Positions 1 to 64,000 of a stretch of DNA of 64,000 nucleotides are shown piece after piece. The stretch spans positions 15,148 to 79,147 of the forward strand of contig CAYXWH010000001.1 in the NCBI GenBank assembly GCA_964468755.1, given 5' to 3'. The notes beneath the pieces were generated by a model that saw only the letters and a program-made list of their open reading frames with translations, had not been told where the DNA came from and ran no database searches. Source of the DNA: an uncultured Dehalococcoidaceae bacterium. Its GTDB lineage: Bacteria > Chloroflexota > Dehalococcoidia > Dehalococcoidales > RBG-16-60-22. Positions within the stretch are counted from its first letter, which is position 1; each line of letters starts with the position of its first letter. The position numbers and the translations under genes are program-made.

Positions 1-122
1 TCGGTGACGCTGACCAGAATAACCTCCCTGGTATCACAGCCAGCAGCGATAGCCTCCACATGGGGTAAAACACATTCCGCCAGCTTCGAGCCATCCAGTG
101 GAATCATAATCCTTTTATACAT
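1..122 (-). CDS. universal stress protein (UspA family), N-terminal fragment; gene continues past window start
   Basis: Reverse-strand translation from ATG (rc of 120-122) gives MYKRIMIPLDGSKLAECVLPHVEAIAAGCDTREVILVSVT, a UspA-like N-terminus. AGGAGG (rc of 130-135) lies 7 nt upstream. Confidence 0.55.
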   Translation of the reverse strand, partial: MYKRIMIPLDGSKLAECVLPHVEAIAAGCDTREVILVSVT

Positions 123-761
123 CTGCCTGCCTCCTTGTCCGGTGCTGTACCGGTAATCCCTCCACCCTGAATGCTTACCTGCCTATTTCCAGCTCAGCCG
201 GTGTGGGTATCCAGGAACGAAACGCAAAGTAAAAATGATACCTGTAAGTATAGCAGAAATACGGAGATTGACAAGTGACTTGTAACCGGCATATTTGGAA
301 TCTGAACATGTCGTTATCCGCTCTGCCATGATATTTCCCATATCATTCTATTCACGAGCCTGACAAGACAGGAGGTAGATTATTGATACCAGCATGGCAC
401 ATAAAATTAGTATTGTCAATTGTCAGTTCGAAACCAGAAACTATAATTAATGCCCGTTCTGACCATCACACAGGCAAAGGTTGTGCTTTTTGTGATATTC
501 TGTTATCATTGCAGTAATATTCTGATACTGCACATCAAGCACTTGCTACTGAGCACATAGTGCTAAAGAGAATTGTTTCTCTATCTCTCTAGTACTGTAC
601 TGGTCCAGACTCCAGCACCCAAATAGTAACCGGGGGCACCATATTCTTTGTCAGTATATCAACTGATACCGCTATTAGCCGAACCAATGATACCGGGGCA
701 TACTGTCCAAGGATGTGACTGGTAAAAACCAACTGCCACTGTTGGAGATTAACTATTCACC

Positions 762-2144
762 ATGCAAGAGACACCAATTACCGATGGAAGAACGGTATCT
801 TATGGTAGGGACTGGACAAAGGGCAGCATTACCAAAAATCTGCTCCAGCTCTCCTGGCCTATAGTAATAAGCCAGAGTCTCAACATGATTGGTCCCACCA
901 TTGACATGATATGGGTGGGGAAGCTTGGTGCCGCTCCCATTGCCGGAGTGGGCGTTGCCGGTACCGTTGTCATGTTTATGACCTCGGCGATAATGGGTCT
1001 TGCCATAGGCACCAGAGCCATGATTGCCCGCTTCATTGGAGCCGGTGATACCACAGGGGCGAACCATGTGGCCCGGCAGGCATTCGTCATCAGCGCCATG
1101 TTTGCCGCACTCATGATTACCATCGGCATCTCCCTCGCCGAACCTATATTAGCCCTGATGGGAGTGGAACCAGAGGTGGTCGCTGAGGGGGCGGTCTATA
1201 TGCGCATCATGTTCGTAGGGGCATCCACCATGACCTTCCGGATGATGGCGGAAGGTATTATGCAGGCTTCGGGAGATTCCATCACCCCAATGCGAATAGC
1301 CATCCTTTTCCGCGCCGTCCATGTCGCCCTTTGTCCCTTCATGGTCCTGGGCTGGTGGATATTCCCCAATCTGGGCGTTACCGGTGCCGCGCTGACCAAT
1401 GTCATTTCCCAGTCTCTGGGCTTGGCACTGGCATTCTGGGTACTTTTCAGCGGCAAAACCCATTTGCGACTAACCATGCAGAATTTTCGTGTCGACTTCA
1501 GAATGATATGGCGCATCATCAGGATAGGCCTGCCCGCTTCAGTTATGGCTACACAACGGGGCCTGGGCCATCTCGTCCTGACGATGTTCATGGTGCCCTT
1601 CGGTACGCTGGCAGTAGCGGCACATACCCTGTGGCAGAGGGTGGAGATGGTAGTGGTCATGCTCAATATGGGAATAGGTATCGGGGCTGGTGTGCTGGTG
1701 GGTCAAAATCTTGGCGCCAATAATCCGGGAAGGGCGGAGAGAAGTGGTTGGCTGGCACTGGCTATTACCCAGGCATTTGTCACGCTCTGCGCCATCGCAA
1801 TACTCGTGTGGCCGGAATACATCGTTCGTATCTTTAACACGGAACCAAATCTTATCGCCACCGCCAGCAGCTTCCTGAGAATAGCCGCCACCGGCTACTT
1901 CGTTCTCAGTTCGGTTGTTGTCCTGGAGAACTGTATATCCGGCGCCGGAGACACCGTGCCACCGATGCTTTTTGAGATTGTACAGCGCTGGGTAATAATA
2001 GTGCCCCTGGCCTTCTTCCTGCCCAACATAGCCGGACTGGGCATGTACGGAGTACGCTGGGCAATAGTCGCCGGTATGATCCTCGGCGCCTTTATCTACG
2101 CCGCCTATTTCCGGCTGGGAAGATGGAAACGGAAAAGGATATAA
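762..2144 (+). CDS. MATE family efflux transporter
   Basis: 460 aa, hydrophobic throughout (about 12 TM). The N-terminal LLQLSWPIVISQSLNMIGPTIDMIWVGKLG block is typical of the MATE/NorM family. Confidence 0.85.
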   Translation: MQETPITDGRTVSYGRDWTKGSITKNLLQLSWPIVISQSLNMIGPTIDMIWVGKLGAAPIAGVGVAGTVVMFMTSAIMGLAIGTRAMIARFIGAGDTTGANHVARQAFVISAMFAALMITIGISLAEPILALMGVEPEVVAEGAVYMRIMFVGASTMTFRMMAEGIMQASGDSITPMRIAILFRAVHVALCPFMVLGWWIFPNLGVTGAALTNVISQSLGLALAFWVLFSGKTHLRLTMQNFRVDFRMIWRIIRIGLPASVMATQRGLGHLVLTMFMVPFGTLAVAAHTLWQRVEMVVVMLNMGIGIGAGVLVGQNLGANNPGRAERSGWLALAITQAFVTLCAIAILVWPEYIVRIFNTEPNLIATASSFLRIAATGYFVLSSVVVLENCISGAGDTVPPMLFEIVQRWVIIVPLAFFLPNIAGLGMYGVRWAIVAGMILGAFIYAAYFRLGRWKRKRI

Positions 2145-2315
2145 ACCGGCAAGCCGCCAGGGGTTATACTGCCATATACCACGATTTCATGGTCTATATC
2201 GATGTTCGGCTTCAATCGGTAAAACCAAAATTATTTTTTACTCATTTTTTTATAAATTAATATTATCTTAACATTTTTGTATTATTATTAGGCATTCTTA
2301 TCATAGCCAGCCAAA

Positions 2316-2344
2316 TTGACAATTACCGGTGGATGATTTACTAT
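2316..2344 (+). promoter_or_regulatory. sigma70-type promoter TTGACA-17-TACTAT, preceded by a very AT-rich tract (2220-2300)
   Basis: The -35 is at 2316-2321 and the -10 at 2339-2344. The ATG at 2361 lies only 17 nt after the -10 and has no SD. Confidence 0.5.
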
Positions 2345-2360
2345 AGCTGACAAACTGCAT

Positions 2361-3656
2361 ATGGTAGACAACCTACTGGAACAATATACCAAAGCCCAGC
2401 AAAGCAGGCAAGTCTATTTTAAGCGCCGGAAGATAGTTATTGCCGCTGTCAGTAGCTTCATTATACTCACCGCCACATTCTTCGGTCTCTATGGCTACAC
2501 CGACAAAATACTGGGACCTGATGTATCGCTAGACTCCGTCTCCGCCGCCGGGGAATGGGCGATGTTCCATCATTCGCCTTCCCATGCCGGAAGTATCAAT
2601 CCCGGCAGTAGCCCACCCCAGGGCACAATAAAGTCCGTTTTTGCTACCGGCGGCGCTATTTACTCCTCACCGGCAGTAGCCGATGGTATCGTCTATTTCG
2701 GCTCCAGAGATAACAAACTGTATGCCCTGGACACAGCCAGCGGTACCAAACTCTGGGAATTCGAGACCGGTAGCTGGGTAGATTCGTCGCCGGTGGTAGC
2801 CAACGGCACTGTCTATTTCGGCTCAAATGATAGCCGGCTCTACGCCCTCGATGCACGTACCGGTGAAGAGCGGTGGTGCTTCAAGACAGACTATGCTATC
2901 AGGTCGGCCCCGGCGGTAGCCGACGGCATCGTGGTTTTAGGCTCCACTGATTTTTATATCTATGGACTGGATGCCAGCAACGGAACGGAACTCTGGAGAT
3001 TTGAAACCGGAAATAATGTTACCTCGTCACCGGTGATAGTCAATGGCATCGTCTACATTGGCTCAATGGATGGCTCGCTTTATGCCCTGAATGCCGACAG
3101 CGGCCGGCTCCGGCTTCGCTACGAAGCATACTCGCCGCTAGCCGTTTCCCCGGCAGCAGGTAACGGTATTGTCTATTTCGGCAGTCACGGCGGTTTTGTT
3201 TACGCCATTGATGCCATGGCTCGAAACTGGCCCTTTGAAAACAACCTGATACCATATTGGAGAACGCTGTTCATATACGGGGTCCTTCCCCAACCCCCAT
3301 TGCCCTCCGGCTTGTTATGGTCCCTCAATCTGAGAGAAACAATCAGTTCCTCACCGACACTGTCGGGGGATAACCTGTACATAAGCGCGGGACATGAGCT
3401 GTTTGCCATAGATATTCAGCAACAGGAAACGCGCTGGTCATTTGAGACCGGGGATATCATACTTTCCTCGCCGGCAGTAGTTAACAAAACGGTCTATGTG
3501 GGCAGTACTGACGGTCACCTCTATGCCCTGGAGGCGACTACCGGTAACAAGCTATGGGACATCCCTTGCGGAGGCTGGATTAGTTCATCCCCGGCCGTAG
3601 CTAACGGGGAAATCTTTCTCGGCTCGCATGACGGTAACCTTTATATCATCGAGTAG
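2361..3656 (+). CDS. membrane-anchored PQQ-like (BamB/YVTN-type) beta-propeller repeat protein
   Basis: 431 aa with an N-terminal TM helix (IVIAAVSSFIILTATFFGLYG). It carries about 8 repeats of the pattern SSPAVADGIVYFGSxDxxLYALDAxxGxxLW. Confidence 0.75.
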   Translation: MVDNLLEQYTKAQQSRQVYFKRRKIVIAAVSSFIILTATFFGLYGYTDKILGPDVSLDSVSAAGEWAMFHHSPSHAGSINPGSSPPQGTIKSVFATGGAIYSSPAVADGIVYFGSRDNKLYALDTASGTKLWEFETGSWVDSSPVVANGTVYFGSNDSRLYALDARTGEERWCFKTDYAIRSAPAVADGIVVLGSTDFYIYGLDASNGTELWRFETGNNVTSSPVIVNGIVYIGSMDGSLYALNADSGRLRLRYEAYSPLAVSPAAGNGIVYFGSHGGFVYAIDAMARNWPFENNLIPYWRTLFIYGVLPQPPLPSGLLWSLNLRETISSSPTLSGDNLYISAGHELFAIDIQQQETRWSFETGDIILSSPAVVNKTVYVGSTDGHLYALEATTGNKLWDIPCGGWISSSPAVANGEIFLGSHDGNLYIIE

Positions 3657-3977
3657 TACACCAAGACCGGGGGTGAATAGCCATCTTTTCAATAAGAAAC
3701 GCTGTCGGCAAAAGAGGCGTTGCCACTGGCGGTTACTATCGCTGACCGTATCCAATAACCGGAACAACTTGACCACTCCAGCACCGCCTGCCCTTTTCCC
3801 CGGGGCTTTTTCCTCAGGGTCAATTCAGCACGGTCGCTTTACAATGGCACTAGTCATCCCATATCTCCTGTGGAACCCTATTATTACACAGAAGCGAGTT
3901 CGCCATTACCCGTGAAAGGCACGGCATCACCGGCGACTGTACCAGGGCGAGTCCCGTGCCTGATTGGTTGGACAGCA

Positions 3978-5015
3978 CTAAATCTGGTGACAGGCTACCT
4001 CGTGACCACCACCGATATCATGCAGCGGTGGAATGATCTGGCTGCATTCCGGCTTCGCATAGGCGCAGCGGGGGTGAAAACTACAGCCGGGAGGTGGATT
4101 AAGCGGGCTGGGCACTTCACCTTTAAGGATAATTCGCTCGCGCTTCTCCTCCACAAAGGGGTCAGCTATGGGCACCGCCGACAGGAGCGCCTTGGTGTAA
4201 GGGTGCATCGGATTACTGTAGAGTTCCTCGGAACTGGTAATCTCGACGATACGCCCCAGATACATTACCGCCACTCTATTACTGATGTGCCGCACCACGG
4301 ACAGGTCATGAGCAATGAAGAGATAGGTCAGCCCTTTCAAACCTGCCTGAAGCTCCTCCAGAAGATTGATTATCTGGGCCTGAATGGAAACATCCAGCGC
4401 TGAAATAGGCTCATCACAGATTATTAATGAAGGTTCACAGGCAAGGGCACGGGCAACTCCGATACGCTGCCGCTGACCACCGCTGAATTCATGCGGGACC
4501 CGGTCGACCATGCTGGGGTCAAGCCCGACAATACGGAATAACTGCTCTATTCTCTCCTCATATTCACCCTTGGTAGTGACCATGTGGTGCACCAGTAACG
4601 GCTCACCAACAATACTTCCCGCACTCTGGCGCGGGTCAAGCGAACCGTAGGGGTCCTGAAAGATGAGTGCCATTTTACGGCGAAGCGGTCTTATTTTCCT
4701 CTCCGATACTCTGGAAATATCAAGCCCTTCAAAAAGTATCCGTCCCGCAGTGGGGTCATATAACCGTAAAATACAACGGCCGGTGGTCGTCTTACCACAG
4801 CCGCTCTCACCGACCAGTCCCAGCGTTTCGCCCCTTTTCACCTTGAAACTTACATCATCAACCGCCTTCACATCAGCAATCTTGTGTTTTAAAAGTCCCC
4901 TTGTCACCGGGAAATACATTTTCAGGTTGCTGACATCCAGGACTATATTATTTTGCGTTGAGTTCACCAACCTTTTCCTCCATATTGGCATAGCAAGCAA
5001 CATAATGCTGGTCAT
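3978..5015 (-). CDS. oligopeptide/dipeptide ABC transporter ATP-binding protein (OppF/DppF-like)
   Basis: Walker A GESGCGKTT, signature SGGQRQR, Walker B LIICDEP and the C-terminal oligopeptide-type extension are present. The start is uncertain because it overlaps the upstream gene (alternatives 4991 or 4967). Confidence 0.85.
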   Translation of the reverse strand: MTSIMLLAMPIWRKRLVNSTQNNIVLDVSNLKMYFPVTRGLLKHKIADVKAVDDVSFKVKRGETLGLVGESGCGKTTTGRCILRLYDPTAGRILFEGLDISRVSERKIRPLRRKMALIFQDPYGSLDPRQSAGSIVGEPLLVHHMVTTKGEYEERIEQLFRIVGLDPSMVDRVPHEFSGGQRQRIGVARALACEPSLIICDEPISALDVSIQAQIINLLEELQAGLKGLTYLFIAHDLSVVRHISNRVAVMYLGRIVEITSSEELYSNPMHPYTKALLSAVPIADPFVEEKRERIILKGEVPSPLNPPPGCSFHPRCAYAKPECSQIIPPLHDIGGGHEVACHQI

Positions 5016-5973
5016 GCAATTGTTTCAGTGGCGGCCAGGGTTCCTGTCGACACCGGTCAATGCTGTAGGGACACCTCGGGAGAAAAGCACAGGTGGTTGG
5101 CATATTAACCAGATTGGGTGGCAAGCCGACAATAGGGACCAGCTTCCGTCCCCGCTCTTCATCCAGCCGTGGCACGCACTTGAGCAGACCCATGGTATAG
5201 GGGTGCCGAGGCCTGGCAAAAATATCCTTGGTGGTACCCGCCTCAACAATGCGTCCGGCATACATCACATATATCCGCTGGGCATACCGGGCTACCACCC
5301 CCAGGTTGTGGGTCACCACCACCAGCGAGGCACGGAAATGGTCAACCATGTCCTTCATCAATTCCAGTAGCTGTGCCTGAGTGGTGACATCCAGAGCAGT
5401 AGTTGGCTCATCGGCTACCAGTATCCGGGGGTTGCAGGAAAGTGCCATAGCAATCATCACCCTCTGCCGCATACCTCCGCTAAACTGGTGGGGATAGTCA
5501 TCAATACGGCTTTCCGCGCTGGGGATACCCACCAGTTTGAGCAATTCAATAGACCGTTCTCTGGCAGTTTCCCGGTTCATGCCCAGGTGCAACTCCAGCG
5601 TTTCCGATATCTGCCGACAGATGGTCATGACCGGATTCAACGAGGTCATTGGTTCCTGGAAAACCATGGCGATTTTGGCGCCGCGGACGGAACGCATTTC
5701 CGGCCCGTGCGCCGGATACTTGAGCAAGTCCCGTCCCTCAAAGATGACCTCACCACCCACTATTTCACCCGGTGGTGTCGGTATCAATTGCATTGTTGAT
5801 AGCTGGCTCACCGATTTGCCGCAACCACTTTCCCCTACCAGGCCGATTATCTCAAGCTCATCTATATAATAGGAAATACCATCCACCGCTTTGACCAGAC
5901 CTGCTTCCGTGGAAAAATGGGTCTTCAGGTTGCTTACTTCCAGCAGATGTGACATTTCATCTCCCTCAACCAT
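4948..5973 (-). CDS. oligopeptide/dipeptide ABC transporter ATP-binding protein (OppD/DppD-like)
   Basis: Walker A GESGCGKS, signature SGGMRQR and Walker B ILVADEPTTALD are present. A likelier start is ATG at 5955 (MSHLLEVSNL), preceded by GAGGGAG. Confidence 0.85.
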   Translation of the reverse strand: MVEGDEMSHLLEVSNLKTHFSTEAGLVKAVDGISYYIDELEIIGLVGESGCGKSVSQLSTMQLIPTPPGEIVGGEVIFEGRDLLKYPAHGPEMRSVRGAKIAMVFQEPMTSLNPVMTICRQISETLELHLGMNRETARERSIELLKLVGIPSAESRIDDYPHQFSGGMRQRVMIAMALSCNPRILVADEPTTALDVTTQAQLLELMKDMVDHFRASLVVVTHNLGVVARYAQRIYVMYAGRIVEAGTTKDIFARPRHPYTMGLLKCVPRLDEERGRKLVPIVGLPPNLVNMPTTCAFLPRCPYSIDRCRQEPWPPLKQLHDQHYVACYANMEEKVGELNAK

Positions 5974-5976
5974 ACT

Positions 5977-6876
5977 CTAGAGTGTTCCTCTCAGCCTGGG
6001 GTCAAGAGCATCACGCAGACCGTCACCGACCATATTAAAGGCAAACACCACCAGCATGATAGCGATTCCAGGCGCAAAAGAGAGCACCGGGACAGTCAGC
6101 AAGTAGCGATAGCCCTCACTCACCATGGCTCCCCAGGCAGCACCCGGCGGGTCTATGCCAATGCCAAGGAAGCTGAGACCGGCTTCAGCAAGTATGGCAG
6201 CACCAATCATCATTGTCATCAGCACTATCAGCGGCGGGAAGGCATTGGGAGCGATATGCCGCAACATGACCCGCCAGTTACCGGCCCCGATAGCATGCGC
6301 CGCGACAACATAATCATTTTCCTTGATGTGGAGCGCCTGCCCACACATCAACCTCGCATAAGGCGGTATCATAGAGATGCCCAGGGCAATCACAATATTT
6401 CTCAACCCCCCACCCAGCAGGGCGGCGATGGTGAGCGCCAGCAGTATCATCGGGAATGCCATCAGGGCATCGATAACCCTCATGATAACACTATACGTCC
6501 AGCCACCGAAGTAGCCGGCAACAAGCCCCAGGGTCATACCGACAGTGGCGGCAAAAAAAATTGCCACGAAACCGACAATCAGTGACGTCCGTGACCCGTA
6601 AATAATCCGACTAAGCGTATCCCTGCCCAAGGTATCAGTACCCAACAAGTGCTCGGTACTGGGACTGGCTTTTACATTATCGAGATCCTGCAAATAAGGG
6701 TCATAGGGAGCCAGCCAGTTGGCAAAAATGGCGGTAATCATCAAGCCTATCAGTATAATCATGCCGAAGATAACTATTCTTCGTCCAAAGAATACAGTGA
6801 TAAAACGCTTCCACGCGCTTACTCGCGGTGGTGCTTCTATAAATTCCTGTATTACTGTTTCCCTACTTTCTGACAT
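5977..6876 (-). CDS. ABC transporter permease (OppC/DppC-like)
   Basis: 299 aa with about 6 TM and a BPD-transporter EAA-type loop (AAHAIGAGNWRVMLRHIAPNA). Confidence 0.85.
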   Translation of the reverse strand: MSESRETVIQEFIEAPPRVSAWKRFITVFFGRRIVIFGMIILIGLMITAIFANWLAPYDPYLQDLDNVKASPSTEHLLGTDTLGRDTLSRIIYGSRTSLIVGFVAIFFAATVGMTLGLVAGYFGGWTYSVIMRVIDALMAFPMILLALTIAALLGGGLRNIVIALGISMIPPYARLMCGQALHIKENDYVVAAHAIGAGNWRVMLRHIAPNAFPPLIVLMTMMIGAAILAEAGLSFLGIGIDPPGAAWGAMVSEGYRYLLTVPVLSFAPGIAIMLVVFAFNMVGDGLRDALDPRLRGTL

Positions 6877-6890
6877 GCTTGCCTTCCCCT

Positions 6891-7850
6891 CTATTGATAA
6901 CGGATCCTGGGATCAATCCAGCCATAGGAAATATCTACCAGCAAGTTCGACAATACTATTACGGCAGCCATCATTAACGTCACTCCCTGGACTATTGCGT
7001 AGTCCTGACTGAACAACGCGTCTACTGCCAGGCGGCCCATACCCGGGATATTGAAAACCACCTCAATCAGTACCGCACCGCCCAGCACACGCGGAACTGC
7101 CATGCCTCCCAGGGTAACTACCGGAATAATGCCGTTTCTTACCGCATGCCGCATCACCACGGTACGTTCTCGCAATCCCTTGGACCAGGCAGTGCGAATG
7201 TAGTCCTGACGAATCACTTCCAGCATGGCAGACCGGGTCTGACGAGTTGAACCGGCCATATGCGGCAAAGACAAACAGAAAGCCGGCATAACAAGTTGCT
7301 GGGTGCTCATCCAGAAATCCTTAAACGGGGAGGTATAACCCTGAATGGGCAGCCACCCGAGGTAAAGTCCGAACCCATATATCAGTAGAATACCTACCCA
7401 GAAAATGGGAGCACATATCCCGATATTTGCCAGGGTAGTCAGCGTCGTATCTGCCCATCTGCCCCGCCTCACCGCCGTGATTACGCCCGCCGGTATGCCT
7501 ATAATATGAGCCACAATGAAAGATATAACACCAAGGTGAAGTGTCACCGGCAATGCCCGACCAATTTCCTCGGCAACGGTAGTGCCCATGAATATGGACT
7601 CACCTAGGTCTCCCCGGAAGATGCCGCCAAACCAGTACACGTACTGAAGCAACAATGGCTGGTCCAACCCGAACTGAGCCCGTAAGGCGGCAATCTCCTC
7701 GGCAGAGGTCATACGGGTAAATTCATCCTGGCTGACGTAAAGCAAAATAGGGTCACCCGGCAGCAGCCGCATAATCAGGAACACCCCCAAGGTAGCCAGC
7801 ACCAGGACGAATATCGCCTGAATCAGTCTACGTACAATATAGGTTGTCAC
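6891..7850 (-). CDS. ABC transporter permease (OppB/DppB-like)
   Basis: 319 aa. The N-terminus MTTYIVRRLIQAIFVLVLATLGVFLIMRLLPGDP is the canonical OppB/DppB start, and the loop YIRTAWSKGLRERTVVMRHAVRNG is present. Confidence 0.85.
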   Translation of the reverse strand: MTTYIVRRLIQAIFVLVLATLGVFLIMRLLPGDPILLYVSQDEFTRMTSAEEIAALRAQFGLDQPLLLQYVYWFGGIFRGDLGESIFMGTTVAEEIGRALPVTLHLGVISFIVAHIIGIPAGVITAVRRGRWADTTLTTLANIGICAPIFWVGILLIYGFGLYLGWLPIQGYTSPFKDFWMSTQQLVMPAFCLSLPHMAGSTRQTRSAMLEVIRQDYIRTAWSKGLRERTVVMRHAVRNGIIPVVTLGGMAVPRVLGGAVLIEVVFNIPGMGRLAVDALFSQDYAIVQGVTLMMAAVIVLSNLLVDISYGWIDPRIRYQ

Positions 7851-7915
7851 CGCTCATCTCCATCAATATATGGTTGGTGTTAAACGACCCGGCTAAACCA
7901 TTCTTTGACTGGTAC

Positions 7916-7952
7916 AGGTGTGTGACCGGTGTTTAGCCCCGGTCACACACCT
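7916..7952 (-). promoter_or_regulatory. intercistronic 14-bp perfect stem-loop between the SBP gene and the first permease gene
   Basis: AGGTGTGTGACCGG (7916-7929) pairs with CCGGTCACACACCT (7939-7952) around a 9-nt loop. No T-tract follows on the coding strand. Confidence 0.5.
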
Positions 7953-7970
7953 CAGAGAACTAACGCTACC

Positions 7971-9626
7971 TCACTCGTTTAGCCAGGCATACTGCAGCTT
8001 GGGATGAGGCCCACCGCCGTACATCAATATCGCGTCCTCAACATACGGGTGAACGATATGAATGAACTGGGCACCCCACAGGGGTACGAACATGGCATTC
8101 TCATAAGCCAGCTTGTCCAGCTTTGCCGCAATTTCCAGTGCCTCAGCCGGGTCATCCTTGTGGAGAGCCTCCTGCAGCAATTCCTGGAAGCCTGCCGGCT
8201 TCTCCACCCCGGCGAAATACATGGACTTTTCGCTGAAGCTCTCCTTGGCACCCTGTAGCGGATTACCCGGTCCGCCGCGCTGGGCTTCACCCCGCAGGTC
8301 ATTGCCCGTCGGTGGCTCAAAGCCCAGCTTGACAAAGGTGGTCTCCGTGACCGGGTTCAGTTCTATTTCAATACCCACCTCGGCAAGCTGTGACTGAACA
8401 GCGATGTTGGGTTCCTGCGGACCCATGGCATTCACCGTGTATTCAACCTTTATCCCCTCGGCGTAGCCGGCTTCAGCTATGAGCTGCTTTGCCTTCTCCG
8501 GGTTATATGTGCGGGGTGTAGTGCCAGGCTCAACACCAGCGTCATGAATGCCCTTGATTATCTCATACGCTGGCGTTCCATAGCCATGCATCAGGGTTTC
8601 TACTATTTTTTCCTTGTCAATGGCATATTCCAGCGCCTCCCGCATCTTCTGGTTGGACCATACAGACTCGGGATCTGCCGAGTGGAATAATATCGCATTA
8701 CCCGGCCCATCGGATACCAAGACCGTGTATTTGCCGGTCTTTTCCAGCTCACCGGCGGTAATCGGATCCACTGAATAGAGGATGTCCACATCCCCTTTGA
8801 GGAACGCCGCCTGGTAGGTCATCGGGTCCTGAATGTGAAGTACTTCCAGCTCATCGAGGTAGGGTACCTGACCCCAGTAGTCCTCATTTTTCTCGTATTT
8901 CACATGCAGGTTACGCGCATAATCGGTCATTATCCAGGGTCCGGTCCCTACCGGGTGGGTGTTCGCCCAGTCCTCGCCGTTCTTTTCGTAGGCGGTTGGG
9001 GAGATGAGGAAACCCTTATCGGAGGCAAGTCCAGCTAGTACCTGGTTATCCCATTCTTTTAGGTTGAGAAGCAGGGTGTAATCATCAATGACTTCAATTG
9101 ATTCCCACAATGCGGAGACGGGGTTTGGGGTGGCGAGAACCTTGTCCAGATTCCACTTGACTGCCTGAGCATTGAAATCGCTACCGTCGTGGAACTTGAT
9201 CCCCTTTCTCAGGTAGAAGGTATAAGATGACTTGTCCGGAGACAGCTCCCACCTGGTCGCCAGCAGAGGTTCATTGGCGCCGGCTTGATCCTCAGACGGC
9301 TCAACAAGCTTCTCCAGGGCGTGCTCGGCATACCAGTGGTCAGCATGGCGGATATTGAGTGGAACGCCAAAGCGGCTGGCAGGTCTCATGAAGTTAACAG
9401 TTAACGTCCCACCTGTTTTGATTTCTTTCCCCGGCGTTGGTGCCGGGGCAGGACCTGGTGCTGGAGCCGGGGCTGGACCCGGCGCGGGACCTGGTGCTGG
9501 TGCTGGTGCTGGGGCTGGGGCTGTGGGTGGGGCGGGACTTGGAGCCGGTTCGGGAGTGGTACAACCACTCAGAATCAAGCCGCTCACTATCAAGGTAGTC
9601 AGGACAACAAAAAATAGCTTCTTCAC
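7971..9626 (-). CDS. ABC transporter substrate-binding lipoprotein, family 5 (peptide/nickel type)
   Basis: 551 aa. It has a lipobox LILSGC, a 40-residue Pro/Ala linker, and then an SBP_bac_5-like body (GGTLTVNF...FHDGSDFNAQAVKWN). Confidence 0.85.
   Translation of the reverse strand: MKKLFFVVLTTLIVSGLILSGCTTPEPAPSPAPPTAPAPAPAPAPGPAPGPAPAPAPGPAPAPTPGKEIKTGGTLTVNFMRPASRFGVPLNIRHADHWYAEHALEKLVEPSEDQAGANEPLLATRWELSPDKSSYTFYLRKGIKFHDGSDFNAQAVKWNLDKVLATPNPVSALWESIEVIDDYTLLLNLKEWDNQVLAGLASDKGFLISPTAYEKNGEDWANTHPVGTGPWIMTDYARNLHVKYEKNEDYWGQVPYLDELEVLHIQDPMTYQAAFLKGDVDILYSVDPITAGELEKTGKYTVLVSDGPGNAILFHSADPESVWSNQKMREALEYAIDKEKIVETLMHGYGTPAYEIIKGIHDAGVEPGTTPRTYNPEKAKQLIAEAGYAEGIKVEYTVNAMGPQEPNIAVQSQLAEVGIEIELNPVTETTFVKLGFEPPTGNDLRGEAQRGGPGNPLQGAKESFSEKSMYFAGVEKPAGFQELLQEALHKDDPAEALEIAAKLDKLAYENAMFVPLWGAQFIHIVHPYVEDAILMYGGGPHPKLQYAWLNE
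9429..9548 (-). repeat. low-complexity GC-rich tandem repeat encoding the (PA)n/(PG)n linker
   Basis: Repeated GCTGG(T/G)GC(T/C)GG units encode PAPSPAPPTAPAPAPAPAPGPAPGPAPAPAPGPAPAPTPG. Confidence 0.8.
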
Positions 9627-9941
9627 TATCCCTCCTTTTTTTGCCTATGGCTCAGCCATAGCATCATTTTCCCAACTAAATACTACGCCATTGGCAACCT
9701 CCTTTTATTTCAGCACATTGCTTAACAGCCATATTATCAGCATAACCTTATCACGTTAATAATTGCTAGATAACAGGCAATCTACGCAATTATATCAAAA
9801 CAATCTCGGGTTGCGGTGTCAGCAACTCGGCGGACATACTGGACAATCCGACAGTCTGATTACGACATACACAACCGCTTTGACCGAATACTACCACAGC
9901 GTTTTACAGGTGTCAACACCTTTTTATATGCCTGTATAACA

Positions 9942-9971
9942 TTGACATTTCACCATTAAATTAGGCATAAT
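9942..9971 (+). promoter_or_regulatory. sigma70-type promoter TTGACA-18-CATAAT upstream of AprA-like copy 1
   Basis: The -35 is at 9942-9947 and the -10 at 9966-9971, about 136 nt upstream of the TTG start at 10108. Confidence 0.45.
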
Positions 9972-10107
9972 ACCGTTAGGAAAAACGCGATGGTTTTTTC
10001 AACTAACCCCGCAGAATGCATATGGTAGCCAAATTGATTGCCGAAACAATGAGACCCCACACCAGAAGTCCCGTATTTCATTGGTTATAAGCTGAGGAGG
10101 TAAAACA

Positions 10108-12081
10108 TTGAGCGGTTATCAGGAGCTTATTGGAAACCATACCTTGAAATGGCCCTATCCCGTCAATTACGGTAAGGAGACCGAGGTCAGTACCGATGTC
10201 CTCATCATCGGCGGTGGTGTTGCCGGTTGCCATGCCGCCATCAATGCCGCTAAACAGGGAGTAAAGGTTGCCGTGGTTGACAAGGCTTCAATCTACCGGA
10301 GCGGCTCGGGGGGAGCCGGCGTTGACCACTGGGGCGGTGCTTTGACCAATCCACGCTCCAGAACCACCCCTGAAGAATCGATAGAACTAGCGGAAGGGCC
10401 GTTTATTCCAAGCGACTATTCTCTGGGACATATCCGTTACATTACTTCCAAGGAAAGCTATGATGCCCTCCTTGACATGGAACAGATGGGGATGAAAATC
10501 CGGGACGTGGACGACGAGTTTGTCGGCGCTCCATTCCGGGATGAAGAGACCAGGCTCATGTTTGCCTACGATTACGATAACCCGACCTGTATCCGCGTCA
10601 TGGGATCTAATGTTAAGCCCTGCCTGTATAACGAGCTCAAGCGACTGGGTGTAGAGCTCCGGGAGCATATCATGGTGACCGGACTGCTCAACGAGGGGGG
10701 CAAACAGGGGGGTAGGATAGTCGGCGCCACCGGGGTGAATATCAGGACCGGCGAGTTCTACATCTTCAAGGCGAAAGCTACCATCCTCGCCACCGCCCAG
10801 CCGTTGCGCATCTGGATATTCAACACCGAGCTGGTGGGGTCATATGTTGAGCACGATGACCCGAACCTCGCCGGCGACGGCGATGCCATGGGCTGGCTGG
10901 CCGGCGCCGAGCTGACCATGATGGAGCGGAGCCAGGATTCATCCGGCCCGTTCCGCTATCCGCCTTACGGCACCGGAAACGCGAGCAACACCTGGTTTGC
11001 CTGCAGCATGGTGGACGCTGACGGCAAAGAAATCCCCTGGGTCGACGGTAATGGTAACGTACTGAAAACGGTTGAAGAACGATACCATAACGGCGGAGAA
11101 GGGGGACGCCGGGGCAATGGCGCCCGGCTTATCCCTGACCTGGCCGAGCGCATCACGAAGGGGGAATACAAGCTCCCCCTGTATGCTGATCTGCCCGGCA
11201 TGCCGGAGCATGAGCGAAGGGCAATCTTCGGCTTAATGGTGGGGAACGAGGGCAAGACCCGCATGGCAGTATATGACATGTACACCAGGTATGGATTTGA
11301 CCCGGACAAGGATATGCTCCAGGCTAACGTTTTACCACCGGCACTTGCCGGAAGAATGGGCCCCTGGTGGGATATGAAATCAGCCCTGGCCTCGGCGCCG
11401 CAGTGGCGGGCGACTGCCTTTATCGGCGGCGGCGGACTGCTGGTCGACTGGGATATGAAGACGACGCTCGAAGGTTTATATGCCGCCGGTGCCCAGACCG
11501 CTGGCGGCGGTGGTCATGCCGGGGCGGCTGCCACCGGCAGGTATGCCGGCAGGAAAGCGGCTGCCTACATAAAGGAAGCCGGAGACCCCGTTATCGACCG
11601 CACGCAGGTGGATGAGGAAAAAACCCGGGTCTATTCTCCCGTCGGCCGCAAGGGCGATATCGGCTGGAAAGAGTTGCATGGAGGGATTGCCCGCATCATG
11701 CAAGACTACTGCGGTGAGTACAAGAGCGAGGAAGTCCTCAAGAGGGGGCTGTGGTGGCTGAACAGTATCCGGGAGAGCGAGGCGGAGCGGGTCTATGTCC
11801 GCAACCCGCATGAGCTGGCGCGCTTCCTGGAGACAATGGTACGACTCACCGTAGGTGAGCTAATCATGAACGCATCACTGGCGCGGCAGGCAAGCAGCGA
11901 GCCGCTGGACTTCTGGCGTCTGGACTACCCCGAGGTTGACCCGCCGGAATGGCAGAGGTTTGTCACCATCAGGCTGGAAAACGGCGAGGCTAAGGTGGGT
12001 GAGCGGCCGTTTAAATTCTGGCTGCTGCCGCCCAACGCCCCCACATATGAAGAAAACTACCGGCAGCACTGCGGACTTTAA
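10108..12081 (+). CDS. AprA-like FAD flavoprotein (adenylylsulfate-reductase-alpha / fumarate-reductase superfamily), copy 1, with no adjacent ferredoxin gene
   Basis: 657 aa with a TTG start 7 nt after GAGGAGG. AprA-like blocks include the FAD fold DVLIIGGGVAGCHAA, FYIFKAKATILATA and the C-terminal LDYPEVDPPEWQRFV. It is a close paralog of 18245-20218. Confidence 0.7.
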   Translation: MSGYQELIGNHTLKWPYPVNYGKETEVSTDVLIIGGGVAGCHAAINAAKQGVKVAVVDKASIYRSGSGGAGVDHWGGALTNPRSRTTPEESIELAEGPFIPSDYSLGHIRYITSKESYDALLDMEQMGMKIRDVDDEFVGAPFRDEETRLMFAYDYDNPTCIRVMGSNVKPCLYNELKRLGVELREHIMVTGLLNEGGKQGGRIVGATGVNIRTGEFYIFKAKATILATAQPLRIWIFNTELVGSYVEHDDPNLAGDGDAMGWLAGAELTMMERSQDSSGPFRYPPYGTGNASNTWFACSMVDADGKEIPWVDGNGNVLKTVEERYHNGGEGGRRGNGARLIPDLAERITKGEYKLPLYADLPGMPEHERRAIFGLMVGNEGKTRMAVYDMYTRYGFDPDKDMLQANVLPPALAGRMGPWWDMKSALASAPQWRATAFIGGGGLLVDWDMKTTLEGLYAAGAQTAGGGGHAGAAATGRYAGRKAAAYIKEAGDPVIDRTQVDEEKTRVYSPVGRKGDIGWKELHGGIARIMQDYCGEYKSEEVLKRGLWWLNSIRESEAERVYVRNPHELARFLETMVRLTVGELIMNASLARQASSEPLDFWRLDYPEVDPPEWQRFVTIRLENGEAKVGERPFKFWLLPPNAPTYEENYRQHCGL

Positions 12082-12155
12082 ACCCGGCATGTTGCTATCG
12101 CATAAAATAATTAAATAAAAACTATTTAAATAGAGAAAGGGGATACATCATCGCT

Positions 12156-14117
12156 ATGAGCAAATTACTGTGGGAACCTACCGAGGAAACAATAAAACAG
12201 GCTAACATGACCAGATTTATCAACTTTGTCAATGAAAAACAAGGCATGAAACTAAACTCGTATGATGACCTCTATCAGTGGTCAATCGAGAATATACCTG
12301 AGCTCTGGGGAGCCGTCTGGGAATTCACCGATGTCAAAGCTTCGCGCGGCTATGACCGGGTGGTCGACGACCTCAATAAGTTCCCCGGTGCCACGTGGTT
12401 TGAAGGCGCCCGGCTGAACTTCGCCGAGAACCTGCTCCGCTACCGCGATAACCACACGGCATTCATCTTCAGGGGCGAGGATAAGAAATATACCCGCATG
12501 ACCTACGCCGAACTCTACTATACAGTAGCTCGCCTCGCCAAATCATTGCGTGAAATGGGGGTGAAGCCCGGGGACCGGGTAGCCGCCTATATGCCCAACT
12601 TGATAGAGACCGCTGTTGCCATGCTGGCGGCTACCAGTATCGGGGCGGTCTGGGCATCCTGCGCCACTGACCTTGGCCCGGGAGCTGTAATCGACCGTCT
12701 CGGGCAAATCGAACCGAAGGTCCTTTTCACCGTTGACGGCTATTTCTACAAAGCCAAGACCTTCAGCTCACTGGCCAACGCCGCCGAAATCGCCAACGGG
12801 ATACCGTCTCTGGAAAAGGTCATCGTGGTCCGTTATACCGAAGCGGACTCGGATATCAGCCAGATTCCCAACTCCGTCTACTATGACGTCTTTACCTCCC
12901 AGGAAGAAAAACCCGAGATTGAATTTGAACAACTCCCATTTATGCACCCGTTACTCATCATGTTCTCTTCCGGAACCACCGGAAAGCCAAAGTGTCTCGT
13001 CCAGAGTGCCGGAGGTATCCTGCTTAACCACGCGAAAGAGCTCATGATTCAGTCCGACGTCAAACGCGAGGACAAAATCTTCTACATCACCACCTGTAGC
13101 TGGATGATGTGGAACTGGCTGATCAGTTCTCTGGGAATCGGGGCGACAGTCATCCTCTACGACGGCAACCCCATGTACCCGGACGCCGGTGCCATGTGGA
13201 AGCTCATCCAGGATGAAAAGATAACCATTTTCGGCACCAGTGCCAGCTTCATTAACTACTGCAAGAGCGAAGGACTACAACCGGGCAAGGACTATAACCT
13301 TTCATCGATGCGGGAGATGTGTCAGACCGGCTCGGTGCTTTCCAGCGATGGTTTTGAATACATCTATGAGGCGATCAAGAAAGACCTGCACTTCAATTCC
13401 ATCGCCGGTGGTACCGACATTAACGGTTGCTTCGCCATCGGAAGCCCCACTGTCCCCGTTTACGCCGGTGAGCTACAGAGGTGGGGATTGGGCTTCAAGA
13501 TGAAATGCTACAACGAGAACGGCAAACCGGTAGTCGACCAGCTGGGTGAACTCGTCTGTGAAGCGCCCGCTCCGCCCATGCCACTCTACTTCTGGAATGA
13601 CCCGAACAATGAACGGTACATGGATGCATACTTCAACGTATATCCGGGAATCTGGCGCCACGGCGATTATGTCATGGCCCACAGTGATACCAACGGGGTA
13701 ACCTTCTTCGGTCGCTCCGATGCCCTCCTCAAACCTTCGGGAGTACGTATCGGCACGGCGGAAATCTATAATCAGGTAGAACTGCTGGATGAAATCGCCG
13801 ATAGCCTGGCGATAGGTCAGGACTGGAAGGGCGACCAGCGGGTGATACTTTTTGTGAAACTCGCCGAGGGATACGAACTGACCGAGGAACTGGAGAAGAA
13901 GATTAAAACGACCCTCCGGGTGAAAGCCTCGCCCCGGCATGTTCCGGCACGAATTCTCACCGCTCCCGACATTCCTTACACCCTTAATGGCAAGAAGGTG
14001 GAGACTGCGGTTACCAATATCATTCAGGGCAAGCCCGTATTGAACCGGGATGCCTTGAGCAACCCCGAATCGCTGGACTTCTACGAAAATATTGTCCCCG
14101 AACTGGAGAGGGCCTAA
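12156..14117 (+). CDS. aacS: acetoacetate--CoA ligase (acetoacetyl-CoA synthetase)
   Basis: 653 aa. The N-terminus MSKLLWEPTEETIKQANMTRF, the AMP-binding motif MFSSGTTGKPKC and the overall length fit the AacS subfamily of acyl-CoA synthetases. Confidence 0.75.
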   Translation: MSKLLWEPTEETIKQANMTRFINFVNEKQGMKLNSYDDLYQWSIENIPELWGAVWEFTDVKASRGYDRVVDDLNKFPGATWFEGARLNFAENLLRYRDNHTAFIFRGEDKKYTRMTYAELYYTVARLAKSLREMGVKPGDRVAAYMPNLIETAVAMLAATSIGAVWASCATDLGPGAVIDRLGQIEPKVLFTVDGYFYKAKTFSSLANAAEIANGIPSLEKVIVVRYTEADSDISQIPNSVYYDVFTSQEEKPEIEFEQLPFMHPLLIMFSSGTTGKPKCLVQSAGGILLNHAKELMIQSDVKREDKIFYITTCSWMMWNWLISSLGIGATVILYDGNPMYPDAGAMWKLIQDEKITIFGTSASFINYCKSEGLQPGKDYNLSSMREMCQTGSVLSSDGFEYIYEAIKKDLHFNSIAGGTDINGCFAIGSPTVPVYAGELQRWGLGFKMKCYNENGKPVVDQLGELVCEAPAPPMPLYFWNDPNNERYMDAYFNVYPGIWRHGDYVMAHSDTNGVTFFGRSDALLKPSGVRIGTAEIYNQVELLDEIADSLAIGQDWKGDQRVILFVKLAEGYELTEELEKKIKTTLRVKASPRHVPARILTAPDIPYTLNGKKVETAVTNIIQGKPVLNRDALSNPESLDFYENIVPELERA

Positions 14118-14160
14118 CCACAGCGCAAAGCCGGATAGTGCTGTCTACAATTTAATACAT

Positions 14161-15351
14161 TTAATAACCCAGCCTGGAGAGTCGGTCGGCTAATTTCTTA
14201 TCCCGGTCTGCCACCCGGTCTATCCGAACCACTGCCGACTTACCCGTTTCTTCCGGTATCCACTCAAATTTGCCCGGGTCAAGCTTATGGCCACTCAGCC
14301 CGGGATAATCAGGGGCATAGCGATAGGCCCGGAAAACCTGGTTGTTCAAGCCAAACACGGGGTGTTCATAGTAAAAGGGGCTGATGAACTCCCAGACGGT
14401 CTCCCCGTCGGGGGTTACCTCAAATATTCGGCCCTTATGTCCCTCACAAACCAGGGTATTCCCGTTGGGCAACCTCTGGCAGCCGGATACTATGGACGAC
14501 TGGAAATTGTGCCTGGTTTTATCCATGTATTCCCACTCGATTTGACCGGTTTTGGGATTCATTTCAACCACACGGGAATAGCTGATATGGGCTGTCCTCC
14601 GGTGGTGACCATTGTCGAAGACCAGGATGTTCCCGTTTTCCAGCAGCGTCGGGTCATGCGGATGAGCCAGCTCCCCGGCTCCCCAGCGCCACTTAATATC
14701 GCCGGTGGTACGGTCAATAATGACCATCCAATCAGTATGGCGGAACGTGGTTAAAATATCTCCATCAGGCATCACAAAACAGGCATTGCCGTGAGTCCAT
14801 TCGGCACGGCCACAGAGGGGGCAGATAATATCAACTTCCGGGTCAAGGTGTTCATAACTCAGCCACTCCCATACAACCTCACCATCCCGGGAAATCTCAC
14901 GGAAGGAATCCGCCCACATCACCCCGTTATGCTCAGTGCCCGGAACACCACCCTTAACCCCGGCGGTAATATCATCCGGCACCTGCACCCATCTCAGATA
15001 CATGGTATTGCCATTGTCCAGTCGGCAAAAGTCATGGTGGTGGTACGTGTCTTCATACTTCCAGATAATGTTGCTATCCCAATCCGCTTCGAGCAGTACA
15101 CCACCGGCCCCACCCATATCCGTCAGGGGGCCATCGAGAACCCTCCCTGCATAGAGCAGGTTACCATTGGGTAGCAGCTTCCCGTATTCTCCGGGGATGT
15201 AGGGTAATTTCCAGCGGTGGACAAAGCGGCCCTGCATGTCCACCAGCCACACCATTCCAGTACCCCACGGAGCGAAAAGCGTATACCCGTGAAATGATTT
15301 CGACGAGTCAAATCTGGTTACCAGCTCCGGTTTTCCTTCTTTAAACTGCAT
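14161..15351 (-). CDS. aryl-sulfotransferase (ASST)-like beta-propeller protein, cytoplasmic (no signal peptide)
   Basis: 396 aa. Repeated W-rich propeller blades (LLPNGNLLY, RLDNGNTMY, LENGNILVFDNG, RLPNGNTLV) are typical of the arylsulfotransferase family. Confidence 0.55.
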   Translation of the reverse strand: MQFKEGKPELVTRFDSSKSFHGYTLFAPWGTGMVWLVDMQGRFVHRWKLPYIPGEYGKLLPNGNLLYAGRVLDGPLTDMGGAGGVLLEADWDSNIIWKYEDTYHHHDFCRLDNGNTMYLRWVQVPDDITAGVKGGVPGTEHNGVMWADSFREISRDGEVVWEWLSYEHLDPEVDIICPLCGRAEWTHGNACFVMPDGDILTTFRHTDWMVIIDRTTGDIKWRWGAGELAHPHDPTLLENGNILVFDNGHHRRTAHISYSRVVEMNPKTGQIEWEYMDKTRHNFQSSIVSGCQRLPNGNTLVCEGHKGRIFEVTPDGETVWEFISPFYYEHPVFGLNNQVFRAYRYAPDYPGLSGHKLDPGKFEWIPEETGKSAVVRIDRVADRDKKLADRLSRLGY

Positions 15352-15408
15352 AATAACTCCCCCTTTTTCATTACAGTCTTGAGATAGCCCCGATATTTAT
15401 CCGTATCC

Positions 15409-16743
15409 TTACCGGTAAACACCATACTCTCTAGCCGCTTCGGTTATGGCATGGAGATTATCCGGACTTGCCTCATCAATTACCACGCCGGCATCCAGGA
15501 TAAAACCGCCACCTTTACCGGCAGTCTCTATGAGGTTCCGGCAATACTCCCTGGTCTTTTCCGGTGTACCGGAGACCAGCAGCGACGAAGGAATATTCCC
15601 CATGATACACGCGGTTTGCCCAAGCACTTCCCTGGCTCTGGCCATATCGGTCTGGTCGAAGTGCCACACTACCTTACCCCGGGGCAGGTCTTTGATAATG
15701 TCCAGTCGCGAATTGTAGCCACCCTCAGCAAATAAAGAGGGTATCAGTCCTTCATCAATCAAGCCCAGGATTACCTTCTTGAGGGTAGGCCAGTAAAATG
15801 TCCGGTACTGCCCGGCCGACATAAAGCCGTCAGCGCCTTTATGCAACGGTATAAATATTACCGGAACTCCCGAAGTGTCGGCTGCGGAGACGCCGCGCTT
15901 GATTTCCATGGCAACCAGACCCTCCATAGCTTCCAGAAGCTTGTCCGGCTGCCGGTACATATCCATTATTATCCCCTGAGTACCCCGCAGGGTATCACCG
16001 ATGGTGTCAAATGGCGCCTTGGCCATGCCGCCATTGAACAGCGGCAGTCCCGATGCCATCGCCGCTTCATCACATTTATTAATGATATCCATCCATTTAC
16101 GTGATTCGCTGCCCGCTTCCAGTAGCGCCTGGAACGCAGCCTGGACTTCCGGCCGCCCCAACGGCGCCAGGCTGGGCGCAGTAGCCGGCATTTCGATGAT
16201 ATCGGTAAAGGGCACTAACTTCGCCAAAGGCTCCAGGGTACCGAAGATGCGGGGCATATAGACCCTCAGCCAGAAATCGGACGGGTCTTGAATGAGGATA
16301 TCGTATTCATCGGCTTTCATGTATTCCGCCTCGACACACTGATATGACGTCATCGGCGAGGTGCCATGGCCGGGCCATCGGTATAATCTATAATCAATGA
16401 TTTCCAACGCTTTTCCGGGGCCAATCGCCCCGGGACTGAAAAATACATCCGGGTCAAAGTCACGGGCAAACTGCAACCAGGCATGGCTCAGTTTTTTATA
16501 GTCGTACATGACGGCTTCCGGCGTTAGTCCGGCGTAAAAAGCCGGGTAAAAGCCCATAGACAGGTGGACCGGGACCCGGTCCGGCTGGCGCAAATTGATG
16601 GCATCAACCAGCCTGGTCACCCGTTCCCGGTAGCGTTTCTCAGCCTCCGGACTGGTAAACACCAGTCCTTCCGGGGAAAGCCACTGCTTAAACCGCTCTT
16701 GCCACTTTTCTTCGGCAGATAGTCCCGCCCATTGCTTTTCCAT
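15409..16743 (-). CDS. uroporphyrinogen decarboxylase (URO-D) family protein (methyltransferase/decarboxylase-like)
   Basis: 444 aa. The N-terminal helical extension followed by a TIM-barrel-like body (DRVPVHLSMGFYPAFYAG...IPLHKGADGFMS...GGGFILDAG) resembles non-HemE URO-D family members. Confidence 0.55.
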   Translation of the reverse strand: MEKQWAGLSAEEKWQERFKQWLSPEGLVFTSPEAEKRYRERVTRLVDAINLRQPDRVPVHLSMGFYPAFYAGLTPEAVMYDYKKLSHAWLQFARDFDPDVFFSPGAIGPGKALEIIDYRLYRWPGHGTSPMTSYQCVEAEYMKADEYDILIQDPSDFWLRVYMPRIFGTLEPLAKLVPFTDIIEMPATAPSLAPLGRPEVQAAFQALLEAGSESRKWMDIINKCDEAAMASGLPLFNGGMAKAPFDTIGDTLRGTQGIIMDMYRQPDKLLEAMEGLVAMEIKRGVSAADTSGVPVIFIPLHKGADGFMSAGQYRTFYWPTLKKVILGLIDEGLIPSLFAEGGYNSRLDIIKDLPRGKVVWHFDQTDMARAREVLGQTACIMGNIPSSLLVSGTPEKTREYCRNLIETAGKGGGFILDAGVVIDEASPDNLHAITEAAREYGVYR

Positions 16744-16934
16744 AGCTACTTCACGCCTGCCCGTCCTTTTTAACAGCTCCGCTATGGCATCGCGCCCGGG
16801 CCACTCACCGGGTCTTCAGCCATATAACTATATATTATTACGTTATCACGATACCCAAAATACAACTCGCGCTACTGTCACCTAGAGCTAAAGGGATTGC
16901 CAAGCCCGACCATCCGAATTTTCTGTATAAATAA

Positions 16935-17705
16935 CTATATACGACTGGTCAACCCACCATCCACATAGAGTATTTGTCCGGTAATGAAATTAGATGCCGG
17001 CGAAGCCAGAAACAGGGTAGGTCCAACAATATCCTCAGGCATCGCCCAGCGGCCAATCGGGATGCTCTCCCTTAGCTGCCGGGCTCCCTCAGGACTTTCC
17101 AGAACGGAACGGGTAAATTCAGTCTCGACCACGGTGGGAGCAAGGGCATTGACCAGGATATTGTGTTTTGCCCAGGCACAGGCGAGCGCCTTGGTAATAA
17201 GATTGACCGCAGCCTTGCTGTCGCAGTAGCCAAGACCGCCATCCGGTGGCGCGTAGGAGCCTCTCACCGAAGAAATATTGATGATTCTACCGCCACCCTG
17301 CTTAATCATCATTCTGCCCACTGCCTGGCAACAGAGCAGGGTGCCGCGGGTATTAACATCAATAACCTTCTGCCATTCTTCAATCGGAAAATCGGTGGCG
17401 TCATAACCCCTGATATTTATTCCGGCGGCATTCACCAGAATATCAATGCGGCCAAAGGTATCTATGGCTTTTGTTACCATGCCCGTTACCGACTTCTCAT
17501 CGGTAACGTCTACCTTTACGGCAAGCGCCTTTCTTGCCAGCGCCCTCACCTTCTCGGCTGCCGTCTCAGCCACTTCCAGCCTGCTATCGGCAGTAACTAT
17601 GTCAGCGCCATGCCCGGCAAACCCCAGAGCTTGGGCACTGCCAATACCACCAGCGCCGACTATCATGGCGACCTTCCCGGCAAAGTCAAAAACATCACTC
17701 ATCAT
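16935..17705 (-). CDS. SDR family oxidoreductase (FabG-like), paralog of 21175-21939
   Basis: 256 aa with a glycine-rich GAGGIG motif, NAAG, and catalytic S...YCDSK. Confidence 0.85.
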   Translation of the reverse strand: MMSDVFDFAGKVAMIVGAGGIGSAQALGFAGHGADIVTADSRLEVAETAAEKVRALARKALAVKVDVTDEKSVTGMVTKAIDTFGRIDILVNAAGINIRGYDATDFPIEEWQKVIDVNTRGTLLCCQAVGRMMIKQGGGRIINISSVRGSYAPPDGGLGYCDSKAAVNLITKALACAWAKHNILVNALAPTVVETEFTRSVLESPEGARQLRESIPIGRWAMPEDIVGPTLFLASPASNFITGQILYVDGGLTSRI

Positions 17706-17853
17706 TTTTCCCCTGGATTCATACTATTTTACTATACGGCGTTGTTATCCCCTCCGAAACACACTATCACACCCAACCGCACTATTGTTCAGGTTAGCCA
17801 TCTTGAAGTTAACCCTGAATAACACACTATCTATACAGGCACTGTCCAACCCC

Positions 17854-18204
17854 TTAGCCCACCGGCGGTCTGGTGTTGGGTGGCGGGGGGTTCTTCATGC
17901 CGATGCGGAAGTACTCGCCGGTCGCCTTGCGCTTCCAGCCAACCCGCTGGTTCAACGGGTGCTCCATCCGTATCGCCCCCGGTACCGGACACGGCTCAAC
18001 ACAGCAACCACCAAACCAGCACTCATCAGGATAGAGCACTATAGGCGGTTTGCCCTTCTCCAGATTGGGCACCAGCACATCCGTCCGGCATACCTCCACG
18101 CAATTATTACACCCGGTACAGAGCTCCGGGTCGATGATTATTGCCTGGCATGGGGTCATCGGATTGGGGACCATGTAGGCCTCATTGTAGACTTCGCTCA
18201 CCAT
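17854..18204 (-). CDS. AprB-like 2x[4Fe-4S] ferredoxin subunit, copy 1
   Basis: 116 aa (MVSEVYNEAY...). It has CTGCNNCVEVC and CWFGGCCVEPCP cluster motifs, then a basic beta-hairpin tail WKRKATGEYFRIG as in APS reductase beta. AGGAGG precedes the ATG at 18204. The longer 157-aa ORF in the track is rejected. Confidence 0.65.
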   Translation of the reverse strand: MVSEVYNEAYMVPNPMTPCQAIIIDPELCTGCNNCVEVCRTDVLVPNLEKGKPPIVLYPDECWFGGCCVEPCPVPGAIRMEHPLNQRVGWKRKATGEYFRIGMKNPPPPNTRPPVG

Positions 18205-18244
18205 TAGACAAGACCTCCTTATTTTTAAAGTAACCCGGTAAGAG

Positions 18245-20218
18245 TTAGAGACCGCTATGCAATTTGTAATTCTCTTCATAAGTAGTCGCATAGGGCGGAC
18301 GCAGCCAGAAATCAAGGGGTCGCTCACCTACCCTTACCTTGCCGTTTTCCAGCTTGATGGTGACAAACTTCTGCCATTCCGGCGGGTCAACCTCGGGGTA
18401 GTCCAGACGCCAGAAGTCCAGCGGCTCGCTGCTTGCCTGCCGCGCCAGTGATGCGTTCATGATTAGCTCACCTACGGTGAGTCGTACCATTGTCTCCAGG
18501 AAGCGCGCCAGCTCATGCGGGTTGCGGACATAGACCCGCTCCGTCTCGCTCCCCCGGATACTGTTCAGCCACCACAGCCCCATCTTGAGGATTTCCTCGC
18601 TCTTGTACTTACCACAGTAGTCCTGCATGATGCGGGCAATCCCCCCGTGCAACTCCTTCCAGCCGATATCGCCCTTGCGGCCGACGGGAGCATAGACCCG
18701 GGTTTTTTCATTATCCACCTGCGTGCGGTCGATAACGGGGTCTCCGGCTTCCTTTGCGTAGGCAGCCGCCTTTCTGCCAGTATACCTGCCGGTGGCAGCC
18801 CCCCCGGCATGACCACCACCACCGGCGGTCTGGGCTCCGGCGGCATATAAACCTTCGAGCGTCGTCCTCATATCCCAGTCGACCAGCAGTCCGCCGCCGC
18901 CGATAAAGGCGGTCGCCCGCCACTGCGGCGCCGAGGCGAGACTACTTTTGTGGTCCCACCAGGGTATGAACTCTCCGGCTAATTGCGGGGGCAGGACATT
19001 TGCCTGGAGCATATCCTTGTCCGGGTCAAATCCCGCCCGGGTATATGTCTCATATATGCCAATGCGGGTCTTGCCCTCGTTGCCCACCATTAAACCGAAC
19101 AGTGCCCTCCGTTCATGCTCCGGCATACTGGGCAAATCAGCATACAGGGGGAGCTTGTATTCCCCCTTCGCGATGCGCTCGGCAAGGTCAGGTATAAGCC
19201 GGGCTCCGTCACCAAAGGGACCACCTTGCCCCAAACGGGTCCGTTCTTCAACCGTCTTCAGCACATTACCATTACCATCGACCCAGGGGACTTCTTTGCC
19301 GTCGGCGTCAACTATGTTGCAGGCGAACCAGGTGTTGTGCGCATTGCCGGTGCCGTAGGCCGGATAGCGGAACGGGCCGGCTGACTCCTGGCTCCGCTCC
19401 ATCATGGTCAGCTCGGCGCCGGCCAGCCACCCCATGGCGTCACCGTCGCCGGCGAGGTTCGGGTCATCATGCTCAACATTTGACCCCACCAGCTCGGTGT
19501 TGAATATCCAGATGCGCAGCGGCTGGGCGGTGGCGAGGATGGTAGCTTTCGCCTTGAAGATATAGAACTCGCCGGTCCTGATATTCACCCCGGTGGCGCC
19601 GACTATCCTGCCCCCCTGTTTACCCCCCTCGTTGAGCAGTCCGGTCACCATGATATGCTCCCGGAGTTCTACGCCCAGTCGTTTCAGCTCGTTATACATG
19701 ATGGGCTTGACATCGGCTCCCATGACACGGATAACCGAGCGGTCATTCACATAGTCATAGGCAAACATGAGCCTGGTCTCTTCATCCCGGAATGGGGCGC
19801 CAACAAATACATCATCGACATCTCTAATTTTCATCCCCATCTGTTCCAGGTCAAGGAGGGCATCATAACTTTCCTTGTGCACGATGTAGGTAAGATGCCC
19901 CATGGAATATCTACCGGTAAAAGGTCCCTCTCCACGCTGCTTCATCACGTCTTCCGGGGTTATCTTCGAGCACGGGTTGGTAACCGCTCCATGCCAGTGG
20001 TCAACGCCGGCTCCCCCCGAGCCGCTCCGGTAGATTGAAGCCTTGTCGACTACCGCAACCTTTACCCCTCTTTTCGCGGCATTGATAGCGGCATGGCACC
20101 CAGCAACACCACCACCGATGATGAGGACATCAGCGCTGACCTCGGTCTCCTTACCGTAATTGACTGGATAGGGCCATTTCAAGGTATGTCTTCCTACTGG
20201 TTCCTGATAGCTCGACAA
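18245..20218 (-). CDS. AprA-like FAD flavoprotein, copy 2 (paired with AprB-like 17854-18204)
   Basis: 657 aa when started at the TTG at 20218, which is homologous to the copy-1 start and preceded by AAGGAGG. Nucleotide identity to copy 1 is roughly 90-95% (estimated by eye). Confidence 0.7.
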   Translation of the reverse strand: MSSYQEPVGRHTLKWPYPVNYGKETEVSADVLIIGGGVAGCHAAINAAKRGVKVAVVDKASIYRSGSGGAGVDHWHGAVTNPCSKITPEDVMKQRGEGPFTGRYSMGHLTYIVHKESYDALLDLEQMGMKIRDVDDVFVGAPFRDEETRLMFAYDYVNDRSVIRVMGADVKPIMYNELKRLGVELREHIMVTGLLNEGGKQGGRIVGATGVNIRTGEFYIFKAKATILATAQPLRIWIFNTELVGSNVEHDDPNLAGDGDAMGWLAGAELTMMERSQESAGPFRYPAYGTGNAHNTWFACNIVDADGKEVPWVDGNGNVLKTVEERTRLGQGGPFGDGARLIPDLAERIAKGEYKLPLYADLPSMPEHERRALFGLMVGNEGKTRIGIYETYTRAGFDPDKDMLQANVLPPQLAGEFIPWWDHKSSLASAPQWRATAFIGGGGLLVDWDMRTTLEGLYAAGAQTAGGGGHAGGAATGRYTGRKAAAYAKEAGDPVIDRTQVDNEKTRVYAPVGRKGDIGWKELHGGIARIMQDYCGKYKSEEILKMGLWWLNSIRGSETERVYVRNPHELARFLETMVRLTVGELIMNASLARQASSEPLDFWRLDYPEVDPPEWQKFVTIKLENGKVRVGERPLDFWLRPPYATTYEENYKLHSGL

Positions 20219-20407
20219 TTCCTTCCTCCTTGAACACATTAAGATTAGTATCCTGAACGGCTATACACCGGCAGCCGTTGTCTACCAATTTTCTTAAATG
20301 TTTAATATATTTATGTGGAGGATTGTCTCATTACTTTAGCTAGAAATGATTTCTGTACGGATTATCTATAATACCACCGGCGAATGTCAACAGTCCAGTA
20401 GTGAACA

Positions 20408-20436
20408 TTGACAAATCGTGCACGACATGATAATAT
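20408..20436 (+). promoter_or_regulatory. sigma70-type promoter TTGACA-17-TAATAT abutting the Lrp start codon
   Basis: The -35 is at 20408-20413 and the -10 at 20431-20436. The ATG at 20446 lies 10 nt after the -10 with no SD. Confidence 0.5.
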
Positions 20437-20445
20437 TCAGTCGAA

Positions 20446-20877
20446 ATGACCGTTGATGAACTGGACAAAATATTAATAAAACTCCTCTCGGAAAACGCAA
20501 GACAGAGCAGCTATCAACTCGCCAAACAAGTGAACGTAAGCCCCAGCACTATAAGGAGAAGGATAAGGGAGCTTATTAAAAACGGCATCATCCGCACCAC
20601 CCTCACCATTGATTATGCGTCACTTGGTCTCCCCCTGGCAGCCCATATTGCATTGAATGTAAACCACGAGCAACTGGAGTCCGTCTGGGAAGCACTGCGG
20701 AAACTTCCCAATATAAAGCACGTTTCAATTACTGCCGGCAGATTTGATGTAATGGGAATGGTCCGGGTTTCATCCACGGAAGAGCTCTTAAAATTTGTCC
20801 AAAAGCAGATTACCCAGATACCCGGCGTGGAGAAGTGTGAAACGTTCATTTGCTTGCGTATGGAAAGGGCAACCTGA
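20446..20877 (+). CDS. Lrp/AsnC family transcriptional regulator
   Basis: 143 aa with an N-terminal HTH (LDKILIKLLSENARQSSYQLAKQVNVSPSTIRRRIRELI) and a C-terminal AsnC-type ligand domain. Confidence 0.85.
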   Translation: MTVDELDKILIKLLSENARQSSYQLAKQVNVSPSTIRRRIRELIKNGIIRTTLTIDYASLGLPLAAHIALNVNHEQLESVWEALRKLPNIKHVSITAGRFDVMGMVRVSSTEELLKFVQKQITQIPGVEKCETFICLRMERAT

Positions 20878-21174
20878 TATTATATAGATAATAATCCCGG
20901 TAAAAATCATCATGAATGCTTGTGTCCTAGCAATGGGCCATAAATAAACAATCTGGATAAAGCCAGGATCAGTGACAATCACCAGTAGAAAACGAGAGTG
21001 ACTATCAGCTACCCAAAACGAGCCTAATACACCTAATACGAGGTCAAGTGGAGGGAGTCTGTTGGGGTTTACCTCACCGGAGCGGTTGTTCGCACTACCA
21101 CCGGAGCAGAAGGGGGTGATGCCAGCAACACGTTGACTTAAATTGGCGCGATAATTTTATGTAAGGAGGGTACT

Positions 21175-21939
21175 ATGGCTGATTTATTTGATTTGACAGG
21201 AAAGGTTGCTGTCGTCACCGGTGGTGCGGGTGGCATCGGGTATGCTATCACGCTCGGGCTTGCTGATGCCGGTGCCGATGTGGTTGTCGCCAGTCGTAAG
21301 CTGGAGCACCTGAAGCCAGTGACCGAGGAGATTCGCAAAAAGGGCAGAAAATCACTGGCAGTCAGTGTCGACGTCGTTGATGAGAAGTCGACAAGCGATA
21401 TGGTAAAGAAGGTGATTGACGAGTTCAAGCGCATTGACATTCTGGTAACAGCCCACGGCCTCGCCATCCGGAACCCGGCTGATACTTTCTCGGTTGAAGA
21501 CTGGCAAAAAGTAATGGATATCAATGCACGCGGTGTTTTCATGACCAACCAGGCAGTGGGCCGGGAGATGATCAAGCAGAAAAGCGGCAAGATTATCAAC
21601 CTGTCTTCGGTGAGGGGCAGATATGGGCTCCCCAATGGCTATGTGGCTTATTGCCCCAGCAAAGGTGCTGTCGATATGCTAACGAGAACGCTTGCGTGTG
21701 AGTGGGCCAAATATAATGTTCTGGTAAATGCAGTCGCTCCAACTTTTGTAGAAACCGAGCTTACCCGGACTGCTCTTGCTAATCCCGAGTTTGCCGCTCA
21801 GGTTAAGGCTCGTATTCCGCTGGGCCGCTGGGCGTTGCCTGAGGATATTGTTGGCCCCACCCTGTTTTTCGCCTCGCCAGCATCGGATTTTGTTACCGGG
21901 CAAGTTCTCTACATTGATGGTGGTGTGACCACCTGGTAG
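21175..21939 (+). CDS. SDR family oxidoreductase (candidate phloroglucinol-reductase-type enzyme)
   Basis: 254 aa with TGGAGGIG, catalytic S...YCPSK and an AGGAGG RBS. It is the first gene of a 4-gene string. Confidence 0.8.
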   Translation: MADLFDLTGKVAVVTGGAGGIGYAITLGLADAGADVVVASRKLEHLKPVTEEIRKKGRKSLAVSVDVVDEKSTSDMVKKVIDEFKRIDILVTAHGLAIRNPADTFSVEDWQKVMDINARGVFMTNQAVGREMIKQKSGKIINLSSVRGRYGLPNGYVAYCPSKGAVDMLTRTLACEWAKYNVLVNAVAPTFVETELTRTALANPEFAAQVKARIPLGRWALPEDIVGPTLFFASPASDFVTGQVLYIDGGVTTW

Positions 21940-22000
21940 TAGCATAGTTAAAAAAGCAATAATTTTGCGGAACCTTTTACCACAAAAGGAGTAAGCGCAT

Positions 22001-22339
22001 ATGAAAAAGATAGCACTGGACCAGGTTAAGCCCTACGAGGCACCCGGACACTTTAAAATGGTTGCGCTCAGGTTAGCCGGAAAGGATGAGACCGGTTCCG
22101 AGAAATTCTGGATGGGCATGTCTCATTTCCTCCCCGGAGGCGGTGCCGAATGGGCTTATGAGGACTCACCCGCGGAGAAAGTGTACTTCGTCATTGACGG
22201 TGAAATCACGGTCAAGACCAAAGAGCAGGAAGTTACCGTCGGTCCCATGGAAGGGGTTTTTCTTCCGCCCAATGAGGGAAGAGAAATTCTTAATAAGACC
22301 AACAAGACGGTCAGTATGCTGGTAATAGTTAATTATTAG
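22001..22339 (+). CDS. small cupin domain protein
   Basis: 112 aa with single beta-barrel signatures (GHFKMVALRL...HFLPGGGAEWAYEDSPAEKVYFVIDGEITV). Confidence 0.6.
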   Translation: MKKIALDQVKPYEAPGHFKMVALRLAGKDETGSEKFWMGMSHFLPGGGAEWAYEDSPAEKVYFVIDGEITVKTKEQEVTVGPMEGVFLPPNEGREILNKTNKTVSMLVIVNY

Positions 22340-22659
22340 GATACTATCTTCGGTAGTCTGAGTGATTCGTTTGCCCATGGCTATGGGTAAAATCACTCGG
22401 ACTGCCGTAGGTGGGTTACAGGATGGTTACCCGGTCTTGTATGAGGGGCGGAGGAGCTGTTGTTTGGAGCCAACGGGATAGTGGACACCAAAATAGGCAG
22501 GGTTAGCATAGTGGGGTACCTGTTTCACCGGGGATGGGCCCGGTGCTTGTCAGATGCCAAGTAATCTGCTACCAGTGGAGAGAAAGGCATACAGTTTCCT
22601 TACACCTCATTGACACAGTAACTACTGAGACCAAAAAGGTATGGAAAGAGGGAGATAAC

Positions 22660-23610
22660 ATGCAAGCAAAGGACGTTACCAATATCTCGTTAATTGGTGC
22701 GGGCATGATAGCGCCTGGCGTTGCTCAGATATTCGCCACCGGCAACTACAATGTATGTATCTATGCCCGAAGACAGGAAGCACTGCCCACCGCTCTTGAC
22801 CGTATCAGGTCAAATCTCTCGACCATGGCCAAAAGTGGACTAGTCTCAGAAAATGACATTGAGCCAACGGTGAGCCGGATAAAAACGACCACCAATCTGG
22901 CTGAAGCGGCGACTGATGCTCATCTGGTTATCGAATGTATTGCCGAAAATCTGGAGGTAAAGCAGAATATCTTCCAACAGCTGGACCAACTTAGCCCGGC
23001 AGACGCCATTCTGGCAACCAACACCTCGGTAATCAGCATAACCCAGATTGCCGCCACGTCTAAAAACAGGCAGAGAATCCTGGGGACCCATTTCTGGAAC
23101 CCGCCTTACATGATTCCCCTGGTAGAAGTCGTCAAGGGAGATGAAACCTCTGACGAAGCCATGGAGATAACCTATCAGGTTATGAAGGCAGCGGGTAAAC
23201 ACCCGGTGAAGTGCCTGAAGGATGTCCCCGGATTTATCGCCAACCGAATGCAGCATGCCCTGTGGCGGGAAGCAATTTCCATCGTGGAAAACGGTATTTG
23301 TGACGCCGCCACTGTCGATGAAGCCCTCAAGAATAGCTTTGCTATCCGTCTCCCGGTCCTGGGACCAATTGAGACCGCGGATATGGTGGGGCTTGACCTG
23401 ACCCTATCCATCCACGATTACATTTTCAAGCACCTTGAATCCTCACGTGAAGCGTCCCCCCTTATCAAAGAGAAGGTGAAGAAGGGAGACCTGGGGTTCA
23501 AAACGGGTCAGGGTCTTCAGAAGTGGTCGCCTGAGGAGGCTCAGCAGTCACGCGACAGATTGCTGGAATACCTTATCGAATGGAGCAAGAGGACACAGGG
23601 TAAAGCCTAG
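22660..23610 (+). CDS. 3-hydroxyacyl-CoA dehydrogenase family protein (L-carnitine-dehydrogenase-like NAD-dependent 3-hydroxy acid dehydrogenase)
   Basis: The start is moved to ATG 22660, which follows GGGAGA. It has a Rossmann motif ISLIGAGMIAPGVA, the core NTSVISITQ...HFWNPPYMIPLVEVV, and GFIANRMQ. Confidence 0.8.
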   Translation: MQAKDVTNISLIGAGMIAPGVAQIFATGNYNVCIYARRQEALPTALDRIRSNLSTMAKSGLVSENDIEPTVSRIKTTTNLAEAATDAHLVIECIAENLEVKQNIFQQLDQLSPADAILATNTSVISITQIAATSKNRQRILGTHFWNPPYMIPLVEVVKGDETSDEAMEITYQVMKAAGKHPVKCLKDVPGFIANRMQHALWREAISIVENGICDAATVDEALKNSFAIRLPVLGPIETADMVGLDLTLSIHDYIFKHLESSREASPLIKEKVKKGDLGFKTGQGLQKWSPEEAQQSRDRLLEYLIEWSKRTQGKA

Positions 23611-23683
23611 CGCAGCTCTGGACAGCAATCCGGGCAACTCTTCGTTTAATTTAATAAAATCTAGGGTACTGGAGGAATAAATA

Positions 23684-24619
23684 ATGGATAAACTTATCAT
23701 CACGGCGGCATTAACGGGTAACATCACACTCCCCACCCAGACGCCCTATCTACCGCTGACACCCCAGCAAATTGCCGAGGAGGCGAAAAGGGCGGCTGAT
23801 GCCGGGGCGGCTTCGATACATGTTCATGGCAGAGACCCCAATACCGGAAGGCCGACCACCGACCCCGAAGTATACCGGGAAATCGCCACTCTGATCAAAG
23901 AAAAAACGGACGCCATTGTCTGCATCACCACCGGCGGCACCATGTACATGACCGCCGAGGAACGGGTGCGCGTTGTCCCCGCCCTCAAACCGGAGCTAGC
24001 CACGTTCAACATGGGTTCTATCAACTTCTCCATCCACCCCATTGCGGAACGGTACAAGGACGAGGATTACGTTTATCCCTGGGAGAAAGAATTCGCGGAG
24101 AGCACCAAGGAATTTATCTTCCGCAACACCTTCGCTGATATTGAGCACTTCTGCAAGACAATGCAGGAAAATGACACCAAGCCGGAGCACGAGTGCTATG
24201 ATGTCGGCCACCTCTACAATATGTACTACTTTGTCCGCAAGGGCTTAATCAAACCGCCTCTGTGGATGCAGTTTGTCACCGGCATTCTGGGAGGAATCGG
24301 CTCTAACCCGGAAACTGTCATGTTCCTGAAACAAACGGCTGACCGTTTGTTCGGCGTCGGCACCTATAACTGGTCGGTCATCGGCGCTGGCTACCCGGCA
24401 GAATTTAATGCATGTGCCCTATCAACAATGATGGGAGGACACGCTCGCGTCGGTCTGGAGGATAACATCTTCATTGAGAAAGGCGTCCTCGCCAAGAGCA
24501 ATGGCGAACTGGTCGAGAAGGCGGTGAGAATTGCCAGAGAACTCGGCCGTGAGATTGCCTCCCCTGACGAAGCCAGGCAAATCCTTGGCTTAAAAGGCAG
24601 GGACAAGGTCGGCTACTAG
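23684..24619 (+). CDS. beta-keto acid cleavage enzyme (BKACE / 3-keto-5-aminohexanoate cleavage enzyme family, DUF849)
   Basis: 311 aa. MDKLIITAALTGNITLPTQTPYLPLTPQQIAEEAKRAADAGAASIHVHGRDP is the canonical BKACE N-terminus. Confidence 0.8.
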   Translation: MDKLIITAALTGNITLPTQTPYLPLTPQQIAEEAKRAADAGAASIHVHGRDPNTGRPTTDPEVYREIATLIKEKTDAIVCITTGGTMYMTAEERVRVVPALKPELATFNMGSINFSIHPIAERYKDEDYVYPWEKEFAESTKEFIFRNTFADIEHFCKTMQENDTKPEHECYDVGHLYNMYYFVRKGLIKPPLWMQFVTGILGGIGSNPETVMFLKQTADRLFGVGTYNWSVIGAGYPAEFNACALSTMMGGHARVGLEDNIFIEKGVLAKSNGELVEKAVRIARELGREIASPDEARQILGLKGRDKVGY

Positions 24620-24647
24620 GCGAATAAGCCGGGCAACGTGGTGAACC

Positions 24648-25238
24648 TTATTCAGAATCCCGGCTTGGTGGGCTATCGTCCTTAGCAAATGACTTAAAAA
24701 AAGGCACTTCGCGGTATCTCCAATCCGCTGGCGGGGTTATCTGTGGCGGTGATTGCGTAAAATCAGCAATAACCTCAAAGTCATAAGCGGAGAAATATCG
24801 CAGAAGTGCCTTTTGTAATATACTTCTGACAATTATAAGTACGCTGGCCTCGGCTTCCAGAGCAAGTTTGACAGCCGGCATGAGCCCCCCGCCGGACAGT
24901 TCCACCGGACCAACTTCATCAATCACCACCAGATCACATTTATTGCCTGCCGCCTGCTCGATAGCCCGGCGGGCGAATTGAATTCCGTCGCGGCTAAAAG
25001 TATAGCGCCCGGCTATTTCCTCTTCACCGGATGGGCTGTCACCTGACTTCCGGGCAAAAGGCACCTCTTCGCCGGTTAACACATCAAGTACAGTATAGCC
25101 AGTCCGTACACCGTGCTCGCGTATCTCCGGAGAAATTACGCCGCCGACACTGAGCCCACAGCTCCGTAACCGGCTGATGTACTGCTGACACCAGGTGGTC
25201 TTGCCCGAACCCGGTTTACCGATAACAAGCATATTCAT
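24648..25238 (-). CDS. P-loop NTPase (THEP1/DUF2478-like)
   Basis: 196 aa with Walker A GKPGSGKTT and Walker B DLVVIDEVG. Confidence 0.6.
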   Translation of the reverse strand: MNMLVIGKPGSGKTTWCQQYISRLRSCGLSVGGVISPEIREHGVRTGYTVLDVLTGEEVPFARKSGDSPSGEEEIAGRYTFSRDGIQFARRAIEQAAGNKCDLVVIDEVGPVELSGGGLMPAVKLALEAEASVLIIVRSILQKALLRYFSAYDFEVIADFTQSPPQITPPADWRYREVPFFKSFAKDDSPPSRDSE

Positions 25239-25299
25239 GGCGATAAAATGTAACAGTTAATATTTACTCAAAGCTTTCTGTTTTGTCAACCATCCACTC

Positions 25300-25327
25300 T
25301 TGACAACTAACAATTGTGGTGTATAAT
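25300..25327 (+). promoter_or_regulatory. consensus sigma70 promoter TTGACA-16-TATAAT
   Basis: The -35 is at 25300-25305 and the -10 at 25322-25327. It implies a leader of about 220 nt before the SBP gene. Confidence 0.55.
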
Positions 25328-25546
25328 TCAGACAAAATCATGTGTTACTTTTCCCGGACTAAAGTCAAACCACCATTTACCATACACGACATCACCTATA
25401 GTATCACTGTAATCTGCGATATTAGATAGTCTACTATGCCAGATAGCTATCAACGAAGAGGCGTTCTCACCCTTGAAAGGAGGTGATATTCTGGCGAAGC
25501 AGTATACATGAAACTTTTCGTACAGCAATAACTATTAAAGGAAGGA

Positions 25547-27016
25547 TTGAAGCAAGTGAAAAGGTTAGTTATCATTCCGGTACTAATAATACTTGTCAGT
25601 GCCTCGCTCCTTATCAGTTGTGCTGAACCAGCTCCAGCTCCGGCACCAAGTCCAGCTCCAAGTCCAGCTCCAAGTCCAGCCCCAACCCCAGCACCAAGTC
25701 CAGCACCAAGTCCAGCACCAAGTCCAGCTCCAAGTCCAGCACCAAGCCCAGCACCAACACCGGCGCCAGCGGGACCAGAAGAGATTCTGATTGGTGCTGA
25801 CGCCTGCTTAACCGGCATGTATGCCGGTTTCGGTGAAGGTGCCGTATTTGGGATGGAAGCTGCTGTCGAGGATATTAACAAGCAAGGTGGCATATATATA
25901 GAAGAGTATGGCCGCAAAATCCCTGTCAAACTCGTAGTTGCCGACAATGAAAGCGATCTATCCAAGGCAGGGACTCTGGCTGAAGACCTGATACTCCGCG
26001 ACAAGGTAAAGTTCCTCATGACAACTGGAGCACTGGAGGTTAATTTCCCGATAGCGAGGGTAGCTGAGCGGTACAAAGTCCCATTTATGATCGGACCCGG
26101 TCCCTATGAATCCTGGCAAGCTATGCGTATGGAAGCCGATCCGCCCTGGAAATACACCTGGGGTGTCAGTTTTGCTATAGCCACTCCATCTCCAGAGGGA
26201 GATTTTCGCCATGATACACCGGGATATTCTATGTTTGATGCCTGGTTGGGTGCGCTTCAATTCTTCGGTGATGAGACCAATAAGAAGATAGCTCTCCTGG
26301 CCTCGGATGACCAGGACGGCAGAGGTTGGTATTTGGCGTTTGCACCAACGGCTGAATCAATAGGCATGGAGACTTATCATTCGGATGAACAATTTGGCCT
26401 GGTGCCTATGGATACCACGGACTTTAGCGCCCTGATAGGGAAATGGAAGGCCGACAATTGTGAGCTACTCTGGTCCAATTGTCCGGCGCCCTTTTTCGGG
26501 ACATTTTGGAGACAAGCTCGCACGCTGGGCTATCAACCCAAGCAGGTTTTTGCTACCAGGGCGGGGCTTTTCTACACCGATGTAACAGCGTGGGGAGGTG
26601 ACCTGCCACAGGGTATCTGCAATGAGATGTTCTGGAATCCGTCGATTGAGGGTACTCACGGTATTGGCGACACCACTGCCGTGAGCCTCCATGAAAGATG
26701 GTTTGAAGCGACAGGTCAACCAATGCACCAGATTATGGGCTGGATCTATGCTGATGCGCAAGTCCTGTTCGATGCTATTGAAAGAGCCGGCAGCCTTGAC
26801 GGAGAAAAAGTTAATGCAGCTCTGGCGCAAACCGATATGATGACAATTTATCATCGTGTCGTGTTTGACAAAGATCAGTATAGCCGGATTCCGGTTACTT
26901 TTGGCCAATGGCAGAAGACGGACAAGCCCTGGGTATGGGACAACCCGATAGTCTACTCGGATCATGATTTCATGCCGACCACGGCTGAGATGATATTCCC
27001 TATCCCCTATGACTAG
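25547..27016 (+). CDS. orphan LivK-type (PBP type 1) ABC substrate-binding lipoprotein
   Basis: It has a lipobox LLISC, a 50-residue PAPS linker, then [37 protein letters not shown], which is typical of Leu/Ile/Val-type binding proteins. A likelier start is GTG 25556, 9 nt after AAGGAAGGA. Confidence 0.8.
25628..25777 (+). repeat. 12-nt tandem repeat (CCAAGTCCAGC[T/A]C-type) encoding the (PSPA)n linker
   Basis: About 10 imperfect 12-nt units encode [50 protein letters not shown]. Confidence 0.8.
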
Positions 27017-27091
27017 ACCGGGAAATACCGGAAAGCGTGCTTTCCCACTGACGTCACCTCAGGTTTGACACGATAAAGTACGAAAAGACAA

Positions 27092-27137
27092 GCGGGGAAA
27101 CCAGCCAAGTAAGATTCTCATAGGCTGGTTTCCCCGC
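27092..27137. terminator. 15-bp perfect stem-loop 3' of the SBP gene (terminator or mRNA stabiliser; no T-tract)
   Basis: GCGGGGAAACCAGCC (27092-27106) pairs with GGCTGGTTTCCCCGC (27123-27137) around a 16-nt loop. Confidence 0.45.
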
Positions 27138-27182
27138 AGTAATGCCGAATACCAGCCCTTGCCGGTCAGGTGTGGAAACAAG

Positions 27183-27211
27183 TTGACTAATCCATCTCGG
27201 AATGCAATAAT
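27183..27211 (+). promoter_or_regulatory. sigma70-type promoter TTGACT-17-AATAAT upstream of the athL-like gene
   Basis: The -35 is at 27183-27188 and the -10 at 27206-27211. AGGAGGG RBS and the ATG at 27244 follow. Confidence 0.45.
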
Positions 27212-27243
27212 TGAGTAAATACTAATAGCGCAGGAGGGAAAAC

Positions 27244-29838
27244 ATGGCTTATTCCGCAAATGGTGAACAAGTTTTTACCAACTGCACCGTGGGCGGGCCC
27301 GTCAATGTCTACGTTAAAGACGGAAGAATAACCCGAATGGAACCTCTGCAACTTGATGAGGACGATGCCAAATCCTGGGTAATCGAAGCACGGGGTAAGA
27401 AGTTCTCCCCCCCCAGGAAAGCACTGCTTTCCCCGTATACGTTGACCGAGAGGGCAAAAATATACTCGGCAAACCGCCTTCTTTACCCGATGAAGCGGGT
27501 AGACTTCGACCCTAAAGGCAATCGAAATCCACAGAACAGAGGCAAATCAGGATACCAGCCAATCAGCTGGAAGGAAGCCCTGGATATCCTCTGTCCGGAA
27601 ATAGAGCGCATCCATGCTAAATACGGTCCGGGGGTTGTCGCCAGTACCGCATCTTCTCACCACAGCTGGGGCAATATCGGGTACCGGCACAGTACCTATT
27701 TCCGGTTCATGGGCATCCTCGGCTATACCTACTGCGACCATAACCCGGATAGCTGGGAAGGCTGGCACTGGGGGGCCATGCACACCTGGGGCTTTGCCTG
27801 GAGGCTGGGGGCTCCGGAACAATACGACCTTTTACAGGACGCCCTGAAGAACACTGAGATGATGATTTTCTGGTCGGCTGACCCTGAGTCCACCAGTGGA
27901 ATTTACGCCGGGCAGGAATCAACCCCGAGGCGCTTCTGGCTGAAAGACCTGGGGGTAAAGATGGTCTTTATTGACCCCTACTATAATTTCACGGCGCCCA
28001 ACTTCTGCGACAAATGGTTTGCGCCACGTCCAGGCACCGATACCGCCCTCGCTGCGGCTATCGCCTACGTCTGGATGACCGAAAACATATATGACAAAGA
28101 ATATGTTGCCAAGCGAACCTACGGCTTTGAAAAATGGCGTGACTACATACTCGGCGACGACGGCAGCTTCCCCAAGACACCGGAGTGGGCGGAGAAGGAG
28201 ACCGGAATACCCGCCCGGGAGATTAAAGCCCTCGCCCGGGAATGGTCGAAGAAGAAGACCATGCTGGCGGCTGGGGGTCTTGGCGGCTGGGGAGGAGCCT
28301 GCCGAAGCGCCTACGGGACCGAGTGGGCGCGGATGATGGTGCTCCTTCAGGCAATGCAGGGCCTGGGCAAACCCGGCATCAATATCTGGGCAACCACCGG
28401 CGGCGCCCCCTATAACTCCGATTTTGTCTTTCCCGGATACGCTGAAGGCGGAATATCCGGCGACCCGCTAAATTCCGCCGCGACCTATCAAATGGTAAGC
28501 CGTGGAAGCACCATGAGCCCGGTTAACTCGGCAATAAACAATCCCGGCGGACAGCACATACCGCGGATTCTGGTTCCGGAGTGTATCATGGACGCGCCCC
28601 AGGAATGGCGGGGCAAGGGATTTTGCGGTTCCTCCACCGAATTCCAGTTCAAGAAGTACAAGTACCCCGAAGACGGATTTTCCCGGGTGAAAATGTTTTG
28701 GCGGTATGGCGGTGCCTATATCGGCACCATGAACAATACCAACCGCTGGGTCAAGATGTACCAGAGCCCGAACCTGGAAATGGTGGTCAACCAGTCCATC
28801 TGGCTGGAAGGCGAAGCCCAGTTTGCTGACCTGATACTCCCTGCCTGCACCAACTTCGAAAGGTGGGACATCGGTGAGTGGTCCCATTGCTCGGGTTACA
28901 TACCCCATAACTCCTACCAGACCAACCACCGCATAATCGTCTTTGAAAAGAAATGCATTGAACCACTCGGAGAATCGAAGTCAGACTACGATATATTTGC
29001 CATGATTGCCGACCGGCTCGGCTTCCACGACAAGTTCACCGAGGGAGGCATGACTGACTTAGACCGGGTCAAGAGGATGTATGAGGTAACCGACCTGTCG
29101 AAGTACATTTCCTGGGAGGATTTCGAGAAGAAAGGCTACTTCGTGGTTCCCATGCCTGACGATTATAAACCAACACCAGCGCTGAGGTGGTTTGCCGAGA
29201 ACCGGCACCGGGATACACCCGATTGGGGTCCTGTTGGCGCCGCTGTGGAAGGCCTGCCCGACCGTGAAGGAAACCTGAGCACCCAGACCGGTAAAATTGA
29301 ATTTGAGTCGCAGAGCCTCAAGCGCTTCGACCCTGATGACCCGGAGCGGCCGCTGGTCCCCAAGTACATACCATCGTGGGAGGGCCACCATACCACGGAG
29401 CTTCTTGAAAATTATCCGCTGCAGCTTATTTCACCGCATCCCAGGTTCAGCTTCCATACCCAGTACGATGGCAAAGAAAGCTGGATGAACGAGATACCGG
29501 AGCACCGTGTCAAGGCAAAAGACGGTCACTACTACTGGGTAATCAGGCTAAACAAAGTGGATGCTGACAAGAGAGGTATCAAGAGCAATGACATCGTCAG
29601 GGTCTTTAACGACCGGGGCGTTGTTTTATGTGCCGCCCAGGTTACCGGGCGCGTCCCGACCGGTGTGGTCCATTCTTATGAGTCCAGTGCTGAATACCAG
29701 CCCATCGGCGAGCCCGGTGAATCACCGGACAAAGGCGGCAGCATTAACCTGCTGACCAATCACCGCTTCATGTCAAAGAATGCCTGCGGCATGGCACCTA
29801 ATTCATGCCTCGTGGAAATAGCCAAGGAAGGAGCTTAA
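27244..29838 (+). CDS. athL: pyrogallol hydroxytransferase (transhydroxylase) large-subunit-like molybdopterin enzyme (DMSO reductase family)
   Basis: 864 aa. Recalled from memory, it is full-length colinear with Pelobacter acidigallici AthL (GGPVNVYVKDGRITRMEP, SSHHSWGNIGYRHSTYFRFMGILGYTYCDHNPDSWEGWHWGAMHTWGF, LPACTNFERWDI, GMAPNSCLVEI). Like AthL it has no Tat signal and no N-terminal Cys cluster. Confidence 0.8.
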   Translation: MAYSANGEQVFTNCTVGGPVNVYVKDGRITRMEPLQLDEDDAKSWVIEARGKKFSPPRKALLSPYTLTERAKIYSANRLLYPMKRVDFDPKGNRNPQNRGKSGYQPISWKEALDILCPEIERIHAKYGPGVVASTASSHHSWGNIGYRHSTYFRFMGILGYTYCDHNPDSWEGWHWGAMHTWGFAWRLGAPEQYDLLQDALKNTEMMIFWSADPESTSGIYAGQESTPRRFWLKDLGVKMVFIDPYYNFTAPNFCDKWFAPRPGTDTALAAAIAYVWMTENIYDKEYVAKRTYGFEKWRDYILGDDGSFPKTPEWAEKETGIPAREIKALAREWSKKKTMLAAGGLGGWGGACRSAYGTEWARMMVLLQAMQGLGKPGINIWATTGGAPYNSDFVFPGYAEGGISGDPLNSAATYQMVSRGSTMSPVNSAINNPGGQHIPRILVPECIMDAPQEWRGKGFCGSSTEFQFKKYKYPEDGFSRVKMFWRYGGAYIGTMNNTNRWVKMYQSPNLEMVVNQSIWLEGEAQFADLILPACTNFERWDIGEWSHCSGYIPHNSYQTNHRIIVFEKKCIEPLGESKSDYDIFAMIADRLGFHDKFTEGGMTDLDRVKRMYEVTDLSKYISWEDFEKKGYFVVPMPDDYKPTPALRWFAENRHRDTPDWGPVGAAVEGLPDREGNLSTQTGKIEFESQSLKRFDPDDPERPLVPKYIPSWEGHHTTELLENYPLQLISPHPRFSFHTQYDGKESWMNEIPEHRVKAKDGHYYWVIRLNKVDADKRGIKSNDIVRVFNDRGVVLCAAQVTGRVPTGVVHSYESSAEYQPIGEPGESPDKGGSINLLTNHRFMSKNACGMAPNSCLVEIAKEGA

Positions 29839-29841
29839 ACG

Positions 29842-30672
29842 ATGACTAACTGGGGTATGATAATCGATGTATCAAAGTGCACCGGCTGCTACAACTGTTT
29901 CACCGCTTGTAAAGACGAATACTGGGATAATGATTATCCCCCCTATTCCTCAGGTCAGCCAAAGCACGGGCAATTCTGGATGAATATCGATACCAGAGAA
30001 CGTGGCGCCCACCCCTTCGTAAAAGTCGCTCACATACCTCTGCCCTGCATGCACTGTGACGACGCCCCCTGCATTAAGGCAGCCAAGGATGGTGCCGTCT
30101 ACAAGAGACCTGACGGCGTAGTTATCATAGACCCGAAGAAGGCGGTGGGACAAAAGCAAATAGTTGATGCCTGTCCCTATAATGTAATTTACTGGAATGA
30201 GGAAAAACAGCTTCCCCAGAAGTGTACCTTCTGTGTCCACCGGCTTGAAGCCGGAGAGGTTCCGCGCTGTGTACAGGCATGTCCCAGCGGGGCCCTGATA
30301 TTCGGTGACATGGATGACCCTAAAAGTGAGATTTCCCAGGTTATGGCCTCCGGGAAGACCGAAGTCCTCAATCCGGAACTAAAGACCAAGCCAAGGGTAT
30401 ACTACATCGGGATACCCAGAATGTTTATCGCGGGCAGTGCCGTATTTGAAGACACAGACGAATGTGCCGAGGGAGTGACGGTCACCCTGACCGAACAGTC
30501 TTCCGGCAAATCAATGAAGACCGCTACCAACAACTATGGAGAATTTGAATTTGACGGTCTTGTGTCCGGAAAGTACGTGGTGCAACTGGGATACAACGGT
30601 TATGCGGGAAAGAAGATTGATATAGAACTGAAAACAGACAACTACCTGGGAGCAATTTCCCTGTCTCGATAA
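29842..30672 (+). CDS. bthL: pyrogallol hydroxytransferase small-subunit-like 4Fe-4S protein with C-terminal Ig-like domain
   Basis: 276 aa with CTGCYNCFTAC, CMHCDDAPC and CTFCVHRLEAGEVPRCVQACP. The C-terminal NNYGEFEFDGLVSGKYVV beta-sandwich matches that of BthL. Confidence 0.8.
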   Translation: MTNWGMIIDVSKCTGCYNCFTACKDEYWDNDYPPYSSGQPKHGQFWMNIDTRERGAHPFVKVAHIPLPCMHCDDAPCIKAAKDGAVYKRPDGVVIIDPKKAVGQKQIVDACPYNVIYWNEEKQLPQKCTFCVHRLEAGEVPRCVQACPSGALIFGDMDDPKSEISQVMASGKTEVLNPELKTKPRVYYIGIPRMFIAGSAVFEDTDECAEGVTVTLTEQSSGKSMKTATNNYGEFEFDGLVSGKYVVQLGYNGYAGKKIDIELKTDNYLGAISLSR

Positions 30673-30733
30673 CCATTACGACAGTTCTTGATACGCTATA
30701 AACATGATCTAAGCACAAAAGGAGGTATAAGAA

Positions 30734-31438
30734 GTGCAACGTCTCAGCAATATTAAGAGTCCCATGACGTCAGAGAGTTTGGTAGGTGCTCTGATTGCGG
30801 TGGTGGTCTTCGGTTCTATCTGGGGGCTGGTAGAAGCCACGCTGGGTGGCTTCCTGCACCTCATCCACGTACCCCCATTGTATAAAGGAGCTATTACCGG
30901 TGGCATCGGTATGGCACTCATGGCAATCTTTGTCACCACCTACAAACGGCCCACCCTTGTCTTCGCGATAGGAGTGATTGCCGCACTTTTCAAGCCATTG
31001 AGCGCTATTATATATGCCCAGCCGGTTTTCGCTCCGTTTGTGGTCAACCCGGCCACGGCAATCGTTCTCGAGGCGCTGGGGTTCTGCCTGGTAGCCAGCC
31101 TGCTGCACAAAGGCTTCGAAAGCAGCGTTAAATCACGCGTAGCCATTGGCGTCTCCGCCGGTTACCTGGGCTTTATTCTATTCGCCATTGTCGCCTCGGC
31201 ACTGGGCTTTGGCAAATGGCCCATGATGGGGATTACTGATAAATTAGTTACCACACTGTCCAATGGCACAGCCCTGGCTATTGTCGGTACGTTGCTGCTG
31301 CTGCCGGGGCATCTCGCTGGCAGGCAACTGAGACCCATACTCAGTGCCATGAAACCCAGGACATTCTATGCCGGCGCTGCGGTCAGTATCGTGTTTTGCT
31401 GGGCTATCGCGTCACTTGCCTTTGCCGTCGGTTTGTAG
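30734..31438 (+). CDS. integral membrane protein of unknown family (about 6 TM), co-transcribed with the athL/bthL-like genes
   Basis: 234 aa with a GTG start 7 nt after AAGGAGG. It is hydrophobic throughout. I recognise no motif. Confidence 0.55.
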   Translation: MQRLSNIKSPMTSESLVGALIAVVVFGSIWGLVEATLGGFLHLIHVPPLYKGAITGGIGMALMAIFVTTYKRPTLVFAIGVIAALFKPLSAIIYAQPVFAPFVVNPATAIVLEALGFCLVASLLHKGFESSVKSRVAIGVSAGYLGFILFAIVASALGFGKWPMMGITDKLVTTLSNGTALAIVGTLLLLPGHLAGRQLRPILSAMKPRTFYAGAAVSIVFCWAIASLAFAVGL

Positions 31439-31475
31439 TGAACCTGCTGGCATAAATTAAATTAACCATTGTCAG

Positions 31476-31510
31476 AACCAGCCAGTGCTGTCAATACACT
31501 GGCTGGTTTT
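31476..31510 (+). terminator. rho-independent terminator after the membrane-protein gene
   Basis: The 12-bp stem AACCAGCCAGTG / CACTGGCTGGTT has a 9-nt loop and runs into TTTT. Confidence 0.6.
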
Positions 31511-31603
31511 AGCCATTGGGATTAAGCCAGGTTCGGCAAGTTTCCGAGGTTATGTTGGTTTCCGCAGCTATCAGGCAGTAATAAAGAGCATGAGAGTATT
31601 GGA

Positions 31604-32326
31604 ATGGTAAACACCACCACAAAGGGACATGACGAAGTAGCCGAGGCACGCAGCCAGATATACAACCTCTTTGGTGCTCTTTATCTTGAACTGCCCGGTT
31701 TACCGCTGCTGGAAAGCGTATTTGGCGATGAGTTTGAGCGCCAGCTCTCCATGGCTGCCACCAAACTCGATTTGACCAAGATGAAGCGGGGGTTAAAGCT
31801 GGTTACCCGGTTTGTTAACGACTTTAAAGACCAGCCCAGGGATGAAGTCCTCACCCTCGTTTCCGTTGACCGGACACGGCTCCTGCGGGGAGTCAACGCA
31901 CAACTCAGCCCATTACCACCCTACGAGTCAGTTTACCGGGAAGGTCGCCTCTGGGGAGAATCCACTGTAGACGTCGCTCATACTTTTCCCAAACTGGGAG
32001 CCAAACTTCCCGAGCAATGGACTGAGCCACCGGACTACATTGGTATTGAGTTTGACCTCATGCGCCTCATCTGCCAGAGCGAACATGACGCGTGGCATTC
32101 CGGCGATGCCGCCAAAGCTCTGGAATATCTGGAAGCAGGACGAGACTTCTTGAAGAAACATATCCTGCTGTGGGTCCCCGGTTTCTGCGATCAAATGTAC
32201 CGGAGGGCGGAGATCACCTTTTACCAGGGAATCGCCCGGATGACCGATGGCTTCGTAAAGTATGACGGTCATCTCGTGGATTATCAGATTAACGTGGTTA
32301 GAAAGAATCTCGCCGAGCAAGCTTAG
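31604..32326 (+). CDS. TorD/DmsD/NarJ-family molybdoenzyme maturation chaperone
   Basis: 240 aa, all-helical. The conserved PPDYIGIEFDLMRLI block matches the (E/P)PxDHIxxELxFM motif of the TorD family. Confidence 0.7.
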   Translation: MVNTTTKGHDEVAEARSQIYNLFGALYLELPGLPLLESVFGDEFERQLSMAATKLDLTKMKRGLKLVTRFVNDFKDQPRDEVLTLVSVDRTRLLRGVNAQLSPLPPYESVYREGRLWGESTVDVAHTFPKLGAKLPEQWTEPPDYIGIEFDLMRLICQSEHDAWHSGDAAKALEYLEAGRDFLKKHILLWVPGFCDQMYRRAEITFYQGIARMTDGFVKYDGHLVDYQINVVRKNLAEQA

Positions 32327-33279
32327 TAGGTGATATAGGTATCCGATACCGGAAGTAGTACCCCGTCAATATTAAGCGTGGTTCTTGTTCCCCCGGCGAC
32401 AATGATGTGTCTCAACATGAGCCCGCCAAAGAGCCCTATCACACTCACAATTGCAGTGGGAATCAGCATTGTTACCGTTGCCGCCGACGATAGGTAGCCA
32501 ACGTACAGCTCAAATACAAAAGGCACCAGCAGGCCGGAGACCACTACCCCACCCCAGAAACGCGCCGACAGGTTGCCAGTGACCACCATGTTCGCCGAAA
32601 GCCGGGCTTCAGCAAGCTGATACATCCGGTACAGATAGACAACAAGTATAATTGCCTCTACTATTACTATGAAGACATCATACCGGGCGAGGCGAACCAA
32701 CGCAGGTTCGACAGCGGTTCCCGCCGATAAGCCAAATATGGTGAGTATGAACGCTGTCCCCATGATACCGGTGGATATCCCCGACACCAGAAAGAGTACC
32801 GGAAGTACCGTCTGGCTCCAGAATGGAATGGGCTTGGCGGCTCCCAGGAGCAGACCGGTATAAATCATGGTGAGCACGGCAAATATGGAGCCGATAATTC
32901 CAAGAGCGAGAAACGCACCCGCATTATCAGCCAGAATGTTAAACGGCCATATCCACAATCCGATATGTATTATGTCAAGTATTAAAAATATGGTTATGAT
33001 GATACTCCCCCGCGCCATCCATGATGACAGAGGCCGTAAAAACACCATAGCGAATATTTGCTTCTGACCGAGGTCCAGTACCAGCAAAAAGAGCCCGATA
33101 ACCATCAGGGGCGCCGCCAGAATGATGGCTATTTTCGAGAAAAGTGCGAATTCAGAATTGACCAGTCCGAGGATAAAACCCATCAGGTATGCCCCGGCAC
33201 CCATACCCGCCAGGAAAAGATAGGTAGCTACACTCCAGCCCCACACTTTCTGCTTGCGTAGAGTATCAGTCATCTCCAT
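32323..33279 (-). CDS. NrfD/PsrC/DmsC-type polytopic membrane (quinone-interacting) subunit
   Basis: 318 aa with 8 TM. The WGWSVATYLFLAGMGAGAY motif is typical of the NrfD family. Confidence 0.8.
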   Translation of the reverse strand: MEMTDTLRKQKVWGWSVATYLFLAGMGAGAYLMGFILGLVNSEFALFSKIAIILAAPLMVIGLFLLVLDLGQKQIFAMVFLRPLSSWMARGSIIITIFLILDIIHIGLWIWPFNILADNAGAFLALGIIGSIFAVLTMIYTGLLLGAAKPIPFWSQTVLPVLFLVSGISTGIMGTAFILTIFGLSAGTAVEPALVRLARYDVFIVIVEAIILVVYLYRMYQLAEARLSANMVVTGNLSARFWGGVVVSGLLVPFVFELYVGYLSSAATVTMLIPTAIVSVIGLFGGLMLRHIIVAGGTRTTLNIDGVLLPVSDTYITY

Positions 33280-33280
33280 G

Positions 33281-33910
33281 TCACTTCTTTACCTCATCCT
33301 TCGGTAAGTAATACACTGATGGTTTGGTGCCAAATTCCGGGTTAAGCACAAAGCCTTCCCTTTCCCGGATAAGCCTGGATACCTCGCTATCCGGGTCATC
33401 CAGGTCGCCGAAGAAACGGGCCTCGGCCGGGCAGACCTCCACACATGCCGGCTGTAGACCCCGCTCAACTCGTGATTGGCACATATCGCATTTCTGCACC
33501 GTACCCAGTTTATGCTTCTGGTAACCTTCTTTCTCATATGGGGTCATGTGTTCCGGGTAGTAGCTACGCAGCTCATCAAAGAAGTACCGGGTGGCGTAAG
33601 GGCAAGCTATCATGCAGTACCGGCAGCCCACGCACTTATCACTATCAATAACCACAATGCCGTCCTCTCGCTTGGTGCTCGCGCCGGTAGGACACACCTT
33701 CACACATTCCGGGTCCTCACAATGCATGCAGGTTATCGGCAAAAAGTTCAGCCGGCTATCCGGATATTTCCCCGTCTCGTACTTGAGGACTCGGTTCCAC
33801 ATTATTCCCCGTGAGGTGGCATTTTCCGCCTTACATGCAATGGAGCAAGCATCACAGCCTATGCACCGCTTGAGGTCGATTACCAATCCGTACCTGGGCA
33901 TTTGGTTCAA
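33281..33910 (-). CDS. 4x[4Fe-4S] electron-transfer subunit (DmsB/PsrB-type)
   Basis: 209 aa with CIGCDACSIAC, CMHCEDPECVKVCP, CVGCRYCMIACP and CDMC...CVEVCP. Confidence 0.85.
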   Translation of the reverse strand: MNQMPRYGLVIDLKRCIGCDACSIACKAENATSRGIMWNRVLKYETGKYPDSRLNFLPITCMHCEDPECVKVCPTGASTKREDGIVVIDSDKCVGCRYCMIACPYATRYFFDELRSYYPEHMTPYEKEGYQKHKLGTVQKCDMCQSRVERGLQPACVEVCPAEARFFGDLDDPDSEVSRLIREREGFVLNPEFGTKPSVYYLPKDEVKK

Positions 33911-33916
33911 TGCTCC

Positions 33917-36664
33917 TTATATTTTAGATATCTTTACCCTGGGACTGATGCAGATAGACCCGCTCACCGGGTCGATACTGGTCTCTTCATTCCCGGTAAG
34001 TAAGATGTTATAGTACGTACCCTTCCTGGCATCGGGACTCATCAGTACCGTACCGCTGCCGTAGCACGCCGGGATACCGACTACCTCCGGATGAATGAGT
34101 TCAGTTAGTTTCAGTTTGCCTCCGGTCTTGCCATGCTGCGACTCAATCCGGATTTCGTCCCCGTTCTTGAGCCCTTTCTTCCTGGCGGTCTCGGGATTTA
34201 TCCATACATACAATTCATAGGGGTCCGCTTCACGCAGCTCAGCCAGCCAGGCATTCTCCTGCGTATCACCGGCACCAAAGGGCATAAAGTGAGTCTTCCA
34301 GTTGCACACCCACATATCGTACTCCGGCGGCGCTGACAGCTCCGGATTGGGTATCCAGTAAGGGATAGGCTCATAGTACCTGAAGTAGTCTTCCTGGTCT
34401 TTCCAGTTGGGAAGTTTGGCATTATACTTCTTGAGATTCTCCTTCATCCTGTCGCCAGCCGCCTTCAAAAGGTCGAAGTAAATGGGAAATCTCGTCTGGT
34501 TATCCGGCCAGTAATAATAATTGTAGCCGCGTTTGCCGGTGGCGTCATACTTGTAGATAACACCGTGTTTCAACAGGTCGTCGAAGCTGTACTCGTCACC
34601 AAAGACCTGCTTGACCCGCCGGTCTATCATCTCATCGATAGTATACTTCTTATCCAGGTCCAGCTTGTTTTTGCCCTGGAGCTGGAAGGCCACATTGATA
34701 CAGTCGTTAATGCCACCGGGTCCGGTGCGAAAGCCTGCCCGGTCCGCCAGCTCCATCAAGATGTCATCCATACGTTTGGCATCAAACAGTGGCTGTACCG
34801 GGTTGCGTCCGAGAGCCATAATCAAACCACGGGCGCTATCGTCGATATTTTGATGGACAACCAGGTAGAACCTGGCATACTGCCGCTCAAGGAAGTGGTG
34901 CTCAGGTAGCACGATATCGGCCATCATGGTCGGCTCATCAAAGTTAATTGAAACGGTGACAACAAACGGGACTTTCTGGAAAGCCTTGACAAACAGCTCA
35001 CGGTCGCTGGTGCTGCGGATGGAATTTGCACCGCAGACAAGCATGGTATCCAGCTCATAGTCAAGGTAATATTTCTTCGGGTCCAGCACCGACCGGACTA
35101 AAAGATAGGGGGTAGCATGGGAGTGCGGATAAAACTCGTTCATCCCTACATGGTCCGGCGGGAACTTGAAGGGGACTCCCACCGCCTCCATGATCGGCGT
35201 CACCACGCCATCTTCATTGGGCTGAAGCGTCTCGGCGCACGCCCCGGGATTCCGGTTTCCGGTTATACCGCCGGGTACCTCTACCGAGCCTACCAGCATA
35301 TTGATAATCTTACCGGCAAGGTCGAAATAGGTACCGCCTTTTTGTGACATCGTGCCGCGTCCTGAACCAGCAAACTGGGCGGGACGCAATGGGAACTCAA
35401 AGCCATCTATGGTTATAGTGCTACCAATCTGGGCATGCTCTACGAATTCCTGGGTTACCTCACGGATAGTTGACGCCGGTATGGTGGTGATTTCTTCCGC
35501 CCACTCCGGCGTGTAGTCCTTCATCTGCTCTTTTATCAGCTGCAGTGCCGGTTTCACTTTAACGCCGGCTACCGTGTATTCACCATCAAGGGCATAGTCC
35601 TTGATAGAGGTATCATCAAATGTCTTGGCCTTATTGTCCACCGGGTCCCATACCAGCGGCTTCCCGGTGGCGCTATCCCTGAAGTAATAGCCGTCAGGAC
35701 CAATGAGGTAGGGGCCGTTGGTGCGGTTTTTAACCGACCACTCGTCAAGCTTCTTAATTTCGTAGAAGATGACGTGTATCATGGCCAGGGCAAACGCCAA
35801 CTCGGTACCCGGCCTTACCGGTATCCAGCGATATGCCTTGGACGCCTCAGGAGAAAAGCGGGGGTCAAGGGTAACCAGCTTCATACCGCGGTCGATAGCG
35901 TCCAGGAACCGCTTGGTGGCGTGCGGCGAACCGGCGTTGGGGCCCACCGTTCTGCCGGGAGCAATGAGGTATTTACAGTGTTGCAGGTCGGTAATGTATT
36001 CCGGATGCTGCCCGTGGACGAGGTTGGCTGCATAGTGAATGGCACAGAGCGGGCCGTGAGAAAAGACTTCATTCGGTGTCCCGAAGGCTCTGGAGAAGAT
36101 AAGGCTGCCATGGGTGTAGTTAACACTCTTTTCCCACTCTTTACAGGTAACGAGAAAGTCCTCAGCGGCACCCCAGCCTTCCCATACCGCCAGCTTACGA
36201 GGGTCTTCCTCCCTGATTTTCTTCAGCCGCTGGCCTACCGTGTCCAGGGCTTCCTCCCAGCTAATCTCCACCCAGCCCGGGTCGACATCAGGACCCTTCT
36301 CCGGGTTGGTACGCTTCATGGGAGCTTTTACCCGATACGGATTATACAATCCCTGAACGGCAGCAACGCCCCGGATACAGAGCCTGCCCTGACTCAGCGG
36401 GCTGTCCGGATTGCCTTCGATATTGACTACCACGCCATCTTTGAGGTGGACCCTGGTGCTACAGTCAGCCTGCATGCAGCCCATGCAGTAGCTATATATC
36501 CACTCCTCTTGCGATGAATTCTTCTCGGGCATGGGAGTACCCAGTGTGACCGTGGTCTTGCGTTCGATATCAAGGGATTTACTGAGTGAGGCTAATTCCT
36601 TGGCTGCTGAGGATGTGTGCTGAATTGCTGATTCGTTGTTTTCACCCGCTTTTTTTCTCGGCAT
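33917..36664 (-). CDS. molybdopterin (bis-MGD) oxidoreductase catalytic subunit, DMSO reductase family, without a twin-arginine signal
   Basis: 915 aa. An FS0-type Cys motif CMGCMQADC...C follows a roughly 55-aa polar N-terminal extension with no RR or hydrophobic core. The C-terminal beta-barrel domain reads GDEIRIESQHGKTGGKLKLTELIHPEVVG. Confidence 0.85.
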   Translation of the reverse strand: MPRKKAGENNESAIQHTSSAAKELASLSKSLDIERKTTVTLGTPMPEKNSSQEEWIYSYCMGCMQADCSTRVHLKDGVVVNIEGNPDSPLSQGRLCIRGVAAVQGLYNPYRVKAPMKRTNPEKGPDVDPGWVEISWEEALDTVGQRLKKIREEDPRKLAVWEGWGAAEDFLVTCKEWEKSVNYTHGSLIFSRAFGTPNEVFSHGPLCAIHYAANLVHGQHPEYITDLQHCKYLIAPGRTVGPNAGSPHATKRFLDAIDRGMKLVTLDPRFSPEASKAYRWIPVRPGTELAFALAMIHVIFYEIKKLDEWSVKNRTNGPYLIGPDGYYFRDSATGKPLVWDPVDNKAKTFDDTSIKDYALDGEYTVAGVKVKPALQLIKEQMKDYTPEWAEEITTIPASTIREVTQEFVEHAQIGSTITIDGFEFPLRPAQFAGSGRGTMSQKGGTYFDLAGKIINMLVGSVEVPGGITGNRNPGACAETLQPNEDGVVTPIMEAVGVPFKFPPDHVGMNEFYPHSHATPYLLVRSVLDPKKYYLDYELDTMLVCGANSIRSTSDRELFVKAFQKVPFVVTVSINFDEPTMMADIVLPEHHFLERQYARFYLVVHQNIDDSARGLIMALGRNPVQPLFDAKRMDDILMELADRAGFRTGPGGINDCINVAFQLQGKNKLDLDKKYTIDEMIDRRVKQVFGDEYSFDDLLKHGVIYKYDATGKRGYNYYYWPDNQTRFPIYFDLLKAAGDRMKENLKKYNAKLPNWKDQEDYFRYYEPIPYWIPNPELSAPPEYDMWVCNWKTHFMPFGAGDTQENAWLAELREADPYELYVWINPETARKKGLKNGDEIRIESQHGKTGGKLKLTELIHPEVVGIPACYGSGTVLMSPDARKGTYYNILLTGNEETSIDPVSGSICISPRVKISKI

Positions 36665-37033
36665 CGCTTGTTAGCTCCAGAAATCCGGTTTTCACTATAT
36701 ATGCTGGTTATTAATTACATCAACCAGCATCAGAGCATCACCACTCGCACTCGCATGCTTATTCGGTTCAACATCGAATTCAGCTCGCAGTGGCTGATTT
36801 TATCCAGCAACACCACTTCGCTAGTGAAAGAAGAATGAAGCTCTTCTCTTATTATTATACGTATAGAGTTACGGGAAAGTCAACGAACCAATACCAGTGC
36901 TCAGTCTTCCATTCTGTTTCCAGGTTGGTTCAGGTACGCGCTGTCTTAAAGCAATCCCCGCACCGGAACAATAGCAAGGATGAAGACTACCATGATGATT
37001 GGCCTTCATCCATCGCTCATTAGTAAGCTGTCG

Positions 37034-37384
37034 TTAGCCTACTGGCGGTCTGGTGTTGGGTGGCGGGGGGTTCTTCATGCCGATGCGGAAGTACTCGCCG
37101 GTCGCCTTGCGCTTCCAGCCAACCCGCTGGTTCAACGGGTGCTCCATCCGTATCGCCCCCGGTACCGGACACGGCTCAACACAGCAACCACCAAACCAGC
37201 ACTCATCAGGATAGAGCACTATAGGCGGTTTGCCCTTCTCCAGATTGGGCACCAGCACATCCGTCCGGCATACCTCCACGCAATTATTACACCCGGTACA
37301 GAGCTCCGGGTCGATGATTATTGCCTGGCATGGGGTCATCGGATTGGGGACCATGTAGGCCTCATTGTAGACTTCGCTCACCAT
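37034..37384 (-). CDS. AprB-like 2x[4Fe-4S] ferredoxin subunit, copy 2 (protein identical to 17854-18204)
   Basis: The 351-nt CDS differs from copy 1 only by two synonymous changes, in the third- and fourth-from-last sense codons. Confidence 0.65.
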   Translation of the reverse strand: MVSEVYNEAYMVPNPMTPCQAIIIDPELCTGCNNCVEVCRTDVLVPNLEKGKPPIVLYPDECWFGGCCVEPCPVPGAIRMEHPLNQRVGWKRKATGEYFRIGMKNPPPPNTRPPVG

Positions 37385-37497
37385 TAGACAAGACCTCCTT
37401 AGCTATGCGACTGGCAGCCTTCTGCAAAAATTTATCCATTAATAACGATTATCCAAATATCGCTCAATTTTCGGCAAATACTCTTAATCGTTCTTAT

Positions 37498-37719
37498 CTA
37501 TCCCCAGCTCACTAGCAGCGGCGAACTCTTTTCCGGGGTAACCGTTATCGCATTCGTCGGGCAGTCAAGCACGCAGAATTCGCACAACATGCAGTCTTCA
37601 GGATAGGTAATGACCGCTTTCTTGCTTTTCCTGTCCATCCGAAACACGTCCATGGGACATATTTTAACACATATCCCGCAGCCGTTGCATAGTTCCGGGT
37701 CAATCCTCTCTATCGCCAT
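37498..37719 (-). CDS. 2x[4Fe-4S] ferredoxin (short homolog of the AprB-like N-terminal domain)
   Basis: 73 aa with CNGCGICVKICP and CMLCEFCVLDCP. AGGAGG lies upstream. Confidence 0.8.
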   Translation of the reverse strand: MAIERIDPELCNGCGICVKICPMDVFRMDRKSKKAVITYPEDCMLCEFCVLDCPTNAITVTPEKSSPLLVSWG

Positions 37720-37795
37720 TATACTACCTCCTGCCCATAGAGTTCAAGAATCTCAAGTTAGTCCATGCTACCACCAGTTCAAAAAACAGTGACCA

Positions 37796-39403
37796 CTACT
37801 CTCCGGGAAGCCGCCAGGGATACCTCTGTTCATAGGGCTGGGACAGGTCAGGCCGCCATTCCTGGGGTACCGGCTGCTTAAATACCTTCATCTCACTGTT
37901 TTCCTCCTGCAGCAGTACCCATGCCAGCCAGTTCGCGTCATCCCGGCGGGGATAGTCTTCACGGTAATGGCAGCCACGGCTTTCTGTCCGGAATAGCGAA
38001 GCCCTCAGCCTCATCTCGGCATTCAGAATCATGTTCTTCGTTTCAAGTGCCAAACGCAACTCGTGCGGGTCCCGGGCAAATATTTTTGGAGCCATGTGGT
38101 CTCTCAGGAACTCGGTTATGGTCAATGCCGCTCTCATGCGGTCTTCTTTCTTGATATACAAAATGAAATACGGCATCATGGTGTTCTGTAATACCTGGGT
38201 CACCCACCTCGGACTGAAGCCACCTTTACGCTCCGCCGGCGCCTGGACTATCTTCTTTATCCGGGACACCTCCTGGTCGTCGATTTCCGGCTTCTCTGCC
38301 TGTTTGGCATACCCGGCAGCCGCCACACCGGCAATAGTCCCGGTAACCGAGGAACCGCCGAGCGCACAACCAATGGCACCGTACACAGCACCCATCTGCA
38401 TGGTGCCCAGAGCATCGCCAGCGGCGTAAAGCCCGGAGAGACTGGTGGCACAGCTGGTATCAACCGGCCAGATACCTTCGGCTTTATGGACCGACATGCC
38501 AGAGGAAGCTCCGCCTATCCGTACCGACTTCTCGCCATCAGGCATTTGCGAATATACTGGTGCCCGTCCCGCATGGGCTTCAAACTCCATATCCAGAAAC
38601 AAGGTACCGCGACCGGTTATCTCATTACCCTCGGCATTTAACTGCTTGCCCCGGCGGGGTCCGCCACTCATCCTCTTGGCGAAGCCGAGATATGCCGGGT
38701 GCTCGGCACCGGTGGGGTGCGTATCGGCAAATTCCTTGCCGGTTATCTCAGCACCGGCCCGGTACGCCATGGCATCACCATCCGCCGTCAACGCCGAAAT
38801 GGGCCAGCCCCAGGGCTTGAAACCCCCGGCTCCCGAGCACAGCACCGTCGCCTTTACCCGGAAAACATAAATATCATAACTCTCCATGGGAATGCCGATG
38901 ACACCCACAATCCGGCCGTCCTGCTTCAAAAGGTCGGTGACCATGATTCTGTCCATGAGCTTGACGCCCCGCTTCACCGCCTGCTTCCTCATAAGCTCGG
39001 CAAATACCTTGGCCCCCATATGGGCTGCCCGGCAGGGTCCCAGCATCGATTCGGACCGGAATAGCGTCCCATCTTCATTCTTGCGGAACTCCACTCCCCA
39101 GGAAACGAGGTCCTGGTACCGGGCGTAGGACTCCTTAAAGGCGATTTCCGTCCATTCCCGGTTATTGACATACTGACCCACCCGGCTGACCTGTTCCACC
39201 CAGGCAGCTAAATCATCACCCCACTCCGGGTTAAAGACCGAGTAACTGCCGGCAAACGGGGTTTGCCCTGATTTACCAGCATACCCCTTGTCCACCAGGG
39301 TCACCACTACCCCCTGCTCCTTTGCCTTTATCGCCGCAAAGAGACCGGCTATGCCTCCACCGACTATCAGTACATCCGTCTCTACCACCTTTGCCGCTGG
39401 CAT
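37796..39403 (-). CDS. FAD-dependent oxidoreductase, fumarate reductase/succinate dehydrogenase/L-aspartate oxidase flavoprotein family
   Basis: 535 aa with DVLIVGGGIAGLFAA and the canonical C-terminal RTESRGCHYREDYP motif. Confidence 0.8.
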   Translation of the reverse strand: MPAAKVVETDVLIVGGGIAGLFAAIKAKEQGVVVTLVDKGYAGKSGQTPFAGSYSVFNPEWGDDLAAWVEQVSRVGQYVNNREWTEIAFKESYARYQDLVSWGVEFRKNEDGTLFRSESMLGPCRAAHMGAKVFAELMRKQAVKRGVKLMDRIMVTDLLKQDGRIVGVIGIPMESYDIYVFRVKATVLCSGAGGFKPWGWPISALTADGDAMAYRAGAEITGKEFADTHPTGAEHPAYLGFAKRMSGGPRRGKQLNAEGNEITGRGTLFLDMEFEAHAGRAPVYSQMPDGEKSVRIGGASSGMSVHKAEGIWPVDTSCATSLSGLYAAGDALGTMQMGAVYGAIGCALGGSSVTGTIAGVAAAGYAKQAEKPEIDDQEVSRIKKIVQAPAERKGGFSPRWVTQVLQNTMMPYFILYIKKEDRMRAALTITEFLRDHMAPKIFARDPHELRLALETKNMILNAEMRLRASLFRTESRGCHYREDYPRRDDANWLAWVLLQEENSEMKVFKQPVPQEWRPDLSQPYEQRYPWRLPGE

Positions 39404-39640
39404 TTATGATTCTCCTTTCCCACGCTTTTCAGCAAACAGGCACGGATATAACATCATTCCAAGCCTGCCGAAAGTATGACCGCGCAGCACGGTTTCTCAT
39501 TTTCGATGACGGGAAAAACACCAAGGACAACCCTGCGGACAGCAGAGCCCTCACACCAGGGATGACGCTATCCAGCACATTGTCATATCGACCAACATCC
39601 ATTGTTTTATGCTCGATATGGTAATTTTTTATCCATTTTG

Positions 39641-39669
39641 TTGACATTCTATAACTCAAAAGTGATAAT
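39641..39669 (+). promoter_or_regulatory. sigma70-type promoter TTGACA-17-GATAAT abutting the MFS start codon
   Basis: The -35 is at 39641-39646 and the -10 at 39664-39669. The ATG at 39685 lies 16 nt after the -10 with no SD. Confidence 0.5.
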
Positions 39670-39684
39670 AATACATAACGACTT

Positions 39685-40908
39685 ATGAAGTCAAGCCATT
39701 ACTGCTGGTATATTCTGTCTCTGGCTACGGCAACCCATATATTTGCGGTTGCCATGCCTATGATGTGCATGCCCGTGCTTTTCAGCGAGATAGCCGGTGA
39801 CCTTAATTTGAATCTTGTACAGATAGGCACGGTCTGGGGCGCCGGTTACCTGGCAGGAGCAATCAGCGGTCTTGGTGGCGGCTTGATTGGCGACCGGTAC
39901 GGGACCAAACGCACCCTCATAACTACCTGCCTGCTCGGCGGAATCACCGGAGCACTGCGGGGTATAGCCACCAGTTTCATCGGGCTATCGACAACCGTGT
40001 TCTTCTTTGGCTTCATGACCACCACGATATCATTAAACGCGCACAAAGTTGCCGGCGAACAGTTTTCCAGGCACCGCCTGGGAATTGCCAACGGCATCCT
40101 CTCCGCCGGTATGGGCATCGGCTTTATGCTGGGGTCAATGATCAGCGCCACGGTACTTTCCCCGCTACTCGGCGGCTGGCGAAATGTCCTCTTCCTCTAC
40201 GGAAGTATTTCCATATTATTTGGTTTTCTCTGGTTTCTTCCCGGGCGTGAGCCCGACCAGCTTGAAACCACGCCCTCCCCCACTGTAATCCCGTTTCGCC
40301 AGGCACTAGTGAAAGTGCTCCCCATGAAAAATGTGTGGCTCATTGCCCTGGTTAGAATGTTTTTTACCGCCGCTACTGTGGGATACGCCGGTTACCTGCC
40401 CCTTTTCCTTCGAGGAGTGGGCTGGACGGCAGTCAGTGCCGACGGTGCCCTGGCTGCCGCCACCGGGGTAAGTACGATAGGGGTAATAGCCCTGACCTTG
40501 CTCTCAGATAAGCTGGGGTTGAGAAAAGTGGTCCTCATCGCCACGGCGCTGGTAGTGACTACCGGCATCGGTCTACTCTCAGTACTGCATAATATGATGG
40601 TCTGGCTGATAGTGGTACTGGTGGGCTTTGTCCGTGAAGGATTTGTCGCCACCACCATCACCACAACCATGGAGACCAGGGGTGTTGGCAGCCAGTACGC
40701 CGGAACAGCCCTCGGAATCACCGTAGCCTTTATGAACCTGGGCGGGTTTTTCGGTCCGCCCCTCGGCAATAGTCTGGCAACTATTAATGCCGGCCTGCCC
40801 TTTGCCTTCTGGGCTGCCATGGGAATCATTACTCTATTGGTAATCCTGTTCGTGGAGGAGACGGGGCAAAGGAAAGGCGGTTTGACAAGCACAAATCAGG
40901 TAACATAG
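39685..40908 (+). CDS. MFS transporter (paralog of 42485-43735)
   Basis: 407 aa with 12 TM and an MFS loop motif GLIGDRYGTKRTL. Confidence 0.8.
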   Translation: MKSSHYCWYILSLATATHIFAVAMPMMCMPVLFSEIAGDLNLNLVQIGTVWGAGYLAGAISGLGGGLIGDRYGTKRTLITTCLLGGITGALRGIATSFIGLSTTVFFFGFMTTTISLNAHKVAGEQFSRHRLGIANGILSAGMGIGFMLGSMISATVLSPLLGGWRNVLFLYGSISILFGFLWFLPGREPDQLETTPSPTVIPFRQALVKVLPMKNVWLIALVRMFFTAATVGYAGYLPLFLRGVGWTAVSADGALAAATGVSTIGVIALTLLSDKLGLRKVVLIATALVVTTGIGLLSVLHNMMVWLIVVLVGFVREGFVATTITTTMETRGVGSQYAGTALGITVAFMNLGGFFGPPLGNSLATINAGLPFAFWAAMGIITLLVILFVEETGQRKGGLTSTNQVT

Positions 40909-41076
40909 AATTGAAGACTGCACCTGCGGAAAAGGTTAAAATACTCAATCCGAATTTCACCCCGCTTGTTGAGCGATGTCTTACCCACCCAACGGCAAAA
41001 TACTGCTAACCCGGCAGTTTCCAAAAAAGAAGACGCTGGTCTGTCTTTGAGCTGGAGAGCAAGGAATAAGCCCGGC

Positions 41077-41328
41077 ATGAGTGAAAAGATAAAGGTCCTG
41101 GTTCAAGCGACAATTTTGTTTATTATTACCGTGTTGCTGATATGGCATGCCGTCAACTGGCATGTCACCGGAATGCACCTTCAGATGTTCGACTGGATTG
41201 GGACCGATAAGACCTATATCGCCGTGCTTTACAATTTGGGTTTGATGCTGGTAACCGGCATGGCACTGGGATTCCTTACAGATAGAATTGCTACCCTGCT
41301 AAGGCACGGGAAAAGAGGGGACAAATAA
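41077..41328 (+). CDS. small 2-TM membrane protein preceding the TauE/SafE gene
   Basis: 83 aa from ATG 41077 (MSEKIKVLVQATILFIITVLLIW...). It ends 25 nt before the TauE start. The function is unknown and the call is weak. Confidence 0.35.
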   Translation: MSEKIKVLVQATILFIITVLLIWHAVNWHVTGMHLQMFDWIGTDKTYIAVLYNLGLMLVTGMALGFLTDRIATLLRHGKRGDK

Positions 41329-41353
41329 CCATTAATACTAGTGGTTAAACAAA

Positions 41354-42442
41354 ATGATAACATTCCCAGCATTATCCGGAGTTGAGATCAACGTATTTTT
41401 ACTCGTCTTCATCGGACTTGGCGCCGGGATTCTCAGCGGTTTTTCCGGCGTCGGCGGCTCATTTGTGGTGACACCGGCCCTGATTATTATTGGCTTCCCG
41501 GCCAATTACGCCGTAGGCACCAGCCTTGCCTGGGTTATGGGCAATGCCATCGTCGGCACCTTCCGGCACAGAAAACTGGGTAACGTTGATATGAAGCTGG
41601 GGCTGGTCATTATCGTGGCAGTCATGGGAGGCGTGGAAATCGGGGTGAGAATTATCAACCGGGCTACCGCCGCCGGGATGGCTAACGAGGTAGTACTCTC
41701 CATTTCCACATGTGTTCTGCTTATCGTAGGCACCTATACCCTGCTGGAAAGCATCCGCAGGAAGCGATACCTTGACCGGGCACTGGCTCAAGGGGCCAAA
41801 TCAGCGCCGGAGACAAATGGCACCTCTCTTTCCCGGAAGCTACAGAGCATTTACCTGCCGCCGAGAATACATTTTGCAAGGTCGGGGATTACCATATCCC
41901 TGTGGATTATACTCGCCGCAGGTTTCATCACCGGCATGATAGTGGGTATTATCGGGGTTGGCGGCGGTTTTATTATGGTGCCGTCACTGGTATACCTCAT
42001 CGGCCTGCCATCGTTCATGGCCGTCGGCACTGATCTGTTCCAGATTATCTTCTCCGCCGCTTTCGGTTCTATCCGCCACACCATGAGCGGCAATGTGATT
42101 ATCTTTGCTTCCCTGATTATGCTTATTGCCTCCAGCGTCGGGGTACAGTTCGGGGCACTGGTCACCCGCTATGTACGCGGTGTCTCGGTGCGATTTGTCC
42201 TCGGCCTTACCATAGTAATCGCCGCTGTGGGCGCCATCCTCAAGCTGGCAAATACCCTGGTTACAACCACCACTGTAGGACTTGAGATAGGGTCAATCGT
42301 GGTTATTTTTAGCGGTATGGGAATAGCCATAGTGATAATTGCCTTACTTTTTATTATGGCTCTTCGCTCCCGCTCCGGTCATTCCATTCCACCCTTTATA
42401 AAGGCTTTTCTGGCTACCGGCGGTTCCCCTGCGGAAAAGTAG
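41354..42442 (+). CDS. TauE/SafE family anion (sulfite-exporter family) permease
   Basis: 362 aa with a duplicated 4-TM architecture. GILSGFSGVGGSFVVTP and GIIGVGGGFIMVPSLVYL are the family's G-rich motifs. Confidence 0.8.
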   Translation: MITFPALSGVEINVFLLVFIGLGAGILSGFSGVGGSFVVTPALIIIGFPANYAVGTSLAWVMGNAIVGTFRHRKLGNVDMKLGLVIIVAVMGGVEIGVRIINRATAAGMANEVVLSISTCVLLIVGTYTLLESIRRKRYLDRALAQGAKSAPETNGTSLSRKLQSIYLPPRIHFARSGITISLWIILAAGFITGMIVGIIGVGGGFIMVPSLVYLIGLPSFMAVGTDLFQIIFSAAFGSIRHTMSGNVIIFASLIMLIASSVGVQFGALVTRYVRGVSVRFVLGLTIVIAAVGAILKLANTLVTTTTVGLEIGSIVVIFSGMGIAIVIIALLFIMALRSRSGHSIPPFIKAFLATGGSPAEK

Positions 42443-42484
42443 TCATTCTCTATACCGGCGACTTTATCACACTTTCCGCAAATT

Positions 42485-43735
42485 CTATAAGCGGTCGGAC
42501 GGTATCTCCGCGGTCGCCGACATTCTCACGCCCTTGCCCACCCCGGACTCCCTTATGAAATAGAAGCTAATCAGGGCAACTGCCGCCCACACCGCCCAGA
42601 ACATGAAGGGGACATTCAGTCCGAAGCTGGCAAAGCTGTTGCCCAGCGGCGGAGAGAACACATTGCCAAGCTTGCCAAGGGTATAAATCAACCCCAGTGC
42701 CGTACCGGTATAGGCTGCCCCAACCCCTTCCGTCTCGATAACCATGGTAATATAGAGCGCCATAAAACCATCGCGAGCCATGCCGGCTATCAATACCGCC
42801 ACCCATACCAGCGGGCCGGACACTACCGACAGTAGACCGACGCCGATTACCGCCATCAGGGCAGCAATAAAAAGGAGCGGTTTTCTTATGCCAAGCCGGT
42901 CGGATAACAGGGTGAGCGGGATAGCCGTCGCCATGCTGATTCCGTGGAATGAGGCCAGGGCACCATCGGCACTGGCTGCTGTCCAGCCAATCTCACGCAA
43001 ATACAGTGGCAGATAACCAAGCATCCCCTGATAACAGCCGCCTACACCGAGCACAACGAGAGCGATAACCCACACCTGCTTGATTCGGACCACTCTGGAA
43101 ACCGCCCGGCGGAACGGAACGGTACCGCTATCACCGGAGGCTTGCCCCACCTCAGCGGGCTTCGTTCTAGTCAGAAACCAGAGGAAACTGATAACCAGGG
43201 AAACAGCCCCGTAGAGAAAGAGGACATTTCGCCAGCCACCGAGTAGCGGGGAAAGTACCGTGGCGCTGAACATCGACCCCAGTAAAAAACCCAGCGCCAT
43301 TCCCACGGCAACAACGCCATTGGCCAGCCCCAGACGCTTTCCGGTGAACCACACGCCACAGGTTTTGTGCACTCCCATCGGCACCATTATCGTAGCCAGA
43401 CCGAAGAGCACCACTGTTGCCGCCAGACTGGTAAATCCAACGGCTAACCCTCGTAGTCCACCCGCCAGGCCAGCCAGCAGGCAACCGAAAGCGAGCATGC
43501 GCTTCGTGCCAATCCGGTCACCAATCAGTCCGCCAAATAGACTTACAAAAATACCGGCCACGCCGAACATGCCCCATATCGTGCCTACCTCAACCAGGCT
43601 CAAACCCAGCTCATCAGATATCTCGCTGAAGAGCACCGGCATGCACATCTGGGGCATGGCAACCGAAAAGGTATGGGTAAGCGCTGCCAGAGACAGGATA
43701 TACCATTTGTAGTTTGAGTGATGACTGTTTTTCAT
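42485..43735 (-). CDS. MFS transporter (paralog of 39685-40908)
   Basis: 416 aa. KWYILSLAALTHTFSVAMPQMCMPVLFSEI here matches CWYILSLATATHIFAVAMPMMCMPVLFSEI in the paralog. Confidence 0.8.
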   Translation of the reverse strand: MKNSHHSNYKWYILSLAALTHTFSVAMPQMCMPVLFSEISDELGLSLVEVGTIWGMFGVAGIFVSLFGGLIGDRIGTKRMLAFGCLLAGLAGGLRGLAVGFTSLAATVVLFGLATIMVPMGVHKTCGVWFTGKRLGLANGVVAVGMALGFLLGSMFSATVLSPLLGGWRNVLFLYGAVSLVISFLWFLTRTKPAEVGQASGDSGTVPFRRAVSRVVRIKQVWVIALVVLGVGGCYQGMLGYLPLYLREIGWTAASADGALASFHGISMATAIPLTLLSDRLGIRKPLLFIAALMAVIGVGLLSVVSGPLVWVAVLIAGMARDGFMALYITMVIETEGVGAAYTGTALGLIYTLGKLGNVFSPPLGNSFASFGLNVPFMFWAVWAAVALISFYFIRESGVGKGVRMSATAEIPSDRL

Positions 43736-44388
43736 AAGCGAGTACTGGCCGTCTAGTTGACTTTCAGACTGGAGGAAGCCAATATGATAGAGGGATACTA
43801 TCCAGCATAACCCGTGTAATTTTAATCATATCCGGCGGTTATTCATTCCCCGGATGTCGCTGGCTGGCGTCTGCCTGACGGAACGCTCAACTCACCGTCA
43901 CTATCAGTGTAGTGCAGGTCAAACCACCACTTCTCTTCCTCATTGGACCTGCCATAGCCAAGCAGCCAGCTTGACTTTGTAGCGAGCCTCATGGTTAACG
44001 CCGAGCGTTCCACGAAACTCCTCGAGTAATCCAGACTGCGATTGCAATTCAGTGAGGTCAATGCTCGTTCTCAGCCAGTTTCGGTAGCGATAGCCAGCAG
44101 GAATGATGCGAATAATCCCTCTAACATTACCAGCATTACTTGATAAATGTCAATGTTTCAAAAATGTAAAATCGTCAGATTGCCTATTATTATAATGTAA
44201 ATTGCCATTATGACTATGGACACAGCCTGCATGCCGGTCAATTCTATCAGTAGCCAGTGGCTTGCCGGCGCAGTTTACCGGTCAGAAGCCAAAGATAAGT
44301 TTGAAAAATTTACCTAAAGGTGCAATACTGAAATTAGTACAGAAAAACCAGATTTGCCAGCATATTTCCACCAAGTGAATGGTGCACC

Positions 44389-46488
44389 ATGCATGATTTC
44401 TTCTTTAACCCGGAAAGCATAGCGGTTATCGGGGCATCTCGCCAGCCGGGCAAGGTTGGCTATGACGCCCTGAAAAATTTAATAGACGCCAACTACGGGG
44501 GTAAAATATACCCGGTAAACCCGAGCGTTGATAACATCCTCGGACTGAAAACGTACCATAACGTACTGGATATCGAGGATGAGGTTGACCTGGCACTGGT
44601 AATCGTTCCGGCCCCTCTGGTCATCAATACCTTTAAGGCTTTGATAGACAAAGGGGTGAAGGGAGCGGTAGTCATTACGGCCGGTTTCAAGGAGATAGGC
44701 GGCAAAGGGGCGGAAATGGAGCGGGAACTGGTCGAGCTTTGCCGGGGTAAAATCCGGGTTATTGGCCCCAACTGCCTGGGTATCATTGATACCTATGCCA
44801 ACCTTAACGCCTCATTCGCTCCGACCATGCCACGCCAGGGCAAGATAGGGTTCATTTCCCAGTCGGGCGCCATGGTTAGCTCTATCCTTGATTTTGCCGC
44901 CGGTAGAGACATGGGGTTCTCCAAGTTTATCAGCATGGGCAATAAAATGGACCTTGACGAGACACACTTCCTGGAGATTCTCGGCGAGGATAAAAACACC
45001 AGGGTCATCATCGGCTATATTGAGAGTGTCACCGACGGCAAAAAATTCATCGATGTGGCCGAGAAGATATCCAGGAAAAAACCGGTTATTCTCTTTAAAT
45101 CAGGCGTATCCGCGGAAGGAACCAGAGCCGCCTCTTCCCATACCGGGGCGTTGTCCGGTCTCGACAGGGCTTACGAATGTGCCTTCAATAAGTCGGGCGT
45201 AATCAGAGCCAGGTCAATAGAGGACCTGTTTGACTGGGCTGAGGTATTCGCTTCGCAGCCACTCCCAACCGGGAAACGAATCGCCATTGTCACCAATGCC
45301 GGTGGTCCGGGGATAATCGCCACTGACAAAGCCTCCGAGGAACAGCTACTGCTGGCCTCGCTCAGTACCACCACGGTGAAAAGTCTGCAGGAGTTACTGC
45401 CGCCAGCGGCATCTGCCTATAACCCCATTGATGTCCTCGGCGATGCTGACAGTACCCGCTACGAGGGCGTTATCGAGGCAGTGGTTCAGGCTAATGAAGT
45501 GGACGGACTCGTCGTTATCCTGTCACCGCAGGCAAATACTCAAATTGAAGAGACAGCAAAAATCGTATCCAATTTCGCATACACTTCCCCCAAGCCGATA
45601 ATCACCTCCTTCATGGGGCAAGACCGGGTGGCTACCGCGTCCAGTATCTTCAAGAAGGGCAGAGTCGCCAACATCGCCTTCCCTGACCGCGCCGTGCGGG
45701 CTATGTCAGTCATGGCTAGCTACAGCCAGTGGAAGCGGCAGGAAAAGAGTGAAGCCCTTATCAAGAATATCAATAGCAGAAAAGTTGAAGAGTTTCTGAG
45801 AGCGAAGCTGAGCCAGGACAAGATAAAACTGGCCGACTTCGAGGCAAGGGAACTGCTCGAGCTTTGTGATATCCCGACATTACCCACCGCCCTGGCCAAT
45901 ACCGCCGATGAGGCGGTGAGCCATGCCCGTGAAATGGGGTTCCCGGTGGTTATGAAGGTCTATTCCCCCGAGATTTTACACAAGACAGACGTCGGTGGGG
46001 TTAAAGTGGGACTGAGAACCCCGGAGGAAGTGGTCGGAGCCTTTGAAGAAATCATGGTGAACGTCAACAGATATCTCCCCCAGGCGCCGGTAGTGGGCAT
46101 TACCGTGCAGAAGATGGTAGATGGAGGCAAGGAGGTTATTGCCGGCTTCTCCCGCGATCCACAGTTTGGCCCGCTCATGATGTTCGGACTGGGTGGTGTC
46201 TACGTTGAAGTCCTGAAAGATGTCAACTTTGCCCTCACCCCGCTTAGTAAGAGGGAGATAGTAGAGCTGGTATCCGGGATAAAATCCTTCCCGCTGCTGA
46301 GCGGGATAAGGGGCGAAAAAGAAAAAGACCTCGACGCGCTCTACGAAGTTATCGCCACTCTGTCCACTTTGGGAGAGCAGTATCCGGAAATTGTAGAGAT
46401 GGAAATAAATCCGCTGGTGATAAAAGATAAGGGCGAAGGACTGTGTGCAATTGACGGCAGACTAATCTTAAAGGGGGCACCACAATGA
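44389..46488 (+). CDS. ADP-forming acetyl-CoA synthetase (acetate--CoA ligase, fused alpha/beta; NDP-forming acyl-CoA synthetase family)
   Basis: 699 aa. It has a CoA-binding N-terminus PESIAVIGASRQPGKVG, succinyl-CoA-synthetase-like ligase domains and a C-terminal ATP-grasp. Confidence 0.85.
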   Translation: MHDFFFNPESIAVIGASRQPGKVGYDALKNLIDANYGGKIYPVNPSVDNILGLKTYHNVLDIEDEVDLALVIVPAPLVINTFKALIDKGVKGAVVITAGFKEIGGKGAEMERELVELCRGKIRVIGPNCLGIIDTYANLNASFAPTMPRQGKIGFISQSGAMVSSILDFAAGRDMGFSKFISMGNKMDLDETHFLEILGEDKNTRVIIGYIESVTDGKKFIDVAEKISRKKPVILFKSGVSAEGTRAASSHTGALSGLDRAYECAFNKSGVIRARSIEDLFDWAEVFASQPLPTGKRIAIVTNAGGPGIIATDKASEEQLLLASLSTTTVKSLQELLPPAASAYNPIDVLGDADSTRYEGVIEAVVQANEVDGLVVILSPQANTQIEETAKIVSNFAYTSPKPIITSFMGQDRVATASSIFKKGRVANIAFPDRAVRAMSVMASYSQWKRQEKSEALIKNINSRKVEEFLRAKLSQDKIKLADFEARELLELCDIPTLPTALANTADEAVSHAREMGFPVVMKVYSPEILHKTDVGGVKVGLRTPEEVVGAFEEIMVNVNRYLPQAPVVGITVQKMVDGGKEVIAGFSRDPQFGPLMMFGLGGVYVEVLKDVNFALTPLSKREIVELVSGIKSFPLLSGIRGEKEKDLDALYEVIATLSTLGEQYPEIVEMEINPLVIKDKGEGLCAIDGRLILKGAPQ

Positions 46489-47543
46489 TTGAGCTACTCA
46501 TCGGTTCGACAACCAAGTATGCCGGAAAAACGATGGCAGCACTGGCGATTCTCGATTTCTTGAAAAGCAAAGGCCTCAAAATAGGCTATTTTAAACCCAT
46601 CGGCAAGAACTTTGTCCTCAAGGAAAAGGAAAAGGTCGAAGAGGATGTGCTGCTGATCAAAGAGTACTTTGCCCTGGAGGATGACCTGTCCCTCATGTGT
46701 CCCTTTTACCTTGACCGGGCTGACTATATTAACCTCGCTTTGGGCAAGCTGGATAATGCCGGCAGCCGGATATACCAGGCATACCAGGAGCTTAAAAAAG
46801 GGAAGGATGCGGTACTGGTTGGCGGCGGTCAGGACCTGTATGAAGGGTATTCTATCGGTGTTTCCAACACACACTTTTTGGAACGACTTAATATGCCGGT
46901 TGTCATGCTTGATTTACCTGTTTTCGGAGAGGTGAACCTGGATAGAATAGTGGCAGCGCAGGAAAGGGTCGGGGATAAGCTCCGCGGCGTTATTCTCAAT
47001 CACCTGCCGCCCTCGATGGTTGACTTCGTTAACAAGTACTTTGTTCCCTTCCTGGAAGGGAAAGGCATAAAGGTCTGGGGACTGATACCAAGCAATCCGA
47101 AATTAAGTTCACTCACCATTGAAGAAATTAGGGGTGTGCTTGGCGGTGAGGTTATATGCTGTGAAGATAAAAAGGAAGAAAGCGTGGAGACTTTTATGCT
47201 TGGTGCCATGAGTGTTGAGAGTGCCCTTAAATACTTTCGCTCCCAGGCAAACAAAGCAGTCATTACCGGCGGTGACCGGACGGATATCCAGCTCGCCGCC
47301 CTGGAAACACCAACCAAAGTACTGATACTCACCGGTGGGATGTACCCGAACAGCTCCATCATCACCGCCGCCCAGGAAAAGAACGTCCCGATAATGGTGG
47401 CCGGAAATGATACCATGACCACCGTCGAGAAACTGGAGTCGGTAATCCGCAAGGTTAGCATCAGCGGTAAAAGAATCAAGGAAAGTATCGATACTTTTTA
47501 CCAATATGTTGATACCAGCTACCTTGAAGGACTCTTGGAGTAA
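46485..47543 (+). CDS. phosphotransacetylase N-terminal-domain-like protein (BioD/CobQ-like + DRTGG domains, no PTA catalytic domain)
   Basis: 352 aa. It has a GGDRTDIQLAALE (DRTGG-type) block, and its ATG overlaps the ACD stop codon (ATGA at 46485-46488). Confidence 0.6.
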   Translation: MIELLIGSTTKYAGKTMAALAILDFLKSKGLKIGYFKPIGKNFVLKEKEKVEEDVLLIKEYFALEDDLSLMCPFYLDRADYINLALGKLDNAGSRIYQAYQELKKGKDAVLVGGGQDLYEGYSIGVSNTHFLERLNMPVVMLDLPVFGEVNLDRIVAAQERVGDKLRGVILNHLPPSMVDFVNKYFVPFLEGKGIKVWGLIPSNPKLSSLTIEEIRGVLGGEVICCEDKKEESVETFMLGAMSVESALKYFRSQANKAVITGGDRTDIQLAALETPTKVLILTGGMYPNSSIITAAQEKNVPIMVAGNDTMTTVEKLESVIRKVSISGKRIKESIDTFYQYVDTSYLEGLLE

Positions 47544-47691
47544 CCAGCAGCAAGTCAATAGTCTTTATCTGTCCAGAGTAGGGTCTTGTGTCCCCTGCAC
47601 CGATTCAAGGAATAGTGAGTCATGACCATTCGGAAGCGTTTTTTAGCTTTATTTTTACCATTTGTACCCCTTACGCCATTACCAAAGGGGC

Positions 47692-47720
47692 TTGACATTT
47701 GGTAATGATTGTGTTAAAGT
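47692..47720 (+). promoter_or_regulatory. sigma70-type promoter TTGACA-17-TAAAGT of an orphan transcription unit
   Basis: The -35 is at 47692-47697 and the -10 at 47715-47720. Confidence 0.5.
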
Positions 47721-47771
47721 AAATTAAGAAGCTAGGTGGTACACCCTGAATACTGCTTCTGGAGGTGGACT

Positions 47772-47873
47772 ATGAGGCTTCACGGATTATTGGGAGTCTG
47801 GCAAGTAGACAGTGAGGGCCCTGTCGAAAGGCAGGGCGGGCAGAACTCAAGCCCAGCTCAACGAGATAGTTGA
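47772..47873 (+). CDS. hypothetical 33-aa small ORF inside the candidate RNA
   Basis: The ATG lies 5 nt after GGAGGTGG. The peptide is MRLHGLLGVWQVDSEGPVERQGGQNSSPAQRDS. There is no homology evidence. Confidence 0.2.
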   Translation: MRLHGLLGVWQVDSEGPVERQGGQNSSPAQRDS

Positions 47874-47952
47874 GTGGTCAGTCTCGAAAGAGAGATCATC
47901 TTTGGTGGTAATCACCAGAAGTGAGTTGGGTGAGAGCAAAAGGGTGAAATGA

Positions 47953-47992
47953 GTGGAGGTTGCTATAAACAAGCAGCCTCCACTTTTTATTT
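47953..47992 (+). terminator. rho-independent terminator
   Basis: The 11-bp stem GTGGAGGTTGC / GCAGCCTCCAC is followed by TTTTTATTT. Confidence 0.75.
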
Positions 47993-48065
47993 GGGGAATC
48001 CCCCACCATCGCAACGGATTGGGGAAATGAAACGGTTGTTTTACCCGTAGTGCCGGTTACTCAGT

Positions 48066-48344
48066 TTATGGCTCAACCCTGTCCAGCTCGGCGCGTTCCA
48101 GTAACCGGTCATAGTACCGGGCTATGTCATCGTCATATATCTTATCCTTGGCGTCATTCAAAGGTGAGAGGAGCGCCTCACTATATATCTTTTCAATATC
48201 AGGCAGTAACTCCATCAGGCTGAAATTGTCCGACGTATTATCCGAACCATCAGTCTGCGCACGTATCGGTAATGCCGATATCAATATCAGCAAGATTATT
48301 CCACAGACAATTACACCAGAGACGAAGCCGATTATCGTTTTCAC
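48066..48344 (-). CDS. hypothetical membrane-anchored protein
   Basis: 92 aa with an N-terminal TM (IIGFVSGVIVCGIILLILISALPI). No motif is recognisable. Confidence 0.4.
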   Translation of the reverse strand: MKTIIGFVSGVIVCGIILLILISALPIRAQTDGSDNTSDNFSLMELLPDIEKIYSEALLSPLNDAKDKIYDDDIARYYDRLLERAELDRVEP

Positions 48345-48635
48345 ACAGCGCCCCCACCCTATGTATCTAGCTACAGTTTCATTGTGCCACGCAAGTATAA
48401 AGGAACAGATAAAGACTATAAATATCCCATAAAGGTATGATTAATTTTCTATAAAGAAGCCTATACTTACCGGAAATATGGCTGTCCTTGACATTACCGG
48501 CAACCCACGCTTAAAATCTAGAATAGCCGGGTCGTGGTAACTGTTCAGCCCAGACATAATGTGTCAGCCGCGAACCGCCCTACCGTACCGGCAGGACCAG
48601 GTTGTCCCGGTGCCAAAATTCCTCCAGGAGGTAGT

Positions 48636-49328
48636 ATGAGTAAAGTCCGTCTGGTACCAGCTATCCTCACCAATGAACCGGAAGCACTGGAACGGATGGT
48701 GCGCCAGGTAGAAACGTTCACCACTCATGTCCAGTTTGATATCATGGACGGTGAGTTCGTTCCTTCCCGCAGCGTAACCTGGGAACATCTGGCGGCGCTA
48801 TCGACCGCACTAACCTGGGAAGCCCATCTCATGGTACGGGAACCGCAGCGTTATCTTGAAGATTTCGTTCGTTTGGGAGCCAAAAAGATTGTCTTTCACT
48901 ATGAAGCTACCGGCGCGCCAGGGGAGGTCATCTCGCTCGTCAGAAAGCTCGGCCGGCAAACCGGGCTTGCCGTCAACCCCGACACCCCGATATCGACCAT
49001 TGCCCCCCTGGTCGGCGAGGTGGACAGCATTCTATTCATGTCGGTCCAGCCGGGCTACTACGGCAGCCCGTTCATTCCCGAAGTGCTGGATAAAATAAAG
49101 AAATTTCGCAGCAGCTACCCTGATATGGAGATTGGTATTGACGGCGGCGCCAAAGAGAGCAATATCACCCAGATTGCCCGCAGCGGGGTTGATGTTATCT
49201 ACGTGGGCAGCGCCATACTACTCCAACCAAATCCTGGTAAAAGCTACCAACACCTGCTGTCACTTATTAATGATGACATCACTCATACACATCGCCAGGG
49301 GAAAAATAAACCGCCCGGTGGCTGGTAA
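48636..49328 (+). CDS. rpe: ribulose-phosphate 3-epimerase family protein
   Basis: The start is set at ATG 48636, after GGAGG. Family blocks include LVPAILT...FDIMDGEFVP...HLMV...FHYEA...MSVQPGYYGSPF...GIDGG. A TTGACA-18-TAAAAT promoter lies at 48488-48517. Confidence 0.7.
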   Translation: MSKVRLVPAILTNEPEALERMVRQVETFTTHVQFDIMDGEFVPSRSVTWEHLAALSTALTWEAHLMVREPQRYLEDFVRLGAKKIVFHYEATGAPGEVISLVRKLGRQTGLAVNPDTPISTIAPLVGEVDSILFMSVQPGYYGSPFIPEVLDKIKKFRSSYPDMEIGIDGGAKESNITQIARSGVDVIYVGSAILLQPNPGKSYQHLLSLINDDITHTHRQGKNKPPGGW

Positions 49329-49596
49329 TTAACCTTCCCTAAGCCTTAACTTAGCCAGGCGGACTACGCTGAACACAAAGACACCATCCATGGCGATGCC
49401 CCCACTTTATCCCCTTCTTCTTGTATTGAACCTGAGAAAATTCGCCATCCTGGCCCTGATTGCTGCCTTCACCAACAAAGAATAGTTCAGCCAATAAACG
49501 CTCAATTTTAATAAATTATCTATTACCAGCTTAATAAAACCGGGGACAAAACCGCTGCCTTGGCTCAATTTAATCAACAAATTGCTTGAAAAACGG

Positions 49597-49643
49597 TTGC
49601 AATTCACATTAATGTTTGCTACTATCTTGATACATAGAGTATC
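49597..49643 (+). promoter_or_regulatory. promoter TTGCAA-17-TACTAT with an adjacent inverted repeat GATAC-N5-GTATC (candidate PadR operator)
   Basis: The -35 is at 49597-49602 and the -10 at 49620-49625. The inverted repeat at 49629-49643 lies directly downstream of the -10. Confidence 0.4.
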
Positions 49644-49672
49644 TAAGTAAATTGACCGCAGAGGTGACTCCG

Positions 49673-50017
49673 ATGGAAGCAAAAGAAACGAGGCGCGACT
49701 TAATAAAAGGTGGCTCTGATTCTTTGCTTCTTTGCTTGTTAGAGCAACAGCCTATGTACGGTTATCAGATTATCAAGGAACTGGAAGCTAGAAGCCAGGG
49801 CTATTTCAAGCTCAAGGAAGGAACTCTCTACCCGGCCCTTCACCGCCTGGAAAGGTCCGGATTAATCATTAGCAAGTGGCAGTTGCTGCCCAACGGGCGG
49901 CAACGGCGGTATTACTATATCACTGCCAAAGGTCTCTCTAATCTGGTGGTGGAAAGGTCCCAGTGGCAGGAATTCTTAGCCGCTATGAACCTGATTATAC
50001 AACCCGGGCGTGCCTAG
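49673..50017 (+). CDS. PadR family transcriptional regulator
   Basis: The winged-helix block is MYGYQIIKELEARSQGYFKLKEGTLYPALHRLERSGLI. The ATG at 49673 lies 6 nt after GAGGTG. Confidence 0.85.
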   Translation: MEAKETRRDLIKGGSDSLLLCLLEQQPMYGYQIIKELEARSQGYFKLKEGTLYPALHRLERSGLIISKWQLLPNGRQRRYYYITAKGLSNLVVERSQWQEFLAAMNLIIQPGRA

Positions 50018-51008
50018 ACGAGGGTTAGGAACAATGACCACATCGCTGAGTCATTACCTTGACACTATCAGAGCCAGAATTAAGCTGGACTCCACCGAAG
50101 AGACAGAAGTTATCCACGAGCTGGAAACCCATATTGAGGACCGTCTTCAGGAACTTACCGAGTCTGGCCTTTCCGAAGAAGAAGCCGCAGAGAAGTGCGC
50201 GGGGTTGCTCGGCTCCGCCAAGCTGGTAGCCCGCCAGATATACGAAGCCCACAGCCAAGGTACCTGGAAACAATCTCTATTAGCGGCAATGCCCCACCTG
50301 CTTTTCGGTCTTATGTTTGCCCTTAACTGGTGGCAGCACCTCAGCGGGTTGTTAATCATGCTGGCAGTGGTTATTCTGGCTACAATATACGGGTGCTGGC
50401 GCGGCAAACCAACCTGGGTCTTTCCCTGGCTTGGGTATTCCCTGCTGCCGGTAATGGTGATTGGCGTTCTCTTCCTCTATCTACCCAAGGAGTGGTCATT
50501 TATTTTACTACCCCTCTACTTCCCGCTGGCATTATGGTGGCTGTACTACATTATCGTCCAGAGCACCAGACGAGACTGGTTGTGCAGCTCGTTGGCACTG
50601 CTACCCATACCAATCGTCATTGGCTGGTTTTTAACGATAGCTCCTGAGGGCAGGTTCACCGGTTATGCTATCCAGCGCCTGTATTACTTTGCCCCCTGGA
50701 TCGGGCTCAGTTTTATGGCGCTGGCGCTTACCATCGCGGTGTTCATCCGGGTCAGGCAGCGCTGGTTAAGGATAGGCCTGCTTATTTTTTCGGGCTTATC
50801 CACGTTTGCCTTGCTGGCTTACTACGCCAAGGAGCGGCTCAGTATTTCAACATTACTGGGCCTTATTCTGGTACTGTGGGGCGTTTTCTTAATCCCGCCC
50901 CTGCTGGAACGATGGGTTAAAAGCAAGAAAATACCCGGGAGTCACCTGAGGACTATCAATCACCATGCCGAAGAGGTATCGGACGCAACAGGTAGCCATA
51001 GTCACTGA
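50010..51008 (+). CDS. PadR-associated polytopic membrane protein
   Basis: 332 aa. An N-terminal soluble helical segment (HELETHIEDRLQELTESGLSEEEAAEK) is followed by about 7 TM. The gene overlaps the PadR stop. Confidence 0.55.
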   Translation: MPRRGLGTMTTSLSHYLDTIRARIKLDSTEETEVIHELETHIEDRLQELTESGLSEEEAAEKCAGLLGSAKLVARQIYEAHSQGTWKQSLLAAMPHLLFGLMFALNWWQHLSGLLIMLAVVILATIYGCWRGKPTWVFPWLGYSLLPVMVIGVLFLYLPKEWSFILLPLYFPLALWWLYYIIVQSTRRDWLCSSLALLPIPIVIGWFLTIAPEGRFTGYAIQRLYYFAPWIGLSFMALALTIAVFIRVRQRWLRIGLLIFSGLSTFALLAYYAKERLSISTLLGLILVLWGVFLIPPLLERWVKSKKIPGSHLRTINHHAEEVSDATGSHSH

Positions 51009-51840
51009 CAGTTTAGCCTGTCTGACCAGGGAACTCGCCGAACAGTACGGAATTGAGATTATTCCTATCTACTTTCACGTCGGCGACAACGTATATAAGG
51101 ACTGGGTAAATATAACGCCGTCTGAGGCATATGAGTTGTTTTTACAGGACCCCGAGTCATTTAAGACATCGGCGGCTCCTCCCGAAGAATGTCTTCAGGC
51201 CTACCGCAAGGCTATGCAACGAGCCAGTAATATCCTCTGTATCACCGTCTCAGCCAAGCTCAGTACCGTATTTAATATGGCCCAAATAGCCAAAGAGCAG
51301 GCTTACCGGGAACACCCCGAGGTGACTATAGAAGTGCTTGACTCGCGAACCGCCACGGCGTGTGAAGGGTTAATAGCGCTGGCCGCCGCCCGGTCAGCCG
51401 CCCTGGGCAAAGACCTTACCGAAGTGATGAGGGCGGCCCATGACATGATGGAGAAGGCGAATTGTGTTATCCTGCTGGACACCATCCGCCATGTCTACCG
51501 CTCCGGGCGCATTCCCAAGGTAGCATCCAGGATTGGCTCGGCTCTGAATATCAAGCCCATCTTTACCATTTCCGCCGGAGCGGTGCGCTTTGTTAGCGCC
51601 GTGAGAAACCGCCAACAGGGAATCAACCGTATCATCCAGAAGATGAGAAACAAAGTGGGACAAAGACCCGTGCATGTTGCCGTGATGCATGCCTATGCTC
51701 GCGACGAAGCGGAACAGCTGAAGCAACGGATAGCCACCGAGTTTAACTGTACCGAGTTGTGGCTGACCGAATTCAGCCCCCTTATGGGCTATGCCTGCGG
51801 CACCGGGACCCTGGGTCTTGCCTTCTACCGCGAAGATTAA
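50965..51840 (+). CDS. DegV family (fatty-acid-binding, FakB-like) protein
   Basis: 291 aa with VAIVTDSLACL, a DegV-type start, and the family length. Confidence 0.8.
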   Translation: MPKRYRTQQVAIVTDSLACLTRELAEQYGIEIIPIYFHVGDNVYKDWVNITPSEAYELFLQDPESFKTSAAPPEECLQAYRKAMQRASNILCITVSAKLSTVFNMAQIAKEQAYREHPEVTIEVLDSRTATACEGLIALAAARSAALGKDLTEVMRAAHDMMEKANCVILLDTIRHVYRSGRIPKVASRIGSALNIKPIFTISAGAVRFVSAVRNRQQGINRIIQKMRNKVGQRPVHVAVMHAYARDEAEQLKQRIATEFNCTELWLTEFSPLMGYACGTGTLGLAFYRED

Positions 51841-51865
51841 AACCGGTTAACCGGGGCAATTATCG

Positions 51866-52507
51866 ATGGCATTTTACATAGTTGCTGCAATCATTATCGG
51901 TTATTTGCTGGGAGCCATTCCTTTCGCTTACCTGGCCGGGCGTTTTATCAAAGGCATTGACATCCGTCAGGCAGGCGGCGGCAATGTGGGTACCCTTAAT
52001 ACCCTGCGTGAAATCGGACTGGTTCCCGGAATACTGGTCATGGTCGCTGACATTGCCAAGGGTACTCTCGCCGTCTTTTGCGCCCGGTGGCTGGATGTTG
52101 CCTTGCCCTGGGTACTGGTAACCGGCTTTGCCGCTATCGCCGGTCATATCTGGCCCGTTTTCCTGAGGTTCCGGGGCGGCAGAGGAGCGGCTACTACCCT
52201 TGGCGTCTTTTTCGCCGTCCTTCCCGCTGAAACGGGCATCAGCTTTGCTATTATCACCACAATTGCCATCGTGACCAGCAATATCCGACTGGCCATCACC
52301 ATCGGGTTGTTCCTGTTACCCATCATCGTCTGGCAACTCAATGGCTCGATTACATTCATCATTTACACGGTAGCGCTGGCCCTGTTTCTCCTCGCCATAT
52401 CATTTACCGGCATGAAGCAAGCTGTTACCGATAGCCGCCTGAAAAAGAATCTCATTATTGACCGGAACTATCATTTCTGGCAGGCACGTAAAAAGCCGAA
52501 AAGCTGA
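51866..52507 (+). CDS. plsY: glycerol-3-phosphate acyltransferase PlsY (acyl-phosphate dependent)
   Basis: 213 aa. The IGYLLGAIPFAYL and GGGNVGTLN motifs and 5-6 TM fit PlsY. Confidence 0.85.
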   Translation: MAFYIVAAIIIGYLLGAIPFAYLAGRFIKGIDIRQAGGGNVGTLNTLREIGLVPGILVMVADIAKGTLAVFCARWLDVALPWVLVTGFAAIAGHIWPVFLRFRGGRGAATTLGVFFAVLPAETGISFAIITTIAIVTSNIRLAITIGLFLLPIIVWQLNGSITFIIYTVALALFLLAISFTGMKQAVTDSRLKKNLIIDRNYHFWQARKKPKS

Positions 52508-52542
52508 ACCCGGCATCAAACCACTTTCAAAAAAGGAACCCA

Positions 52543-53406
52543 ATGAAGAAGGTAGCCATTGTTACCGACACCACCGCGTGTATCCCACAAGCGAAAGTGG
52601 CCAGGTATGGCATTGAACTGGTGCCGGTACTGCTTATCTGCGAAAATAAGAGTTACCGTGATGGAATAGATATCAGCGCCAGCCGGTTTTATAACCTCCT
52701 GCGGCAGTCGCAAAGTCCCATCACCACCGCCAGCTCCTCGCCGGAGTACTACCTTGACTCCTTCGGTAAAGCCAGTGAACAGGCAGAGAGTGTGCTCTGC
52801 CTCACCGAGCCCTCCCGATTCAGCGCCATGTTTGAATCGGCAACCATCGCCCGGGAAATGGCACAAACCTCCCTGCCCGGTGTAGCCATCGAGGTAGTCG
52901 ACGCTACCACGGCGGCGGCCGGACTGGGGCTGGTTGTCCTCGAAGCCGCCCGTACCGCCGCGGAAGGAAGAGACCTGAACGAGGTGGTGGCAACCACGCG
53001 GAGCGTGATGTCACGGGTAAATCTATTTGCCACACTGGATACCCTGCACTATCTGGCGAAAAGCGGGCGGGTGCCCCAGGCGGCGGCGCTGGTCAATTCC
53101 CTGCTCAAAATCAAACCCGTTTTCACCCTCAACCATAGCGATGCCCACACCGTTGCCCTGCCGAGAAGCTCACTCAGTGCCACCAAACACATGCTTAAAT
53201 GTATGGAAAGGAATATAGCCGATACCCAACAACCGCTTCATGCCGCTGTCATGCATGCCGATGTCCCCGATAAAGCTTTGGCTCTCCGGAACCTGATTGC
53301 TTCCCGGTTTCACTGTGCCGAAATCTTCATCACCGAGTTTACGCCGGTAATGGGCGTCCATACCGGACCCGGTTTGCTCGGAGTAGCTTTCTACACCAAT
53401 AAGTAG
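52543..53406 (+). CDS. DegV family (fatty-acid-binding, FakB-like) protein
   Basis: 287 aa with the start MKKVAIVTDTTACIP. It is a paralog of 50965-51840. Confidence 0.85.
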   Translation: MKKVAIVTDTTACIPQAKVARYGIELVPVLLICENKSYRDGIDISASRFYNLLRQSQSPITTASSSPEYYLDSFGKASEQAESVLCLTEPSRFSAMFESATIAREMAQTSLPGVAIEVVDATTAAAGLGLVVLEAARTAAEGRDLNEVVATTRSVMSRVNLFATLDTLHYLAKSGRVPQAAALVNSLLKIKPVFTLNHSDAHTVALPRSSLSATKHMLKCMERNIADTQQPLHAAVMHADVPDKALALRNLIASRFHCAEIFITEFTPVMGVHTGPGLLGVAFYTNK

Positions 53407-53464
53407 GACCCTCCACTGCTACCTCCTAGCGAAATCGCTGAAAACATCTTATAATCATTATGAT

Positions 53465-54034
53465 ATGGATGATGCCGAGCAACTAGCTGCCCATTTAGGT
53501 CCGCTGCCGGAGCCGGAACTGAAGCCGTCTTTTATCGTGGTGAGTGGTCTGCCCGGTACCGGGAAAACCCATTTCTGCAAAAAACTCTCGGAACGGCTAC
53601 CGCTGCTTATTCTGGAAAGTGATGCCCTGCGCAAGTCCCTTTTCCCCTCGCCAAGCTATGCACCCGGGGAGAGTGCCCGCCTCTTCCGGGCAATCCACCG
53701 GCTCATCGAAGGGCTACTAAACAAAGGCATTTCCCTCGTCCTGGATGCCACCAATCTTTCCGAACGGTACCGGGAACAGCTTTACAGTATCGCCGAGCGT
53801 CTTGGCGTCAGGCTCATCCTGGTACGCGTAGAGGCGCCACCGGCTCTGGTGCAGGCAAGGCTCAAACAACGTTCAGCCGCCAATAACGCGGCGGATAAAT
53901 CAGAGGCCGACTGGACCGTTTATCAGAAGATGATACCCTCGGTACAAATAATCCGCCGTCACCACTACGCAGTGGATACCTCCCGGGATATAACGCCGGT
54001 GCTGGATAAAATTTTGAGAGAAGTACGTCGTTGA
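53465..54034 (+). CDS. P-loop kinase-like ATPase (AAA_33 / zeta-toxin-like fold)
   Basis: 189 aa with Walker A GLPGTGKTH. The DATN block is typical of small-molecule or polynucleotide kinases. Confidence 0.55.
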   Translation: MDDAEQLAAHLGPLPEPELKPSFIVVSGLPGTGKTHFCKKLSERLPLLILESDALRKSLFPSPSYAPGESARLFRAIHRLIEGLLNKGISLVLDATNLSERYREQLYSIAERLGVRLILVRVEAPPALVQARLKQRSAANNAADKSEADWTVYQKMIPSVQIIRRHHYAVDTSRDITPVLDKILREVRR

Positions 54035-54044
54035 AAGGAGACCA

Positions 54045-55547
54045 ATGGAGATTACGGTCATTGCTAAAGAAATAGCCAAAGTGAAAGCTGCGGCGATAAT
54101 GGTTACTCACTTTGAAGGCAAGAAACACCCGGAGGGCGACCTCGCCACCGTTGACCGGATGCTGGACGGTGCCATTTCCCGGCTCATCCGGCAGGGTGAC
54201 ATCAAGGGCAAGCTCAACGAAATCACCCTTATCCACAGCCTGGGCAAACTACCGGCAGCCCGCGTGGTAATTACCGGTCTGGGCAAGAAGCGGCAACTAT
54301 CCGCCAATAAGGTACGCGGTGCCGTTGCCGAGACCTGTCGCTGGCTGCGACAGAGGGGGGTGGACACTATCGCCACGGTCGCCCAGGGAGCCGGGATTAA
54401 CGGCATTACCCCGGAGAATGCTGCCCAGGCGGTAACCGAGGGGGCACTACTCGGCCTCTATACTTTCCGCCGGTACCTGAGCAAAAAAGACAAGGACTAC
54501 CGCGAGGTCAAGAAGCTGGTGATAACGGGCAGCAGCAAAATTAAACCGCTCCTGGACAAGGGTCATATCCGCGGCAAGATACTGGCGGAAGCCAGCAACC
54601 TGGCCCGCGACATGGTCAACGAGCCAGCCAACTACATGACCCCTACCCGGATGGCGGAAGCTGCGGTAAAGCTGGCCCGGGATTATGGCCTGGAGGTAAC
54701 CGTGCTGGAACGGGAGCAAATGGCGGAAATGGGCATGGAGGCGCTCCTTGGGGTTGCGCAGGGAAGCCAGCAGCCACCGAAATTCATCGTGCTCAAATAC
54801 CGGGGCAGCGACACTGCCGACGTCGACCTGGCCCTGGTGGGCAAAGGGATCACCTTTGATTCCGGGGGTATTTCCATCAAACCATCGGAGCACATGGCTG
54901 ACATGAAAGGAGACATGGCCGGCGGTGCCACCGTCATGGCGGTGATGACCGCCGTTGCCCGGCTTAAACCCGGTATTAATGTGACCGCCATTATTCCCGC
55001 CACGGAAAACTTGCCCGGCGGCAACGCCCTGAAACCGGGTGACGTTCTCAAGGCAATGAACGGCAAGACCATCGAGGTTATCAATACCGATGCGGAGGGG
55101 AGACTCATCCTGGCGGATGCCCTGAGCTACGCCCAGAAACTGGGGAGCAAACAGATCATTGACGTGGCTACCCTCACCGGAGCCTGCATGGTAGCACTGG
55201 GGACTATATGCAGCGGTGCGTTCAGCAATAACCAGCAGCTTGCCAACAGAGTAATCGCCGCCGGCAACGAATCGGGAGAACTCGTCTGGCAGATGCCAAT
55301 GTATGATGACTATCGTGAGGCAATCAAGAGTGACGTGGCTGATATGAAAAATGTCGGTAACCGCTACGGTGGCGCCATCACCGCCGCCAAGTTTCTCGCT
55401 GAGTTTATCGATAATACCCCCTGGGTTCACCTGGATATTGCCGGCACCAGCCAGAGCGATAAGGAGCGCGGCTACCTGGTAAAAGGGGCCAGCGGTATAC
55501 CGGTGCGCACCCTGATAAACTTTATCCTTGCCACCGTTCAACAGTAA
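54045..55547 (+). CDS. pepA: leucyl aminopeptidase (M17)
   Basis: 500 aa with the M17 signature NTDAEGRLILADAL and metal ligands in VGKGITFDSGG. Confidence 0.9.
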   Translation: MEITVIAKEIAKVKAAAIMVTHFEGKKHPEGDLATVDRMLDGAISRLIRQGDIKGKLNEITLIHSLGKLPAARVVITGLGKKRQLSANKVRGAVAETCRWLRQRGVDTIATVAQGAGINGITPENAAQAVTEGALLGLYTFRRYLSKKDKDYREVKKLVITGSSKIKPLLDKGHIRGKILAEASNLARDMVNEPANYMTPTRMAEAAVKLARDYGLEVTVLEREQMAEMGMEALLGVAQGSQQPPKFIVLKYRGSDTADVDLALVGKGITFDSGGISIKPSEHMADMKGDMAGGATVMAVMTAVARLKPGINVTAIIPATENLPGGNALKPGDVLKAMNGKTIEVINTDAEGRLILADALSYAQKLGSKQIIDVATLTGACMVALGTICSGAFSNNQQLANRVIAAGNESGELVWQMPMYDDYREAIKSDVADMKNVGNRYGGAITAAKFLAEFIDNTPWVHLDIAGTSQSDKERGYLVKGASGIPVRTLINFILATVQQ

Positions 55548-55564
55548 CCCAAGGAGGTAGTACC

Positions 55565-56206
55565 ATGAAAATAAAATGGCTGGGGCACGCTGCCTTTCTG
55601 ATTACCTCGAAGACGGGGACCAGAATAATTACCGACCCTTACGCTCCCGGCGATGATTTATGCTACGGCGAAATAAACCAATCAGCCGATATCGTTACCG
55701 TGAGCCATCTTCATCACGACCACAACAACACGGCTACCGTTGGTGGCAGCCCCGCGGTTGTCCGCAGTACCTCAATAGTGAAGGACATACAGTTTACGGG
55801 CGTGGCTACCTACCACGATGACGCTCTCGGTCAGGACCGGGGCGATAACACCGTTTTCTGCTTTACGATTGACGGGGTACGCATCTGCCACCTGGGCGAC
55901 CTGGGTCACCCCCTTGATGAGCGACAGCGAGCTGAAATAGGCAATATCGATGTGTTACTCATTCCGGTGGGGGGCCGTTTTACCATAGACCCCGGCACCG
56001 CTACCCGGGTCGTCAACCAGCTCCAGCCCAGAGTGGTGATACCCATGCACTTTGCAAACAATAAATGTAAATTCCTCACCAGCGGGGTCGACGATTTCCT
56101 CCGCGGTAAAAAGAACGTAAAACAACTTAATAGCAGTGAAGTCAAATTCGGGGCGTATGAATTGCCGGCAGAGACACAATTCGTCAAGCTACAGCCAGAA
56201 CTATAG
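55565..56206 (+). CDS. MBL-fold metallo-hydrolase
   Basis: 213 aa with the start MKIKWLGHAAFLI and the SHLHHDH motif. Confidence 0.75.
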   Translation: MKIKWLGHAAFLITSKTGTRIITDPYAPGDDLCYGEINQSADIVTVSHLHHDHNNTATVGGSPAVVRSTSIVKDIQFTGVATYHDDALGQDRGDNTVFCFTIDGVRICHLGDLGHPLDERQRAEIGNIDVLLIPVGGRFTIDPGTATRVVNQLQPRVVIPMHFANNKCKFLTSGVDDFLRGKKNVKQLNSSEVKFGAYELPAETQFVKLQPEL

Positions 56207-56314
56207 CCGCAACAGAACATCCATCGTTTCCACTTCACCAGCCCACCCCCTCACTTATATTGACTATTTATGGTAAAATAGTATGTAGGGGATAATGTCA
56301 AGCATTTACGTGAT

Positions 56315-56935
56315 TTGGATATAAGCAGTATTATTCTCGCGGGTGGGAAAAGTTTAAGGTTCGGATACAACAAGATTGTAGAAACCGTTGGTCAGGGAAA
56401 TCTGCTCTCCCAGGTTATATCCTGTGTTAGTACTCTCTGTCGGGAAATAATTATCGTTACCAGGCAAGAACAGGTTCTGCCTGATTTGACTGATTTCCCC
56501 GAAGTAAAAATAGTAACTGATATTATTCCTGACAAGGGTCCTCTGGGGGGAATTTATACTGGACTGGTAAAATCACCAACGTTCTATAATCTGGTTGTTG
56601 CCGCTGATATGCCATTTCTGAACCGTTCTTTACTGAACTATATGCTGAGCGTTTCCGCCGGCTCTGACATAGTCATGCCAACAATGAATAACCAGTTTGA
56701 ACCACTTCATGCCATCTATAGCCGAAACTGCATGGCTCCGGCAGCAGACTTAATCCGGCAAAACAGGCTCTTCGTGTTGGAGCTTTTCGATTTGGTTAAG
56801 ACAAGGTACGTTTCAGCTGAGGAGATTGACCGGTTTGACCCCAAGCACCTCAGTTTTTTCAACATCAATACTACGAATGACCTGAAACAGGCAAGAAAAC
56901 TAGCCAGAGGCGAGATAGATAATGATAAGCGTTGA
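56315..56935 (+). CDS. mobA: molybdenum cofactor guanylyltransferase
   Basis: 206 aa with a TTG start. The IILAGGKSLRFG motif is of the LAGGxSxRxG type. Confidence 0.8.
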   Translation: MDISSIILAGGKSLRFGYNKIVETVGQGNLLSQVISCVSTLCREIIIVTRQEQVLPDLTDFPEVKIVTDIIPDKGPLGGIYTGLVKSPTFYNLVVAADMPFLNRSLLNYMLSVSAGSDIVMPTMNNQFEPLHAIYSRNCMAPAADLIRQNRLFVLELFDLVKTRYVSAEEIDRFDPKHLSFFNINTTNDLKQARKLARGEIDNDKR

Positions 56936-58202
56936 ACAGGCACTGGAAAAGGTACTCAGTTTTGTCGATGAGCTGGACGCGGAGACCGTACCAGTTTTAA
57001 GCTCGATGGGTCAGGTGCTGGCTGAAGATATCAACTCTGACATTGACATACCACCGCTGGATAATGCCGCTATGGACGGCTATGCGGTGCGAGCCAGCGA
57101 CACCGCCGGAGCCAGCCCTGAGTCACCCAAACCGCTTAAGGTCATTGATACGGTTATGGCGGGCTCCATTTCCCGACAGGAAGTAACCCCCGGCACTGCT
57201 ATCCGCATCATGACCGGCGCCCCGGTACCCGGAGGCGCCGACAGTGTGGTTCAATTTGAGAATACCGACGAAGAGTCAAGAGGAACATCTACCCCGGGCT
57301 ATCCCCCCGGTGAAGTAAATATATTATGTCAAGTTGGCCACGGGCTGAATATACGGCGGGCCGGTGAGGATATCCAACGGGGCGCCACGGTCCTCAAGAA
57401 AGGGACCGTCATCAGACCGGCGGAAATCGGTGTCATTGCTTCACTGGGGCGGACTGAGGTCAGGGTCACCCGCCGCCCGGTGGTAGCGATTTTAGCTACC
57501 GGGAATGAACTTACGCCAGTGGGCCAGCCGCTCCCTTCCGGCAAGATATACAACAGCAATTCCTACAGCGTGGCTGCCCTGGTCCAGCGCTGCGGCGCCC
57601 TACCCCGCATTCTGGGCATAGCCGCCGACCAGGAAGATTCACTGGTCACCAGTATCCGCCAGGGACTGGACGCAGATATGCTGATAACCAGTGGCGGCGT
57701 CTCCATGGGAGATTATGATATCGTCAAGGACGTTCTGGCCAAGGAAGGGGAGATTACCTTCTGGTCAGTCCGGATGAAACCCGGAAAACCGCTGGCTTTT
57801 GGCAGTTTCAGGACGACCAGCCCGGGAGGGCAAAGTAGAAGCATTCCTCATCTGGGACTCCCCGGTAACCCGGTGAGCTCGATGGTAACCTTTGAGCTAT
57901 TTGCCCGCGCGGCTATTCTCAAAATGATGGGGAAAAAGAACCTGAATAAGCCGGTAGTAGCGGCAACATTGGAAGATGCCATTGTCAATAAGGCCGGACG
58001 CCGTCTCTACAACCGGGTCATTGTGGCTAAACGTCGCGGCCAGTACTTTGCCCGGCTCACCGGCGAGCAGGGTTCCGGCATCCTGACCTCAATGAGTATG
58101 GCTAACGGTCTGGCCATTATTCCCGAGGACAAGGTCGAAACGAAAAAAGGAGAAACCGTCCAGGTAGTGATGCTGGACTGGAACGAGGAAGTAAACATTT
58201 GA
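56922..58202 (+). CDS. moeA: molybdopterin molybdotransferase
   Basis: 426 aa with the ISVEQALEKVL start and the TSGGVSMGDYD motif. It overlaps the mobA stop by 14 nt. Confidence 0.9.
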   Translation: MISVEQALEKVLSFVDELDAETVPVLSSMGQVLAEDINSDIDIPPLDNAAMDGYAVRASDTAGASPESPKPLKVIDTVMAGSISRQEVTPGTAIRIMTGAPVPGGADSVVQFENTDEESRGTSTPGYPPGEVNILCQVGHGLNIRRAGEDIQRGATVLKKGTVIRPAEIGVIASLGRTEVRVTRRPVVAILATGNELTPVGQPLPSGKIYNSNSYSVAALVQRCGALPRILGIAADQEDSLVTSIRQGLDADMLITSGGVSMGDYDIVKDVLAKEGEITFWSVRMKPGKPLAFGSFRTTSPGGQSRSIPHLGLPGNPVSSMVTFELFARAAILKMMGKKNLNKPVVAATLEDAIVNKAGRRLYNRVIVAKRRGQYFARLTGEQGSGILTSMSMANGLAIIPEDKVETKKGETVQVVMLDWNEEVNI

Positions 58203-58873
58203 CCAGACAACAGTATCCCGGCATGTATCCCATTATCTCTATTGTCGGCAAGTCCGATTCCGGCAAGACAACCCTGCTGGAAAAGCTGATTGGCGAGCTC
58301 AAGCGACGGGGCTATCGAGTGGTGGCGATGAAGCATTCTGATAAAGACCTGGAACCGGACACAGTAAACAAGGATAGCTGGCGGCTGAGTCAGGCCGGGA
58401 GCGAGATTACAGTGCTGAGCTCGGTACAGAAGCTGGCTGTTTTTACCACCCTGTCAACTGATGTGAGTCCGGAAGAACTATCGGCGCTCATTAGCTGGGA
58501 CTATGACCTGCTGCTGACCGAAGGATTCAAGAAAAACCACTATCCCAAAATCGAGGTCCACCGCAAGGAACAGGGTACGGGACTGTTAAGCCAGCCCGGG
58601 CAGCTACTGGCGCTGGTTACCGATGAGCCGGTGGATGTAGATGTGCCCCAGTTTTCCCAGGATGATATTAGCCGGATCGCTGACCTGATTGAGAGCAGCT
58701 TACTGGACCGCAGGGGAGAAGACCGGATTGACCTGCTCATCAATGGCCGCCATATACCGGTCAGTCGGTTCCTCCAGAACCTGCTGGCCAGGACACTCAT
58801 AGCTATGATACCTGCCCTCAGGAAATGCCAGGAGTTGAGAAGCATGCGCATCTGGCTAAGGAGGCAAGGTTGA
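58199..58873 (+). CDS. mobB: molybdopterin-guanine dinucleotide biosynthesis adapter protein MobB with about 55-aa C-terminal extension
   Basis: Walker A GKSDSGKTT is present. The TTG start overlaps the moeA stop (TTGA). An alternative start is ATG 58223. Confidence 0.75.
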   Translation: MTRQQYPGMYPIISIVGKSDSGKTTLLEKLIGELKRRGYRVVAMKHSDKDLEPDTVNKDSWRLSQAGSEITVLSSVQKLAVFTTLSTDVSPEELSALISWDYDLLLTEGFKKNHYPKIEVHRKEQGTGLLSQPGQLLALVTDEPVDVDVPQFSQDDISRIADLIESSLLDRRGEDRIDLLINGRHIPVSRFLQNLLARTLIAMIPALRKCQELRSMRIWLRRQG

Positions 58874-59601
58874 TATTCGAGGCTTCTGATTTCTCTTTTA
58901 AAGCCCCGGCAGTGCTTTCACGGGCACGGCGTGTCCTGATTAAACCCAGTGCCGCCTATCCGATGCCTTTCCCGATTGCCACCAGTCAAAACCTGCTGGC
59001 GGCGATAATATCGGGTATCCGACAGGTAAGCGACGCCGATATTGTACTACTTGAAGGTACTCCCGGTGGTGAGCCAATCCGCCCCATCTATAAGACTCTG
59101 GGATACAACTTCCCCCGGGTTCTCGAAATGGACGTTAAGGACTGTGTGCTGGTCGAGGTGGACAATCCCCTGCCCAAACCGTTCGCCGTACCCACTTTCT
59201 GGGTGCCCAATGTTATCCTTTCCAGCGACTACCTGATAACCGTGGCGCCGATGAATGCCCTGGACGGAAGGGTAGGTCTCAGCATAATGAACCTGCTCAC
59301 CCTGCTCCCGACCAGTAAATATCACGGTGAGGCACCGGGTGGCTGGCAGAGCCTGTATAGTCTCGGTATCGACCGGGTACTGGCTGACCTTTACTTTACC
59401 CTCCCCTTTGACCTGGGTATTGTTGAAGTCAGGCAAAAATTTGCTATCAGTGACACTACTACCCCGGATGAATTCCAGGACTTCAATAAAATATTTGTCG
59501 GCGAGCCTTATGATGTCGACCGCACCGTTACCGAGACTCTGGGGCTTAAAACAGAATACCTTGACCTGATTAGAATGGCCAAAGTGGAATTGGAGACATA
59601 A
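58870..59601 (+). CDS. DUF362-like protein
   Basis: The RVLIKPSAAYPMPFPIATSQNLLAAIISGIR...IVLLEG pattern resembles DUF362. The likely TTG start at 58870 lies 5 nt after AAGGAGG and overlaps the mobB stop (TTGA). The ORF-track start is 58825. Confidence 0.45.
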   Translation: MIFEASDFSFKAPAVLSRARRVLIKPSAAYPMPFPIATSQNLLAAIISGIRQVSDADIVLLEGTPGGEPIRPIYKTLGYNFPRVLEMDVKDCVLVEVDNPLPKPFAVPTFWVPNVILSSDYLITVAPMNALDGRVGLSIMNLLTLLPTSKYHGEAPGGWQSLYSLGIDRVLADLYFTLPFDLGIVEVRQKFAISDTTTPDEFQDFNKIFVGEPYDVDRTVTETLGLKTEYLDLIRMAKVELET

Positions 59602-59623
59602 TACTCATACTTTAGGTGGATTT

Positions 59624-60043
59624 ATGGATACCGAAGATACAGGCACTGACCAATTGAAGACGCGCTGGTTTATTGACCTTGACTGGTACCAGCAGCATAG
59701 CCGTTCCTTCGTTACTTTGGCCAGGGAATATCTCTGCCCCAATTGTGCCCAGCGGTGGGCTACCGAAAAGAAGCAACTTTCAGCAGAGGTCCTCCTAGCC
59801 AACATCAGGGACTGTTGCTCCCATGTCCCGGGATTTATCAATGACCGGTTGCCTGTACTGGAGAGTGCCTTCCGCCTGTTACTAGCCAATAACAACCAGC
59901 CCATTGAGTTGGAGGAACTGGGCAGACAGTTAAGCGAACTCCGCGGCGGGGATACCTATCGCACTTCAGCCGATATTTTATTCCGCCTGCTCAGTAAGGA
60001 TACATACTACGGATTCCGGCAAATTGAGGGAAAATCAACTTAA
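59624..60043 (+). CDS. hypothetical protein
   Basis: 139-aa ORF in a tight gene string. It has a CPNC...CC motif, and I recognise no family. Confidence 0.4.
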   Translation: MDTEDTGTDQLKTRWFIDLDWYQQHSRSFVTLAREYLCPNCAQRWATEKKQLSAEVLLANIRDCCSHVPGFINDRLPVLESAFRLLLANNNQPIELEELGRQLSELRGGDTYRTSADILFRLLSKDTYYGFRQIEGKST

Positions 60044-60044
60044 G

Positions 60045-60326
60045 TCAGTACCGTATCTGAAAGTCATGGTATTTCCCGGTAAATTCCAACCAGTTGGTGG
60101 TGACCTTCTCCACTCGCGACACCGGCGGCCCTTCTTCTAGATGTCTGACCAGCTCGGCTAACCGCTCCTTTTCACCTTCAGCCCTCACCTCCACGTCACC
60201 ACCGGGTAAATTGCGCACGTAACCACCCAAGCCCAGTTCAATAGCCCACCGGCTAACAAAGGCACGAAAGAAAACGCCCTGGACACGACCGCGAACAATT
60301 GCCTCCAGCGAGATAAGGTCAGCCAT
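60045..60326 (-). CDS. acyP: acylphosphatase
   Basis: It has the RVQGVFFRAF signature and GYVRNLPGGDVEV. The start is set at ATG 60326; the ORF track extends it to a GTG at 60398. Confidence 0.8.
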   Translation of the reverse strand: MADLISLEAIVRGRVQGVFFRAFVSRWAIELGLGGYVRNLPGGDVEVRAEGEKERLAELVRHLEEGPPVSRVEKVTTNWLEFTGKYHDFQIRY

Positions 60327-60401
60327 ACTTCCCTTCTCAGCCAAAACATGAGGCATTGCTGACTGCCAAAGACCTGGCAAGCATCCGTGGGTTACCACCC
60401 C

Positions 60402-60548
60402 CTACTCCCCCTCTTCCCGCTTCTTTCTTTCCTTCCTGATTACTTCCGATTCTACCGTGTGCATTGGTTGGATGGCAGCCAGGGATGGTTTTTTGGCGTC
60501 TTTCTTCGGTTTCTTTGGTTCATGATGCCGATAGTCCCGTTTACCCAT
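60402..60548 (-). CDS. hypothetical small, highly basic protein (48 aa)
   Basis: The ATG (rc of 60546-60548) lies 6 nt after AGAGGTG. The peptide is MGKRDYRHHEPKKPKKDAKKPSLAAIQPMHTVESEVIRKERKKREEGE. It falls below the ORF-track cutoff. Confidence 0.3.
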   Translation of the reverse strand: MGKRDYRHHEPKKPKKDAKKPSLAAIQPMHTVESEVIRKERKKREEGE

Positions 60549-60623
60549 GACAGCACCTCTGATTGAATTTCGCAGTAAAGGATGGACAATTGAAGTTTAG
60601 CAGAGAGCCATGACAGTGTAAAG

Positions 60624-61313
60624 TCACCGGTAAAGTTGTTCCAGGGCAACACGGGCCGCATCAGTCTCCGCCAGCTTTTTACTCTTGCCGGAACCCTTGC
60701 CCAGCACTGCGCCGCTGGCGAGTACCTCGACAGTGAATGTCTGGTCATGGTCCGGGCCGATAACTCTTATCGTCCGGTAGGTAGGCGCCAGCTGCTGACG
60801 AGACTGAATTAATTCCTGCAACTGTGATTTATAATCGATTCCGAGGTTTCGAATGGATACCGTTGAAAATGCATCACTGAGTAATTGCAAAATACAGTCC
60901 CGGGCGACTTCCAGGCCACGGTCAAGGTAAACGGCGGCAATTACCGCTTCCAGAGCGCACGACAGATTAGCCAGCTTGTTTCGGCCGCCAGTCGCCTCTT
61001 CACCTTTACCCAGATAGAGGTAATCGCCGAGTTTTATCATTTTGGCTACGCGGGCAAGTGTGTCCCGGCGCACCAGCGCCGAGCGAATTTTGGTCATTTC
61101 ACCCTCGGCAAGCTCCGGGAAATCCTGGTATAACTTTTCCGCGACCACACAGCCCAAAACAGCATCACCCAGAAACTCGAGCCTTTCATTGGAATCCCGG
61201 GCAATTATCGGATTTTCATTCACGTAGGAAGTATGCAATAATGCCGTCTCAAGTAGAGAGATATCCCTGAAGGAAACACCGATGGTCTTCTGAAAAATCG
61301 CTAAATCGCTCAA
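60624..61313 (-). CDS. rnc: ribonuclease III
   Basis: 229 aa with the RNase III signature NERLEFLGDAVLG and a C-terminal dsRBD (GPDHDQTFTVEV...GSGKSKKLAETDAA). Confidence 0.9.
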   Translation of the reverse strand: MSDLAIFQKTIGVSFRDISLLETALLHTSYVNENPIIARDSNERLEFLGDAVLGCVVAEKLYQDFPELAEGEMTKIRSALVRRDTLARVAKMIKLGDYLYLGKGEEATGGRNKLANLSCALEAVIAAVYLDRGLEVARDCILQLLSDAFSTVSIRNLGIDYKSQLQELIQSRQQLAPTYRTIRVIGPDHDQTFTVEVLASGAVLGKGSGKSKKLAETDAARVALEQLYR

Positions 61314-61524
61314 TAAATTTTCCTTCTACTCAAGGTCTATGGGCTACCGTAGAGCCAGATATAACGGTAGCCGGCGGGGCACCATTACCATCTCGGGCAA
61401 AGATTATCTTTGTTATCAAAATATAGTGTACCATATCGACCGTAAATAGTTAACCGGCGTCAATTGCCGGCTCCGATTACAACCCCACTGACAGCCCGAT
61501 GGACAAGCTACTCTTTTCCGGTTA

Positions 61525-61553
61525 TTGACAACCGTCAAGGAAAAGGTTACACT
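61525..61553 (+). promoter_or_regulatory. sigma70-type promoter TTGACA-17-TACACT
   Basis: The -35 is at 61525-61530 and the -10 at 61548-61553, upstream of ORF 61627. Confidence 0.4.
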
Positions 61554-61626
61554 CTACTCCCGACCGGCAACATTCCGACCCAATAACCGGCACGCATGCC
61601 GGGGAAAACCGGGGAATGAGTGATAT

Positions 61627-61938
61627 ATGGTAAGTGAGACCTGTGAACTGTGCCGGCATAAGAGTCCTCCGGGGACAGTGGCAACACATTATATCGTTCC
61701 CCAGGATGTCGCCATGCTGGCCGGTTTACCATGCCCGAGAACCGTCGCCCTGTGCACCCGATGCCAGAACGAGTTACGCAGCTGGTATTCCCGAAAAGTG
61801 CTCGATGTGACCTATGACCCCGGGACCAAGCGGTTTACCCCCCGGTCGCCAGAAGATATGGTGATTGAATATGAGGCTGCCTATAAAGCCTTCGCCAGTT
61901 ATAAGGAACGGACCCGCCAGACGAGCACCACTACCTGA
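61627..61938 (+). CDS. hypothetical zinc-ribbon-like protein
   Basis: 103 aa. The CELC...CTRC spacing suggests a Cys4 ribbon. I recognise no family. Confidence 0.4.
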   Translation: MVSETCELCRHKSPPGTVATHYIVPQDVAMLAGLPCPRTVALCTRCQNELRSWYSRKVLDVTYDPGTKRFTPRSPEDMVIEYEAAYKAFASYKERTRQTSTTT

Positions 61939-62038
61939 GCAGTCACCGGATTGACCGCCAGCCTGAACGCTGCCAACTAATACTCTCCGCACTACGCAGT
62001 GTCAGCTACCGGAATATAATCACACCGTTTACCCCGCT

Positions 62039-62067
62039 TTGACACATTCAGTCTCAGGGTTTATAAT
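62039..62067 (+). promoter_or_regulatory. consensus sigma70 promoter TTGACA-17-TATAAT driving the tRNA pair
   Basis: The -35 is at 62039-62044 and the -10 at 62062-62067. The first tRNA starts at 62079. Confidence 0.7.
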
Positions 62068-62078
62068 TTTGAGTGTGT

Positions 62079-62152
62079 TGGGGAGTAGTCTAGCGGTAGG
62101 ACAGCGGACTCTGGATCCGTCAGCGAAGGTTCGAATCCTTCCTCCCCAGCCA
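62079..62152 (+). tRNA. tRNA-Gln (anticodon CUG), CCA encoded
   Basis: Manual cloverleaf: acceptor TGGGGAG/CTCCCCA, D arm GTCT/GGAC, anticodon stem GCGGA/TCCGT with loop CTCTGGA, T arm GAAGG-TTCGAAT-CCTTC. Confidence 0.9.
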
Positions 62153-62163
62153 GAAAATCAGAT

Positions 62164-62239
62164 GGCGCATTCGTCTAGCGGTTAGGACACCTCCCTCTCA
62201 AGGAGGAGATCACCGGTTCGAATCCGGTATGCGCTACCA
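62164..62239 (+). tRNA. tRNA-Glu (anticodon CUC), CCA encoded
   Basis: Manual cloverleaf: acceptor GGCGCAT/ATGCGCT (G1-U72 wobble), anticodon stem CCTCC/GGAGG with loop CTCTCAA, T arm ACCGG-TTCGAAT-CCGGT. Confidence 0.9.
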
Positions 62240-62253
62240 ACTGGATTTGAAGG

Positions 62254-62287
62254 AAGCACGGCGGAGAGACCGTGCTTATTGGTTTTT
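62254..62287 (+). terminator. rho-independent terminator after the tRNA pair
   Basis: The 8-bp stem AAGCACGG / CCGTGCTT has an 8-nt loop, followed by ATTGGTTTTT. Confidence 0.65.
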
Positions 62288-62445
62288 AGTAGTCAGATGC
62301 TTAAAACACCGGCCCGGAATGCTTCCGGTGCAGACTATCAGTGAGATTTAAAATCCCTGACAGGCTTGGGCAGTCACCTGCGCGGACTTGCCCCCAAACC
62401 CGTACTATACTACACTATCAGCGACCACATAAGTGAGCTACGGCA

Positions 62446-62781
62446 ATGTCCCAGATAACCTATGATGATTTCGAAAAGGTTGCCATCCACGTGGGCAGGA
62501 TTATCCGGGTCGAAGACTTCCCCAAAACGAGGAATCCCGCCTACAAGCTCTGGATAGACTTCGGCAACCTCGGAGTAAAAAAGTCGAGTGCTCAGATTAC
62601 CCGCCTCTACAACCGGGACGAACTGGTGGGCAGGCTTGTTCTGGCAGTTACCAACTTCCCGCCGCGACAGATTGCCGATTTTATGTCCGAAGTACTCATA
62701 CTTGGTGTCGTCCTTGATGACGGTGCCGTGGTCCTGGTGCAGCCCGACCGCGATGTCCCCCCCGGCACGCGAGTGCTTTGA
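62446..62781 (+). CDS. csaA: tRNA-binding (EMAP/CsaA-type OB-fold) protein
   Basis: 111 aa. ITYDDFEKVAIHVGRIIRVEDFPKTRNPAYKLWIDFG matches the CsaA family pattern. Confidence 0.8.
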   Translation: MSQITYDDFEKVAIHVGRIIRVEDFPKTRNPAYKLWIDFGNLGVKKSSAQITRLYNRDELVGRLVLAVTNFPPRQIADFMSEVLILGVVLDDGAVVLVQPDRDVPPGTRVL

Positions 62782-62912
62782 CCGCAAACACAATTTTTTT
62801 CATGTAATTGGGCGAACCGGGGGCATATTTATTCTTGACAAATAGCCAACTGTATACTAATATTTATCCGTTATACCTAGATTATCTATGTAATAAGGAA
62901 GTCTAGGCGTAA

Positions 62913-63350
62913 ATGGGAATTGGCAGTAGTGCTTATTTATTTGGAATGGAAAGAATAGAGTATTCTCAACTGAACCAGGGCTACGAATTTCCCCGTACCG
63001 TTTACCGGATAGACTCCACAATGGTTGCTGATTACCTCGGGGTGATTGGCGAGACCAATACGGTATATCGGGATACCGGCTTAGTTCCGCCGATGGCGGT
63101 GGCTGCCCTAGCTATGGCGCAATTATCCGGGAACCTTTCCTTCCCCGCCGGGGCGATTCACGTCTCCCAGACATTTCAATTTCACCGGCTCGCCAGCATT
63201 CAAGACAGTTTCACCAGTTGCGCCAGAGTGAGCCGGAAACACGGTCGTGGCAAGCTGCGGCTGATGACCATCGCTATTGATGTGTATAACCAAAAAAAGG
63301 GCCGGGTAGTATCCGGAGAAACCACCTTTTTACTTCCCGCTTCGGACTAA
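62913..63350 (+). CDS. hotdog-fold MaoC-like dehydratase, N-terminal-type subunit
   Basis: 145 aa, adjacent to and the same size as the canonical MaoC gene. This two-subunit (R)-hydratase arrangement is known from other bacteria. Confidence 0.55.
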   Translation: MGIGSSAYLFGMERIEYSQLNQGYEFPRTVYRIDSTMVADYLGVIGETNTVYRDTGLVPPMAVAALAMAQLSGNLSFPAGAIHVSQTFQFHRLASIQDSFTSCARVSRKHGRGKLRLMTIAIDVYNQKKGRVVSGETTFLLPASD

Positions 63351-63359
63351 GAGGACTGG

Positions 63360-63797
63360 ATGATGTTTGCCGTTTCTGAATTAAAGGAAGGACTGGAATT
63401 ACCCCGGCTGACCAAGCCCGTCAGCCAGGAGAACATCAACCGCTATGCTGAGGTGAGCCGGGATTTTAACCCCATCCACATTGACGCCGAGTACGCCGGC
63501 AAGACGCCCCTCGGCGGTACCATTGCCCACGGCATGTTAGTTCTGGCTTATGTCTCGCAGATGATGACCGATGCCTTCGGTCGGCACTGGGTTACCGGCG
63601 GTGAGCTTACGGTCCGTTTTAAAGCCCCGGCCCGTCCCGGCGATACACTAACCGTCGGCGGTCAGATATGCCGGGTTCACAGCAGCGATGACCGGGAACA
63701 GGTCACCTGTGAGGTATTCTGTATCAACCAGAACGGTGAAACGGTACTTACCGGAGATACATCAGTGAGGTTCAGGAAAAATGAAAATAGCCGTTGA
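63360..63797 (+). CDS. MaoC family (R)-specific enoyl-CoA hydratase/dehydratase
   Basis: The hydratase motif is DFNPIHIDAEYAGKTPLGGTIAHGML. Confidence 0.8.
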   Translation: MMFAVSELKEGLELPRLTKPVSQENINRYAEVSRDFNPIHIDAEYAGKTPLGGTIAHGMLVLAYVSQMMTDAFGRHWVTGGELTVRFKAPARPGDTLTVGGQICRVHSSDDREQVTCEVFCINQNGETVLTGDTSVRFRKNENSR

Positions 63798-64000
63798 TGG
63801 TATGGGCGGTGATTACGCCCCTGAAGAGATTGTAAAAGGAGCGATTGCCGGCTCCAGGGAATACGGTGTCCAGGTCGCGCTGGTTGGCCCTTCCGAGACG
63901 ATGGAAAGGGAACTGGCCAAGCACGACCGTTCCGGCGCCGACATTGAGGTAGTCCATGCCTCTGAATATCTGGTTGAGGGCGAACCCCCGGCCTACGCCC
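63781..64000 (+). CDS. plsX: phosphate acyltransferase PlsX, N-terminal part (runs off window end)
   Basis: Translation from ATG 63781 gives MKIAVDGMGGDYAPEEIVKGAIAGSREYGVQVALVGP..., the canonical PlsX N-terminus. It overlaps the MaoC stop. Confidence 0.85.
   Translation, partial: MKIAVDGMGGDYAPEEIVKGAIAGSREYGVQVALVGPSETMERELAKHDRSGADIEVVHASEYLVEGEPPAYA

Follow-up and report, generated by a model that had tools for sequence, protein, structure and literature searches.

Among characterised enzymes, the closest to the complex described here is the phenylacetyl-CoA:acceptor oxidoreductase PadBCD (EC 1.17.5.1) of Thauera and Aromatoleum. Like our locus, it has a molybdenum subunit that carries FS0 and has Cys in the ligand column, together with a four-cluster iron-sulfur subunit and a cofactor-less 8-TM anchor, and it lacks a Tat leader. 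PadBCD acts on a cytoplasmic substrate. PsrABC, PhsABC and ArrAB(C) share the architecture of catalytic subunit, iron-sulfur subunit and NrfD-type anchor, with Cys-ligated Mo, but they are Tat-exported, have canonical anchors and use inorganic sulfur or arsenic substrates. NarG is Tat-less and cytoplasmic, and its N-terminal vestigial Tat leader is bound by the co-encoded NarJ, a member of the TorD/NarJ family. By analogy, we infer the same maturation logic, including chaperone binding, for the complex described here, although NarG itself belongs to the type II enzymes, has Asp as its ligand and is anchored by the haem-b protein NarI. A precedent for an NrfD-superfamily-anchored molybdoenzyme that is predicted to face the cytoplasm, on an inverted anchor, is the sulfite:quinone oxidoreductase SoeABC (PMC8076601). 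In Allochromatium, Aquifex and the Roseobacters, SoeA likewise lacks a Tat leader; however, the SoeABC anchor is of the DmsC/YnfH type, and xsc and other genes for sulfur and sulfonate compounds are linked to it. Finally, TorD/DmsD-family genes adjoin operons for NrfD, iron-sulfur and MopB proteins (nrfD-hybA-bisC) in Gram-positives, Chlorobia and Archaea (Bay, Chan and Turner, 2015; PMC4464133). This is the neighbourhood found here and in Sporomusa, although the sections of that survey on these operons do not address orientation, the absence of Tat leaders or N-terminal docking peptides.

The window (the whole 64,000-nucleotide stretch of Dehalococcoidaceae DNA that was analysed) contains a three-gene operon, A-B-C, on the minus strand (Table 1). 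The first-pass annotation had described it as encoding a 915-aa bis-MGD subunit, a four-cluster iron-sulfur subunit and an 8-TM NrfD-type subunit; open reading frames, which coincide exactly with its gene boundaries, Pfam domains and predicted TM helices all bear this out. The promoter candidate, approximately 190 nt ahead of the start codon of A, suggests that the operon may be transcribed on its own and not together with the flavoprotein and ferredoxin genes further upstream. B carries 16 Cys across its four cluster motifs and matches ArrB and DsrO in NCBIfam, and no signal peptide or leader was found in its sequence, which begins ...MPRYGLVIDLKRCIGC. Its start is likely to be the ATG at 33901, giving 206 aa, and gene calls on public contigs have this same length.

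Table 1. Positions, in the window, of the operon, its predicted functional sites and the adjacent chaperone gene.
Feature	Positions	Strand	Basis or description
TorD/NarJ-family maturation chaperone, 240 aa	31604-32326	plus	PF02613, E 6e-25
C subunit, 8-TM NrfD-type quinone-interacting anchor	32323-33279	minus	PF03916, E 4e-30
B subunit, four-cluster ferredoxin	33281-33910	minus	Pfam Fer4_11 and related families
A subunit, 915 aa	33917-36664	minus	Mo/W-bis-pyranopterin guanine dinucleotide catalytic subunit, PadB-like clade
Cys207 of A, predicted Mo/W ligand, motif GPLCAIHY	36044-36046	minus	alignment
FS0 [4Fe-4S] ligands Cys60, Cys63, Cys68 and Cys96 of A	36377-36487	minus	family alignment
N-terminal extension, aa 1-55 of A	36500-36664	minus	polar; proposed chaperone-docking peptide
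Promoter candidate, sigma-70-like, TTGACT-18-TATAAT	36854-36883	minus	11/12 match; consensus scan only

The A subunit has the domains Molybdop_Fe4S4 (54-108), Molybdopterin (111-640) and Molydop_binding (809-889), and its AlphaFold2 model has a pLDDT of 84.6. The FS0 cysteines and Cys207 are invariant in a 39-sequence family alignment. Cys207, the predicted metal ligand, aligns with the ArrA segment SHSSVCAE, and its column holds Cys in PadB and a Ser-Ser pair in E. coli DmsA. Within the DMSO reductase superfamily A falls on a PadB-like branch: phmmer aligns it with PadB over the full length (32% identity, 442-449 bits), compared with 164 bits for ArrA, approximately 160 for PsrA and 147-176 for SoeA. 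Among proteins of solved structure the best matches are PsrABC and ArrAB (2VPW/2VPZ and 6CZ7; 155-164 bits), and similarity to NarG is minimal (33.8 bits to TIGR01580). PadB is nevertheless not orthologous to A. It has only about 20 aa before FS0, with no extension, and belongs to a sister clade in a neighbour-joining tree whose members all have short N-termini; PadD matches the Pfam family DmsC (PF04976) instead of NrfD (PF03916), and Pad loci carry FdhD and padEFGHI in place of a TorD-like gene. One homologous locus (L036, from Aromatoleum toluclasticum) is PadBCD itself, with PadE (317 bits against a cutoff of 300) and PadG (771 bits against 700) encoded after it, and the 90% cluster to which L036 belongs includes a protein named PadB2.

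The claim that A begins with a polar stretch of some 55 aa, lacking an RR motif and a hydrophobic core, proved correct: averaged over 12 residues, its Kyte-Doolittle hydropathy peaks at 0.26, whereas the genuine Tat leaders of four relatives reach 1.3-1.7. An in-frame TAA (36673-36671) stands 9 nt before the ATG, with a GGAG at 36678-36675, so no upstream start could add a Tat leader. Conservation of its amino-acid sequence in homologues with 70-91% identity shows that the extension is translated, which rules out the internal Met45 as the start. The conserved core of the extension is ELASLS-KxLx(h)E[RK]KxGVxxGTPMP. AlphaFold2 models residues 1-35 as disordered (pLDDT <50), with one short predicted helix at 19-30. 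RRxFLK leaders occur in only 4 of 120 homologues of A (P0095, P0103, P0108 and P0119), and in the neighbour-joining tree, which carries no support values, the basal branches around the clade of A are Tat-positive.

The first-pass annotation had also suggested that the complex faces the cytoplasm, and our computations agree, given that A and B are Tat-less throughout the clade and that the anchor is predicted to be inverted. The AlphaFold2 model of C (pLDDT 83) matches ActC (TM-score 0.75) and PsrC; however, its charge distribution predicts an N-in/C-in topology, opposite to that of canonical NrfD, PsrC and DmsC. Loops on the N-terminal side hold 11 Lys and Arg residues and those on the other side one. 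Across the homologues of C the corresponding means are 13.2 and 0.76, with the same bias in 117 of 117, whereas E. coli NrfD (5 versus 12) and DmsC (4 versus 8) are reversed; the positive-inside rule behind these comparisons is statistical only. The conserved residues of C lie mainly on the K/R-rich half (47/57, p = 2e-4), and if C is inserted N-in/C-in its conserved docking and quinone face would therefore be cytoplasmic. A Tat-positive relative has an anchor in which this 8-TM core is flanked by an additional TM on either side, an arrangement that would restore the canonical orientation. When parsed by hand (the automatic predictor is unreliable on both), PadD and SoeC share the inverted bias of C, with K/R-rich loops on the N-terminal side. 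Two further relatives (P0065 and P0053) consist of A and B without an anchor, i.e. they are soluble, and their neighbours encode an alcohol dehydrogenase, a tautomerase, an aminotransferase and a TRAP transporter. Thus, the inward orientation is supported, but its description as unusual for NrfD-coupled enzymes needs qualifying, as SoeABC and PadBCD are already known or predicted to face inwards.

The TorD-like gene proposed as the source of a chaperone is present, but on the plus strand; it converges on the operon and shares its final 4 nt with the 3' end of C. It also lies 165 nt downstream of, and on the same strand as, a pyrogallol-transhydroxylase-like operon (27244-31438, plus) of AthL-like, BthL-like and 234-aa membrane protein genes, and the chaperone may instead belong to that operon, in which case the extension of A would be no more than a disordered linker, unconnected with any chaperone. 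The gene order there (alpha, beta, membrane protein, chaperone) resembles that of type II DMSO reductase operons, and the low AlphaFold2 confidence for the extension is in keeping with a linker. We consider this unlikely, since TorD-like genes adjoin ABC elsewhere (in L095/L098, L099, L101/L102 and Sporomusa), and genes with 63% and 49% identity to ours follow ABC on contig stretches where no transhydroxylase was found, the former (L095/L098) directly abutting it. In one such contig (L102) the order A-B-C-TorD is co-directional, with 4-nt overlaps and TorD as the fourth gene. In both Sporomusa species the gene order is NrfD-B-A-TorD and the N-terminus of A is similar (ASLS...KT..V...GSPVP). 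Conversely, in L096 an AthL-like gene and an ABC whose N-terminus is short stand 8 kb apart, and TorD is absent. The window AthL-like protein scores 1140 bits against the transhydroxylase of P. acidigallici, an alpha-beta enzyme for which, to our knowledge, no dedicated chaperone has been reported. Moreover, N-terminal length tracks TorD presence. Across the superfamily, TorD genes occur only alongside Tat leaders or long Tat-less extensions; in all seven Tat-less A proteins with TorD nearby the first Cys is preceded by 46-75 aa, against a median of 20 aa in the 59 without (Mann-Whitney p = 1e-4, with start codons chosen by rule and kinship uncorrected). In L100 and L094, which have the long extension, no TorD-like gene was found within 4-10 kb. 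Judged by synteny, therefore, the TorD-like gene appears to be a conserved partner of the ABC operon rather than of the adjoining transhydroxylase genes, which favours the earlier suggestion that the extension is a docking remnant for its product, although this protein could also serve the transhydroxylase.

Other readings of the complex concern its orientation and its substrate. An outward-facing enzyme like PsrABC, PhsABC or ArrABC, with A and B exported through an unrecognised signal or by Tat hitch-hiking, would fit the names of the top NCBIfam and PDB matches (PhsA, ArrA and PsrA) and the Tat leaders of family members with 48% and 39% identity to A. It is, however, very unlikely, as A scores far below the cutoffs of those equivalogs (246 versus 694 and 187 versus 1600 bits), neither A nor B has an RR motif or hydrophobic segment, the anchor bias is inverted in every homologue, and the CoA thioester used by PadBCD, the nearest characterised relative, is cytoplasmic. 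Just as improbable is a sulfur enzyme of the cytoplasm, whether a sulfite dehydrogenase of the SoeABC type or a reductase of thiosulfate or polysulfide. The predicted orientation and anchor of SoeABC (PMC8076601), the PhsA name of the top NCBIfam match, the cytoplasmic PhsAB-like enzymes of sulfur disproportionators (PMC13490349) and the TauE sulfite exporter, arylsulfotransferase and AprA-like flavoprotein genes of the window all point that way. Nevertheless, A matches an Azospirillum SoeA, which adjoins xsc, no better than it does ArrA or PsrA and much more weakly than it does PadB, SoeC is DmsC-type, the genes around relatives point to catabolism of organic acids, amines and aromatics and include no conserved sulfur genes, and the IMG name for the family is a generic COG only.

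It is also highly doubtful that ABC shares the function of PadBCD, the alpha-oxidation of arylacetyl-CoA. PadB is the nearest characterised homologue, the Cys ligand column is common to both, and the window has genes for an ADP-forming acyl-CoA synthetase (44389-46488) and an AMP-forming ligase (12156-14117). Against this, identity is only 32%, PadB belongs to the sister clade of short N-termini, the anchors differ in Pfam family, Pad loci have FdhD and not TorD, and padEFGHI-type 2-oxoacid oxidoreductase genes were not seen among the window ORFs examined.

Taken together, we favour, at a probability of roughly 0.65, an inward-facing, membrane-bound, PadBCD-like Mo/W-bisPGD complex whose extension docks a TorD/NarJ-family chaperone. 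A and B, on a PadBCD-like branch of the DMSO reductase superfamily, would be attached to the membrane from the cytoplasmic side, where the Cys207-ligated Mo/W centre and FS0 of A would convert a cytoplasmic organic substrate. The four [4Fe-4S] clusters of B would form a wire from A to the 8-TM C, which, upside-down relative to NrfD, PsrC and DmsC, would exchange electrons with menaquinone at its cytoplasmic face. A would remain unexported, and its 55-aa extension, possibly a degenerated Tat leader, would dock the adjacent chaperone, which may hold apo-A while the cofactor is inserted, much as NarJ acts on NarG. We infer the membrane topology, chaperone-peptide binding, quinone coupling and substrate of the complex. 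The gene context behind the guess of a polyphenol substrate is conserved within the same species only. The inward-facing, Tat-less and chaperone-docking features are each already known separately, in PadBCD, SoeABC and NarGHJI. Very tentatively, the complex might catalyse a step (hydroxylation, oxidation or dehydroxylation) in the anaerobic breakdown of polyphenols or aromatic compounds.

The three ORFs of the operon were recovered on the minus strand where the first-pass annotation had placed them, and the largest is predicted to encode the catalytic subunit of a Mo/W-bisPGD enzyme. This subunit, A, contains the PF04879, PF00384 and PF01568 domains, all above their Pfam gathering cutoffs, a domain content that places it in the DMSO reductase superfamily, although the cofactor itself is predicted. 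The ligands of the N-terminal FS0 [4Fe-4S] cluster (C60, C63, C68 and C96) are invariant in a 39-sequence family alignment, as is Cys207, which aligns to the SHSSVCAE segment of ArrA, presumably the segment that contains the Mo ligand. At this column PadB also has a Cys, and E. coli DmsA a Ser-Ser pair. By alignment, Cys207 is the predicted metal ligand of A, at the conserved ligand position.

The claim that A has no Tat signal held up well. Neither an RR motif nor an h-region was present in its first 55 residues (hereafter the extension), which are polar and reach a maximum 12-residue Kyte-Doolittle score of 0.26, against 1.3-1.7 for the genuine Tat leaders of four relatives in the same scan. 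The possibility that an upstream or alternative start supplies a leader is ruled out: GGAG precedes the start ATG at 36664, and a TAA stop in frame 9 nt before it makes a longer reading frame impossible. Nor can Met45 be the true start, as homologues of 70-91% identity conserve the protein sequence of the extension, which is therefore translated. A thus lacks the twin-arginine leader that characterizes the outward-facing PsrABC, PhsABC, ArrABC and TtrABC complexes.

Features of the window and of related loci (locus names beginning with L denote relatives)
Feature	Locus	Coordinates	Strand	Description
A	window	33917-36664	-	915 aa; Fe4S4, Molybdopterin and Molydop_binding domains
B	window	33281-33910	-	16 Cys in four motifs, without leader
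C	window	32323-33279	-	PF03916 NrfD family, E 4e-30; eight helices
TorD-like gene	window	31604-32326	+	PF02613; convergent with C, 3' ends overlapping by 4 nt
AthL-like and BthL-like transhydroxylase pair	window	27244-31438	+	followed by a 234-aa membrane protein
BKACE-family enzyme	window	23684-24619	+	
3-Hydroxyacyl-CoA dehydrogenase	window	22534-23610	+	
Two short-chain dehydrogenases	window	within the gene set 21175-24619 and 16935-17705	+ and -	
Fumarate-reductase/AprA-type flavoproteins	window	10108-12081, 18245-20239, 37796-39403	+, -, -	three paralogues
Small 2x[4Fe-4S] ferredoxin	window	37034-37384	-	after third flavoprotein, directly upstream of the ABC operon
Arylsulfotransferase, URO-D-type (O-demethylase-like) methyltransferase, TauE/SafE sulfite exporter	window	14161-16743, 41354-42442	-, +	
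Tat-positive relatives	L008	8001-14782		tandem paralogue pair (A-B-A-B or B-NrfD-A-A)
Tat-positive relatives	L009	42-7256		tandem paralogue pair (A-B-A-B or B-NrfD-A-A)
Orphan A gene	L005	10001-12682		67% identity to A
Orphan A gene	L094	10001-12742		78% identity to A
Split NrfD gene	L002/L097	3954-4909		ORFs of 244 aa and 73 aa

The genes beside A encode a four-cluster FeS subunit (B) and an anchor (C) that is an 8-TM member of the NrfD family, which makes this a complex of the A-B-NrfD (CISM) type. A phmmer search with C gave no PDB matches, even at E = 10, and the family profile found only ActC in the PDB (E = 0.028). A fold search was used instead, and the AlphaFold2 model of C (pLDDT 83) matched ActC (TM-score 0.75) and also PsrC.

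The orientation of this anchor bears directly on the earlier proposal that the complex faces the cytoplasm. In a positive-inside count on 117 homologues of C, with helix boundaries matching those of the AlphaFold2 model, mean K+R was 13.2 on the N-terminus, loops 2-3, 4-5 and 6-7 and the C-terminus but 0.76 on the remaining loops, and the bias was the same in 117/117. The same crude analysis gave the opposite bias in the controls, E. coli NrfD (5 vs 12) and DmsC (4 vs 8), and experiments have established that DmsC is N-out. As the hydropathy predictor mis-counts the helices of PadD, SoeC, HybB and the Sporomusa anchor, these were parsed by hand; quantitative topology is restricted to C, where AlphaFold2 helices and family alignment agree, and to the two controls. 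The Pfam alignment of C with NrfD is co-linear, the motifs VWGWSVATYLFLAG and VWDWPIAIYLFLIG correspond, and TM1 of C is, judged by sequence, homologous to TM1 of NrfD. This homology, combined with a K/R bias reversed relative to NrfD and DmsC, predicts that the core of C is inverted. Furthermore, 47 of the 57 conserved residues of C lie on the K/R-rich half (p = 2e-4), which corresponds in PsrC and ActC to the face where the quinone site and FeS subunit lie (PMC8076601). The anchor beside a Tat-positive relative (L009) consists of this same core (residues 41-307) flanked on either side by an additional helix; the anchor as a whole is predicted to be N-in, which would leave its core in the canonical orientation. 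Two close relatives (P0065 and P0053) are A+B pairs without an anchor, amid cytoplasmic catabolic genes. The missing leaders, the inverted bias and the position of the conserved face all argue, in silico, for a complex that faces the cytoplasm.

It had also been suggested that the extension is a docking remnant for a TorD-like protein encoded next to the operon. That gene is real and does adjoin the operon, with the refinement that it lies on the plus strand and converges on C. It might simply belong to the transhydroxylase operon, a view that we reject on synteny: in L095/L098 (A 80% identical), A-B-C is followed by a convergent, abutting TorD-like gene (63% identity) with no transhydroxylase nearby, and in L101/L102 (A 70% identical) A-B-C-TorD lie on one strand, C and TorD overlapping by 4 nt and B and C sharing 1 nt. 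The arrangement of L095/L098 recurs in L099 (A 80% identical), and two Sporomusa species (A 35% identical) have the order NrfD-B-A-TorD. Conservation of the extension centres on a core, ELASLS-KxLx(h)E[RK]KxGVxxGTPMP, and the Sporomusa N-terminus is similar (ASLSGGELALKTAxVWAEGSPVP). We compared 66 Tat-less A subunits from the superfamily, with starts chosen by rule. Where a TorD-like gene lies within 6 kb, as it does for seven of them, 46-75 residues always stand ahead of the first Cys, against a median of 20 in the 59 without one nearby (Mann-Whitney p = 1e-4, uncorrected for phylogeny). A TorD gene also lies within 6 kb of 4/6 Tat-positive members; L100 and L094 are exceptions to the association, having the extension although a TorD-like gene was not found within 4-10 kb. 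Tat-positive lineages are basal in the group that holds the window clade in an approximate NJ tree, which fits the idea that the extension descends, by decay, from a Tat leader about as long as itself. AlphaFold2 models residues 1-35 of A as disordered except for a short helix (19-30), a look expected of a docking peptide but no evidence for binding. A chaperone survey had earlier linked TorD/DmsD-family genes to nrfD-hybA-bisC operons (PMC4464133). A TorD/NarJ-family chaperone gene together with a Tat-less A bearing a conserved N-terminal peptide suggests a maturation layout of the NarGHJI type, as a likeness in mode of action and not as membership. Thus, synteny, the association with length and the conserved motif lend in silico support to the extension as a chaperone-docking peptide.

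Is this a known enzyme under another name? Among solved structures, A matches ArrA (164 bits) and PsrA (155 bits) best, and no NCBIfam equivalog exceeded its cutoff, all scores being far below (PhsA 246.6 vs 694, ArrA 187 vs 1600 and TtrA 59 vs 1750 bits). PadBCD was represented by a locus of Aromatoleum toluclasticum (L036) whose genes run from an A homologue (32% identity) through an FeS protein, a DmsC-type anchor and FdhD to PadE + PadG. The last two are both above their equivalog cutoffs, which identifies the locus, and the 90% cluster of its A homologue contains a PadB2-named protein of Azoarcus sp. CIB. PadBCD oxidizes phenylacetyl-CoA (PMC5109826), a substrate that is necessarily cytoplasmic, and it shares with the window complex a Tat-less catalytic subunit on the predicted cytoplasmic side; A matches PadB with 32% identity (442-449 bits). 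However, PadB falls in an NJ clade apart from A, and the scanned subset of the window ORFs contained no padEFGHI (phenylglyoxylate oxidoreductase) or padJ genes. On sequence grounds, the window complex lies in a PadB-like superclade as a relative, not an orthologue, of PadB.

SoeABC likewise shares a leaderless catalytic subunit and a predicted inverted anchor with the window complex, although this does not establish membership. The inverted orientation of SoeC has been predicted in print (PMC8076601), and in our hand parse the K/R-rich loops of both PadD and SoeC are on the N-terminal side. Our SoeA reference was an Azospirillum plasmid protein encoded beside xsc, with a cluster member named SoeA. 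A scored only 147-176 bits against SoeA-type proteins of Azospirillum and Paraburkholderia, the level of ArrA and PsrA, so we reject SoeABC membership; the kinship is no closer than superfamily level. A proteobacterial group (L077, L082, L084, L086, L088, L090 and L093; 28-29% identity to A) with the N-terminus YCYQCVAGPDL was considered as possible SoeA and rejected as a different, more distant group (253 bits). Its IMG name, phenylacetyl-CoA:acceptor oxidoreductase (padB), probably reflects a KO assignment stretched too far, and its FS0 motif seems to lack the third Cys spacing. The predicted architecture of the window complex is known already in separate parts, as inward anchored molybdoenzymes (PadBCD and SoeABC) and NarJ-like chaperone logic (NarGHJI). 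What is new here is the variant, which belongs to a widespread clade without a characterized member.

More than 100 metagenomic proteins have 46-91% identity to A, and none has a specific name; RRxFLK leaders occur in 4 of the 120 listed homologues. A genome scan added 589 more distant relatives (28-47% identity) from many phyla, mostly leaderless; the MAGs with true Tat leaders are two of Deferribacterales, one of Bathyarchaeia and one other. Xanthine-dehydrogenase-family genes adjoin the Tat-positive pair in L009. A sister clade at 46-50% identity (P0072-P0120, L016 and L065), from Clostridia, Chloroflexota and Desulfobacterota, has its own conserved Tat-less extension of ~45 aa (motif SPYxWKxVDPxxKG); in some members the operon also includes B-NrfD-TorD. 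Orphan A genes include P0026 and P0004; at loci L005 and L094, no B, C or TorD gene was found within 10 kb of A, and one of these two A genes keeps the long extension. The split NrfD gene of L002/L097 lies on a JGI contig of otherwise 100% identity and reflects either a frameshift or a misassembly. The source organism is probably a member of the Chloroflexota, the label carried by the 70%-identical homologue of A and by the 90% cluster of the AthL-like protein.

We looked for a common neighbour that could identify the substrate, but B, C and TorD are the only genes that recur across the relatives, and synteny therefore does not reveal it. Neighbours in relatives include O-demethylase-type methyltransferases, xanthine-dehydrogenase-family enzymes, TRAP transporters and aminotransferases. 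Polyphenol-catabolism genes are plentiful in the window itself. The AthL-like protein scores 1140 bits against its close homologue 4v4c_A, the large subunit of the Pelobacter acidigallici pyrogallol-phloroglucinol transhydroxylase (pyrogallol hydroxytransferase). The 234-aa polytopic membrane protein encoded after the BthL-like gene has no Pfam or NCBIfam match, and we know of no such partner for the characterized, soluble P. acidigallici enzyme. The BKACE-family enzyme, 3-hydroxyacyl-CoA dehydrogenase and short-chain dehydrogenases fit an anaerobic phloroglucinol pathway, in which the short-chain dehydrogenases could be phloroglucinol reductase candidates. The arylsulfotransferase, URO-D-type methyltransferase and TauE/SafE exporter hint at the use of sulfated or methoxylated aromatics. 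MFS transporters and acyl-CoA synthetases are also encoded, and the three AprA-type flavoproteins have no equivalog match, all scoring far below every cutoff. With low confidence, the complex may act on an aromatic-derived intermediate, in a quinone-linked reaction that oxidizes, hydroxylates or dehydroxylates it.

Our boldest reading, to which we give a probability of only about 0.3, is that one lineage of the enzyme family may have turned an outward-facing, Tat-exported, NrfD-anchored molybdoenzyme inward. A 10-TM anchor would have shed two accessory helices, which would flip the remaining 8-TM core, while the Tat leader would have decayed to a non-export peptide, retained only as the docking site of a TorD-family chaperone. 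In anaerobic Chloroflexota, the inward complex might then hydroxylate or dehydroxylate an intermediate derived from polyphenols, in a menaquinone-linked step.

NrfD-type modules are usually regarded as periplasm-facing elements of redox loops. If a large uncharacterized clade, widespread in metagenomes, docks cytoplasmically, substrate conversion and the quinone site would both be on the N-side, and models of energy conservation for its organisms would change. Annotation would also be affected, as pipelines now label family members polysulfide, thiosulfate or nitrate reductase. The family offers a natural experiment: Tat-positive/10-TM and Tat-less/inverted 8-TM members coexist at 40-50% identity, alongside Tat-less N-terminal peptides whose occurrence follows that of a TorD-family chaperone. 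The co-evolution of membrane-protein topology and export signals, and TorD-family recognition once the twin-arginine motif has been lost, could therefore be tested within it. Finally, the locus may contribute a quinone-linked step to anaerobic polyphenol degradation.

Follow-up and report, generated by a model that had tools for sequence, protein, structure and literature searches.

The region described here lies within a 64,000-nt stretch of a contig from an uncultured Dehalococcoidaceae bacterium, hereafter called the window. Positions 47692–47992 of its plus strand are confirmed, at the level of sequence, as a genuine self-contained gene of sediment Chloroflexota, comprising a structured RNA of ∼265 nt that carries a tiny coding sequence. 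The features of the locus are listed below.

47677–47707 (no strand assigned): perfect 10-nt inverted repeat, CATTACCAAA-N11-TTTGGTAATG, bracketing the -35 hexamer; candidate operator, putative function
47692–47720 (+): sigma-70-type promoter, -35 TTGACA, 17-nt spacer with TG extension, -10 TAAAGT; 10 of 12 consensus matches
47728–47992 (+): predicted primary transcript of ∼265 nt, its start placed from the position of the -10 element and its end from the terminator
47728–47781 (+): 5' gate hairpin; GAAGCU at the 5' end is paired with codons 2–3 (AGGCUUC), and the Shine-Dalgarno (SD) sequence with internal strands
47761–47768 (+): SD sequence GGAGGTGG, 3 nt upstream of the ATG
47772–47810 (+): conserved coding core, codons 1–13, MRLHGLLGVWQVD, recognized by its codon-substitution pattern
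47772–47873 (+): ORF as found in the window, 33 codons followed by TGA; unconserved past codon 14 (sequence and relatives)
47818–47837 (+): hairpin P1, GCCCUGUC-GAAA-GGCAGGGC; six pairs, 100% paired, four invariant
47848–47860 (+): 5' strand of P2, the long-range helix closing a three-way junction; pairs with 47922–47934
47876–47897 (+): hairpin P3, GGUC-AG-UCUC-GAAA-GAGA-GAUC, from individual folds; 89% of cells paired
47903–47917 (+): hairpin P4, UGGUGG-UAA-UCACCA; 97% of cells paired
47922–47934 (+): 3' strand of P2 (UGAGUUGGGUGAG); pairs with 47848–47860
47951–47992 (+): intrinsic terminator, 13–14-bp stem, 7-nt loop and T-run, with an SD-like 5' arm (GUGGAGG); from the sequence and the pairing in relatives

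The original prediction had interpreted this interval as an orphan transcription unit, a reading supported by the retention of promoter and terminator in diverged relatives and in several gene neighbourhoods. All the features it described were located where it had placed them; the corrections concern the length of the SD spacer, the conservation of one hairpin (CTCAAC), the conserved extent of the ORF and a 5' hairpin that had gone unnoticed. The promoter, TTGACA-17-TAAAGT, is present at 47692–47720 with 10 of 12 matches, and TTGACA followed by a 17-nt spacer recurs in all 15 diverged loci that cover both the upstream region and the full unit (promoter scan scores of 11/12 in L016 and 10/12 in L020). 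A DNA-binding regulator might use the inverted repeat at 47677–47707 as its operator; relatives carry a different palindrome, TGACAAYTGTCA, which overlaps the -35 hexamer, as read from the alignment. At the other end, the predicted strong terminator is present as a 14-bp stem (47951–47985) followed by TTTTTATTT. In relatives its stem consists of 13 pairs; the paired fraction of cells is 98%, and 21 additional pair types occur. All relatives with an intact unit have it flanked by a strong sigma-70-type promoter and an intrinsic terminator. No promoter-like site was found on the minus strand inside the unit by a consensus scan, which may overlook one. The RNA of 47728–47992 is predicted to fold at −106.4 kcal/mol, as against −77.6±4.5 for shuffled sequences (z = −6.36; none of 200 shuffles as good), and the stability of the modelled fold is thus above that expected by chance. 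The opposite strand of the same interval gives z = −3.6, and the homologue L016 has a similar fold with z = −5.4.

The statement that the interval contains no annotated gene was borne out, because the flanking genes of the same genome are present in a collection of 15 billion proteins, yet none of the seven ORFs of the interval is. The 45-aa version had no words in common with any protein. HMMER searches against 1.84 billion representatives retrieved one extended family member (P0008) and one repeat-protein artefact (P0007); P0008, when used as the query, returned only itself. The proposed scan against Rfam matched no family, either in the window or in six relatives. With Rfam 15 at the gathering threshold the whole window yielded only two tRNAs, located elsewhere; the region 47550–48100 at E≤10 gave four chance matches (13–17 bits against thresholds of 51–74), and the six homologous loci at E≤1 gave none. 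ARAGORN recognized no tRNA or tmRNA in 47000–48600, and identity with tmRNA was rejected on the absence of a tRNA-like domain and the presence of a normal SD sequence and AUG. Literature searches with the peptide string and for work on small RNAs and small ORFs of Dehalococcoidia found nothing relevant.

A diverged copy of the unit was identified in 16 further contigs, of which a metagenome scan gave 15 and a protein search the remaining one. In fourteen of them the unit is complete or truncated by the contig end, and the other two (L031/L032) keep the small ORF and P1 only. The covariance model R1 detects exactly one full copy per locus at 90–120 bits (100 bits for the window), and the unit is single-copy in the window and in each locus examined. 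Seven contigs with near-identical neighbouring proteins have an intergenic region that is 100% identical; since these come from the same population, they are uninformative on covariation. No relative was found in viral contigs. Synteny of the upstream DRTGG gene in reference genomes was likewise uninformative, as relatives at 70% identity have other downstream genes. The comparison of homologues that the original prediction had proposed shows both covariation in the RNA and codon-pattern conservation in the ORF.

In one arrangement, short-chain dehydrogenase genes are followed by the RNA, a convergent 92-aa gene and rpe. Other neighbourhoods are proS-RNA-nusA and Lgt-RNA-UPF0182, and in others an insertion sequence or an amidase is found. 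A convergent gene comes next in the window and most of the relatives, and a co-directional one in L020/L025 (nusA) and L030 (UPF0182). The terminator is separated from the 3' end of the convergent gene by 3–30 nt in main-clade loci and by 74 nt in the window, where that gene (48066–48344, opposite strand) is genuine, being 47% identical to its L015 counterpart; the earlier remark that the unit is not a riboswitch leader therefore holds. The gene rpe has a separate promoter (11/12) at 48488–48517, and in L020 the stretch from the RNA to nusA contains a promoter-like site and a second terminator. In L031/L032 the small ORF terminates at a stop codon 21 nt upstream of the GTG start of a secreted-protein gene; masking of the downstream SD sequence is not predicted in L031, where it is unpaired in the fold. 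Since the neighbouring genes differ between clades, the unit appears to be an autonomous gene. It seems to represent a previously undescribed family of Dehalococcoidales-like Chloroflexota, whose members embed a tiny conserved reading frame in a conserved RNA architecture.

The ORF had been proposed as a 33-aa reading frame preceded by an excellent SD signal at a spacing of five nucleotides. It is genuinely coding, but only 13–14 codons are conserved, and the spacing is in fact 3 nt (GGAGGTGG-N3-ATG, the spacer being ACT). GGAGGT is kept in all 14 rows that cover the SD site, and its GGT part is the same in each of the 15 rows of alignment A2. The consensus of codons 1–13 reads M-[R/K]-L-H-G-[L/I]-L-G-V-W-Q-[V/I]-D. 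Among fifteen distinct 39-nt versions of these codons, pairwise comparison in frame gave 479 synonymous against 76 non-synonymous codon differences, the other two frames giving 69/499 and 64/514. Variable columns at codon positions 1, 2 and 3 number 3, 1 and 10 of 13, respectively, and Leu6 and Leu7 are each encoded by five codons, with TTR/CTN switches among them. Codons 1–13 are thus shown by sequence comparison to be under strong purifying selection at the amino acid level.

Conservation ends there. Residue 14 varies freely (S/R/C/K/G), and codon 15 is a stop (TGA, TAA or TAG) in 13 of the 18 diverged loci compared, one more being cut at codon 14. The stop has been lost in four lineages, adding 13–42 unrelated residues, and it is this loss that accounts for the 33-aa ORF of the window; the extended ORFs of L019, L031/L032 and L033 encode 31, 27 and 56 aa, respectively. 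A selenoprotein reading (UGA with a SECIS hairpin) was rejected because three loci have TAA and one has TAG at codon 15, which is moreover read as sense in the window, L019, L031/L032 and L033. Programmed frameshifting at the stop was also rejected: a slippery site is lacking, the final codon varies and the shifted frames soon close. The ORF contains one Trp, one His and no tandem codons. The conserved product of 14 aa has an 8-residue hydrophobic stretch, its core being LHGLLGVW, and its overall hydropathy computed from the sequence is mildly positive.

The translation start of this ORF is enclosed by a 5' hairpin that the earlier description had missed. A fold that masks the SD sequence and AUG is predicted for every member (z = −1.7 to −4.7 in 10 members), and forced-open folds indicate that opening the two would cost 5–13 kcal/mol. 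Rows of the raw MAFFT alignment are out of register in the 5' region, and individual folds and a model-based alignment were used instead. In the latter (A6), which is model-fitted and leans towards structure, 83% of cells are paired as compared with 31–50% in slid controls, and 11 cells are compensatory. Leu3 is always encoded by CTT, precisely where the codon forms the closing helix of the gate. The suggested pairing of TGGAGG with CCTCCA of the terminator 3' arm is also possible, and every relative could form an equivalent of 5 bp (97% of cells); it may be a mere consequence of the SD-like 5' arm of the terminator. An exhaustive scan of column pairs for an antiterminator retrieved only candidates of 4–6 bp, mostly GU-rich, which involve the terminator 5' arm.

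Downstream of the conserved codons the RNA is dominated by P1 and a three-way junction. The hairpin GCCCTGTC-GAAA-GGCAGGGC, which had been noticed at 47818–47837, is conserved and corresponds to P1. It begins 7 nt past the Asp13 codon in the window, as it does in the 13 diverged loci that extend this far (8 nt in L031/L032), and the stop codon of most relatives ends 1 nt before it. P1 is retained in L031/L032, though the remaining 3' domain is missing there. P2 comprises thirteen pairs, with 93.8% of cells paired and compensatory changes at two pairs. The TCTC-GAAA-GAGA element recognized previously (47882–47893) is the inner part of P3, which recurs as a bulged hairpin in individual member folds with GGUC/GAUC, GGUC/GACC or GAUC/GGUC as the outer stem. 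Similarly, the TGGTGG-TAA-TCACCA stem (47903–47917) is the conserved P4, with compensatory changes at two pairs (UA to CG and CG to UA). The remaining predicted hairpin, CTCAAC-GAGATA-GTTGAG at 47857–47874, is present in the window but is unconserved and is replaced by the long-range helix P2, which its 5' arm overlaps; the minimum-energy fold keeps only 3 bp of it.

Over the whole 3' domain 94.5% of cells are paired, against 28–42% in slid controls, and none of 500 shuffles reached its 15 compensatory cells. The three-way junction, in which P2 closes P3 and P4, and the terminator are shown by sequence comparison to covary, at a moderate level of statistics, the sequences being fairly close (mean column identity of 68–70%). 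No reading frame is consistently open across members in the 3' domain, which the same comparison shows to be non-coding. Its single-stranded segments are unconserved across the family, and a classical base-pairing seed is therefore not evident.

The original prediction had left a choice between an sRNA, a dual-function RNA and a small-protein gene, and all three options are upheld by the combination of a coding signature in the ORF with conserved RNA structure in the remainder. We consider that there is about an even chance that the unit represents a new family of small-ORF-bearing structured RNA, functioning as a micro-protein gene or as a dual-function RNA with gated translation. The RNA would be made at a high level, the promoter being perhaps controlled by a palindrome-binding regulator, and the 5' gate hairpin would hold down translation of the small ORF. 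The gate could be opened by a strong SD-ribosome interaction, a change in temperature or a trans-acting factor, thereby allowing translation. The effector would be the 13-residue peptide, a micro-protein acting in trans, whereas P1, the three-way junction and the terminator would form a structured 3' domain that either protects the transcript or binds a protein, the latter being a second function at the RNA level. A translation-gated ORF joined to a structured 3' domain suggests an RNA of the dual-function type.

Several observations weigh against this explanation. The transcript ends are predictions, and the case is built from sequence. To our knowledge, nearly every bacterial protein with a known trans activity is longer than 14 residues. 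The 13–42-residue extensions of four lineages are not what one would expect a free peptide to tolerate, and in the lineages that have lost the stop, ribosomes would run into the conserved 3' domain. Conservation breaks off sharply at Asp13, and the invariant hairpin follows at a fixed spacing; both would fit a nascent peptide acting in cis at least equally well.

The main rival explanation, which we regard as possible though on the whole unlikely, is that of a cis-acting nascent-peptide sensor. The 13 residues would act in the exit tunnel, and the ribosome would pause or arrest with Asp13 in the P site, which would determine how the RNA domain downstream folds, how stable it is or how it is processed, while the released peptide would have no function. 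With the ribosome so placed, ∼11 nt would separate the P-site codon, counted from its first base, from the base of P1, at the entrance of the mRNA channel. In favour of the sensor, the Asp13–P1 distance is fixed and the P1 stem is invariant while other helices covary. Conservation from Met1 to Asp13 ends abruptly, and the freedom of residue 14 and the tolerance of extensions in four lineages point in the same direction. Amino-acid-level conservation of short nascent chains is a hallmark of the SecM, TnaC and Erm leader peptides, which also favours this possibility. Furthermore, the ORF and P1 of L031/L032, positioned before a secreted-protein gene, have the typical layout of an upstream ORF, and the element would there control expression of the next gene. 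However, 14 of the 16 diverged loci have no regulated cistron downstream, mostly a convergent gene past the terminator, and we know of no precedent for a free-standing arrest-peptide RNA. The peptide does not resemble known arrest motifs, the downstream region yielded no conserved alternative pairing of the antiterminator or SD-masking kind, and the downstream SD sequence of L031 is predicted to be unpaired.

A more specific version, which we put forward as rather doubtful, is that of a free-standing translation-sensing RNA, in which the nascent peptide would arrest the ribosome at Asp13, where P1 meets the mRNA channel entrance, and the output would be the RNA. A stalled or non-stalled ribosome would set the fold, half-life or processing of the three-way-junction domain. 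The input sensed in the exit tunnel would be, for example, a metabolite or an antibiotic, the output would be an RNA with no downstream protein, and L031/L032 would be the conventional cis version of the sensor.

It appears improbable that the unit is a leader or attenuator, in which the small ORF, hairpins and terminator would control read-through, antisense into the convergent 92–99-aa membrane-protein gene in the main clade and sense into nusA or UPF0182 elsewhere. The order of elements does match that of trpL (14 aa), namely a 14-codon ORF behind a strong SD sequence, then hairpins and an intrinsic terminator; the terminator adjoins the 3' end of the convergent gene in many loci, and clades without that gene have a co-directional one downstream (L020/L025, L030). 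Nevertheless, no conserved pairing competes with the terminator beyond the short, mostly GU-rich candidates (4–6 bp) mentioned above, and conservation extends to the whole peptide, with its single Trp and no regulatory codon run, rather than to particular codons. In addition, the RNA of L020 is separated from nusA by a promoter-like site and a second terminator, and the neighbourhoods are functionally unrelated.

Still harder to sustain is a type I toxin-like module, in which a small hydrophobic peptide would be encoded by an mRNA folded into a translationally inert state. The stable 5' fold sequestering the SD sequence and AUG, the very stable mRNA with its strong promoter and the hydrophobic core LHGLLGVW would all be in keeping with such a module, and hok and aapA1, with their 5'-3' locks, are brought to mind by the possible pairing of the terminator 3' arm with the SD sequence. 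Type I toxin peptides, however, span the membrane and are usually 19 aa or longer; 14 residues are too few to do so, and the hydropathy is only mildly positive. Type I toxins evolve fast, unlike this sequence, which is nearly invariant across diverged genomes; the window and each locus examined have a single copy, and the consensus scan revealed no promoter-like site on the opposite strand within the unit. Finally, a purely non-coding sRNA with an untranslated ORF conserved through RNA constraints is scarcely credible: the SD sequence is masked, no gene caller predicts the ORF and codons 2–3 are indeed structural, but variation has a three-base period and falls at synonymous sites, with two-position Leu switches and the 479 to 76 ratio reversed in the other frames, and the 8-nt SD sequence and the ATG are invariant.

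The locus exposes a blind spot of annotation, being missed by both gene callers and RNA-family scans though conserved from promoter to terminator across diverged, uncultivated sediment Chloroflexota. A near-invariant 13-residue peptide with 10 of 13 third positions differing would rank among the smallest conserved bacterial coding sequences known to us. If trans-acting, it would be among the smallest bacterial micro-proteins; if cis-acting, the unit would be the first free-standing arrest-peptide RNA. The translation gate, the invariant hairpin past the stop and the three-way junction together offer a tractable model for the coupling of micro-ORF translation and RNA folding, and the two covariance models (R1 and R2) and the peptide motif provide the means to find further members.

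In comparison with known systems, the unit shares with tmRNA a short internal reading frame in a structured RNA, but lacks the tRNA-like domain and has a normal SD sequence and AUG. With type I toxin mRNAs (hok, tisB, aapA1, ibs) it has in common a small ORF with an SD sequence buried in the folded mRNA itself, and a compact, stable, intergenic transcript overlooked by annotation; it differs from them in a peptide that is too short and too conserved, in its single copy and in that no antitoxin RNA was seen. The resemblance to E. coli trpL (14 aa) consists of a 14-codon ORF with its own SD sequence, followed by hairpins and a rho-independent terminator within ∼200 nt. Unlike trpL attenuators, the unit has no conserved antiterminator, regulatory codon run or conserved downstream operon, and the peptide sequence itself is selected. 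As in the arrest peptides TnaC, SecM, ErmBL/ErmCL and SpeFL, a short chain is conserved to a defined codon and variable after it, with RNA structure just downstream; in contrast to these, the unit is free-standing, mostly without a regulated cistron, shows no motif similarity, and stalling is hypothetical here. The dual-function sRNAs (SgrS/SgrT, RNAIII/delta-haemolysin, SR1/SR1P, Spot 42/SpfP with its 15 aa, and AzuCR/AzuC) are similarly free-standing RNAs of a few hundred nucleotides, with their own promoter and intrinsic terminator (in our case at the sequence level), a very small ORF and conserved RNA structure. The peptides of known dual-function sRNAs are far less conserved than that of this unit, which has no sequence or structural homology to them and no Rfam match, is hosted by Chloroflexota and places its ORF at the 5' end behind a gating hairpin. 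Since no conserved single-stranded seed is visible, any function at the RNA level would more likely be exerted through structure or protein binding.

The unit occupies an intergenic region (47692–47992) between a plus-strand operon and a minus-strand gene:

44389–46488, plus strand: ADP-forming acetyl-CoA synthetase gene, first of the upstream operon
46485–47543, plus strand: DRTGG/AAA_26 protein gene of the same operon
48066–48344, minus strand: 92-aa membrane-protein gene, downstream neighbour of the unit

None of the seven ORFs of the interval is present in a collection of 15 billion proteins that contains both flanking genes of the same genome; the interval is therefore truly unannotated, as originally predicted. 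A consensus scan recovered the predicted TTGACA-17-TAAAGT promoter, with a TG extension, at 47692–47720, and confirmed a strong terminator, a 14-bp stem (47951–47985) followed by a T-run. The sole matches to Rfam 15 in the whole window at gathering thresholds were tRNA-Gln (62079) and tRNA-Glu (62164), an ordinary CTG/CTC-anticodon tandem (62079–62239) with ∼12 nt between the genes. A permissive scan of 47550–48100 yielded chance matches alone (13–17 bits), six homologous loci had no Rfam match at E≤1, and ARAGORN found no tRNA or tmRNA. Nor was a match to the unit found among the RNA families, protein families and papers of the searchable library, in agreement with its original separation from known RNA classes.

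In order to find relatives, synteny was followed through the upstream gene, which led to Dehalococcoidales/Chloroflexota genomes with 70% protein identity and other genes downstream. Contigs with near-identical neighbouring proteins represented the same population, their intergenic regions being 100% identical. Metagenomic contigs were then scanned with a pseudo-protein, a stop-free translation of the RNA run through a back-translation scanner and equal to six degenerate 24-nt DNA probes. The homologue search proposed with the original prediction thus retrieved 19 loci: 15 distinct diverged copies, three near-duplicates and a contig of the same population (L014). Viral contigs scanned likewise gave no match. 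A HMMER search with the 33-aa ORF added one member (protein P0008, contig L033). The family covariance model, R1, detected one full copy per locus at 90–120 bits (100 bits in the window). The taxonomic range was inferred from neighbouring genes and two reference genome titles.

The best-conserved parts of the alignment are the promoter, the Shine-Dalgarno (SD) sequence, and the ATG with the following 39 nt. In this coding stretch (15 distinct versions), codon positions 1, 2 and 3 vary in 3, 1 and 10 of 13 columns, respectively. Comparison of covariation with codon pattern, as had been suggested, revealed codon-periodic variation, with 479 synonymous versus 76 non-synonymous pairwise codon differences in frame, against 69/499 and 64/514 in the other two frames. 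Five codons each are in use for Leu6 and Leu7, with TTR/CTN switches among them. The peptide, with the consensus M-[R/K]-L-H-G-[L/I]-L-G-V-W-Q-[V/I]-D followed by S, R, C, K or G, is thus shown to be under selection at the amino-acid level. Of 18 diverged loci compared, 13 have a stop at codon 15 (nine TGA, three TAA, one TAG), and one more is cut at codon 14; because the stops are mixed, a selenocysteine reading was ruled out. The stop has been lost in the window (GAG; 33 codons), L019 (TCA; 31 aa), L031/L032 (sense codon; 27 aa) and L033 (sense codon; 56 aa, open over the entire 3′ domain). Given the codon-periodic variation and these losses, the predicted 33-aa ORF is real, but its conserved unit is limited to the first 13 codons (47772–47810).

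In all members, even the most diverged, the first ∼55 nt of the RNA form one long hairpin, in which the 5′ end (GAAGCU, GGAGCU, GGAGCC and others) pairs with codons 2–3 and internal strands pair with the SD. In ten members its stability is −18 to −23 kcal/mol (z = −1.7 to −4.7), and forced unpairing of SD and AUG would cost 5–13 kcal/mol. In the model-based alignment, which leans towards the model structure because it was fitted to it, 83% of cells are paired versus 31–50% in slid controls, and 11 cells are compensatory (e.g. C-G to U-A opposite GGUG/GGUA). An independent sign of the hairpin is provided by Leu3, which lies within the closing helix and is always CTT, whereas the other two Leu codons are free to vary. 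Folding and alignment together thus show a ribosome-binding site predicted to be masked.

RNA 47728–47992 folds at −106.4 kcal/mol, whereas dinucleotide-shuffled versions reach −77.6 ± 4.5 (z = −6.36); on the opposite strand z is −3.6. Agreement of RNAalifold, an exhaustive column-pair scan and single-sequence folds defined the 3′ domain:

47818–47837, plus strand: P1 hairpin (GCCCUG.../...CAGGGC), beginning 7 nt past the Asp13 codon
47848–47860 with 47922–47934, plus strand: P2, a 13-bp long-range helix closing a three-way junction
47876–47897, plus strand: P3 bulged hairpin, from folds and alignment
47903–47917, plus strand: P4 hairpin, from folds and alignment, followed by a linker and the terminator

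All hairpins originally listed exist in the sequence, but CTCAAC/GTTGAG is limited to this genome and overlaps P2. In the alignment 94.5% of cells are paired, versus 28–42% with partners slid, and the 15 compensatory cells were reached by none of 500 shuffles; with 16 moderately diverged members, the coding evidence is solid and the covariation statistics are only moderate. The terminator stem displays 21 extra pair types across 13 pairs. P1 is unusual in that 4 of 6 counted pairs are invariant, whereas the other helices covary. No reading frame through the domain stays open, and the alignment shows a fold that is conserved and non-coding. The terminator 5′ arm carries an SD-like purine run (GGAGG, AGAGG, GGGAG, GAAGG) in the window and all relatives, despite covariation of the stem; consequently, the originally suggested pairing of the 3′ arm with the SD is possible in every member.

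The −35 is a perfect TTGACA, the spacer is 17 nt and the −10 element is TAnnAT-like in all 15 diverged loci with upstream region and full unit, and the RNA would be strongly transcribed. A perfect inverted repeat of 10 nt, CATTACCAAA-N11-TTTGGTAATG (47677–47707), brackets the −35 in the window and is centred on the hexamer; in relatives (L015, L017, L023 and others) a TGACAAYTGTCA palindrome overlaps the −35 instead, and several of them also carry a GCCTAGCTAGGC-like palindrome directly upstream. All of these are candidate operators, and the repeat and palindrome at the −35 suggest a repressor.

The neighbourhoods of the unit differ among loci:

Main clade (window, L015–L019, L021, L026, L028, L029): RNA, then a convergent gene for a 92–99-aa membrane protein
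L020/L025: RNA between proS and nusA
L030: RNA between lgt and a UPF0182 gene
L022: RNA adjoining an insertion-sequence integrase
L033: RNA upstream of a convergent amidase gene
L031/L032 (3001–3110): stripped-down element with the same 13-residue peptide and P1 only, lacking 5′ hairpin, three-way junction and terminator

Given these differences, the unit is an autonomous gene rather than the leader of one operon, in line with the originally proposed orphan transcription unit. Where their contigs cover the upstream side, main-clade relatives have short-chain dehydrogenase genes there, a place taken in the window by the acetyl-CoA synthetase operon. The 92-aa protein carries a membrane or signal segment at its N terminus and matches nothing in Pfam; its gene is real and conserved, the window and L015 copies being 47% identical. 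In ten loci its stop codon lies 3–74 nt from the RNA terminator, and the two may share one terminator. Wherever the contig is long enough, rpe follows in this clade. In the window, a near-consensus promoter, TTGACA-18-TAAAAT (11/12; 48488–48517), precedes the rpe ORF (48534–49328), for which the mechanical start is GTG 48534 (264 aa); the 230-aa gene calls on same-population contigs imply ATG ∼48636. Between rpe and a PadR gene lies a 31-aa hydrophobic ORF (MAMPPLYPLLLVLNLRKFAILALIAAFTNKE; 49390–49485, plus strand), annotated in several same-population contigs (L006–L009). In L020, the gap before nusA (3290–3375) contains a further mini transcription unit, with TTGCAT-17-TATACT as a promoter-like site and, immediately ahead of the ribosome-binding site of nusA, a terminator of 9 bp (3348–3368). 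This unit might serve nusA as a leader or attenuator.

We give an about even chance to the reading of the unit as a dual-function-type RNA or a gene for a micro-protein: translation of the small ORF would be gated by the 5′ hairpin, the product would be a 13-residue peptide, and the 3′ domain might stabilise the RNA or bind a protein. The main rival, in which the peptide would work in cis while still nascent, is possible but doubtful. It would account for the sharp break of conservation at Asp13, the tolerance of long unrelated C-terminal extensions and the spacing to the invariant P1, which is fixed at 7 nt; when the Asp13 codon occupies the P site, the P1 base would stand at about +11, the position of the ribosome's helicase entrance. 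It would also account for L031/L032, where 21 nt separate the ORF stop from the GTG start of a ∼370-aa secreted-protein gene beside a two-component system, as in an upstream ORF. However, most loci lack a regulated output, and we know of no free-standing arrest-type unit of this kind. Attenuation or antisense control is improbable, as a conserved antiterminator was not found, and a type I toxin still more so, the peptide being too short and too conserved. A purely non-coding RNA is hardly credible against the synonymous bias and codon periodicity.

A categorically new, free-standing translation-sensing RNA seems to us rather unlikely. The unit lacks at least one defining feature of each specific family tested. 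It has individual features in common with leaders of the trpL type, with arrest peptides and with type I toxin mRNAs, and in layout is most similar to dual-function sRNAs.
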